Of a stretch of DNA of 64,000 bases, positions 1 through 64,000 are shown in pieces; position 1 is the stretch's first letter; every line of letters starts with the position of its first letter. This DNA comes from Felis catus. Taxonomy: Eukaryota. The notes under the pieces were generated by a model that saw only the letters and a program-made list of their open reading frames with translations, made no database searches and had not been told where the DNA came from. The stretch is from assembly GCF_018350175.1 (NCBI RefSeq), contig NC_058373.1, positions 71,300,001 to 71,364,000 on the forward strand. The letters run 5' to 3'. The position numbers and the translations under genes were made by a program.

Positions 1-565
1 CATTTTAAAGAGGAAGAAATTAAAGCTTCAAAAAGTTAAATCTTGGCCAAGGTTGTATGGCTTGTAATTGGCAGAGATAGTATAGCCTTTGCCTCAGTCT
101 GAATCCCAAGTCCAAACAGAAGGAATATGTGTTTATCTACCAATTCTGCCCTGTATGTTAAATGTGCTTGTATAGACGTGTACAAGTGGATGTACCTTTA
201 CACATATACATACAGGAAAGTGGACCCCAGTATAGCAGATGTGTCTCATGCCTGATGTAAAATCTCAAAAGCACTTAATTGACTGTTCCTACAATATAAT
301 ATCACTACCTCTCCTGCTGAGCAGAGGCTTTCTCAGGACTGAGCCTGTTTTGGCTCTGTTGTCTAGAATATCTGAACCAGATATGCAATAAAACTAATGA
401 TGCTGAATAACACAGCCCAAGGGTAAAGGTCACCTCAGGAAGAGGCTCTGAGGGCAGAAGGTACACAGGCACAGAGCAGCACAGAGGGAAACTGGCATCA
501 AAATCTAGGGACTACAGCATCCAACAGACATGGGTGGATTCAACATGAGTGCCTGGAGCTATTAC

Positions 566-1219
566 CAAAGCTGTTTCAGGAGATCCCTCTGCGGCAGAGA
601 TGGATTTAAAGGCCCCGGGACAGGTCAGATGGCCTAGCCCCTCAGAGAGGCACTGGGCCCTCCAGGTTGGAGGCTCAGAGAGCAGGCAGTTGCTGATGTT
701 CAGGCTACGATCAGCTTTCACCAAATCAGCTCTCTGGAGACAGTGGAGCAAGGGGCTGGCATACACAGTACTTTTTAGAATGGGGAGTGTGGCCAGGCAC
801 TGATTCTCCAAGGAGAGGACGTCTGGGTGGGCAGACACATGCCCACGTGGTTTCTCCATGGTCTTCAGGTCAGGAAGTGTGGCCAGGCACCGGTTTTCTA
901 AGGAGAGGATGTCTGGGTGGGCAGACACATGCCCACATGGTTTCTCCATGGTCTTCAGGTCAGGAAGTGTGGCCAGGCACCGGTTTTCTAAGGAGAGGAT
1001 GTCTGGGTGGGCAGACACATGCCCATGTGGTTTCTCCATGGTCTTCAGGTCAGGAAGTGTGGCCAGGCACCGGTTTTCTAAGGAGAGGATGTCTGGGTGG
1101 GCAGACACATGCCCATGTGGTTTCTCCATGGGCTGCAGGTCAGGGAGTGTGGCCAGGCACCGGTTCTCCAAGGACAGAATGTCCAGGTGGGTAGACACAT
1201 GTCGATGGAGTTTCTCCAT
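566..1219 (-). CDS. TEP1: Telomerase protein component 1, first coding exon (gene continues left of the window)
   Basis: ATG at 1219 gives MEKLHRHVSTHLDILSLENRCLATLPDL..., the TEP1_N repeat. Acceptor AG at 1244-1245 (exon starts 1243); donor TTG|GTAAT after 566; 654 nt, phase 0. Confidence 0.96.
770..1219 (-). repeat. Five tandem 90-bp coding repeats (TEP1_N, 30 aa each)
   Basis: The unit MEKxxGHVSAHPDILSLENRCLATLPDLKT occurs five times; the inner three copies are near-identical at DNA level. Confidence 0.95.
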
Positions 1220-1639
1220 AGCTGGAGCCCAACCAGTATATGCCTAGAAGGAAAGAAAGACAGGTGATGAGCTCCTAGCTGCACTGGAGTGCATCTGCAC
1301 CGGGAGTATGTCTTTTCAATAGTCCTCCTGGTAATGCCAGTGATGTGCAGGCAGAGAACAACCAAGGACTGGGTTCATTCTAAGGATGCATTCAGAGAAT
1401 ATTATACAGAGAGAACACAAGGAGTACTCTGAGTGAGAAGAGTAGGGAAAAGGTAAGGCAGTAGCTTAAGAGCAGGGAAGTTTAAAAAAAAAAAATGTCT
1501 GGAGATGAAAAGGATGTGTCTTCTCATGAAAGAGCCCCTTACAGCTTGAGTGTGATCCCAGCTAAATATAGGGATCACACTCATAATCTGGACTCGAGAT
1601 TCTTAGCTCTAGAGGAACAAACGTTTTGATCAAGATGTC

Positions 1640-3210
1640 TATATTCACCAACCTCAACTTCCTTGCCTCCTACTCACTGTTCAACCAACTAAATGGGATT
1701 CTGTGGCCCCATTCCTCCAAAGCTATGCTATTGGTTAACCAATGGAATCCTTGTTACTACAAGAACAGACACATCTTGGCCCTTATCTTACTTCATCTCT
1801 CAAGCAGAATATGACCCCGTTGCTTACTCTGTCATTAAAACTCTCCTTTCCTCTGGCTGCCTTGGTGCTACTGTCCTGGTTGTCTTCTTACATCTCTGAT
1901 CTCCTCCTTATGAAGATCCTTTCTCTGCCATCCCCTGAATGGTGAAGCTCCTTAGAATTCTATTCTAATCCTTCTATATATTTTCCGAGGGTAGTCTCAC
2001 CTACTCTGGCTCCATATAACATTTTCATGCTGGCAACTCATAAATTCATTCCTTGATCTAGATCTCATCTGAGTTTCATATCCATTTATCCATTTGCCTG
2101 CTGGACATCTCCATTTGGATGACTCAAAGGTACCCAAAACTCCAGACCCCAAATGTATCACCTTTCTCCCACTCATCCCCATATCCAATCCCTCTCCTTT
2201 CCCCCTCTCTGCTTACAGGGGTATGGAGTGAAATAGACTTGAGTTTGAATCCTGATGGAACCCTGAATCTACTTGGGCTAGTTACTTAAACTCTCCGTGC
2301 CTCAGTCTCCTCATCTACAAAAACTGAGCTAAATGCCTACCTCACAGAGTTATTACGGCAATAAATAAAAAATATTAAGCATTTAGAGCAGTGTCTGGTA
2401 ATTAGTAAGTGTTCAATAAATGGAAGCTTTTATTATTTGTTATTATCATCATCCAGTAAGCTACTAAATCCTATTGATTCTACTCCCTCAGTGTCTGTCA
2501 AATCTATCTAATTCTCGCCATTCTACCCACCACCACCTTTGCTGAAATCCTCCTAGCTACATGGCACACAATATGTAGATCTGTCTAAAGGAGCTCCTCA
2601 GTACATACCCCAGCCACTATTTACTACATCACCTTGTTTATTTTACCATGAATAAAAAGTGATTTTGTTTGCTTACATGTCTACTTGTACACTGTTTCTC
2701 CTTACTAAAATAAAACTCCCTGAGGGTCAAGGAGCTCCTCTTTCTTGTTCACATCTGCATAGCCAGCATCGTACACATAACCTGGCTTCTGATGCTCTCC
2801 CAGCCTCATCTCTTACTGCTACTCACATCTAAGCTGCAACCATACAAACTCTTTTAAGCTTATGAATTGCCCAGGTATCTCTTGACCTTGGATCTTTACA
2901 CAGGCAGACGCCTAAAACACTCTTCCTTGTGCCAAGACCACTCCCTTCCCCAGCCCCTCCTTTACCAGTCCAAATTCTACTTTCCTGTCACTCTGCAGGC
3001 CTCAATCTAATAGTTCATCTAAGGAACCTTTGCTGACAGCCAGCGCCGTCTGATGTCGATAGCTCTATGTTCTCACAACAGCAAACTTTCTCTATCATAG
3101 ATACATCCTTATATTGTAATTGCCTGTTTGTCTTCCCCCCTACTAGACTATAAGTTCCTGAGGACAGAGACCCCTTTAGCCTTGTTCACCATTGTTTCTA
3201 CAATGCCTAG
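1640..3210. mobile_element. Degenerate L2 and MIR fragments in TEP1 intron 1
   Basis: L2-like text (ccatttgcctgctggacatctccatttggatg) and a MIR core (gttacttaaactctccgtgcctcagtctcctcatctacaaaa). Confidence 0.6.
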
Positions 3211-4079
3211 TCAGTGGGATTCAGAGGCTTTTGAGAATCTAGTGAAAGCTATGTAGATTTTTCACAGAAAAACATGAGTATATTCTATTTTGCACTTAAC
3301 TGTCAGGAAGCCCATTCATGGATCTCCTAGAATCCCCATTAACAGCAATTTTAAAACCTCTGCCTGAGAAAATGCTTGAATTTATACCATTACGTGTGTA
3401 TTTACTTACTTATTTGGACAAGTGCTTATCTCCTATTTACATTTAAGTACTTTAGGAATAAGTATGCTGTTAAGTCTATCACTTAGATCTTAATATACAA
3501 GAGCTTAGGGACAGGAATGCAGAATACTTCCAAGAATTGAAGGGACTGTTAAACCAGAACTAGAAAAGACAGTGATATCTCACCAGATACCAGTGTGAGC
3601 AAATCACATCAAGAATGTTGGCCTCTGTGCCCTGTACACTTCCGTCATGTCTTTGCATTATATAAGCCCCTAGGGAAAGGAGTGGGGGAATCTCGGAACT
3701 GACTCAAGATTGAAAACAAACAAAAAACTTACAATAAAAAGTAAGTTAAAAGAAAAATAGAGTTAAATATTTTTTGCACCCTGGAGTTTGTGACGGGAAT
3801 TCAGCTGGACTACCAATGAAAAGTAAAATCCCATCTCTAGCTCCGTTCTCCAGAGATCACCACGGCTAACAGTTTGCACGGTTTCAGACACTTTTCTATG
3901 CATATACAAATACATGTTTCTCCATCCCCCCCCCCCGCCCCTTTTCTTCTTCCTGTCCACAAACAGGAGCATTTTCCACACTTAGTGTGTCTTGGAGACC
4001 TTGCCATGTTAATACCCACTTTTAAGTTGGCTGCCAGTCTCTCCTGTTCCAGCACACCTCCTTATTAGAGGCAGTGCTC

Positions 4080-4700
4080 GCACCACCTACGGTTCACTAG
4101 CGGCAGCTACTCTCCCTGAGGAGCACTCGGGGCGGAGGAGTGAAGACTCATCTCACCTGGTCTCTTCCCCGGGCCTTCCATCCACTGCCCCTCCCTCCTC
4201 CTCACGGTCCCAGCCGGCTCTCCCACTTCCCTTTCACACCCACAACCCCTCCCCGAGTTCCGGGAGGGCGCGGCGGGCAGACTCCCCCCCCCGTCGGCGC
4301 AGGCCCTCCGCGCTCCCGGGCGCTTCCTAAGTGGCGGCGCTGGGCCCTTCCCGCTGGCTTCCGGCGGCCGAGCCCAGCCCCGGGTCCCAGGGCCCGGGCC
4401 GGCTTCTACGGCTTCTACCTGCGCCTGGACCGCCCCCGGAGCCAGTGGGGCCGGAGACCCTGGCTGTCGGACGCGGGCCTCTCGGTTCTCGGCGGCCGGA
4501 AGCGGGAGCTGGGCTCTTGGCTCCACTGCTGGGAGGAGTGGAAGCCGGAGGAGGAGCTGGCGGGGAGCGGGGAGGGAAAGCGTCCGGGCGGGGTGTGGCC
4601 GCCCTGGCGCAGGCCTGCGAGCCCAGCGCCGCTGGGAAGTGAGGTACCCGTAGGGGATCTGAACACGTGAAGGACCCTGCAGCCTCCTCTGGGACCCGAG
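4080..4700 (-). promoter_or_regulatory. CpG island / TEP1 promoter with probable non-coding exon 1
   Basis: GC- and CpG-rich tract about 3 kb upstream of the first coding exon; minus-strand donor CAG|GTGAG at 4157/4156. Confidence 0.75.
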
Positions 4701-5568
4701 TTTACCAACCCCACCCCACCCCCATTTCCTGGTTCATTTTCTCCTGACCAAATCCCAGTTTCGCTATATTTCCTCTCCTTTCTCCTGTTACATCTTCAAA
4801 CTCCGTTTCCTGGGAATGATTTTGGCATGTTCTCTGCCTATCTGGACTCCTTTTCTCTTGGTATCAAAGAGAGTTGGACTCAATTCATCGTAAAGTTACT
4901 TGGTGAAAATGGAAATAAAAGGTGAGGGAAAGTCTAAAGGCAATGAATGACCTGTAACCAAATGTAGATATGGAATAATTAAGGCAGAGTGAACTGAGAG
5001 CGTGCCAATGTCCATCTGAGAGAGATCCGTGGATTACAAAGAATCTATTTGGAACCATCCTGAAAGGCTAAGCAGAACTCTTCCCAGAAGGTGGGGCCAG
5101 GGGGAGGAAAGAGACAGTGACCTCTAGGATGCTAATTATAGAGCCATTTCATAAAGAGCAGAGCCAAACAGATAATAACAGAAGAAATATGTTTACATTG
5201 GGTAAGACAGATTATCTGTCTTCTGGAAGATATCCCCTTCTTTAGGGAGGTACCCTTCATTCTCAGATAAACACCTGAGCTTCAGCTCAGATTTGGGTGC
5301 CCCCAAATCCTATCTTCTCAGTTTATTGAGCCAGATTCGTTTCTTTCCTTAGATGCTTCCCTTACTACCTACCCTAGCAGTCCCAACACTTCCTTCTTAT
5401 AACAAATGTTTTTATGCCCCCTTTATAACTCTGAACTACAATTTATAAATACTGTATTATACCTACATAAACAATTTAAAAATTTATAAAATGTCTACAG
5501 AGATATAAAAGGGTAAAAGGAAGATGATTTTTTTATATAACACTATGTGTTTATGTATGTAAATGTTT

Positions 5569-5792
5569 GGGAGGGCCCTGCTTGGCTCAGTCTGTTAAGC
5601 ATCTGACCCTTGATTTTGGCTCAGGTCATGATCTCGTGGTTCATGAGACAGAGCCCTGTGTCAGGCTCTGCACTGTCAGCAAGGAGCCTACTTGGGATTC
5701 TCTCTCTTTCTCTGTCCCACCCCTGCTCATGTGCACACATTCTCTCTCTTTCTCTCTCTTTTTCTCTCTCAATAAGTAAATAAACTTAAAAA
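5569..5792 (+). mobile_element. CAN-SINE
   Basis: tRNA-derived head (ggctcagtctgttaagcatctgac), (CT)n tract, A-rich tail. Confidence 0.85.
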
Positions 5793-6842
5793 ATATGTTT
5801 GGACACAATATTCAAGAAGACACAATATAGTCCTCCGATGCATGCAGCTCTATATAGAATCACCTGGAATGTAACAGCCACAACTCTAGCATGATATGGG
5901 GATGTTATGATGGTGATTCAAATACCATGAATAGAGGTGCTGATGTGGCATGATTTTCCAGAATGACAAATAATCTCTGGCAAATTTTTGAACAAAACAA
6001 GGCGTGATCATCCCATGATATTTATAGCAGTGGCACTCCTGGAAAGTTCAGAATATATTAAACCAAATATGAAATGCCTGTCTTTATATTTAAAATAAAT
6101 TCAGGTCCTAATTTCAATGGCTTTTCAACTACACAAATGACTGGCAAGTCATTCAAAGTTGTCAGTGACGCAGGCATGTTCCTCATTATGTGGGAGGGCC
6201 CTGCACAGTTGCTGAATGTCTACCAATCTTGGCTAGATGTTAATCCTACTCATTAAATGTCTATGGATAACTCTAATGACTATGAGAGCAAAAAAAGCTT
6301 CCATGAATTCCTGAACCCACTCCCTAGGCACGTTACTGCCCATTGGAGGTCTGCCTATAGGGGAAGGGGAGGAGTTTGGTGAAAGAACACAGATCTAGGG
6401 AACCCCCGAGAAAGAGGCTCTGCAAGGAGACAGGAGTGGTGGCGTATCTAGAAGATGGAAGGAAGAAGAGTCTACCCAAGACTTCCTTCTGAAGGCCTAA
6501 ATCTACACGACCTCTTCCCCTTGGAATAAGGGAGGTACTGTAGGTAATTGTCCCAACCTCAAGGTGTCCTCCTCTGCAGCTCTCTGTAGGAAATGTTTGC
6601 CTGCCCTACCGGTGAAAGAACAGCACATGCAAGCCCTTCCAGCTTAGTCCAATGAGCACTGAAGCCTCAGATCTGAGGACACTAGGGATGCAGGAAGAAT
6701 AGCAACTGGGGACTACCACTTCCTAATTTACTACAAAGATCTAGAGTTTACTTTCTGATTAGTTGCAGCAGCAAAGGAATTCAAGGCCAGCAAAGTCTAA
6801 ACACTGGAACCACTGGAGATCTTTTAAAAATTCCCAATCCCA

Positions 6843-7066
6843 GGGGCGCCTGGGTGGCGCAGTTGGTTAAGCGTCCGACTTCAGCCAGGTCACGATCTCG
6901 CGGTCCATGAGTTCGAGCCCTGCGTCGGTCTCTGGGCTGATGGCTCAGAGCCTGGAGCCTGTTTCCGATTCTGTGTCTCCCTCTCTCTCTGCCCCTCCCC
7001 CGTTCATGCTCTGTCTCTCTCTGTCCCAAAAATAAATAAACGTTGAAAAAAAAAATTAAAAAAAAA
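6843..7066 (+). mobile_element. Young felid CAN-SINE inserted into a MER5-like element
   Basis: ggggcgcctgggtggcgcagttggttaag head; TSD attcccaatccca on both sides. Confidence 0.93.
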
Positions 7067-7660
7067 TATTCCCAATCCCAGGCCACACCCTAGACTAATT
7101 AAATCACAGTCTCCAGAGTAGGACCCGGGCATCAGTAGTTTTTGAAGCTCCCTCAATGATACTAATGTGCAGAAAAGTTTGGGAACCTCTGCCCCAGGGT
7201 CTTGCTAATTTAACAGTGGGCTGTGGACCACCAGCAGCAGCAGCACCTTGTTAGAAATGCAAACTCTTGGCCTACATCCCTGATCTGTGAATCACAAACT
7301 ATAATTTAACAAGATTCCCAGATTATTCCCACTCACATTGAACTTTGAGAAGCACTAATCTTAACAAGAGGAGTGCACCCTTAACAGCATTTCCAAATGC
7401 TGGGGACCAAGCCTAGCAACTGGTGTTTTAACAGGTTCTTTGGGCAATTTTGATATATGCTGAAGTTTAATAACCCCTGATTAAAACTAGGATTGTTGCT
7501 TACCATCCTCCATTACCCACCCCCCACCTTGAAAATTTCTGATTCAGTAGATCTGGGATAGGACCCCAGAATTTGTATTTCTAACAAGTATTGCTCAGGT
7601 AATATTGATTCTGATCTCTGATCCCAGGACCACATTTTGGAAACCACTGGTCTAGAGTGA
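7067..7660. mobile_element. Cluster of MER5-like (hAT-Charlie) fragments
   Basis: MER5-type motifs: ttagaaatgcaaactctt, gattcagtagatctggg, ggaccacattttggaaaccactg. Confidence 0.65.
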
Positions 7661-7728
7661 TTCCCCAAAGAGATAGTCACTACCTACCCCAGTGAAGCTT
7701 AATAAGGAATGCCCTTTGCCACATCTGA

Positions 7729-7765
<37 letters not shown>

Positions 7766-8320
7766 CATATATATTGGGCCCAATTTGATTCCATCTCAGT
7801 TAGAGAGCCACTGACTGATCCCTAAAGGATATTTCAGCTGGACGTCGAGGGAGCCAGATAAACTCTCTCTGTGTTGCAACAGAGAAAATCTCTCAACTGG
7901 CAAAAAGTTTACAAAGTCCAAGTTTAGCTTTTCTTTCAGATGGACAATGCTAAAGGCATCTTGCCAATATTTGTTCTTTTGAGTTCTGCTTTTCTAAATT
8001 AGCCACCCTCTTGAGGAGAAGCAACCTTTCTTCAGATTACTATCATTGATTAAAGCAGGGAGTGTTGCCAAACAAATAACTATACCAGAGCTGAGGAGGC
8101 ATTGTGTTCTCCACTGTGTTAACTCTCATAGACTGATCTTATTTGCCTCATTTCCTAGTTCTTAGAGGATACCACTCCATTTTCCCTTTATATCCAGCCT
8201 ACACCACTAATTGCTCATCAGTGGCACTGAGCTGCATGTCTAAGTGATGAGTGTGGTGTCCAGGCTGATTCCTTTCTGGGGTAAAGGAGCACTATCCTCT
8301 CAGCCCTCAGAAGTCCCTTT

Positions 8321-8520
8321 ATTTTTTTTAATGTTTATTTATTTTTGAGAGAGAGAGAGAGAGAGATGGGGGGTGGGGAGGGGCAGAGAGAGAGGAGGAC
8401 AGAGGATCTGAAGCAGGCTCTGTGCTGACAGCAGTGAGTGGGGCTCAGATTCACAAACCATGGGATCACAACCTGAGCAGAAGTCTGACACTCAACTGAC
8501 TGAGCCACCCAGGCACTCCT
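8321..8520 (-). mobile_element. CAN-SINE
   Basis: T tract, (GA)n, ends ctgagccacccaggcactcc. Confidence 0.85.
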
Positions 8521-8941
8521 AGAAGCCCCTCTATTTAGGGCCTTACCACCTATGAATATTGCTCATCTCTTCTCGTCAGTTTTATTGCACATTTCTTGTC
8601 CTCCCTCATTTTGATTCAACAAACACCTGTTCACTAATATAACATAATAAAGTGTCAACTACACTTCAATTAAAAATATTGTTTAACCTGTTAAGCATCT
8701 ATCAAGTGCAAATGAAAGCATGTAAATTGTATAAAACATGAGTTCTTCTCAAGGCTTCATGGTCTCATGAAGGAGATAGATACATGCAGAAGTCACAAAA
8801 ATACCAGGCAGATTATGAGAAATGCTATATTCCACTAAGAAACAAACTATAGGGTTATGTGGGGAAGGGACTTTGAGCAATTACCTGGAGGGATAGGACT
8901 TTGAACTGGGAAGGGCAGGCTTCCGATAAGAATGTAAAGGC

Positions 8942-9158
8942 CAGCCTGGGTAGCTCAGTCTGTCAAGTGCACAACTCTTGCTTTGGCTCAGGTCATGATC
9001 CACCTAGCCCCTGGTGGAGCCCCAGTCACACTCAGTGTGGAGCCTACTTGGGATTGTATCTCTCCCTCTCTTTCTCTGCCCCTCCCCCACATGCGTGCAT
9101 GTGCACTTTTTCTCTCTCTCTCTCTCTCAAAATAAATAAACAAACCTTTAAAAAAAAG
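8942..9158 (+). mobile_element. CAN-SINE
   Basis: Degenerate head, CT tract, A tail; TSD tgtaaaggcca. Confidence 0.8.
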
Positions 9159-9529
9159 ACTGTAAAGGCCACTGGTTTCAGTGGATTTTTCCTCATTTTA
9201 AATAATTGTCTTTAGATTTACAGCTTGTGTTTCTGTTCAGTCTAACCACTGCCAACTTTAAAATATCGCACAAGTTGTGATGTATGTGATATACTACTAC
9301 AGTAGTACTTGGCATCCCAAAGGAGCCCTTCTGGGCCATCTGAAAGCCACAGAAGCCAATCAGTAGTTTACAAGAACTTCAGGGCCTTCTTCCTTCTGAC
9401 TCCTCTGACTCAAAACAACCTTGCGACTGGTCTCCAGCCTGTTGACATTTGCCAACACCTCTCTTCATCCTCCTTCAATGAGCATTTCCCACTATGAGCC
9501 CTCCTTCCCTGCTTAGTCTCCTTTACCAG

Positions 9530-10080
9530 GTATGGCAGATTAAAGTAGACCACATATTTTTTGCTTCTCCTGCCACTGAGAAATGGAGTCTGATTTTTCT
9601 TTTCTTGATTCTGGGCTGACCTGGTGACTTGCTTGACCGAGATACATGGCAGAAGTGTCAGTCTGTGACTTCCGAGGCCACGTCAAAGGAACTTCACACC
9701 TTCTACCCAGGACTCTTGGAATACTACCTCTGGGGGCTGCCACATAAGTTCAACCACCCTTAGACTGCCACATGGAAGAGCCACATACAGGTGCTTCAGT
9801 TAACAATCTCGGCTGAACCTAGTTTTCCAGACCTCATCACCAAACATGTGAACCAAGCTGGCTTGGGCACTCCAGACTAGTCCACTTGCAGTGAATACAA
9901 CCAAGTAACTTCTATCAATGAAAATAGGACAGAAGAATCATCTAGCTAAACCCTGTCCAAATTTAAGTGAAACCAATGACACATAAAGTCATGAGAAATA
10001 TAGTACAATAGTTTTTGTTTTAAGTCACTAAAAGTTTTGGGTAGTTTGTTATGTATCATTACATCATTGGAACACTAGAC
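9530..10080 (+). mobile_element. MLT1-type (MaLR) solo LTR
   Basis: MLT1-like 3' end (gttttaagtcactaaaagttttgggtagtttgttatgta) and internal motifs. Confidence 0.7.
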
Positions 10081-10149
10081 CTGCAACATTTAAGGCTAGT
10101 TTACATCAGATTACATTGTAGTGAACTCACTGTCCTAAAATCTTGGTGT

Positions 10150-10360
10150 TTTTTTTTTAAGTTTATTCACTTTGAAAGAGACAGAGAGCACAGGCAGGGG
10201 ATGGGCAGAACGAGAGGGAGAGAGAGAGAATCTCAAGCAGGCTCCTCAAGATCAGTGTGCAGAGCCCAACGTGGGGCTCGAACTCACAAAACCATGAGAT
10301 CATGACCTGTGCCGAAATCAAGAGTCGGATGCTCAACTCACTGACCCGACCAGGAGTCCC
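10150..10360 (-). mobile_element. CAN-SINE
   Basis: Reverse-strand SINEC consensus (ggggctcgaactcacaaaaccatgagatcatgacctg). Confidence 0.85.
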
Positions 10361-11494
10361 TCCTTAAATCTTCTAAATCACTTAATTCCCCATACATTGG
10401 TTTGTGCAATAGTTCCTTGTAACAGAATTGCTTATCATGGAGGTAGGTTAGCTAAAGTAGATGCCAATCCATGTGGCAAGCAGATCTGCCTGGACAAGGA
10501 GCCTTATGTTTACAGAATAGGTTACACTCCCTCATCATTCATTCAACAAATATTTATTCATTGATATCAAATTAATCAACATTCAAACCAACCTCTGGGA
10601 TGTATGCAGTGAAGTCATGTTTTTCTAATAGCTGTACAGCCCACAGTTAGAGTCAACAAGTACAAGGAGACACTGGATCTATCAGATCCAGCACTCCTTC
10701 CTACCCTTGATCTAGTCTTTGTAGTGAGGGAAGTGGCCCTGTTTCTCAGCTTACAGAGAGGTATTGGGAAGAGGTCTTGACAGAAGACAATGAATAGATT
10801 TAATATATTGTTCCCATATATTCTTCTGCCTTTTGCATAAAAATTTAGTATCAATTTCCATACCCTCTTGGGATACTGGTTTTTAAAGAGTATCAGCACT
10901 AAGTGATCCCTGTTGTCTAAAACCTAACAAACAGGTAACTTTGGCACCTGCTCCTTGCATATTAGCAAAACACGTGTTTAAACAGACTATGCAAGTAGTC
11001 AGAGGCCATTTGGGATAGCCACATTCTAGGTATGTACCACAATAAAAAACTTACCAAAATTCACTTCAGAAGTTACCAGGGCCAGGTACTCTAGCACTTA
11101 GCATCATATCCCTTAGCACTACCTCTTGTAAGGACCTGGAAAGAGGAGTCCATGCTGTGGATTAGTGATCCTGGAGGCTGTAAACCGGGCTTGGACAATC
11201 TTACCTCTTGCTTGCTAGCCACATTTTAACAGTTGGAGAAAAACAGCTCTTAACACTTTCCTAACTCTCACTTGACAGTCCAAAGGGTTCAAATGACTTG
11301 CCCAGGTTGAAATAGCTGGTCAGAGAAGGAGCTAGGACTAGAACACCAGTCTCTTGATTCACAGTCCAGCCCTTGGCCACAGTAGCACCTGCTTCCTTTG
11401 ACATGTCTTTAGCATTATTGTTTACAGAAGACCACTGCTAAAATGAACCATTGCCCTGAAGGCCTTTTACATGAACACATTAAAAGAGTATATC

Positions 11495-11720
11495 AGGGGA
11501 CAACTGGGTAGCTCAGTCAGGTAAACATCCAACTCTTGATTTCAGCTCAGGTCATGATGTCATGATCGTACCATCAAGCCCCACGTGGGGCTCTGCACTG
11601 AGCAGAGCCTGCTTAGGATTTTCTCTCTCACTCTCTCTCTGCCCCTCCCCTGCTCACTCTCACACTCTACCTCTCTCTTCCAAAATAAATACATAAATAA
11701 GTGTTTTTTTTTTTTTTTAA
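11495..11720 (+). mobile_element. CAN-SINE
   Basis: Head ggggacaactgggtagctcagtcag, CT tract, tail. Confidence 0.8.
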
Positions 11721-11802
11721 AGACTATGTCAGCAGTCCATAAGTCTTGGAAAATGGGACCTGCCTGAGAAGTACAGACTCATATCAAGAAAGTAATCATA
11801 TT

Positions 11803-12044
11803 GGGGGTGCCTGGGCGCTCAGTCTGTTAAGCGTCTGACTTCGGCTCAGGTCATGATCTCAAGATTCATGAGTTCGAGCCCCAAGCCAGGCTCTGTGCTA
11901 CAGCTCACAGCCTGGATGGAGCCTGCTTCAGATTCTGTGTCTCCCTCTCTCTCTGACCCTCTCCTGCTCATGTTCTGCTTCTCTCGCGCGCGCTCTCTCT
12001 CAAAAATAAATAAACATTAAAATTTTTATTAAAAATATTTTTTA
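11803..12044 (+). mobile_element. CAN-SINE
   Basis: SINEC consensus; TSD aaagtaatcatatt. Confidence 0.88.
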
Positions 12045-12580
12045 AAAGTAATCATATTAAAAATATGATCAGGACACCTGATCTCATATAGGACTTGAAT
12101 GCTGTTACTGGGTGGGCAGGGCATTTCAAAGTAAACTTTGTATGTTAAAATAGTAGACTTGGGGGCATCTTTTAATGGCTTATAGGAACAATGACACAAA
12201 ACATGGGAATTAGGATGGTCCCAGGAGGACTGGAATACTTGGCCACCATGTTAGAGTAATCTAAGATGGGTGGAAATGGTATAAAATTGTATAAATTTGC
12301 ACTCTGGAGTCCAACAGATCTGTTTTTAAATTCTGCTTTGCTATTGATGGGCTGTGTGACCTCGGCCACAGAAAAAAAATAAGGTAAATAATCTCATAAA
12401 CCCTGAATGGCATAAGAGACTGGCCCGTGAGTCTGCATAAGAGCAGATGATGCTGATCAGGTAACGGGGCCAGTCAGAGTCCTCTATTTGAAAAGTTTCA
12501 CCCAGTATATTGTCCTCATAACAATCCCTGACTCAACACATCTTAATAAATTAAACAAACTATTAGAAGAGCCCTTTGCT

Positions 12581-12715
12581 GGGCTGATGGCTCAGAGCCT
12601 GGAGCCTGTTTCCGATTCTGTGTCTCCCTCTCTCTCTGCCCCTCGCCTGTTCATGCTCTGTCTCTCTCTGTCCCAAAAATAAATAAACGTTGAAAAAAAA
12701 TTAAAAAAAAAAAAG
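12581..12715 (+). mobile_element. 5'-truncated young CAN-SINE
   Basis: Only the 3' half is present; perfect TSD agaagagccctttgct. Confidence 0.88.
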
Positions 12716-12929
12716 AAGAAGAGCCCTTTGCTCTAGCTGAGCTTTGAAATTCATAGCTAGTATGTGTTATAGTAGTTGGATGTCAGATTCCTCAAGATTA
12801 CGTCTCTAAGCTTCCAATACCATGTATACCCTTTAATTTCTCCCATTTATAGAGTCCAATGATGAGTTTCATGAATAAATCCTGCCCCTCCGTGGAGATG
12901 GATCTACATCAGAGAGATGGCACAATAAA

Positions 12930-13170
12930 GAAAGCAGGCTCGAAATCCTTCTACTTGAGTTTAAATACACGCTCTACACTTACAAACTGTGTAACCTTGG
13001 GTAAAAAAATTTTTACCCACTGCTCTAAGCTTTAGTTGCCTTATCTGTAAAATGGGGGATAACAGCATCCACTTTTAATGGGTTTCATTGACATTTAAAT
13101 GAGATCATGTATATAAAGCATTTAGCACACCACCTGGTACAGAGCGAGCATTTAAACAATGTTAGCTATA
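12930..13170 (+). mobile_element. MIR
   Basis: tgtgtaaccttgggta...ttatctgtaaaatggggataac...aagcatttagcaca. Confidence 0.7.
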
Positions 13171-13486
13171 ACCTCCAACAAGTGGTTTTTACTTTGTTAT
13201 GAGAGAGTTGGCTTTCATCAATGACAGTTTGCTTGAAAAGTATGTACTGGGGATCAAACTGCCTATGTGATGATTAGTCAAGCTGGTATATAGTTAGAAG
13301 AACCTTAACCCCCAAAATGCTTTTGCCTTAGCTAGAGTCCCGATGAACCCACATCCTTATCTTGGGAGCAATGTTAGACCAGAGTAGCTGGGGATAAACT
13401 TTGTAACCCTTTGTGTGGCACTCATGGTCTCAGAGGCCTATCTTGTTTGACATCATCTAGCTCGCTGATCTAAAAGGATGTGGCCT

Positions 13487-13724
13487 GGGAATGCAAGCTG
13501 GTGCAGCCACTCTGGAAAACAGTATGGAGGTTCCTCAAAAAACTAAAAATAGAACTACCCTACAACCCAGCAATTGCACTACTAGGCATGTATCCAAGGG
13601 ATACAGGTGTGCTGTTTCGAAGGGACACATGCACCCCCATGTTCATAGCAGCACTATCAACAATAGCCAAAGTATGGAAAGAGCCCAAATGTCCATCGAT
13701 GGATGAATGGCTAAAGAAGATGTA

Positions 13725-13769
<45 letters not shown>

Positions 13770-14204
13770 GGAGTGTTACTCGGCAATCAAAAAGAATGAA
13801 ATCTTGCCATTTGCAACTACGTGGATGGAACTGGAGGGTATTACGCTAAGTGAAATTAGGCAGAGAAAGACAAATATCATGACTTCACTCATATGAGGAC
13901 TTTAAGAGACAAAACAGATGAATGTAAGGGAAGAGAAACAAAAATAATATAAAAACCAGGAGGGGGACAAAACAGAAGAGACTCATAAATATGGAGAACA
14001 AACTGAGGGCTACTGGAGGGGTTGTGGGAGGGGGGATGGGCTAAATGGGTAAGGGGCACTAAAGAATCTCTTCCTGAAATCATTGTTGCACTATATGCTG
14101 GATGTAAATTAAAAAAAAATAAAATGTAAAAAAAATTAAAAAATAAAAAATAAAAATGCAACAGATTTTTGTATATTGAAAAAATAAAATAAAATAAAAA
14201 AATA
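13487..14204 (+). mobile_element. 5'-truncated felid L1 (ORF2 end plus 3' UTR)
   Basis: Encodes KLVQPLWKTVWRFLKKLKIELPY...CTPMFIAAL; poly-A tail; TSD aaaggatgtggcct; internal (TA)n. Confidence 0.93.
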
Positions 14205-15676
14205 AAAGGATGTGGCCTTGGAACTATCAAAGCACACTTAAGGACTACCAGAACATACTTTTCTAAATGTGCCTAGAGTTCCTTAAGACTGTCCCAGGCT
14301 CTGGGGCTCACAACTATAACAGCACTCTGATGTTTATAGTACAGATAGTCTTCCTATTTTATGGATTAAGATACTGGCATTCAAAGTGATTAAGGGATTT
14401 ACGATTACCAAAACAGTAATTGATTTGGGGCTCGAACCCAAGTTACTGATTCTAATTCAATATGCTTTCAAGCTGTACCTTTTTTCCATCATTTTAATCA
14501 CTAATACAGATGATTATATCTTGAATCATCAACTATAACAATAATACCATGAACATCTATCTCTGAGGAAAAAAAGACTATAATCTCATGGCTAATGACA
14601 TATACTATATCCCTGCATATATGTATTTTTTTGTATTGCTAGGACCTGTGATAAATTCACACTTTTCCACCTATAGCCCCTTGATCCCAAGGGTTAGCCA
14701 GGATTTGGAATATAAATAGCCTGTGGCCCTGAAAGAGTGTTAGGACTTTCCTGACTATAGACCTAAACCATGATGCTTGTTCAAGCCAGCCGCTTGATTC
14801 TTAGGTAAAGATACGTCACCTGGAAACTGCTCTCACAAAAGACTTTCCTCTTCATTATCCAGGCTGTGCCACATTCCTTGGCTCTTTGCACTTTACAAAG
14901 AAGGGTTTGAATTACATGATTTCTAAAATCTCTTCATTCCATGATTCTATTAAATAATCTTTCTGTGCAGTATTTCACTCTTCTGGTTGGACACTGTTGC
15001 TTCTACAGCCCAGACCATCTGGGTAAATAAGGATACATGGTTTTGTAGCTAGTAGGATCTTTCACCCTCCCCCCGCTTTTTTTTTTCATTGTTAACCCTT
15101 TGCTGCCTTCAACTTTCCAGGTGTCCAAAGCATCATACATGTTGTGTATTTGACAGAGAAAATATTGGGACAAGAAACCAGTTACGTTTCTATTTCAGCA
15201 GTTCAAAATCACATATGAGTCAAGTGAAGAAGAAAGATAAGGGGAAAACAAGCCTAAATGACTTCAAAGCTTTGTGTCTAGGAAAAAGGGAAAATGAGAG
15301 TGTCAACGAAGCCTGATGAGTCTGAAGTCATGATAGTGGTACATCCAAGTAGAGGTGAGGAATGCTGAAAAAAACAATAGTCTAGAACCCAGGTGAGTTA
15401 TTACAACTTTAGATGGAGGTGAGCTGTCTGAAGAGGAACATAAAACAAGTTAAGAGAAGAACATGAGCAATCTATAATGAGGCACAGGAGACAAAGGACT
15501 CAGGTAGTCCAATGCATTTACTGGTACATCAGCCCACATGCTCAATCCTATTCAGTTCCTGAGTCACTCTTGAAAAGATGTGAGCAATAGTAGAAATCCC
15601 TCCCTCACTCACAAAGGAGGTTGAAAGAAGAGCGTAGAGGGAACTAGTAGGGGGAATATCTAAAACACCTTGCCTC

Positions 15677-15895
15677 TGGGGCGCCTGGGTGGCTCAGTTG
15701 GTTGAGCGTCAGATTTCGGATCAGGTTGGTTGTGATCTTGCAGTTTGTAGGTTCGAGCCCCGTGTTGGGCTCTGTGCTGAGAAGCTCAGAGCCTGGAGCC
15801 TGCTTCAGATTCTGCATCTCTCTCTCTGTCCCTTCCCTGCTCGTGCTCTGTCTCTCAAAAATAAAGAAACGTTAAAAAAATTAATAAAAAAAAAA
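15677..15895 (+). mobile_element. CAN-SINE
   Basis: SINEC consensus; TSD aaaacaccttgcct. Confidence 0.9.
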
Positions 15896-16226
15896 ACAAA
15901 ACACCTTGCCTATCATCTGATGTACCAAAGGTAAGAATCCTGGGCCTCTATACACTCACCAAACTGTAGCCTAATCCCTGGATTGCCATGACTGCCCACT
16001 CTGTGTGAATGTTTTCCAGCCTAATTCCTGTTTCTCCTTCCTCTTCTGTTCTGGGGTTGCAATACTACCTTGAATCTCAGACCACTTGGCTAGGGCCCCA
16101 ACCTGTTACTTGCCCTATATCAGTCCTCTCTCACTGAAGAGTGGACTGTTGACTGGTGTCCTGCTACAAATCAGAGGCCTCCTTCTGTCTTCTCACTCTA
16201 TCCCTACTTTAAAAACTAAATAATGA

Positions 16227-16440
16227 GGGGCATCTGAGTGGCTCAGTCGGTTGAGCATCTGGCTTTAGCTCAGGTCATGATCTCACGTCCATGGGTTTGA
16301 GCCCTGCATCGGGCTCTGTGCTGACAGCTCAGAGTCTGGAGGCTGCTTTGGATTCTGCATCTCTCTCTCTCTCTCTGTCCCTCCTCTGCTCATGCTCTGT
16401 CTCTCAAAAATTTTTTTAAAAAGTTAAAAAATAAACCCTA
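16227..16440 (+). mobile_element. CAN-SINE
   Basis: SINEC consensus; TSD aaaaactaaataa. Confidence 0.88.
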
Positions 16441-16862
16441 AAAACTAAATAAGGAGAGCTAGAGACTTCTATAACTAATTACCCCCATCTGTATACTTTT
16501 GGACCCTCAAGCTGTCACCTCCACCTGGGATGGAGCCATTCCTTTGGACAATATTATTTGTTTTTTTTGATACCTGTTTGGATTGGTGAAATAAGAGAAG
16601 GCCCAGGGGAGTGCGCTCTCTGGAGCCAGGGGAGGAGAAATTTTTTAGGGTAAGAGTCAGTTTTCAAGTCAGTTGATACCTGCAGAAAGATGAAGGAGAA
16701 TGAGGATGGCCTTAGATTATTTGGTGAGAAGTAGGTCATGGTGACGACGAGGCAGGGTAGTTTCAGTACTGTGGTGGAGATAGGAACCAAATTACAGGGG
16801 ATTTTTAAGAACTTTTTATATTAGAGAAACTCAGACGAGAATCATTCAACAATGATGAAACC

Positions 16863-16868
16863 TTTATT
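16863..16868 (-). terminator. Candidate KLHL33 polyadenylation signal
   Basis: AATAAA on the minus strand about 1.9 kb past the KLHL33 stop codon. Confidence 0.5.
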
Positions 16869-18738
16869 TAAGGCTGTTTTTGCCTCCAAACCACAAAGAA
16901 CATGTTCATAGAAGTTAATCTTAAAGACTGCATATTCATAGTGTCTCAGTACCTTCAATTTCCTTCTTTCCTGGTTCTTCAATTTTTCTTCCCTTTTCTC
17001 AAATACATCCTATATATCCCTCCTCATTTTCATCTATGCTCCGAAACAGAGATATAGGGGAAAAAAGAACTCAGTAATGAAATCTCAAAAAAATAAAGCA
17101 TGTGAACACCTCTAGGCCAGGATGAAGAAACGTAGAAAGGAGTCTCCTTTATCTCACCCTTAGGAATATGAGAATCTTAACAAACAACGGTAATAGAAAA
17201 TTGACCTATACAAAGAACTGGCCCTTCTTTGCCCTGAGCTGCTCAGGGGTCAGAAATGGAAATACCAGGCAGGAAAGACTTAGAGGAGTTGTGGAGGGAG
17301 GGAATATACAATTAAGCGAAAGCTATCGTCTTCAGAAAAGCTCCAGAGTAAAAGATGGGCTGGTAACAGCAGCAGAATTCTCTAAAGAATCCTCTGGAAT
17401 ACTGACTTCCCCTTTGCTATAGAGACACAGGGCACGACATGACTTCTTTTCTCTGACTGGAGTGCCTTCCTCCTGCTCTGACTGGTGAGTTTCCAAGTAG
17501 TCTTCAAAATCCAACCCCAACTATACCCATTTGATGATGCCTTCCTTAACAGGAGCCTTCCCTGGGCAGAGTTCACTCCTCCAGTGTCTGGGCTGTCATA
17601 CCTCTAAGTGCCTGGTGTGAGAGCGACAAGGTAAGTGTCCATACCCCTAAGTCCACTACAAAACCTGCATTAGTTTACAAGTCTACCCGCTGGTCAGGAC
17701 CTCTCTGATCTTTGTATCCTTAGAGCCTCATTTAGTGCTGGCACCTAGTGGGTGATTGATCACTGTGTGGGAGAAGGGAGAAAAGAAAGAAGGGGGGAAA
17801 GAAAAGGAAGGAAGAGCAGGGTGGAAGAAGGAAGAGAGGAAGCATCTGATTTAACTTCGCCTGGCCAAAAAAAAAAAAAAAAAAAGGGGGGGGGAAATGG
17901 ATTTTTAAAACTCTAGAGAAAAGGGAAAGAAAGGGGGAAAACCACTTTTCTGAGTCTTCTCTGCCTCTCACTTTTCTCTCTGCCACTTCCTCTCACAACT
18001 TAGCAGCTCACACCATAGCTGTCCTATTGTCATTCCTGATCCTTGACTACACCCCAAAGGGAAGGAAAGAAGCCAGTCAGGCTTCTGGCTTCTTCCACCC
18101 CACCCCTCAAACCTCATGCCATCCCTTCCCCACTCCAGGTGCCTGGCTCCTTCACCTCCGCCCTCCTCATCTTCCCCACACACAGCACGCGCGCCTCATC
18201 AGCTGGCACCCTGTGCAGCGCCAGGTCCAGGCAAGGACTTCCGCCTCAGAATGAAAACCCAGAGGCTCTTAGGGGCTGCAGGCTGAGGCAATGCTGGACT
18301 GAGCCTGCAAGTTACCTGAGAAAGAATATAGTTCATGGTTGGCCTTTCCACATTTTTCATCTTGATCCATGGGTCAGAATCATCATTTTTCTGACTCTCC
18401 TCTCTTGGCCCCTACACATTGGCTACTGGAGCGTCTTGACTGTCTTCCCAGCCAAATGCACTTTCCCCACCAAGAATGGTGTCAGGGTCCCTACACCTTG
18501 TGGAGTTGTTCCTGGGCCTCCTCTCCTTCCCTTCTCCAACAGCGTTTTCCAGGAATTCTGGAGCCACCTTTTCCTCCATGAAGACCATATATACAAAAGC
18601 GGTTTGTGAGTTGTAAAACACTGTGCTGGAATAAGACGCTATCATGAATCAAGCCTTCTCTTTCTCCCCCCATAATCTCTGTCCTTCTCTCATGACGTTT
18701 CTCATCCCTTCCTCCCTCCATGCACCACCGCTCCCCAC

Positions 18739-21700
18739 TCACCCAGCAGGTTNNNNNNNNNNNNNNNNNNNNNNNNNNNNNNNNNNNNNNNNNNNNNNNN
18801 NNNNNNNNNNNNNNNNNNNNNNNNNNNNNNNNNNNNNNNNNNNNNNNNNNNNNNNNNNNNNNNNNNNNNNNNNNNNNNNNNNNNCATGGATAAGGTGGGA
18901 GAGGGCGTAAGTACGGTGGCTGTAGCCCCCCAGCACCAGAAGCTCTCCCTGCAGCGCAGCCCCTGCGGCCCCCACATGGGGGGAGGGCAAGGGTGCCAGG
19001 TGAGTCCAGCTATCAGTCCTTGGTTCATAGGCCTCGAAGCTCAGCAGGTCCCCAGTCTCACCTAGCCCACCCGCGACATACAACCGTCCACCCAGAGCGG
19101 CCATGACGTGGCCAGCCCGAGGTACCCCCATAGCGCTCAGAAGCACCCCTGGCTTCTCAAGTTTGGGGTCATAGTGCAGCAATGAGGCCAGGTATTGGCC
19201 AGCCCCGCTGCAGCCACCGCTCACGTACAATCGGCCCTCCAGAACCGCAGCTGCGTGGGCAAAGCGTGGTGCTGGAAGAGCAGGTGCCGGCCTAAGGGAG
19301 AACAGGGCACACGATCAGGCAAAAATCCTCTTCAACTCTCCTCCTCCGAGTCCTCTAGGCTTTCCCTGATGTCTAGAAACAGCCCCTTCCCTGCTCACCT
19401 CCAGACATTCAGCTCGGGGTGATAGGTCTCCACAGAGTTGAGGGCGACGCCACCGTTTCGGCCGCCCAGGGCATAAAGTAGTCCGTCCAGCGCCACCAGG
19501 GGAAAAAAGCTCCGAGCCTGGCACAAAGGCGCCATCTCCTCCCAGTCCTCTTGACTGGGGCCCCACCTGGACACAGCGGGACCAAAGAAGAGTGACCCCG
19601 GGCCCCCGTGGCTGGCTGGGCCAACAATTCCCCCTCAGCTGCCCACCTCGGGGCCTGCTATTCCGTGGGGCCCCTACCTGAGAGTCGAAGCCAGGGTGTT
19701 GGAGTGGCTGTAGAAATCCTGTCCCCCACACACGTAGAGCTCACTTCCTGCGAGGCTCGCAGCCCCGTGCCGGAAGCGCCCCGGGGCAGGCAGGGCAGGC
19801 AGCCGCCCCCACTCCACCGTTCGCACCAGTCCCGTGCCGCAGCAGAAGGCGCGCGCCCACCACACTCCTCGCGACGGCTGTCTTATGGCCATGTCTGCTC
19901 TGAGCCCGTCCCCGCCAATCACTACCAGTGCCTGGTCAGGCTCCCTGCGCCGCTCTTGACCTGGAACGGCAGCCTCTACCAGGAGCTGATGCAGCAAGTC
20001 CGCGGTCAGGGGTGGAGGCAGCCCCGCGGCCCGCACCCTCCGCAGCTCTCTGGTGGACATGCGGCCGAAGCGAACACATCGAAGCAGGGCCTTGGCCTCT
20101 GACTCCTGGGTCTCAGGGTTGGCAGCTAACCAACGCCACGCAGCCATGAAGGCCTCGAACTCCTCTTGCACGTGTAGTTCGTCGCTATCCAGGAGCTCAG
20201 CCAGGCAGGCAGCCGGTAGAGAAGGGAAAGTGGGGCACAAAGCCACAGCAGGCAGGTGGGTGAGGAGGTAGTGACGGGCTTTGCTCCAGAGCCTCTCTAA
20301 GCCCGGGGCTTCCGCTATGGGGAACAGGGCCAGGCAACGTGCGGGGCTGAGGCCCCGAGCCAAGGCTCTCTGGCACAGAGCAAGGCAGGAAGAGCTCTGG
20401 TACTGGAGAGCAGCCTGGGCAGCTCTCAGCAGTCCTGGCCACCTTGCCCGCACAACCCCGGAGTAGGCGAAGGAGACGAGGAGTCGCAGGTCCTGGGCAG
20501 AGATAGTGTGCAGAGACACCTCTGTGCCCTGGGATTCCCTCATCCCGCTCAGGAGCATGGCACCAAAGAACTCGCTGCCACAGGCCAGGGCTGCTCGGTG
20601 CACTGCAAGGAGAAGCAGAGGGGAATCCAGAGTGTTGCTGATTGCCAGGCACCCTGCTGATTTCACGTCCCGACTTTGGGCCAACCACCCAAGGCCACAG
20701 GCTAAACCATGGTGTGCATCAGAATACCCTGCGGTGCCTGTTAAACTGTGGGTTTCAGGGACCCACCCCCAGAGATTCTGATTCAGTAGGTCTGGATGGA
20801 GACCCTAGGAATTTGTATTTCAACATTTTCAAGCACCCTGCATGATTCTCATGTTAGTGGCCTGAAGACACTGTGATAAACATTGCTTTAGTTTTTTGAT
20901 CCAGGTCAATTAGAAAAAGAGTCTTGAATGGTCAAGTTGAGTAGATGCTATAGACAGCTTTTGCTAAAAGGGGGCACAAAATAAACTGCAAAGACCAATG
21001 GTGCAAATTACATAGGTCTCTATCATGCACACACAAAAAAGTTCTTTCCTTTACAATCGTAAGAGCCACTGACATCAGCCAGGATTTTACTTAGAAAATG
21101 GTACCACACGGGGTGTTTGGGTGGCTCAGTCAGTTAAGCGCCCCACTTTGGCTCAGGTCATGATCTCACAGTTCATGGATTCGAGCCCTGCATCAGGCTC
21201 TGTGCTGACAGCTCAGAGCTTGAAGTCTGCTTCAGATTCTGGGTCTCCCTCTCTCTCTGGCTCTCCCCTACTCATGCTCTGTCTCTGTCTCTCAAAAATA
21301 AATAAATGTTAAAAATTTTGCTTAAAAAAAAAATGGTACCACACTTAGGAATCTCTGTGACCTAACCTAATCTAACTGCCGTCTCCCACTTAAGATTTCC
21401 CGTGTGCAGCTTTTCTCTGCACACCCCATCTTCATCTCAGTACATTTCAGGTAATCATGACATTTTAAGCTGGAAACCTTCAAAATCATCCAGTTCGATT
21501 GCTCCTTTTAACAGAAGGAAACTGAAAGAGAGGAAGTGATTTATTTTCTATTCCATGTAATGGCTGCCCGAGCAGATCTTCACCCCCCAACGCCACTGAT
21601 GTCAGGCTGCAGTGAGCATACTTGTGTATCGGTACCCTTCTTACCTGCATGGCCCTCACGCCACTGAAACTATTCTGTTACCGGATGCTATTAAATATAA

Positions 21701-22686
21701 ATGTAAATAAATGCTTTCTAATGTAATGCAATTTGAGATACTTGGCATCAGGTATGGAGTATTCTGACTAAACTGTTGAACCTAAATCTATTTTTTTTTT
21801 TATTATTTAAAAAAATTTTTTTTCCAACGTTTATTTATTTTTGGGACAGAGAGAGACAGAGCATGAACAGGGGAGGGGCAGAGAGAGAGGGAGACACAGA
21901 ATCGGAAACAGGCTCCAGGCTCTGAGCCATCAGCCCAGAGCCCGACGCGGGGCTCAAACTCACGGACCGCAAGATCATGACCTGGCTGAAGTCGGACGCT
22001 TAACCGACTGCGCCACCCAGGCGCCCCATTGAACCTAAATCTAATTGAACCCTTAGATCTAAATTCAAATTTATAGGAAATTGAGAAGCTAAAGGAACAA
22101 GCTAAACAAAACCATAATGGAAAACACACACAAATCTAGAAAATGGAGCATTCTATAAGATAACTAATCTTATTTCTTCAGTAAGTCAAGTCATAAAAAA
22201 GGAGAGGACTGTACAAGAGTAAAGGAAGCTTAAAAGACATGTATCTGAGTACAGCATAGTCCTTGATTGACTCCTGGGTTGGATAAGCCAGCTCTACAAG
22301 ACATTTTTTGGACAAGTGGGAAAATTTCAACTTGGACGAGGTGATACTATGGAATTATTGTTAATTTTGTTAGACATGAGTAAGGTATTGTGGTTATATG
22401 TCCTCTTTTAAAGAGACATGTACCCAAGTATTTGTAAGGGAAATGTCACAGATTTACTTTAAACTTCAGTGATAAGTAAAATAAAGAGATGAGACAAATA
22501 TCATAAAATGTTAATTGTTAAGTCTGAGATATGGGTGTTTGAGTGTTCATGTTAATATTTTCTTGGGGTGCCTGGGTGGCTCAGTCAGTGAAGCATCCGA
22601 CTCTTGATTTCAGCTCAGGTCACGATCTCACAGTTTGTGGGTTTGAGCCTTGCGTTGCAGAGTCTGCTTGGGATTTTCTCTCTCTC

Positions 22687-22718
<32 letters not shown>

Positions 22719-22996
22719 CTACTCCTCTGCTTGTGTTCTCTCTCGCTCTCTCAAAATAAATAAACTTAAAAAATATTTTCTTAATTTGCTATGTGTTTGA
22801 AATGCTTCATAATAAAAAAGGGAGAAAATGCTGCCAGAAGTCCTCTTAGGCAGGTACCAGGGCCAAACACCCAGTGAAGCTATGAACATGAGGCTGCTTT
22901 GACCGACTGTGGCACGTTTGCCTCTCTCAAAGGACATGTGATGTTAATGTGGCTTTCCATTGTCTTTTTTTAAAAAATCTTAAATGTTTATTTATT

Positions 22997-23041
<45 letters not shown>

Positions 23042-26000
23042 AGGGGAGGGGCAGAGAAAGAGGGAGACAGAGTATCTGAAGCAGGTTTTGTGTTGAGAGC
23101 AGAAAGCCCAATGTAGGGCTTGAACTGACAAACCATGAGATCATGACCTGAGCTGAAGTCAGATGCTTAACCCCCTGAGTCATCCAGGTGCTCCTCCATT
23201 GTCGTTTTAAGCAGCAGGTAGTGCCTACATGCTTCCCAAATAGTAACTATCAGCGACAGTTTTCAGATACATATTGCCTGAGAAAACCTGCATTCCTTGA
23301 AGCAGGTAAGCCATTTCATTTTCCATGTAATCAACCAACCTATAGCTCAGAGTCACTGTGAAAGGGTCACAACTACTTACATTCTCCCTCCTCCTCATCA
23401 TTATTCCCTAGAATTTTAAGTGACAGGTTTCTACCATTACGTTGGAATGTTTCTTAGGAAAATGAAAGCAAGGATAGAAGTATGTTTAAATTTGAAACCC
23501 TAGTGAGAATTTTATAACTATGAAATTTTATTTTATCTATTTTTAAAATAATTTATTATTGTTTACTTATTTTTGAGACGGACAGAGTGTGAGCAGGGGA
23601 GGGGCAGAGAGAGAGGGAGACATAGAATCCGAAGCAGGCTCCAGGCTTGGAGCTGTCAGCACAGAGCTTGATGTGGGGCTCGAACTCACCACGAGATCAT
23701 GACTTGAGCCAAAGTTGGATGCTTAACCGACTGAGCCACCCAAGTGCCCCATAACTGTGAAATTTTAAATCCCCCCTCCATCTACTACTATCAGAAATAA
23801 TAACAAACACTTTAGAGACCTGCTATGGATTGAATGTTTATGTCTTCCTCCCTCCTTCCTGTGTTGAAGCCCTACTTCCCAGTGTGGTGATATTTGCAGG
23901 TGGAGCCTTTGGGAGGTAATTAGGTATGAGAGTAGAACCCTCCTGAATGGAATTACTGCCCTATATAAGAGATATGACTGAGATAATCTCTCCCTCCACC
24001 AAGTGAAGAGGATACAGTGAGAAGGTGGCCCTCTGCAAGCCAGGAAGAGAGTCCTAATCATAACCTGACCATACCAGAACCCTGATCTTGGACTTCCAGG
24101 CTTCAGAACTGTAAGAAATAAATTTCATCACTGGGTTCTACTCCTGAAACCAATACTACACTGTATGTTAACTAACTTGAATTTAAATAAATACATTTTT
24201 CTAAAAAAGAAATAAATTTCTGTTGTCAAGCCACCCAGTCTATGGTATTTTTGTTAATGCAGTTCAAGTTAAGACAGGGTGCTTTTTCATCTGGGGGTCC
24301 CAGAAACACTATGTGTTCCAGTCATTCTAATGAGCAGTAGCTATGTGACTTTGGACATGTCTTGAAGTCTGATTTCTTTGTCAATAAAGTATAAAAGCTG
24401 AACTAGATACTCTCTAAAGCAATACCTTTTAATTTAACATTTTTATGTGCCTGCATTCCAACTCCATTTGTCAGATCCTGTGTCTTTGGTTTGGTTGCAC
24501 AGGAGGCAATGCATGGCCTAGTGAAAACAGACTGGGCTAGTGAATACTGGGCTTATATCCTGGTTCTCACCAGTTAACATTTCTGAGTTTAATGTTCTTT
24601 CCTTACACCTAGGGATAGTGGCATCCACCTCACTAGTTTTCAGCGAGAATGCAAAGACATGGCATGTGTAAAAATTCCTGGACCCCAGTACCTCACTCAG
24701 TACTGATAGAATCTGAATAACATTTAACTTATTCAACCCTCCTTAGCTTTCCTAGTGATGAGCCTAGTTAACTTCAAAGTGCCAGGTCCTGGTAGCTTTA
24801 AGATTATGGCAAAACAAAACCAGACCTTGCTCGTTAGCTGTAGAACCCGTATCTACCATGGAGTCAAGGACACTTAGGTGAGAGGACACACTGTGAGTTA
24901 TTCCACCATATTCATCTGGCTTTCCTGTGTCCTAAATAGAAGATGCCAAGAAGGGCTTTTGGTTAATTCCTGTTTAAGTCAATCACTTTCTACTTGTTCC
25001 CCTGGCTCAGACTGTACTCATGACACCAGCCAACTGGCTGGAAATTCTTTGGTACTGGCCACAGGGAAAGCCACAGGTTGAAGGGTCAGCTTAAGTCTGC
25101 CTGGTGCTCCTGGGTAAACAACTCAACTGCTCATGCCTTGCTCTCAGTGGGTCAGGAAAGGCACCAAAGGCCAACCCCAAGGAAATTCTGCCTGCAGCTG
25201 TGATCAAAACCACAATGGAAGGGATCAAACCACCTGCAGCTTGCACACACATAAATGAACCTGCAGTAATGTAATGCCAAAAGGCCCTCACCCCGCAGCC
25301 TGCAGCCGCCTGCCTCCAGCTCCAGGTCACACCCGATGCCCTCTTGGTATAGGAGCTCGATGCTCCGCAGGTTCTCCCTCAGCTCCTCTGCTTGGCTGGG
25401 CTGCTTTTCATCTTCCCTGGTGCTTCCAGCCCCTTTGCATCTCCACTGGGCCACGGCCTTCACCCGGGGCGCTCCCAGGGCCTCTGCCACGACCAGCACA
25501 TCTCCCAGCCGTGCAGGGCCCAGCAACCCCTCATAGGCAAATGTCAGTACGGCCTCCCAGGCCCCGGCGGCCACGTCCAGGCTGAGGGGAGGTCGTGGAC
25601 CTCTGCCACCCAGCAGCCTGTCACGGAAGAGGCTGCTAATTGCAGCCAAGATTACCCGATGCACCCCGTATACTCGCCCCTCAACTGACACCTCTTCGTC
25701 CAACAACAACCTCTGCTCCCGCAGCCGCTGTGCCTCCGCGAAAAACTGGCTGGGATGCTCCTCGCTGCGCAGCTCCTCGGGCTCTGCCGCGTCTTGTTCG
25801 TCTTGGTCGTCTTCCTCCTCTTCTTCCTCAAGGGACAAGACTGGAGAGGGAAGGCTCCCTGGGGCCATGGGCCTGGGGACAGGCTCTTCCAAAGGAAAGG
25901 GGGGCAAACTGGTATCCTCATCTGGGGAAGGTGGCCAGGAGGGGGTTCTCGGGTAGGGCAAAGGTAGGTCAAGGCGATCCTTCTGGGCGGGAGCAGAGAC

Positions 26001-26045
26001 GCTCCCAGGGTCCGAAGGACGATGTGAGGAGTCCGAGACGCTCAT
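18739..26045 (-). CDS. KLHL33: Kelch-like protein 33 (BTB-BTB-BACK-Kelch), about 799 aa; coding exons 26045-25292, 20602-19678, 19566-19399, 19291-18739
   Basis: All junctions are GT-AG and in phase (1,2,2); total 2400 nt including the N gap at 18753-18884. BTB motif VHRAALACGSEFF, BACK domain, kelch repeats (LYVCGG, LYALGG, LYVSGG, LYVAGG), ends PAG*. Position between TEP1 and OSGEP matches human. Confidence 0.92.
20700..20890. mobile_element. MER5-like fragment
   Basis: gtgcatcagaataccc...gattctgattcagtaggtctgg. Confidence 0.7.
21110..21332 (+). mobile_element. CAN-SINE
   Basis: SINEC consensus; TSD aaaatggtaccacac. Confidence 0.9.
21791..22027 (-). mobile_element. Young felid CAN-SINE
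   Basis: Near-consensus sequence; TSD ttgaacctaaatct; sits inside an old L1M 3' fragment (about 21740-22820). Confidence 0.92.
22565..22775 (+). mobile_element. CAN-SINE
   Basis: SINEC consensus with (CT)n tract. Confidence 0.88.
22965..23195 (-). mobile_element. CAN-SINE
   Basis: (GA)n tract; TSD tccattgtc. Confidence 0.88.
23540..23750 (-). mobile_element. CAN-SINE
   Basis: Reverse-strand SINEC consensus. Confidence 0.88.
23821..24277 (+). mobile_element. MLT1A-like MaLR solo LTR interrupted by a very short L1 3' tail
   Basis: Starts tgctatggattgaatg, ends aagccacccagtctatggtatttttgttaatgcag...aagaca; insert at 24127-24206 with TSD aagaaataaatttc. Confidence 0.8.
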
Positions 26046-26671
26046 CGTCCAGGTTCGCTGTTTTGCTACAGGTGAACAGAGGGAAGGGGTGGGGGATTCA
26101 GAGCTGGACCCACAGAGGCCGGAGGAACCCCTATCTCCAGCCCGGCGACATGGCAGTCCCTCTCCCTACTTCAAAACCCACTCCCCACCCCCTTCCCAAG
26201 GCTCGAGCAGCTAGGCTATACTGCCCAACACTGGGGTTCACGAAGAGCACCGAAGCGTGCCAGAAGCATGTGTACCGATCCAGTACCCGGGACCGTATGC
26301 CACCCGGCCTGCCCCCGTCCCACCCGGATAGTCACCCTCCCTAGACACCAGCGTTCCTCCTGGCTCTCCCTTGAACCTTCTCCGCTTCGCTTTGGACCCT
26401 GTGACAGAGGAAACTTGCCCCTCAATCGGGTCAGCGGCTCCACCCGACTAATTATAGCCGGCGCTGACCGGCTAGGGGGTTGGGCTCCGGGAGCCCAGAC
26501 TCTGACACCCAATCCCCCGGGCTCCGTCCCGAGATGACCTCCTCCCCCCTTCCACCTGTAGGTCACGTCCTTGTGCTGAGCGAGGCAAATTCAGAAGCCA
26601 GGGAGGATGTGGGGATCGGGTGGAGTGAGCCAGGCCGGAAAGGCTGCGTTCACAAGACGGGTCTGGGGGAG

Positions 26672-26672
<1 letters not shown>

Positions 26673-26702
<30 letters not shown>
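26673..26702 (+). repeat. Poly-G run of about 30 nt
   Basis: Seen directly in the GC-rich KLHL33 5' region. Confidence 0.85.
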
Positions 26703-26703
<1 letters not shown>

Positions 26704-27902
26704 GGGAGAAGAGAGTCTGGACTGCGCAGACCTCCGGAACGTAGGGCCAGAAGAGGGAAGGGAGTGTTTGGAGTCAGTTCTAGGCTTTGACTGTTGGTTT
26801 TTCTGTGCACGATAAAGTTGCCGACCCTGGAGCGAACAAAATACCTACATGAAATGCGTACGTAACGCAGTTGAGTCCACCGAGGGCGAGCGGGAAGGGG
26901 AAGGGATCAGGGCTACGTACCGTAGGTAAACCACCCCCGGCTCGGAATTTCCTCCCTGTCCCCAGGTGGGGTCGGTGGTGAGCTAGAAAGGCCCAACCCT
27001 GTGTGTTCAGGAATTCTGGAGGAGTCTAACCCTCACCTAGATCTCTGGGATGAGGACGGATCAGTGGAAAGTGGGGTGACCGAGGCTGCGGGGACCAAAA
27101 TCCTGGACTGGATGGGCCGGGGCGGTGGTGGGGGGGGGGGGGGGGCGAGTAAGCACTCTCACTTAGGTAGGACACCAACAGCCACTCCCTCTGCCCAGGA
27201 TAACACCTCTTTCCTATCCTGAGACACACCCCGCCCCAAATCCGGGCATTTTTCGCTGCATTTCTAGGTAACCTCATGGGGGAAGAAAGGGAATGGGACA
27301 GCGATGCCACTTCCCTCCCCTCTCCTGGTAAGGTGGGACAGGCCCAGGGGGCTGCTGGGGGTGGATTCTCTGGCCTATAAAAAGATTGGTCCAGCCTGGA
27401 TGTATTGGCCCGACAAGCTGACTTAACCGGGGAGCAAACGATTATTCCTTAGGACTCTGTGAAAGGGTGGTATTCACGTGAGGGAGGGGTGAGACTTGAC
27501 CGGCTCCTCTTTCCTCTCCCCTCAGGTGGCACGCACTTCCTTATTTCACGCAGCCTGAGTCCAAAGCTTGGCGTTTCCATCAGGATCATCTTCACTTTCG
27601 CCAATGCCTTAGTCATGGCTGTGCACACGGTGGGCTTCACAGAAGTCCTTTCAAACCTGCTCAGGACAATGCCCATCCCCTCCCTTGATATGCCCTTTTC
27701 CCAAGTTGGCTCACCACCAGCCTGCACTTTTTGTGACTCCAGCCTGGGCAAGTCATTTTACTGAGGGCTGATGCGGGGGTGGGAGGGAGGGGAGTGTGGG
27801 TGATGGGTATTGAAGAGGGCATCTTTTGGGATGAGCACTGGGTGTTGTATGGAAACCAATTTGACAATAAATTTCATATATTAAAAAAAAAATGAATCAG
27901 AT

Positions 27903-28108
27903 GGGGGAGCCTGGGTGGTTCAGTCGGCTGAGTGTCCCACTTCGGCTCAGGTCATGAGCTCACACTCCTGAGTTTCCGCCCGGTATTGGCTCCGTGCTGA
28001 TAGCTCAGAGCCTGGAGCCTGCTTCAGATTCCGTGTCTCCCTCTCTCTCTGCCCTCCCCTTGCTCAAGCTCTCTGTAAAATGAATAAATGTTAATACTTT
28101 TTTTTAAA
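27903..28108 (+). mobile_element. CAN-SINE in a pseudogene intron
   Basis: SINEC consensus; TSD aatcagatgg. Confidence 0.85.
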
Positions 28109-28385
28109 ATCAGATGGAAGCATCAAATCAGTCAATAAAGTCTCTCTGACCCACTACCTCTACGTTCTGCCCTTCCAGGAGCATGGGTGCAGCTGCCTAA
28201 GGTGGATCCAGAAAATGAGTTGTTTGGTGGGCATGGTGACCATGACCGTCCCTCTGTGCCTGGCAATGGCTAGTGTGGAATGGATGTCTAAGGCAGGGGG
28301 CAGGGAGTCAAGGTAGGGGTAAGAACTTTGGGGATGGGGGAGACAGCTGGACATATCTGGAAGAGGCCAGCGTGGGGAGATGTGG

Positions 28386-28387
<2 letters not shown>

Positions 28388-28424
<37 letters not shown>
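28388..28424. repeat. (GT)n microsatellite
   Basis: About 18 GT units. Confidence 0.95.
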
Positions 28425-28425
<1 letters not shown>

Positions 28426-30492
28426 ATGCACTTGTGTGCACACACGCTCCTGCTGGCAGAGCAGATTCTCAGGGACCCAACCTGAAACTGGACAAATTTG
28501 CTGGAATAGACTCCATATACCAACTCTTTAAGGGAAAAACAAGGACGTATTCTAGGGATCTGTTGGGACAAGCACTAGACAAGACTACCAGATGAGAAAT
28601 GCCATTTCCTGTTCCCAGATAGTTACAATCTTGAGAGCCATCCCTCTGGCAAGGGAAGGGACACTTTGTAGTTTGCGGCAAGAAGGAAAAGGACACCCAT
28701 TTACCCTTTTAGCTAGACTCCGTTATGGGAAGAGGCTCATGGGAAAGGGAACTGGAGGATGGGAAAGGAGAGTGAGGAGGAGGAGGAGTTATTCCTCCCC
28801 TTACATTTGTACTTCTCCTCCCCCTCTCCCCCATGGTATTCCCAGCCCAAATGATCTTAATGGTCTTCCTGATCCTCTCTTTTATCGACTATCTGCCACA
28901 AACCCCCCATTCCTCCCCACAAACCCCAGCCTACAAGCCACTTGTTTCTTTAGGTGAACTCAATGGGAAGCTGGCTGAGAAATGTATTAAGGGGAAGGCA
29001 TGCCTCTGAATGTCACCTCCCCTTGGAGCAGGGTACGTCATTAGCCCAAGCCTCCTCAGAAAAGACATACATTCTGTATGACATTTGCAAGTTGACCATC
29101 ACACTCAGAAACCTATAAGTCCCTGGGCTGGCCAGTTTACAATCTTGCCTTATTTGTCCCAGCCTAACCTAAGTCATTGACACTAAACTGGGTAAAGGGG
29201 TAATGATCTTGGCTGAATGAAGGCAAGCTAGGAGGTGCCCCTCAAAAACTTAATTTTTCTCTGTTCTTTTACATAAATAGTATTTTCTTTGAAAATATGG
29301 TCCCATGGCGGTGAGGTCCAGAGGGTAGTTGCTTTGGCATGTTTTCCATCTTCTCCTCAGCCACTGGGGTACTCACAGAGACCAGGATCTCTGGAGACCT
29401 CAAGGTGAGAACCATGTTCAGGCACGGAGCACACTTGTTATCTCCCCGCCTTGTCTTGCCACTAATGGTTCAACTTCTGTTTCCGGGACCCTGCTACAGC
29501 TATCCTTGCCTTCCTGTGGACATACTTTCCTACCTGTGCATTTCTGCCACAATTGGCAAGGCCCTCTACTCCAGCCTTCTGTGCAGAATGACCTAGAGCC
29601 CTGGTTTCTGCCTGAGGGCCTAGGGCATAATAGGTAATGAAATGGCAAGAGGCTTCACCAATCACATCAAGAGTAGATTACACATAGGCAATCTCACATC
29701 TCACCTTCCTTCACCATTTCTCCCCATCCCTCATTTCACTGACAAATTGTATGATGTTCTTTGGTTATCAAATTTGGTATTTCCACCCCCCCTCCCCCAA
29801 CTTACACACAAACTTCCATTCCCCTCTTTGGCACTGGTGGTACCTAGATAGTCCTACTGCTTTGGGATGGGGTTCTCTCCCCACGAAGAATGTGTGTTCC
29901 CAATCTCATTTCCAGGCTCCTGTATGACTGGAGAGGCTCCAGGAAATAGGACTGGCATGGGTGTGCAGAATGGGAGCTGCCTGGGGCCAGAGTGTCAATA
30001 TGGCTAGGATTTCTGCAGTTGTCAAGGGCAAGGGTCTTGCCTGTATGGGCTCCCTAATCACTACTAGGTGAGTGAACAGAGGGGCAAGATCAGTGAGATA
30101 AACTTTACCTAGCCCATTTTCTGGCATAGAGGAGATGCTCAAAAACCAATAATGACTTAAGGGGATTCATGTGGGTGGGGTAAAACCTTCAAAGAATAGG
30201 ATAAAACTTAATATGCCCAGCAACCTCTAGGAAAGGTAGGTGAAAATATGAGTGGAATGCATTGCTTCTGAAATGTATTGATTTCTGCCTCTGCCTGCTC
30301 TTCTTCTCAAGCCATGAGCATGGTGTCTGCCTTTATCCCCCTGAAGTCTATTGGAATCTTCGGTGCCATTCTGTCCTCTGCCCTTTCCTGTTTTGTTTCA
30401 ACCCCCAAAGTCTTCTAGGTTAGTTGGTATCTTACCAAGAGGCTTGGGGGAAAAGGAGAAAATGCAATAGAGTCTAGGGCCATCCTAAGAGT

Positions 30493-30720
30493 ATTTTTTT
30501 TTTTAATATTTTTTTTTCAACGTTTATTTATTTTGGGGACAGAGAGAGACAGAGCATGAACGGGGGAGGGGCAGAGAGAGAGTGAGACACAGAATCAGAA
30601 ACAGGCTCCAGGCTCTGGGCCATCAGCCCAGAGCCTGACGCGGGGCTGAAACTCACGGACCGCGAGATCGTGACCTGGCTGAAGTCGGACGCTTAACCGA
30701 CTGTGCCACCCAGGCGCCCC
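30493..30720 (-). mobile_element. Young felid CAN-SINE in a pseudogene intron
   Basis: Near-consensus sequence; TSD taagagtat. Confidence 0.92.
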
Positions 30721-33700
30721 CTTAAGAGTATATTTTTGAGGAGGAGTACAAGAGGGCTCCGTCTCAGCAACCAGGAGTTAGATGATGATTTAGGGAGGTG
30801 GAGAGGACTGTGGTTGGTTGGTGTTTAGGAGACAATCCAAGCTCACATAGCAAAATTCAAAGTCTCCTGTATATCAAGGCGAAGTTTAGGGAGGGTATCA
30901 ATCTTCCATCTGCCTCCTGTTTTCCCTCCCCACATTACCAGGAATCTCACCACACTCTACTCTCATCCTTTCTTCATGTTAAGACCTGTAAGCTCCCTCA
31001 ACTCTTTCCTCTGTGCTCCTCACTTGCTCCTGCCTCCCTATAGGAGTAGGGGCTATCATTCCCCCTCTTCCTGGAACCATCCCCCAATGACCACCATGCC
31101 TTCTTATAGTGGTTGTGCCAGAATAAACTGTACCCAGTAGTTGGCTTTTTTAGGAAAAGCTATGGCAGGAGCCATGAACCTATGTGAGGCTATCTGCTCA
31201 CGTTCTGTATTGCTATAGCTTTCATCCTTACTGGTGAGTACTTCTTCTCCACCCTCACACAGGGCTTCATTAATCACCTTTCCCCTCATGGCCCTCACTG
31301 CCCTACCTCTGACTTTTAGGGCTTGACCCTAAAGCCTCTTTTCTAGATCTCTAGTCCTGAAAGTGGAAGTCTGTTAACCTGGTGATGGTATGCATGGAAG
31401 TTGGAGGGGGGAATAGGGAATAGGGAGCATGGGGGAAGGAAGCCAGAATATGATGATGTCTTTGTCTCTCTAGACCTCAATCCCATGACTCATTTGGAGA
31501 CCAACCTCCTGACCTTGCATCTCTTCCAAAGCTGATGTGACCACCACCCTATCATCTCCAACTTTTTCCTTTGCTCCTATCCCCTTGTCAACTTTGGTAG
31601 TTTTCACGCCTCCCTTAACTGGGTGCCTGGTTAGTATGGGCACCTATTAGTATGCGGTTATACTAACAGGGTTGGGAGGACCTGAGAGAGAGGAGCATCC
31701 TTGGGGTGCAAGAGTGGGTGGTACTGAGGCTAGGACAAAGGATTGGCTGCATTTACTCAACCCTGCAGTCTAGTGCCCTTCTTTTCACAAGTACAGCCCC
31801 TGGCTCACCCTCCTGGGCTTTCTGCTCTGCCTATCACATTCCTTTCTCACCTGGTGGGCAGCAGTCACTGCTATGTTGCTTATCCTTTGGCTACTGCTCT
31901 TTATATTCTACAAGAAACCTGGTGATTAAGTGGGCAGGTGGGTAAGGAAGTGAGGGAGTGTGATATGGCACGAGGTTGACGCCCATAAGAAGCCCAGAAC
32001 TACCAACAGTAACTCATTTCCTTTCCTACCTGAGAAATGAGGCCCCACCTCTAATCATTCTGCACCACCCCTTCCGAAGCAGATGTGAACTGGAGCTTTT
32101 CAGTCCAGGTGAGCATCTATCACATGGCACTATCCTATTCAGTGAACTTGACCAACGTGCAGGACCATGTCAAGAACTTCTGGTGAGATTGAACACTGGT
32201 GTCCTCCAGAATGGATCTTACCTGCGTGAGTTCAGATGGTACAGCGTTTATAATTTTTAAAATTAATTGCCAATATTTAACATGCATCTGGGAATTTGGG
32301 GCCTCCATCCCACATGACACATTCTGCTGGAGCTGAGTAGCTGCTCTCCCATGGGATAGGGCACTGATTCTTCAGTTTGCCACAGTTCCCACCTGGTCCA
32401 CTTTATTCTTTGATACTATATAATGACTGGTTCTTAAAGGCTTCTGAGATTTCAATCCCTGCTCTAGCCATAAAAGGAAACCAGCTTCCCCAAATCTAGG
32501 AGGGGCCGTGAGGAAAAGGAAGGAAACAGAATTCTAGCAGGGTAGATGGACTAAGCCTCCCTGAGGAAGGATGCTCCATGGCAGAGCAGATGCCACAGGA
32601 ATCACAGTTACCAGCTTCCCTTGTGCTCTGAGATGGAAAAGTCTAATACTCTTGGTTTCTCTCTAAAATCCCCCAGCAGGTGGGGAAGAGCTGATCTCTA
32701 TTCCTTGCTGAAACTGGAATTCTTTTTTCTACAGCTAAAAGGCTTTTGAAGACTTAGTAGCCTTATACCAGCTACAACAGCTACCACCAAAGGGGGAACC
32801 TGAAATGTACTTTTCTCAACACTCCTGTTCCTTCAGGCTACACCTCTGAGCAGGACTTATAGGCAAATAAAAAGCAGGTATATAGGAACAGGGCCAGCAA
32901 ATGGGGAAATAGTCTCAGAGTAGGAACTGACCATGGTGCTCTCCTGTCCTCTGCTCATTCTTCCTAATCATGTAGTCAGAGTAGCACATATCTTCGTGAA
33001 GTCCTGTGGCAATATTCCCAGGATGCTGCCCTCATAGACATGTGAGTCTGGGGAAATTCCAAACCACAGAGCAAAGGCCCCAAGGGTAGGGCTGATCTGA
33101 TGATTAGGTAAACTGAGGAACAGGTTCCCTTCCTCACACTGCCTTTTGTTAACAGGAGCCTACCTTTGATCCCTCAGTCACCCTGCCTTGGGGCCCTATA
33201 CATGACTTGATTGGATGCTATCCAGTGGCCTGACAACCCCCCACTGCCTTCATCTGTGGAAATCAGCAGGACACAATGATCTTGTATACTGTCAATAAGA
33301 GACTCAGGAGAGACTGAGCTAGGAAGAGGACTTCAAAAGTTAGGACCCAAGCAGCCATGATTTTAGTCTCTTGGTTCTATAAACTGTGAGGCTATCTTGG
33401 GAAGCCTCAGCCAAGATCTCAAAGCTCCCTAAGGAAAGAAGTCTCCTAATAAGCAGTACCAGCTGGGTCTACAGTGCTAAATGTCTTCCCTCTAGGATCC
33501 ACTCCATCCTATAATAGTAATAAAAACTTATAAATAAATACCCAAGGCTACTGTATAACATACTTGATGCCTATTTATAAAATTAACTCCCCAAGCCTAG
33601 AGGGCACAGATCATTCCTGTACTCAAATATATTCAAGGAGAGCAATTTATCTTTCTACTTGTGTCCCACTCTATTTTCCACTCTCGAATTTCNNNNNNNN

Positions 33701-33821
33701 NNNNNNNNNNNNNNNNNNNNNNNNNNNNNNNNNNNNNNNNNNNNNNNNNNNNNNNNNNNNNNNNNNNNNNNNNNNNNNNNNNNNNNNNNNNNNNNNNNNN
33801 NNNNNNNNNNNNNNNNNNNNN

Positions 33822-33968
33822 GAGAGAGAGGGAGACACAGAATCGGAAGCAGGCTCCAGGCTCTGAGCCATCAGCCCAGAGCCTGACGCGGGGCTCGAAC
33901 TCACAGACCACGAGATCGTGACCTGGCTGAAGTCGGACGCTTAACCGACTGCGCCACCCAGGCGCCCC
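33822..33968 (-). mobile_element. CAN-SINE (tail lies in the N gap)
   Basis: Near-consensus 5' portion adjoining the gap at 33693-33821. Confidence 0.9.
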
Positions 33969-34404
33969 TAAATGTCCATGTTTTAGTGTATTTTCAACCC
34001 TCTATGGGTCTTTGTCCATGAAAATGTCTTTATCAGCACTTTCTACTTAGTAAGTAACTGAAAACGTATTCTTTTCCTAAGCGCACATAATCCCAATTCT
34101 TTTTATCTTTTGGCCCTAGTCTTACATTTATAGTCTTTGATTATCTCTTTGGTTTACCTCTGCATCAATTTATTCATTCATTCAGCAAATGCTGAGTGTC
34201 CACCCTATTCTAAGTACTGGGAGATGACATGGCAATGAATCAAACAAGATAAAAATCCCTTCCGCTCAGGGAATTTGTATTCTAACAGAAGGAGTCAAAC
34301 AACAAACATAAATAAAACTATTAGATTAGAAGGCGGTAAGTGCTAATAATAAAGCAGAAAAAAGGAGGGAAACAAAGGCAAAACATCATAATGCAAGACT
34401 TAGA

Positions 34405-37400
34405 GAACTCAGTGACTTATAAAAAGGAATAAAATTGGAATCATAGGAGTCCCAGAAGATGAAGAGAGAGAAAAAGGGGGAGAAGGTTTATGTGAGCAAA
34501 TTATAGCAGAAAACTTTCCTAATCTGGGGAAGGACACAGACATCAAAATCCAAGAAGCACAGAGAACTCTCAGTAGATTCAATGAAAACCAACCATCACC
34601 AAGGCATACTGTAGTCAAATTCACAAAATACACAGATGATGAAAGAATTATGAAAGCAACAAGGGTAAAAAGTCCTTAACCTATAAGGGAAGACAGATCA
34701 GGTTTGCAGCAGACCTATCCACAGCAACTTGGCAGGCCAGAAAGGGGTGGCAGGATATTTTCAATGTGCTGAATCAGAAAAATATGCAGCCAAGAATTCT
34801 TTATCCAGCAAGGCTGCCATTCAAAATAGAAGGAGAGATAAAGCATTTTCCAGACAAATGAAAATTAACCATCCCTGCAAGAAATTTTAAGGGGAACCCT
34901 TTGAGTGGAGAAGACAAAACAAAACAAAAAAGACCAAAACCAACAAAGACTAAGGATGAGTACTCACTCTAAATGTCAATAGACTAAACACTTCAATCAA
35001 AAGATATAGGATATCAGAATGGATAAGAAAACAAGACCCATCTATATGCTGCTTACAAGAGATTCATTTTAGACACAAAGACACCAGCAGATTGAAAGTA
35101 AGGGGATGGAGAACCATCTATCATGCTATTGGTGGTCAAAAGAAAGCTGAAGTAGCCATACTTAGACAAACTAGATTTTAAAATAAAGACTATGACAAGA
35201 GATGAATAAGGGCATTATATTGTAATTAAGGGGTCTATCCCCCAAGAAGATCTAACAATTATAAATATATATGCTCCCAATGTGGAAGAACCCAAATATA
35301 TAAATCAATTAACCACAAACATAAAGAAACTCATTGATAATAATACCGTAACAGTAGGGGACAGATGGACAGATCATCCAAGCAGATATGTACAAGGAAA
35401 CAATAGTTCTGAATGACACACTGGACCAGATGGACTTAACAGATATATTCAGAACATTTCATCCTAAAGCAGCAGAATACACATTCTTCTTGAGTGTAGA
35501 TGGAACATTCTTCAGAACAGATCAGATACTGGGTCACAAATCAGTCTTTGACAGGTACAAAAAGATCAAGATCATACCTTGCATATTTTCAGACCACAAC
35601 GCTATGACTCGAGAAACCAACCACAAGAAAAGTTTGGAAAGACCATGAATACTTGGAGATTAAAGAACATCCTACTAAAGAATGAATGGGTGAACCAAGA
35701 AATTAAAGAGGAAATTAAAAAGTACATGGAAACCAATGAAAATAAAAACACAATCAAAACTAAGAGGCAACTGACAGAATGGGAGAAGATATTTGCAAAC
35801 AACATACCAGATGAAGGGTTAGTATCCAAAATCTATAAAGAACTTATCAAACTCAACACCCAAAAAATAATCCAGTGAAGAAGTGGGCAAAAGACATGAA
35901 TATACACTTCTCCAAGGAAGACATCCAGATGGCCAACTGACACGTGAAAAAATGCTCAACATCACTCATCATCAGGGAAATACAAATCAAAACCACAATG
36001 AGATACCATTTCACACCTGTTAATGTTAATGGCTAACATTAACAACTCAGGCAACAACAGATGTTGGCAAGGATGTGGAGAAAGAGGAACCCTTTTGCAC
36101 TGAATGCAGACTGGTGCAGCCACTCTAGAAAACAGTATGGAGGTTCTTCAAAAAATTAAAAATACAACTACCCTACGACCCAGCAATTGCACTACTAAAT
36201 ATATATCTAAGGATACAGGTATGCTGTTTCAGAGGCGCACGTGCACCCCAGTGTTTATAGCAGCACTATCAACAATAGCCAAAGTATGGAAAGAGCCCAA
36301 ATATCCATCAATGGATGAATGGGTAAAGAAGACGTGGTATACATATACAATGGAGTATTACTCGGCAATCAAAAAGAATGAAATCTTGCAACTACGTGGA
36401 TGGAACCAGAGGGTGTTATGCTAAGCAAAATTATTCAGAGAAAGACAAATATCATGACTTCACTCATATGAGGACTTTAAAATATAAAACAGATGAACAT
36501 AAGGAAAGGGAAGCAAAAATAATATAGAAACTGGGAGGGGGACAAAACATAAGAGACTTTTAAATATGCAGAACAGAGAGTTACTGGAGAGGTTGTGGGA
36601 GGGGGGATAGGCGAAATGGGTAAGGGGCATTAAGGAATCTACTCCTGAAATCATTGTTGCAATATATGCTAACTAACTTGGATGTAAATTAAAAAATAAG
36701 TTAAAAAAACTTAGGGAAAAAAAAAAAGAAAAACACAACAACCAAAAACCTCTGGGATGCAGCAAAGCAGTCATAAGAGAGGAGTATGTAGCAATCCAGA
36801 CCTTCCTAAAGAAAGAAGAAAGGTCACAAATATACAACCTAACCTTACACCTAGAAGAGGTGGAAAAAGAACAGCAAATAAGGCCCAAAACTAGCAAATA
36901 AGGGAAATAATAAAGATTAGAACAGAAACCAATGCTATTGAAATCAAAAGAAAACAAAAAAATAAGCAAAAACAAACAAACAAACAGTAGAGCAGATCAA
37001 TGAAACCAGGAGCTGATTCTTTGAAAGAATTAACAAAATTGATAAACCCCTAGCCAGATTAATCAAAAAGAAAATGGAAAGGACCCAAATAAATAAAATG
37101 ATGAATGNNNNNNNNNNNNNNNNNNNNNNNNNNNNNNNNNNNNNNNNNNNNNNNNNNNNNNNNNNNNNNNNNNNNNNNNNNNNNNNNNNNNNNNNNNNNN
37201 NNNNNNNNNNNNNNNNNNNNNNNNNNNNNNNNNNNNNNNNAAAACAGGAAGAAACAGAATTTGGAACAAACCCATAACTAGTAAAGAAATTGAATCACCA
37301 ATCAAAAATCTCCTAACAAACAAGAGTCCAAGGCCAGATGGCTTTCCAGGGGAATTGTACCAAACACTTAAAGAAGGATTAACTCCTATTCTTTTGAAGC

Positions 37401-39930
37401 TATTCCAAAAAATAGAAATGGAAGGAAAACTTCCAAAGTCATTCTACAAGGCTAGCATTACCTTGAGTCCAAATCAGACAAAGACTCCACTAAAAAGGAG
37501 AATTACAGACCAATTTCCCTGATGAACATGGATGCAAAAATCTCAATAAGGCACTAGCAAACCAGATCCAACAATGCATTAAAAGAATTATTCACCACGA
37601 TCAAGTGGGATTTATTCCTGGGATACAGGGCTGATTCAATATCTGCAAACCAATCAATGTGATACATCACATTAATAAAAGAAAGGACAAGAATCACATG
37701 ATCCTCTCAAGAGATGCAGAGAAAGCATTTGACAAAATACAGCATCCTTTCTTGATAAAAACCCTCAAGAAAGTAGGGATAGAAGGATCATACCTCAAGA
37801 TCATACAGGCCATATATTAAAGACCCACTGCTAATATCATCCTCAATGGGGAAAAACGGAGAGCTTTCCCCCCAAGGTCAGTAACACGACAAGGATGTCC
37901 ACTCTCACCACTGTTATTCAACATAGAATTGGAAGTCCTAACCTCAGCAATCAGACAACGCAAAGAAATAAAAGCCATCCAAATCAGCCAGGAGGAGGTC
38001 AAATTTTCACTCTTTGCAGACAACGTGATACTCTGTGGAAAACCAAAAAGACTCCCCTAAAAAGCTGCTAGAGCTGATACATTCAGCAAAGTTTCAGGAT
38101 ATAAAATCAATGTACAGAAATTGGTTGCATTTCTATATACCAATAATAAAGCAGCAGGAAGAGAAATCAAGGAATCGATCCCGTTTACAATTTCATTGAA
38201 AACCATAAAATACCTAGGAATAAACCAAACCAGAAAGGTGAGAAGTCTATACACTGAAAACTATTGAAAGTTTATGAAAGAAATTGAAGAAGACACACTA
38301 AAAAAATGGAAATAAACATTCCATCCTCATGGATTAGAGGAACAACTATTGTTAAAATGCCGATACCACCCAAAGCAATCTACATATTCAATACAATTCC
38401 TATCAAAACAACACCAGCATTTTTCACAGAGCTAGAACAAACAATCCTAAAATTTGTGAAACCAGAAAAGACCCCGAATAGCCAAAGCAATCCTGAAAAA
38501 GAAAACCAAAGCTGGAGGCATCACAATTCCAGACTGCAAGCTGTATTATAAAGTTGTCATCATCAAGACAGTATGGTACTAGCACAAGAACAGACACATA
38601 GATCAAACGTATGGCCAACTAATCTTTGACAAAGCAGGAAAGAATATCCAATGGAAAAAAGACAGTCTCTTCAGCAAACGGTGTTGGGAAAACTGGACAG
38701 AGACATGAAGAAGAATGAACCTGAACCACTCTCTTAAACCATACACAAAAATAAACTCAAAATGGATGAAAGACCTAAATGTAACACAGGATGTAAGACA
38801 TCATAATCCTGGAGGAGAAAACAGGCAACAACCTCTTTGATCTTTGGTGCAGCAATTTTTTACTTGACACAAGGGAAACAAAAGCAAAAGTGAACTATTG
38901 GGACATCATCAAAATAAAAAGCTTCTGCACAGTGAAGGAAACAATGAGTAAAACTAAAAGGCAACCAACAGCATGGGAGAAGATATTTGTAAATGACATA
39001 GCAGATAAAGAGTTATTATCCAAAATCTATAAAGAACTTATCAAACTCAACACCCAAAAAAGAANNNNNNNNNNNNNNNNNNNNNNNNNNNNNNNNNNNN
39101 NNNNNNNNNNNNNNNNNNNNNNNNNNNNNNNNNNNNNNNNNNNNNNNNNNNNNNNNNNNNNNNNNNNNNNNNNNNNNNNNNNNNNNNNNNNNNNNNNNNN
39201 NNNNNNNNNNNNNNNNNNNNNNNNNNNNNNNNNNNNNNAACAAGGATGTTGGCAAGGATGTGGAGAAAGAGGAACCCTTTTGCACTGCTGGTGGGAATAC
39301 AAACTGGTGGAGCCACTCTGGAAAAACAGTAGGGAGGTCCCTCAAAAAATTAAAAATGCAGCTACCTATGACCCAGCAATTGTACTACTAGGTATTTATC
39401 CAAAGGATACAGGAGTGCTGATTCAAAGGGGCACATGCACCCCAATGTTTATAGCAGCACTATCAACAATAGCCTAAGTATGGAAAGAGCCCAAATGTCC
39501 ATCAATAGATGAATGGATAAAGAAGATATTACTCGGATAATATATATGGAATGGAATATTACTTGGCAATCAAAAAGAATGAAATCTTGCCATTTGCAAC
39601 AACGTGGACAGAACTAGAGTGTAGTACGTTAAAGGAAACAAGTCAGAGAAAGTCAAATACGAGATGATTTCACTCAAATATGGAATTTAAGATACAAAAC
39701 AGATGAACATAGGGAAGGGAAGCAAAAATAAAACAAGGAGGGAGACAAACCATAAGAGACTCTTAAATACATATAACAAACTGAGGGCTGCTGGTGGGGT
39801 TTTGAGTGGGCAGATGGGCTAAAGGGCAAGGGGCATTAAGGAGGAGATTTGGGATAAGCACTGGGTGTTATATGTAAGTGATGAATCACTAAATTCTATT
39901 CCTGAAATTAAAGAAATAAAAATAAAAAAT
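34405..39930 (+). mobile_element. Inactive carnivore L1 (ORF1 3' part, ORF2, 3' UTR)
   Basis: ORF1 motifs (IIGVPE, ENFPNL); endonuclease (LDQMDLTDIFRTFHP, SDHN); RT region ([16 protein letters not shown]); multiple stops; two N gaps. Confidence 0.95.
35753..36730 (+). mobile_element. Second 5'-truncated L1 nested in ORF2 of the host L1
   Basis: Sequence jumps from the end of the endonuclease region to the ORF2 C-terminus, 3' UTR and poly-A, then the host ORF2 resumes (aacctctgggatgcagcaaa); TSD aaaaacacaa. Confidence 0.85.
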
Positions 39931-41311
39931 AAAGAAGGTGGTTAAGTACTATAAAGATAAATAACAGGGAAGGGGGATAGAAAGTGCTGGAGGGGTGGAA
40001 TTTTAAGTACGGTTGTCAGAAAGACCTCACTAAAAGAAGAAAAGTTGACCAAAGACGTAAGATTATGGGACTGATGGAGCAAGCTATAGCTGAGGGAAGA
40101 GCTTTCTAGGCAGAGAAAGCAACAAGTATGAAGACCTTGAGGGACTGGTACACCTTCAGTGTTGAAGGAAAAACAAAAAGGCCAATGTTGCTGGAGCAGG
40201 GTGAACAAGGTGAGTAGCAGGAAATGAGGTCAAAGCAGTAAGCGGGGAGAGGAGGGCAGATCCTGGAGGGTCTCACTTGCCTTTAAAGGACTCTAGTTTT
40301 TACTCCAATATAGGAAGACACAGAGGGTTTTGAGCAGAAGAGTCACATAACCTGGCTTCTATGTTAACACTATTCAGTCTGGCTGCTGTGTTAAAAATGG
40401 ACTGTAAGTGGGCAGTTGTGGAAGCAGATACACCAGCGACTGCAGAAGTCTTGGAGATAGAGAATTCTGGCTTGCTCTAGGGTGGAAGCAGTGGAAGTAA
40501 GAAGAAACAGGATTCTGGATATATTCTGAAGTTAAAGTCTATGTGATTTGATGAACCGGAGATGAAAAAGAGGTGTCAGGTAACATCAGGGTGCTTTGAC
40601 ATGGACAATTATTAGGACGGGGTTGTCATTCACTGAAATAGGGAAGATGGCAGCAGTTAAAGGGGAGCAAAAAAGTCCAGCGTTTTGTATGTTAAATTTG
40701 AGATATCTATTAGGTATCCAAGTTGAAATGCCAATTGGCAGCTAGATATTCAGAACAGACTTCCAGTTTGGAGCTAAAAATTGGGAGTCATCCACACTGA
40801 AATGGTTTTAATGTGTAAGACTGGATGAGCTCACTGCAAGTATGTGTGTAAATAAATACAGAAGCGGTCCAAGGACTGGATTCTAGAGTTACTAGGTTGT
40901 AGAAATGAGGAGAAACCAGCAAAGGAAACAAAGAGCAGTCAGTAAACTAGAAGGCACACCAGAGAACATGTCCTAAAGCCAAGTAAAGAAGGGCTTTCAA
41001 AGAGGGAGTGTCAAATGTTGCTATGCGGGATGAAGGTGAATACGCCATCAGATATGTGAAGTCATTGGTGACCTTGATAAGAACAGTCTTGGTGGAGCGA
41101 GCTTAACAAGGAATTGATTGTGAGGGAGTAGAAACAACTCTTTTAAGATGTTTTGCTATAAAACGGAACAGAAAAACGGGAAGCAACTAAAAGGTGAAAT
41201 GGGGTCAAGAGGCGTTCATGTATTTGTAAGATGAGGAAAATGACAGCATATTTGTGTACTGAGAGGAAGATCTAGGAAAGAAAGGCAAATATTGACTCTA
41301 AAAAAATGAGA

Positions 41312-41530
41312 GGGGCGACTGGGTGGCTCAGTCAGTTAGGCCTCCAACTGTGGCCCTGGTCATGATCTCAGTCAGTGGGTTTGAGCCCCACATAGAGCTC
41401 TGTGCTGACAGTTCAGAGCTTGGAGCCTGCTTTGGATTCTGTGTCTCCCTCTCTCTCTGCCCCTCCTTGCTTGCGCTCTCTCTCTCTCAAAAATAAACAA
41501 ATATTTAAAAAATTTAAATAAATAAATAAA
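41312..41530 (+). mobile_element. CAN-SINE
   Basis: SINEC consensus; TSD aaaaatgagagggg. Confidence 0.88.
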
Positions 41531-41621
41531 AATGAGAGGGAACTGCTGAGAGATGTCCTGAAAGGTTAGACGATGGAATCTACCATATAAGTAGTTGGAC
41601 AGGAGCATGGATAGTTTGTTC

Positions 41622-41795
41622 ATAGCAGTTTCTCAACCTTGAAACCAATGACATTTTAGCCTAGATAATTCTTTGTGTGGGGAGCTGTTCTGTGCACTGC
41701 AGGATATTTTGCAGCATCCCTGGTTTCTACCCAGTAGTCCTGCGTTCCAGTTGTGACAACCAAACCTCTGGGGAGCAAATTCAATCCCAGCTGAG
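41622..41795 (+). mobile_element. MER20-like DNA transposon
   Basis: cagtttctcaacctt...gataattctttgtgtggggagctgttctgtgcactgcaggat. Confidence 0.75.
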
Positions 41796-41921
41796 TATAC
41801 AGTAACAGTTATTAACAGTATACTGGTATATATTAGCAGGAGGGAAAGCGGAGTACATGGGTATAAATACTGCAAGGTGCTTAGATGTAGTGGTGGGAGC
41901 TTGTGAACATTTTCTAATTGC

Positions 41922-42146
41922 TTTTTTTTCTAATTTTTTTAATGTTTATTTATTTTTGAGAGAGAGAGCAAGAGAGCACGAGCAGGGAAGGCACAGAGGG
42001 AGACAGAGACACAGAATCCAAAGCAGATTCCAGGCTCTGAGCTGTCAGCACAGACAGAGCCTGACGTGGGCTTGAACTCACAAACCGTGAGATCATGACC
42101 TGAGTCAAAAGTCGGATGCTCAACCGACTGAGCTACCCAGGCACTC
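41922..42146 (-). mobile_element. CAN-SINE
   Basis: Reverse-strand SINEC consensus; degenerate TSD acattttct.attgct. Confidence 0.88.
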
Positions 42147-43665
42147 GTACATTTTCTGATTGCTTCTATTTTCTCACTAACATAGCAGCCAACGTAAGAG
42201 TGAGAATGGGGGGTGAGATATGGGAGATTTGAGGTGTCAGCAGGCATAATAAAACAGTTACCAGAAACAAGGCAAGCGAAAGGACTAGGGAACATAAAGG
42301 ACCCGCTTGAGTGTCAGGGTTGAATTTAAAGTAAGACAGGTCAACCTGGCTGTTTTTTGCTGGCCCGTTTAGCTGCATGGGTCTAGAAATCAAGTAGGTG
42401 AAGAGTTGAGGCTGATGAAAGCCAGAGAGGTGAGGGAGGCGAGGTGTTTGCAGTGAAGTGCTCATGACTGGAGTTTAGCTGGAGGGAAATGAATACTTGT
42501 AGGGGATGAGGTCAGTGGAAAGGAAGAGCAACAGATTGTAGGGCCTGATGAAGAGACGAATTGTTGGATTCAGTGCACTAAAGGGAATGAGCTACAAAAA
42601 TAGGAGGGATGTCTCAGAATGAAATATGGAGGAGCTGTAGGCCTCCACTAGGACCAAGGGAATGAGTGGCTGAAGTGGGGGTGGAGGACACGATCACGGG
42701 AGGAGCACAGAGCTGAGGCCAGAGCATTAGAAGGATCACCTACACAGGTACTAAAGTCATCAGGATTTGACAGGAGTGGTTGCGGCATGGTATAGTTAAC
42801 GGATGACATGTGTTTCAAAGCTCAGATGTGTTAGGGATGAGAGGGAATAGATCGAACATAGTATGAGGAGAAAAAAGGTCACCTACACCACCCTCTCCAG
42901 GGCCAATGGATGTGGGTGAGAAAATACCATCATTAGACACAGTAGGAGAAGCAGAGTTCTCAGGGGGAAACCAGGGTCCTGAACAGGAACGTAAAGAGAA
43001 CACTCAGAAAACAGGATGAGGATATAGGTAATTTTACTACTAATCAGTTTAGTTCCAGAGAGCACAAAAGAATTTCAGGAGGAACAAATAAGGGGTGGAG
43101 AGTAACAGTTATTAGAGTGCAAAGCTGAGAGGAGACTTGCTGGTTTGGGTCTCCTCGTGGTGCTGGACAAACAAGATAAAGGGCAGGATGTTAGTTCCAG
43201 AGGGCTGTGGTAGGGAGGGAGGTGGATCTGGGGCAACCCTTCAAATCCACCAGGGGAAGTATATGTAGGAGCATGTGGGAGTAAGTGCAAGGAGGAGGGA
43301 CAGCTTTGCTCTTGAGTTACAAATTCGTACAAAATTAGACCTGGCCCCAGGCTATTCTGAGACAAGTCCTGAGGACCTACCCCAAAGAATTTAAATGGGG
43401 TGACAAACACAAAGCACTCAGCATAGAGCCTGACGCTGAAATAGTATTAGTTATGACAATGCTGTTATTAAGGAGATGTCAGAAGAGGAGCTGAGATATC
43501 CCTTCAATCTCAGCTCCACAGCAGCAGCCCTGCAGTCAGCCAAGGCACTGCTCTGACCCCTGACTCCTTATCCATTCACCCCATCAACAAGAATTTATCC
43601 AGTGCCAACTCTGTATTGTTCCTGATTAACACAAGCCAATTACCAACATACAAAACCAACAATAT

Positions 43666-43671
43666 TTTATT
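43666..43671 (-). terminator. OSGEP polyadenylation signal
   Basis: AATAAA on the minus strand 140 nt after the stop codon. Confidence 0.75.
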
Positions 43672-43810
43672 GCTGAGTCAACTTGAGGTTCAAATTATGG
43701 GAGACAGGAGTCCATAGCCTCACCAGGGTGCCCAGATCAGACAGAGGTTAAGGTCCAAGTTCCTGTAGGCTCTACTTAGGGCACTATCTACTCTGATCAT
43801 GTTAAAGTTG

Positions 43811-50720
<6,910 letters not shown>

Positions 50721-50791
50721 CAGGTAACGCGGTAAAAATACTGCTTCGGTGGGCGACGTGGTACAGGTTCAGAAGGGCGTTCGCTACAGTG

Positions 50792-52718
50792 ATGCCGAAG
50801 CGTGGGAAAAAGGGAGCTGTGGCAGAAGACGGGGAAGAGCCCAAGATTGGTAAGAGAATGAAATGAGGCCCTCTCCCTAGGGGCTGCCGTGAGGGGGTTT
50901 CTAACCCCGGTGAACAGGAAGTGCGGACCTGCTGACTGCGTTTTTGCAGGCTGAAGAAGTCGCAGCAACTGCAAGCTCATAATGGGGGATCCAATCCGGA
51001 TCAGAGTTGGATACTGCCAACTTTATCATTGTATATTGCTTATTTTGTAGAGCCAGAAGCCAAGAAGAGTAAGGTTGGAGCAAAGAAAAACGAAAAAGAG
51101 GCAGCAGGAGAGGGGCCGGTCCTGTATGAGGACCCCCCAGATCAGAAAACCTCGCCCAGTGGTAAATCGGCCACACTCAAGATCTGCTCCTGGAATGTGG
51201 ATGGGCTTCGAGCCTGGATTAAAAAGAAAGGTTTAGATGTGAGTGGAATTCAAGGAGGGTTCCAGAAGAGACATTCTTCAGTATTGAATGATTTGGGGAT
51301 TTAATCACCTTTCCCTAACCTGTAGGTTTTTTCCCCTTGTCTAGTTTTTTTTGTGCAAGAGTTAAAAGGAGGGGCTTCACCAACCTTTACCTTTTTATTT
51401 CCAAATGTCTTTTTCAACTTATTTCCATTGTTTTAATGGCTTCATCCCTTCCCCTGCATGTTGCAAAAACCTTGTTACTGGACTTGCTCCATTTCATTTC
51501 CAGTTTATCCTCCGTTTAAATACTACTGCTTAGGGGTGCTTGGCTGGCTCAGTCCACCAGTTGGTGAACTTAAGCTGCTCCATGTGTGGCAGAGCTAGAG
51601 TTTACTTAAAATTAAATAATCACTGCTTAAAAATCTTAGATGCCTATCCTCTGCCTGTGGAAGAAATATAATCTCTTCAGTGTTGCATGTAACACTCTTT
51701 ACCTCTCAGTTGCCAGTTCTATAATTTAGAAGTGTTAAAATCTCGTGCGACTCTCTAAGCAGTGTATCTCTAGTACTTGGCACAGTCTTTAGTAAATGTT
51801 TGATTGATAATCAAACGTTGCTGTCTGAATTGATAATATTTTTCTTACCTTTCATCTCGCTCACAGTGGGTAAAGGAAGAAGCCCCAGATATCCTGTGCC
51901 TCCAAGAGACCAAATGTTCAGAGAACAAACTACCAGCTGAACTTCAAGAGTTGCCTGGACTATCCCATCAATACTGGTCAGCTCCTTCAGACAAGGAAGG
52001 GTACAGTGGTGTGGGCCTGCTCTCCCGCCAGTGCCCACTCAAAGTCTCCTATGGCATTGGTGAGACCCTGTTAATTCCTAATCCCTGAGGTCTTTCAAAC
52101 CAATTGCTAATTCCCGTTCCAGCTCCTAATGGGAGTTACTTTCTTTGCTTTCCCATTCTGTACACTTTTTTATGCTGATCTTGTTTCATTGTTTCTGTAG
52201 GTGAGGAGGAACACGATCAGGAAGGCCGGGTGATTGTGGCTGAATTTGACTCATTTGTGCTGGTAACAGCCTATGTACCTAACGCAGGCCGAGGTCTGGT
52301 CCGCTTGGAGTACCGGCAGCGCTGGGATGAGGCCTTCCGCAAGTTCCTAAAGGGCTTGGCTTCCCGCAAGCCCCTTGTGCTCTGTGGGGACCTCAATGTG
52401 GCCCATGAAGAAATTGACCTTCGCAACCCCAAGGGAAACAAAAAGAATGCTGGCTTCACTCCACAAGAGCGTCAAGGCTTTGGGGAATTACTAGAGGCTG
52501 TGCCTCTGGCTGACAGCTTCCGGCACCTCTACCCCAACACGGCCTATGCATATACCTTTTGGACCTACATGATGAATGCTCGATCCAAAAATGTTGGTTG
52601 GCGCCTTGATTACTTTTTGTTGTCACACTCTCTGTTACCCGCGTTGTGTGACAGCAAGATCCGTTCCAAGGCCCTGGGCAGTGACCACTGTCCCATCACC
52701 CTGTACCTAGCACTGTGA
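50792..52718 (+). CDS. APEX1: AP endonuclease / redox factor 1, 318 aa; exons 50792-50849, 51051-51238, 51867-52059, 52201-52718
   Basis: [47 protein letters not shown] exons sum to 957 nt. Confidence 0.99.
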
Positions 52719-52972
52719 CACCTCCCTTAAATTACTTTAAGCTGGGGAAATAAGCCCCCCAAGCTAGCTTTAAAACTTAACCTCCCCAAACTTCTTTAAA
52801 AACTGCTCTCTAAAGAAATCTGCACTGTTACTTCCCTTCTAAAAATACGAGTCCTTCAACCAGGCTCCTAGTGACACTTAGGTTTCCTTTAAACCCCAAT
52901 TTTTTTGTGCTTTTTTTTTTTTTTACATTAAACAAAAGCTACTGATGACTTTCTCTGAACTGTCCACATGAA

Positions 52973-52978
52973 AATAAA
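52973..52978 (+). terminator. APEX1 polyadenylation signal
   Basis: AATAAA 255 nt after the stop codon, followed by a GT-rich tract. Confidence 0.8.
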
Positions 52979-53094
52979 GAGCCATAGTTTCAGCCTTGCT
53001 GTCTTTGTATTCTACCCCTTTGTGGGGCTACAAATTCTCCTTATCTTTTCATGTATAAAGATAAACAACTTGGAAAAGGATAGTCATGACCTTA

Positions 53095-53100
53095 TTTATT
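53095..53100 (-). terminator. PIP4P1 polyadenylation signal
   Basis: AATAAA on the minus strand about 680 nt after the stop codon. Confidence 0.75.
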
Positions 53101-53780
53101 TACAAGCACAGGATGAATCCCTAGCTTCCCCCAAGACAGAGCAACCTTATCCAGCTCAGTTAAATACTGCAACTGGGGGGTAAGGTTGGAAGGAGGAGTT
53201 AAGGGAAATTCAGGACTAGGGGAACATACCCCACATTAAATAGTTATATACACATCAGTTCCTGTGGTCTGTACAGAGCAGCGGCTGACCCCATCCCCAC
53301 CCCCCGGGACACAGAATGGGGGGACAGGAGACTGAGGGGACTGAGGCCAGCGCCAGCCCCTGGTGAAGTGCAATAGCAGCAGCAAGGTCCTAATGGTGCA
53401 CAAAAGGGAGGGAACCCCCAGGGCTACCCACCCCCACCCTGCCCTGGAATGTTTAAGGGACAGGAATGGCTCTCAGGGAGTATATAGGAAGGACAAGGCT
53501 AGAACCCTCTTTTAGGACCCAGGTTTAGGGGCAACATTTTGCCTATTTCACCCTAAACACAGCAGCCCTTGGAGGAAAGCAGATGGCCAGCAGTGGTCTT
53601 ATCTACCCCTCCAAACCTAAGTGAGGGTCTGGTTCCTTCCTACCTCTCCCCAGGGAAAAGGAAGGCAGCTGCTTGGCTCCCCTTACAGAAGCCAAGGGAG
53701 CCTTTTACCACGGTTCCCTTTGTAGTGTCACTGTCCCCACCAGGAAGGGGCCAGGCACAGTCTGTGGGTCGTTGTGGAGC

Positions 53781-56583
53781 TCAGGAGAAGTTCTGGACAG
53801 GGTGGCTGACCTTCATACAAGCCCAGTAGAGGGCCCGGCCCAAACACAGCACAGCCAACAGGATGACAAATGCCCAGGCCGCGTAGATGCCTCCATATCG
53901 CCGGGCGTGCTTCCATGTCCCAAACTGATGAAGAAGAAGGAAGATGGGGTTACTGTTGATCTCTCACCACTTCCTAAAAGCCCTAGTAACAGCAACACAG
54001 AATGGAAGCTTCAGTGCCTGGTTGCCTAACCACGTGTATCCACCTTCAGAGACCTTCTTAAAGGCCCAATTGTGCTCTCTTCCCCTAGGGAGGTACATAA
54101 CTTGTACAATCCCAGACATCTGTCTGTTTCTTAGTGTTGGACAAGGGAGCCAATTCTAACAGCAACTCTTAATTTAAGCCACTTCTTCATTGCCCTGTCA
54201 TTTGCATAAAGAAGATGGCTGTTTTTCACTCCCATAATAACAATGGAGATTGTTTATCAGTTACCTTCAACTTCAGCTCACGTGTACATTAAAACAAGGC
54301 AAAACAAACAAAAACCCCTCGGTTTCTTTCACTTTTTTTAGGTTAGCCATTTCCCAAATTGTAGGCTATGGAGATGAGGCTGAAGAACGAAGGGCCGGAT
54401 CAAGGTTACTCACAGCAAGGCCAGTGGCAGTGACTGCCAAGAGTAAGCCAAGCAAGAAACAGCAGATACATCTCTTTCGTGGATATCTGCGCCCAATAGA
54501 TGACCTGTGGGGAGGCAAACAAATTGATGCTTGCAATGGCCCTGCAGGTTTTACAGTACATGTTACAAAATTACCAGTTCAACAATGCCACTCTCCAGTC
54601 ACTTACACTTTCCTGCAGTGAGGGCAACGGGCCAAGGTTCGGTCTGTGAACTCTGTCCACTATGGAGAACAAAAAAGGGAGAACCCAATTAATAGAAGCA
54701 GGGTCATGTCCAGTGAAGGCTCTGGGGCAGGGGAGGGTGGGAAAAGGAACAGAAGGGAAATTAAAACAGACCTTCTCAGTATTCATTATCATAACTCAGA
54801 AATATATTCATGATTACTTCTGTTTCTCCCGCTTCCTCCCAAGGCTTCCCAATGCTCCTCCTCACCAGGAAAGTATTCTTGCAATGTCCACAGATGACCC
54901 TGACACCTACAGGCTGTGGTTCTGGACTCAGAGGTCCTGGATGCACAGGCCCCAGGTTGATGATTCTTTTGCTGTAATGGAGAAAAAGACTACGTTTAAA
55001 TCATTTTTAATCCTAAAATGCCCACACTAGCCTTCCTTCATAGCTCCCAATCCCTGCCTTTCTAAATTCCTCTACTTCTCTGTACACGGCATATACTCTG
55101 CCCCACCCAACCCTAGCCCGAGGGAAGGTTGAGAAATAGCACTACTTAAACTTCAGGTCTCTAACTTCCATTATACCTGAGGATAATTCACCCAGTCCCC
55201 TAGACTCTCTATTTCCCTAATGGACATAAATTTCATCCCAGTCTTTTTACTGAGATTTGAACAAGATGGCTGTAAAATTCTAACGGTACAACAGTCCCTA
55301 ACTTTTTCTCCTTCTAAATAAACACCTTTACATGCTCTGCAAACATTCATCCTTTTTAGGGCTTTCCAATTATTCCCACTGATGCCCTTCCCCACCTTAT
55401 GCCTCTTACCAGTAGGGCCGAGGGCAGGCAATCCTCTGGGAAGTCACTTTGCAGATAAGGAGACAGTTACAGGGGCACCGAACATATTTTTTCCCTGGAG
55501 GTGCATTCTTGATTGGCTAGAGAACAATGAGGACATCGGTAAGCAAACCTTTAATTCCAATCCCTTCCATTTCCTCCAAAAACACCTTCTGAGAAGAGAT
55601 CAGAGAGATAAGGTCTTAGCCAGATAAGGTCTTAGCCAGGTCAGAGAAATGAAAGAAAAACATATAGCAGAAGATTTGCAAATAAAGACTAGGCTTAAGT
55701 ATCCAGAATAGAAATGAAGGTGCAGGATGGTAAACATCAGCTCTGGTGAGTGGCTGCTGGGGAAATGGTGATGTGAGACTCCTGGAACTGAAACCTGGGT
55801 TTCAGGATTACCATTCGGCTAACACCTGAACATCAAGGTCTAGAATCAAGAGATCAGAAAGAGGATCCAGGAAACAGGGCCCATTTCATAGATGTGTGTA
55901 ACTCACAGTGGCTTCATTGCAGACGCCACATTTGACTACATGCTGATGCATCTTGCCTTCCACGTTGATGAGAGACTGGCAGACTCGGCAGGTGATCATG
56001 GGGGCACTCCCACTGTCCGGGCTGGTCAGGGGTGAGTAGGGGGGTGGGTCCTCCCCAGGCAACACGGCTGGGTGTCCCTCAGGGAACGGGGGAAACGCTG
56101 GAGAGGAAAGTAAAAAGAAGGGTGGCATCACTTGTAGACACCCCTACTGATGCTCCACGGGGTCAAGGAACTCTTATTGGTCCTCAACCCTTCTGATCTA
56201 GCTCGGCGGGCTTCTTATAATCCGTGCTTCAGTCAGCTTCCTTAGACCCCCCTTCGGTTCCCAAGTTCCGGTAACAATTGCGGAAAGAAGAGAGCTTCAC
56301 CCAGTCACAGGTGCAACTGCTCCGCACCTGGCGCCTGGGCCCCGCCTCCGCCCTCGGCCCCGCCCCCTCCCGCCTCTCAGCGTACCCCCCCGGGAACATC
56401 TTGGACCCACCCCGGCTTACCCTGGGGCGGGGCATGTTTACCGGCTCCGTACGGTGGTGCGGTGGGGGTCAGGCCTCCCCCGGGCCCAGCCCCACTCCCG
56501 CCCGGCCCCACTAATCCGTTGCCGCCGGCGCCACCGTCGATGGGCTCGGAGAGCAGCGGGGATCGCTCTCCGTCTGCCGCCAT
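53781..56583 (-). CDS. PIP4P1: Type 1 PI(4,5)P2 4-phosphatase / TMEM55B, 277 aa (284 aa with the alternative donor); exons 56583-56442 (or -56421), 56097-55907, 55516-55410, 54971-54866, 54659-54607, 54504-54414, 53924-53781
   Basis: [17 protein letters not shown], CxxC motifs, CKVTSQR, two C-terminal TM helices, HPVQNFS*. GT-AG exons sum to 834 nt. Confidence 0.98.
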
Positions 56584-56589
56584 GGCCGC

Positions 56590-57260
56590 CACCACCGCCT
56601 ACTGCTTCGGCCAAGGACCCGGCTCTATTCGCCGCCGCCGTCTCCGCAGCCACCGCCGCCGCCGCTACCGGGTCCCCAGGGCGCCTGCGCGCCGCGCGCC
56701 CAGCTCGCCCCGCAACCAGTGGCCTGCCCCGCCCGATTCCGTCCCGCAAGCACGTGATAGGCTGTCCCCGCCCCCGCCGTGCTATTATTCGTGGAGATAA
56801 ATCAATTCTTGGTCCTGCGAAGGCAGCTCTTTTTTTCCATTGGGGAGAGTCGCGGCAACGTCAACTGTCACATGACCTCCCGGAGGCCGCTGGGCCCGCA
56901 AAAACTGCACGTGACGAGAGGTTCTGCGAGCCATTGGAAGCGTGGCCCATCGCGTTACCTCCAGACCAGGAGGTGGGACTAGGCTGCTTCAGCTCACTGG
57001 TCACCTGTTTCAGGAAGCCTGGCTTCCTCTGTTACGCGCGCAGAGCGAGTGCATAATCATTGCTCCTCATTGGTCCAAAGATACCACTAAAAGACATCTC
57101 CTCTTTGCGGTTATAATTGGTCTCCTATTGGCTGGCCTCTCGGTCTTGTGACTAGTGAGGTGCAACTGTATTGGTCCGAACTTAGGTCCAGAACTCGGGG
57201 GCGTGGCTCTAGTGAAAGTGCTGGAGCTTGGGCTGAGTAGCCAGAGGAGGAAAGGCTGGC
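56590..57260 (-). promoter_or_regulatory. PIP4P1 CpG-island promoter with CLEAR/E-boxes and CCAAT boxes
   Basis: CACGTGA at 56751, GTCACATGAC at 56867, CACGTGAC at 56908; ATTGG at 57069, 57116, 57127, 57170. Confidence 0.8.
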
Positions 57261-58199
57261 GACAGTTAGCCGCTCTGCTCAATGAAATAACCTGTAGAAA
57301 GTCGGAATAAAGATGTACCAGTAGGAAATGCATTAAAATGTTAAGATAATCATCCAGCCTTTCCCGCTGGAGTTACTTCTGGAACAGAACACAGGACTGG
57401 CTTCTCCAGGGACCAGCCCTGCAGACCCCACCCTCTCACTCCGCATCCCTGATTATGAAACTACCTTTTATGAATCTGGATCTATCACTACAGGGATATT
57501 TCATATTTCACTCAGTTTCATGACCCCTCCCAGTCCTAAATACATATGCATCATAAGTGTTTTTTGATTGAGTTAACCAATTAAGTACAAGGATGTTTTA
57601 GTAACCTTGCTGACAAGATGAGACAGTCTTGAGACTAGTCTCAACTTAGTCCCAGCGAGGAGACTGCCAATGGAGGTTATTCTGACAAGTACTGGAGAAT
57701 CTCCTGAGCCCCTCAGACGTTTCAACATACAGCCAATCCTACTCACTCTCCTGTTCATCCCTATACATCCTCCATACTCAACTTGCATAGCAGATGACAC
57801 AAGTTTACCCAGCCATATCCGAAAGTAGAGTCCTATGAAACCTTTCCTCAGCTGAAGTGAAAAAAACGAAGACAATTACCATTATTATGGAAAAAAATTT
57901 GAGTAGTCCCGAATCCCCAAAATAATCTCTTAGGGTTTTCAGATACCTTAGGACACATCTTGCTAACGGATGCACAAAATACATGGAGAAAAAAGTACAG
58001 ATGCTCAAAGACAATTCAATTCAAATCTATGGCGGCTTAATGCTGAGTGTAGTTCCCAGGGAAGGAGCTTGGTGGTGCCACTTTTCCTTCTGTGCGAACG
58101 GCCTCCACCACAGCTAGCTGCAAAACAGTGAAAGCTATTTTGCTTTTCTGGTAAAAGTGAAAATCCTCTTTTGGATTTCTTAAGCTTAGGGAAACCAGG

Positions 58200-58258
58200 T
58201 GCAGTCAATACCACATTTCGGTGCACTTCGCTTTAATGCTCCTCGAAGATATTGTGGG

Positions 58259-58289
<31 letters not shown>

Positions 58290-59128
58290 TAAACAAACTG
58301 AATGTTGTGGCAACCCTGTGTCAAGTAAATTTATCAGTGCCATTTTTCCAACAGCATCTGTTCACTTTGTGTCTCCGAGTCTCATTTTGGTAATTCTTGA
58401 AGTACTTCAAACTTTTTCATTATTATTAGTATATTGGTTATAGTGATCTGTGATCAGTGATTACAACTTGTTGAAAGCTCAGATGATTGGTTAGCCTTTT
58501 CTTCACCAGTGAAATTTTATTTAATAATCGGATGCCTCATGCAATCTATCCTTCCAAAAAGCAACACTAATAAATTATAAGATTCTGAAATTTTCAAAGA
58601 TATGAGTTACTTGCTAACAAATGTGAGCTTCATTACAGAAATTTCTTGGGTCAGTATACCAAGGGCTTTTCCCTTCTCAGATGCCTGTTAAGTGAAAACA
58701 GATCCAAGAATATTGAATTATTTCTTTAGACCCCTTCTTGAATGCACATCTGAGTTGGTTTCACCTCCTTTGAATTATATCCTCCTAGCTCCAACTAGGC
58801 CGTATTTTCCAGAAATTTTTCACATTAAAATTTTTATGTCCATCTGTATTTTCTTTTGTGGGTTATGATGACAAGGTGTATATCTTTGGGTTTTTTTTAA
58901 TTTATTTTTAATTAATGGTTAACATTTTTTAGCAGTAAAATATTAACATACATACTTTTTTCAAACATAATGCTATTGCACACTTAATAGACTACAGCAT
59001 TGTGTAAACATAACTTTTATATGCATTGGGAAACCAAAAAAAATTTATTTGAATTCCTTTATTGTGATATTGGCATTGTTTCAGTGGTCTGGAACTGAGC
59101 ACGCAATATTTCTGAGGTATACCTGTAC
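58200..59128 (+). mobile_element. Internally deleted Tigger1-type DNA transposon with an internal insertion
   Basis: 5' end (gcacttcgctttaatg...gttgtggcaaccctg) and 3' end (ggtctggaactgagcacgcaatatttctgaggtatacctgta). Confidence 0.8.
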
Positions 59129-59379
59129 TAATGAAACTCTTTCATACAAGCAAAGTGGCATAACTTGAACTTATAAAAAGTAGGGAATACCTGCAATTTT
59201 CAAACCTATTGAAGTGCTCTACTAAATGGGTACCTAGACAGAGATAACATATGTAGGATTCCCCCCACCCTTAGGGAACTTTTTACTTTGTTCTTTCAAC
59301 TTTGTTGGGAGTTTCAAGATAGAGCAGGGGCAAAAGTCAAGGTGAGCAGCCCCTTGTTATGTAAAGAATAATAGGTTAA

Positions 59380-59472
59380 ACTTCCGGCTCTCGCTCAGGT
59401 CGTAATCTCCAGATTTGTGAGTTCCGGCTCTGTGTCTGGCTCTGGGCTGACAGCGCCGAGGAGCCTGCTTGG

Positions 59473-59510
<38 letters not shown>

Positions 59511-59772
59511 CTACCCCATTTATGCTCTCTCTCTCCAAATAAATAAATGTTTTAAAAAAAAGAATAGGGGCGCCTGGGTGGCTCAGTTAAGCGGCCGACT
59601 TCTGCTCAGGTCATGATCTCGCGGTCCGTGAGTTCGAGCCCCGCATTGGGCTCTGTGCTGACAGCTCAGAGTCTGGAGCCTGTTTCAGATTCTGTGTCTC
59701 CCTCTCTCTGACCCTCCCCCGTTCATGCTCTGTCTCCCTCTGTCTCAAAAATAAATAAACGTTAAAAAAAAA
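59380..59772 (+). mobile_element. Two tandem CAN-SINEs (about 59380-59560 and 59567-59772)
   Basis: Two SINEC bodies head to tail, each with a CT tract and A tail. Confidence 0.88.
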
Positions 59773-61499
59773 TAATTTAGGAGAATTTCCTTAATCATAT
59801 AAGTGTAGGGTGAATATACCATTATTTTGGGATTAATGATGGATGATAGACTAAAAGTGAGTCACCTTAAAGAGATCTTCCTTGTTTTAGGTGTTACTGA
59901 CATAATTTCCTCTAATTAAGCAAGTGCAAATGGAAAGGACCCCATTGTCATAGGAGAAGGAAATACTAGGAGGTCAAGGGAGATGGTTCCAGTTCATGGT
60001 CATGGTAAAAATCTGATTGGTACAGATGTGACATTTTAGCTCAGGTCTACTTAATGTAGAGGCTCCTTAACTGAAAATAATGCTAGCATGGCTGCCTTTT
60101 CCTGAAGAACCCTTTAGCTGAGGGTTCTACCTCACCCTTCCCAGAAACCAAAGGAGAACTCTGAGGTCTATTAGTATCCACTGGACCCAACCGTTGGGGA
60201 TAGTGCCCCCACCAGCCTCCTCCTCCAACCTCATGTGGTCTCTATGGGAGACCGAATGGCACCTGGGTTTTCCCCTTGTCATAGCTCAAATTGTAACTGC
60301 CTTACAACTGGGAAGCAACAACGAATTGAAAAAATAACTCTAAGGACCATGGCCAGTTTGGCCAGAAGCCTCTCCACTGAGCCTAACACTGAAGGGAGTA
60401 CAACCTACCCCACATATTTAATGATAAAGGAACTGCTGCTGTCCCAGCATTTGTGATTGCTACAGGAGCTGGAGACTTTACTTGGGTTCTGATTTTTAGA
60501 CACAACTTTCCCAGGTTGTGGATACCAGCTTCTACTTAGACACTGGTATCCATCCACCAGTTGGGTCCCACAGGCGTTTAATGAACTAAGGAACCTCTGG
60601 ATACAAAAGAGGAAGGGTTTGTGGCTCTACAGGGGGACAGGCCAGTTTACTGCTCTTTCTGGTGTTTCTGGCACGGAAGTTCAAGTGTTCACTCTAGAAT
60701 GGAGCAGCGCTCATTATTTGTACATTGCTTATACATATATTCCCAAATCTGTCCTTTTATGACTCTCCACCGTCGACAAAGCCATATTTGGTGCCTTTTT
60801 AAACCTAGTTTTATTTTTATAAAAAAAGTGGGAGAGAGGGATAATTGGATACATTACCAAGGATCTTAAAGGGATGGAATAGTAAAATGGCTTATTCATT
60901 TAGTAGTTTGGGCTCCTGGTGATGTTTTCATTATAGGTTAAATATAGGGGTGTATGGCTAGAGAAGCAAAAGGAGAAGAAAATGTTAACCAATATAAAGC
61001 ATGTTCTGACAGGTATAGGGGGCACTGAAGGAAGGTGTGATGGAATAATCCCTGAATAATGTCCTGTTAAAGCTCCCTTTCCATGCCATACTAACCTCTA
61101 CCCACACACTAACCACCCCTATTAGGCTGTGGGACAGAGTTAAGACAGTGGCTGTCTAAGTGCTCTCATAATGAAAACTACTTTATAATAAACTCCTCTG
61201 GGACTTGAATTTCAAGACTCCCTTGGAAGGAGCCATTACTTATTCTGCAAATGGACTCATCACCTACTACCTACAGTTCTGGGTATAGTATTTTAGGAGA
61301 AATCTAAAACCAATAAGTTGTTTCACCCTCAATGACATTACAATCTGGTAGTGGTCAGAAGGTAATTACCCAGAAAGCAAGGTAGTAATTTGTGAGAAGG
61401 ACCATAAAAGAGATAGAGAAAAATCCTACCTACCCGGAGGGAAGAAATACTTCTTCTGCTCTTCAGCTGTCTGTTGCTGCACAACAAACAGCGCCAAAA

Positions 61500-61900
61500 C
61501 AAAGTGATGTATGTTTTTAACTTCTGATTCTGCATGTTGGCTGGGTGGTTCTTTCATTGGTTTCACCCAGGCTCATTCATGAGTGTGCAGTGGTGACTGG
61601 TAACAACTGAATGGTCCAAGATGGCCTTACTTACATGTCTGGCAACTGAATGTGCTGGCCTGATGGGGCTTCTTTATGGCATGGCGGTGCTTAGGGCAAT
61701 GGTCCAACAGAGTGAAAGGAGAAGCCCTAAGACATCTTTATGCCTAGCTCCAGCATTAGCACAACTTCATCCCTACTACATCTAATGGTTAGAGCAAGTC
61801 ATAAGGCTGCCCAGGTTCAAGGCGTGGGGAAATGGACTTCACACCTTGATGGGAGGAGCTGCAAAATATGGTGGCCATGCTTTTTGACCTACTACAGATG
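61500..61900 (-). mobile_element. Old MLT1 (MaLR) LTR
   Basis: ggtccaagatggccttacttacatgtctggca...agcaagtcataaggctgcccaggttcaagg...cttgatgggaggagctgcaaa. Confidence 0.7.
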
Positions 61901-63049
61901 GTAAAATTGAAGCGATTGGTACATCTACGCATATTTGTTAAATATCTACTCTTTGTGAAAGACACTCCTTAAGAAACGCACACTCTTGTTAGGGAGACAT
62001 AATGTGAAAAGTCACCGTACAAAATATCAACATGAGTATCTTTTATTACGTGGAAAAATATGAATACGAGAAATTCATGATGCAAAATGTGCTCCACACC
62101 AAATGAGTTAAACGGTATCATCCAAGTTCAGGGAAAGAAGAAATCACTTCCAGCCAGAGCAACCAGAGAAAACTTTAGAACTATAAAGAGGGATTATTAT
62201 ATTATTGTGCATGGATAACTTGGATTTGAGCTCTGTCTCGAGTAGATCAACAGGCAGAGAATTACAAAAAGTAATGATAATATTTGTAACTTGCTCCCAG
62301 TTAATAAAGCACTTTTATATTTTGATTTCAAAACCCACTACAAGATGGACAGGGAAGGCAAGACTATATTTTATAGATATAGAAACGGAGGCTCTGTAAG
62401 CTATAGTTACTTAAACTAAGTGGGAGATTGAAACGGGACTAAAAGTCCAGTTCTTCTGACTTACGGTTTAATGCTTCTGCACTCACATCATTTGCCAGCC
62501 AGATTGAAAAAGGAAGAAGCACAGAGGTGGCGGAATACCTGATATTTGGGATGGAGTCTTTTTTTATGCTCAATGCCTGGCACATGGAAGTTGCTATATA
62601 AATGGTTATTAAATTAATGAATGAACAAACTTAAGCACCATCTTGAGGTGAATTTGTGTACTGAGTAATACTGTCACCTGCGGTCCCAACCAGGGTGAAT
62701 ATCCAGCTGAGGTACTCCAGTGTGGCTGGCATCAGGTGTGTATGGCTGGTGTTGGCTGCTTGCTTGCTTCCTGTGCGATCCAGGTGAATAGTGTCAATAT
62801 TATCCCTGGTATGTGCCATCTTACTTGTGGGGTGGGGTCTTCTCACNNNNNNNNNNNNNNNNNNNNNNNNNNNNNNNNNNNNNNNNNNNNNNNNNNNNNN
62901 NNNNNNNNNNNNNNNNNNNNNNNNNNNNNNNNNNNNNNNNNNNNNNNNNNNNNNNNNNNNNNNNNNNNNNNNNNNNNNNNNNNNNNNNNNNNNNNNNNNN
63001 NNNNNNNNNNNNNNNNNNNNNNNNNNNNNNNNNNNNNNNNNNNNNNNNN

Positions 63050-63230
63050 ATACCTGGTGTCTTCCTTTTTTTATATGACACCAGTCATACTGGATTAGGG
63101 TCCCTTATGACCTTATTTAACCTTAATTATCTCTTTAAAGTCCCTATCCCCAAATAGTCACATTGGGATTACAAGGTAAAAGCTTTAACGTAATGAATTT
63201 TGAGGGGAATATTTCATAAAAGTCTATGAC
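63050..63230 (-). mobile_element. MLT1B/C-like LTR fragment next to the N gap
   Basis: acaccagtcatactggattaggg...atgaccttatttaaccttaattatctc. Confidence 0.7.
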
Positions 63231-63641
63231 CCAAGGATATAAAGAAACTGTAAAGATTTGGAAGCATTTTTTCTTCAGGCTTTCAGCCAAGTAGTAACCT
63301 TCCAACCTTCCAAGTTGTTGCTAAATAGATGGTGGAGAATAGGGTGAGAAACATCGGCCTAGCTTCTGTGACCCACAGTGTCCCAATTTGATTTCTCTTC
63401 TTCATATACCCTGTTTCTTCTTTCCCCTTTCCTGAAGTGGTAATTTACACCTGTGTGAAAACAGCACAGTCCCTGACTCCATTTCCAGGGCAAAGAATGT
63501 TTTCAGTTATACCCAGAGTGAGTGAGTTAACCAAGATGCAGGGTAGTATGGGAGTTTGGGTGAGGTGGGAGAGGGTATAGTCTAGTTATTTATTGTTGTT
63601 CTTGTTTAAGTAGGCTCCAGTGTCTAGAAAAGATAAGAACA

Positions 63642-63843
63642 ATGCTGTGCAATAAAAATTTCTGTGATGATGGAAATGTTTCTCTACCATGGATAATGGT
63701 AGCCACTAGCCTCATCTGGCTGTTGAGCAGTTGCAGTGTGGCTAGTATAACTAAGGAACTGAATTTTTGTTTTTATTTCATCTTAATGTTCTTACATTTA
63801 CATAGTCACATTTGGCTAGTGGTTACTGTTTTGAACAGCGCAC
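63642..63843. mobile_element. MER3-like DNA transposon
   Basis: ttctgtgatgatggaaatgtt...ggtagccactagcctcatctggctgttgagca. Confidence 0.75.
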
Positions 63844-64000
63844 AATAAGAGTTGATGTTGACGGGCTGGGTGCACCTCTGGTTGTTCTTCTTACCCAATT
63901 TATGGTTAGGCGGACCTAGAGAAACCAGAAAGAAAAAGAGACAATGGGGAATAATAATAATAATAGCCAACATTTACTATAATTTACTATAATTATAATT

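Follow-up and report, generated by a model that had tools for sequence, protein, structure and literature searches.

The closest described system is SLC12A10 of other mammals. As cited in the passages of PMC11145369 and PMC11381001 on which we draw, Motoshima et al. 2023 (Physiol Genomics 55:113) reported that horse and platypus retain an intact SLC12A10, whereas in most mammals the gene has become a pseudogene or been deleted. The same passages treat the mammalian gene as the orthologue of fish slc12a10 (PMC11145369, PMC11381001), and the mammalian pseudogenes are said to lie at the "same chromosomal locus", which the passage leaves unnamed (PMC11145369). Among the proteins concerned, a histidine in TM3 marks NCC, where other CCCs carry a tyrosine (PMC10043231).

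Here, we analysed a single stretch of 64,000 nucleotides of a felid genome (the window). On its plus strand, positions 27526-33298 hold 14 exon-like blocks, 13 of them well supported and one weak, which are arranged in protein order, translate to NCC-type SLC12 sequence and in many cases still have AG/GT splice signals. The first-pass annotation had proposed intron-containing SLC12 remains between KLHL33 and OSGEP; all the peptides that it quoted were found again at their positions and in their frames, and domain matches in the flanking genes confirmed the location. In cat, the flanks comprise TEP1, KLHL33, OSGEP and APEX1. The features are as follows.

18739-26045, minus strand: KLHL33, upstream neighbour, with a Kelch ORF at 18739-19230
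27526-27665, plus strand: exon remnant A (TM3 region, 140 nt), open frame; acceptor AG intact, donor AC instead of GT
27988-28072, strand not assigned: SINE-like interspersed repeat in the A-B intron
28179-28293, plus strand: exon remnant B, running from frame 0 to frame 2 (28187-28222) and back to frame 0 (from 28224); non-canonical donor
28846-28953, plus strand: exon remnant C, frame 0 until 28895 and frame 2 from 28913
29281-29404, plus strand: exon remnant D, TGA stop in frame at 29312-29314, one codon missing; AG acceptor and GT donor intact
29487-29561, plus strand: exon remnant E, 15-nt in-frame deletion and 1-nt frameshift near 29520; acceptor GG, donor GC
29916-30067, plus strand: exon remnant F (large extracellular loop), TAG at 30005-30007 and last codon TAG at 30065-30067; donor GTGAGT intact
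30311-30418, plus strand: exon remnant G, open but for its last codon, TAG at 30416-30418; acceptor AA, donor GT intact
31110-31235, plus strand: exon remnant H, in-frame TGA at 31185-31187; acceptor AG and donor GT intact
31532-31631, plus strand: exon remnant I, frameshift near 31551; donor GT intact
31774-31921, plus strand: exon remnant J (TM11-12), 50 open codons, phase mismatched with exon I; donor GT intact
32083-32182, plus strand: exon remnant K (100 nt), open frame in phase with J; AG and GT both intact
32739-32846, plus strand: possible exon remnant of the C-terminal domain (KAFEDLVALYQLQQLPP), weakly supported
32977-33040, plus strand: penultimate-exon remnant (LREVLWQYSQDAALI), matching SLC12A3 residues 962-976; donor GTGAGT intact
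33156-33298, plus strand: last-exon remnant, TGA at 33208-33210, frameshifts near 33234 and near 33275
43893-49798, minus strand: OSGEP, downstream neighbour, with a TsaD domain in its exons (E = 4e-28)

The identity of KLHL33 is further seen in an ORF at 19674-20684 with BTB_KLHL33 and BACK domains and in another at 25152-26045 with a BTB domain. Copies related to the repeat at 27988-28072 occur at 30551-30720, within the G-H intron, and at 33822-33968.

The individual exons differ in how far they have decayed. Exon A shares 30/47 residues with horse SLC12A10 and retains the NCC-type histidine, reading AVHTVGF in the alignment where human has AMHTVGF. The frame changes in exon B indicate two frameshifting deletions, and its pieces match horse at 9/12 and 15/24 residues and SLC12A3 at about 35-38%. 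In exon C (8/16 and 11/13 residues identical to horse), the frameshift falls within a short duplicated CCACAAACCCC stretch, and a TGA at 28955 would count as a further stop if the exon once extended beyond its present end. Part 29315-29404 of exon D is identical to horse at 25/30 residues, and exon E at 10/12 and 9/11 (horse residues 222-250), a score reached by 0/1000 shuffles. The strongest single match is the loop exon F, with 37/50 residues identical to horse SLC12A10 (74%, E = 2.4e-20) versus 40-44% for SLC12A3. Exons G, H, I and K follow with 28/35, 30/43 (E = 8e-17), 19/23 and 25/33 residues. Exon J is absent from the horse isoform that we used and was compared with SLC12A3, to which it is identical at 25/48 residues (teleost) and 23/49 residues (rattlesnake), with 0/1000 shuffles reaching its score.

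The last exons were set against SLC12A3 alone, the comparison set holding no SLC12A10 C-terminal domain. For the block at 32739-32846, the best match is collinear (SLC12A3 residues ~893-923), and its score was reached by 4/300 shuffles for one reference and by 44 to 113/300 for three others. The blocks at 32977-33039 and 33234-33287 were both significant (0/300 shuffles each), and the ancestral stop still follows ..YCQ at 33296-33298.

Homology was assessed exon by exon and not with a joined spliced model. The first block (27525-27641) matched solved human SLC12A3 with E = 5e-11, and a search of 1.84 billion cluster representatives with its 39-residue translation gave 204 SLC12 proteins at E <= 1e-3; these matches were mostly single-exon fragments, with no SLC12A10 among them. 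Using horse SLC12A10 (P0304) as a tblastn query, we recovered 29915-30064 (E = 2.4e-20), 31110-31238 (E = 8e-17), 27522-27692 (E = 4.7e-13), 30308-30415 (E = 1.3e-11) and 32079-32180 (E = 8e-10). Additional pieces, each spanning two frames, emerged at 28179-28293 and 29487-29561. For 14 of the 15 in-frame homologous pieces, 0/1000 composition-preserving shuffles equalled the real score; for the remaining one, 28848-28895, 2/1000 did. All pieces follow the order of the protein, and the collinear matches cover residues ~197-640 and 962-1022 of full-length SLC12A3. Single exons matched the Pfam family AA_permease weakly (E = 7e-4 and 4e-3) and under the gathering score, as is expected because these fragments are only 36-39 residues long. 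Taken together, the matches to AA_permease, to solved SLC12A3 and along the protein place the locus among the SLC12 cation-chloride cotransporters.

From which SLC12 gene do these exons descend? Over 338 residues, the cat blocks are 72.8% identical to horse SLC12A10, whereas the SLC12A3 sequences all reach 54-57% and NKCC about 40%. The horse reference is a 459-residue isoform (NCBI nr 'solute carrier family 12 member 10 [Equus caballus]', P0304), the sole horse SLC12A10 sequence compared, and it was the best match at each exon except the conserved first, where SLC12A3 equals it. Raw identity to teleost slc12a10 is about 50%, not above that to SLC12A3 (about 55%). In a maximum-likelihood tree built from the in-frame pieces placed in alignment columns, with X for stops and gaps for frameshifts, cat and horse SLC12A10 form a pair (support 96/82), which a mouse-lemur (Microcebus) "SLC12A3-like" stub joins at 98/97, within an NCC clade supported at 100/99. 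The terminal branch is 0.37 for cat and 0.087 for horse. An AU test rejected the grouping of cat with mammalian SLC12A3 to the exclusion of horse (delta lnL 59, p = 0.0003). A recent duplicate of SLC12A3, set beforehand as the outcome that would overturn the first-pass annotation, thus fails for the cat sequence alone, and the annotation's reading of a decayed, in-place felid SLC12A10 is supported by the wide margin by which horse SLC12A10 is the nearest relative and with the many disabling lesions. By identity, clade support and the AU test, the closest relative is a named SLC12A10, with SLC12A3 excluded, and the TM3 histidine together with the grouping in the NCC clade assigns the cat sequence to the NCC-type, potassium-independent subgroup.

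Of the protein searches, the one with a cobra paralogue was the only one of three to retrieve both horse and teleost SLC12A10; a 630-residue teleost "SLC12A3-like" protein returned teleost SLC12A3 alone and the lemur stub returned six proteins. Cluster look-ups identified P0038 and P0028 as true SLC12A3, and P0040 and P0130 were no closer to cat.

Six in-frame stops, each verified base by base, and at least seven frameshifts accumulate over the locus, and splice sites are mutated at several exons. Horse, lemur and SLC12A3 queries, run at relaxed thresholds against 20000-44000 and the whole window, yielded only noise for the 5' exons that encode the N-terminus, TM1 and TM2. A weak match at 24123-24203 was dropped as an AT-rich, interspersed-repeat-like stretch inside KLHL33. 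Likewise, C-terminal-domain exons for residues ~642-890 were not found within 32183-32738, and most of this domain is missing from the locus. The gene is dead, and a transporter cannot be made from it. Within the 64-kb window, the disabling lesions lie in an intron-containing copy in its original place, as expected of a unitary pseudogene.

Could these blocks instead have arisen by retroposition of an SLC12A3 or SLC12A10 transcript, or match by chance? The 13 spacers between the blocks are intron-like (134 to 691 nt) and many have AG and GT borders, and the protein order is kept across 5.8 kb. This exon-intron layout already refutes a processed retrocopy, as the first-pass annotation had argued, and chance is countered by E-values down to 2e-20 and by shuffles that essentially never equal the real scores (2/1000 for one piece); neither reading retains any probability. 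That the locus is not inert, giving a spliced non-coding RNA or keeping a short open portion in use, is exceedingly improbable. It would fit J and K, which are open with intact splice sites, and H, which resembles them save for one stop, and RNA-labelled sequencing runs do contain much of the stretch. However, these runs come from metatranscriptomes, and 62 to 93% of the words of the stretch, intronic ones among them, occur there, a pattern that resembles host DNA or carried-over unspliced material; moreover, the locus lacks its 5' exons and shows no recognisable promoter-proximal exon, and the six verified stops interrupt the remnants.

A different question is where the cat, horse and lemur sequences join the deeper tree. 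Here, the partial sequences yield a polytomy between the mammalian clade and fish slc12a10. In AU tests, this clade was not rejected as sister to mammalian SLC12A3 (p = 0.39, partial mammalian SLC12A3 sequences only), to teleost slc12a10 (p = 0.24, partial sequences only) or to a second reptile NCC gene (p = 0.25). The first of these placements would suit a mammal- or tetrapod-specific duplicate of SLC12A3 beside KLHL33, called "SLC12A10" merely through NCBI naming, as would the TM1 of the lemur stub, almost identical to that of SLC12A3, and the best tree, in which the second reptile NCC gene joins tetrapod SLC12A3 and not the mammalian clade. We nevertheless judge such a duplicate very unlikely. 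Horse SLC12A10 is as far from the SLC12A3 of mammals as from that of reptiles and teleosts (98 to 102/163 residues identical, compared with 130 to 139/163 among SLC12A3 orthologues); at six sites with substitutions specific to mammalian SLC12A3, it is ancestral at 5/6 and derived at 0/6; and the published synteny and phylogeny, as far as the cited passages give them, group the horse gene with fish slc12a10 (PMC11145369, PMC11381001). It is likewise very unlikely that mammalian SLC12A10 (the horse gene with the cat and lemur relics) forms a third NCC lineage, apart from both SLC12A3 and the second reptile NCC (cobra P0285, tortoise P0289). If it did, the gene between KLHL33 and OSGEP would not be related to that of reptiles or fish by simple orthology.

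We consider it highly probable that the locus is a unitary SLC12A10 (NCC2, NCC-beta) pseudogene at the ancestral site between KLHL33 and OSGEP and orthologous to the intact horse SLC12A10, its unitary status being judged from one 64-kb window of the felid genome. SLC12A10, the second Na-Cl cotransporter gene of bony vertebrates, would then still lie in its ancestral place. Selection may have ceased to maintain it in the lineage leading to the felid, and decay would have followed: the exons for the N-terminus, TM1, TM2 and most of the C-terminal domain would have been lost, while the surviving exons gathered stops and frameshifts, their splice sites broke down, and SINEs inserted into the introns. 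The loss is probably old, and the felid loss presumably occurred independently of that in primates.

How does the cat relic compare with its relatives? Horse SLC12A10 has the same exon order and shares with cat a loop-exon sequence that is far from SLC12A3. Yet the horse gene is reported to be intact and expressed, whereas the cat copy carries the stops and frameshifts listed above and has lost its 5' and most C-terminal exons. The SLC12A10 pseudogenes of other mammals are the same type of relic and, according to the cited passages, share one chromosomal locus; the individual lesions, in contrast, are specific to the cat genome. The Microcebus 'SLC12A3-like' stub (P0044, P0283) also has the motifs VQLP.(V/M)DPEN(E/D)L and IIF that are otherwise specific to cat and horse. 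With SLC12A3, the cat relic shares the fold, the exon layout and the TM3 histidine (H234), a mark of transport without potassium, but SLC12A3 is still alive and lies at a different locus, with the lower identity and the rejected placement given above.

That most mammals have lost SLC12A10 is already published and not new, and because of this the cat locus opens no new question. The exon-by-exon map shows the course of decay of a second Na-Cl cotransporter gene and helps to date when different mammals independently lost SLC12A10. For annotation, it guards against labelling such a relic as a gene or, as in the mouse lemur, as an "SLC12A3-like" protein. Judged from the 64-kb window, the felid would, like most mammals, be left with one working Na-Cl cotransporter gene.

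The SLC12-like relic on the + strand at 27526-33298 is very probably what the first-pass annotation took it for, a decayed, in-place SLC12A10 (NCC2) gene, and homology, neighbours, pairing with the horse gene and disabling lesions all bear this out. Three-frame translation of 26000-34500 recovered every peptide quoted there at its position. The first block (27525-27641, 39 residues) matched solved human SLC12A3 at E = 5e-11 and SLC12A2 at E = 4e-8, but K-Cl cotransporters at ~0.1 only; among 1.84 billion cluster representatives, 204 SLC12 proteins matched it at E <= 1e-3. A tblastn search of the window with ~270 SLC12 proteins gave + strand matches within 27.5-32.2 kb, ordered as SLC12A3 residues 199, 260, 283, 333, 392, 447, 483, 530, 560 and 610. 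For 14 of 15 in-frame pieces, none of 1000 composition-preserving shuffles equalled the real score; for the piece 28848-28895, 2 of 1000 did. The first block also retains the TM3 histidine (AVHTVGF), a position occupied by H234 in human NCC and by tyrosine in other cation-chloride cotransporters (PMC10043231).

The flanking open reading frames carry recognizable domains:

Neighbouring genes and open reading frames
512-1219, -, TEP1 N-terminal exon
18739-19230, -, KLHL33 Kelch ORF
19674-20684, -, KLHL33 ORF with BTB_KLHL33 and BACK domains
25152-26045, -, 297-codon ORF with a BTB domain (E = 1.8e-7)
43.9-49.8 kb, -, OSGEP exons, TsaD domain
52230-52718, +, APEX1-type ORF, Exo_endo_phos

Because KLHL33 and OSGEP domain ORFs lie on either side, the relic is placed between these two genes, in agreement with the location first proposed. 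The BTB ORF at 25152-26045 precedes the KLHL33 ORF bearing the BTB_KLHL33 and BACK domains by 4.5 kb and probably represents a 5' exon belonging to a long form of KLHL33; just 1.5 kb separates this 5' ORF from exon A, the first SLC12A10 remnant. The region between them is G+C-rich, with long poly-G runs at 26651-26722 and 27096-27149. SINE-like repeats occur in two introns of the relic and downstream. Towards OSGEP, 34000-40000 is A-rich (G+C 0.34-0.36, AT skew ~0.3, three N runs) and resembles a sense-oriented LINE. In the literature searched, we found no paper pairing slc12a10 with OSGEP, KLHL33, APEX1 or TEP1.

Protein searches supplied horse SLC12A10 (P0304, 459 residues, titled "solute carrier family 12 member 10 [Equus caballus]") together with a pair of teleost proteins named "member 10, tandem duplicate 1" and, from cobra and tortoise, a second gene of the NCC type. 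Horse SLC12A10 was the best or joint-best match for every cat exon.

Identity of cat segments to horse SLC12A10 and to SLC12A3
28187-28295: horse 62-75%; SLC12A3 35-42%
28913-28951: horse 85%; SLC12A3 8-46%
29915-30064 (variable extracellular loop): horse 74% (E = 2.4e-20); SLC12A3 40-44%
31110-31238: horse 70%; SLC12A3 52-62%
31551-31619: horse 83%; SLC12A3 about 70%
32079-32180: horse 74%; SLC12A3 54-59%

At the conserved first exon (27525-27665) the two were equal, each with 30/47 identical residues. Over all placed residues, cat shared 72.8% identity with horse SLC12A10 (338 positions), 54-57% with teleost and reptile SLC12A3, 46% with a partial model of sperm-whale SLC12A3, ~50% with teleost slc12a10 and ~40% with NKCC. 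The horse protein lacks the TM11-12 exon, whereas the cat relic retains it at 31774-31921; P0304 terminates shortly past ..DHVKNFR; rather than the full transporter, it is a short or incomplete isoform.

Is the relic a recent duplicate of SLC12A3? In a maximum-likelihood tree (40 rows x 358 columns; cat pieces column-placed, stops as X, frameshifts as gaps), cat and horse SLC12A10 paired with support 96/82, a mouse-lemur "SLC12A3-like" stub (P0283, XP_020141485) joined them at 98/97, and this clade was nested in the NCC clade at 100/99. Grouping cat alone with mammalian SLC12A3, away from horse, was rejected by the AU test (delta lnL 59, p = 0.0003), in keeping with the first-pass annotation. 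Placing the whole cat-horse-lemur clade with mammalian SLC12A3 (p = 0.39), teleost slc12a10 (p = 0.24) or the second reptile NCC gene (p = 0.25) was not rejected. A recent SLC12A3 origin is nonetheless disfavoured, because horse SLC12A10 is equidistant from the SLC12A3 proteins of mammals, reptiles and teleosts (sharing 98 to 102 of 163 residues with them, against 130 to 139 of 163 among SLC12A3 orthologues) and, at six derived mammalian SLC12A3 sites, is ancestral at five and derived at none. Since the clade forms a polytomy of four with teleost slc12a10, teleost SLC12A3 and tetrapod SLC12A3, and given the unrejected placements, orthology of the mammalian gene to fish slc12a10 rests on the literature and not on our tree. 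Naja naja has two NCC-type genes, A0A8C6XDN0 (P0285) and A0A8C6XJA4 (P0028), 76% identical and both named SLC12A3 in UniRef; the tree groups P0285 and its tortoise counterpart P0289 (Gopherus evgoodei) with tetrapod SLC12A3 (86/89), not with horse SLC12A10.

The reading frame of the decayed SLC12A10 is broken at many points, with in-frame stops verified base by base:

Disabling lesions (stops on the + strand; exons lettered A to K in order)
28187 and 28223, two frameshifts, exon B
28896-28912, frameshift inside a short duplicated motif, exon C
28955, conditional TGA, counting if exon C once extended further
29312, TGA
near 29520, frameshift adjoining a 15-nt deletion, exon E
30005, TAG
30065, TAG, final codon of its exon
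30416, TAG, final codon of its exon
31185, TGA
near 31551, frameshift, exon I
33208, TGA
near 33234 and near 33275, two frameshifts, last exon

In addition, the phases of exons I and J disagree. Many junctions keep intact acceptors (including A, B, C, D, H, J and K) and donors (including D, F, G, H, I, J and K); altered are the donors of exons A (AC), E (GC) and B and the acceptors of E (GG) and G (AA).

Protein-versus-DNA searches found no trace in the window of the N-terminal, TM1 and TM2 exons, and nothing convincing for SLC12A3 residues ~642-890 in the ~790 nt that separate exon K from the penultimate exon and contain just a weak block at 32739-32846. The last two exons are present; here ..YCQ is followed by the ancestral stop (33296-33298). 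An open + strand segment at 32368-32496 (..LYNDWFLKASEISIPALAIKGNQ..), located before the penultimate exon, weakly resembles an SLC12A3 last-exon motif (1 of 200 shuffles equalled its score), which may be chance after many segments tested or a displaced fragment.

RNA-labelled sequencing runs containing the relic stretch were metatranscriptomes, and intron words were present too. The terminal branch of cat measured 0.37 changes per site versus 0.087 for horse; read only roughly from this length, cat SLC12A10 would have spent a long time without constraint. Two Microcebus murinus models, P0044 and P0283 (XP_012608226 and XP_020141485; 159 and 167 residues; "SLC12A3-like" at NCBI), are the same relic, and run on into intron sequence still like that of cat (..SKAGIGKSRWG versus ..SKAGGRESR*G). 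As the horse gene is kept and those of lemur and cat are relics, we infer that SLC12A10 was lost independently in primates and carnivores, which fits the picture published by Motoshima et al. 2023, as cited in PMC11145369 and PMC11381001, of a gene intact in horse and platypus but, in most mammals, deleted or left as a pseudogene at the same locus. The cat relic is one instance of this already published phenomenon, not a new one.
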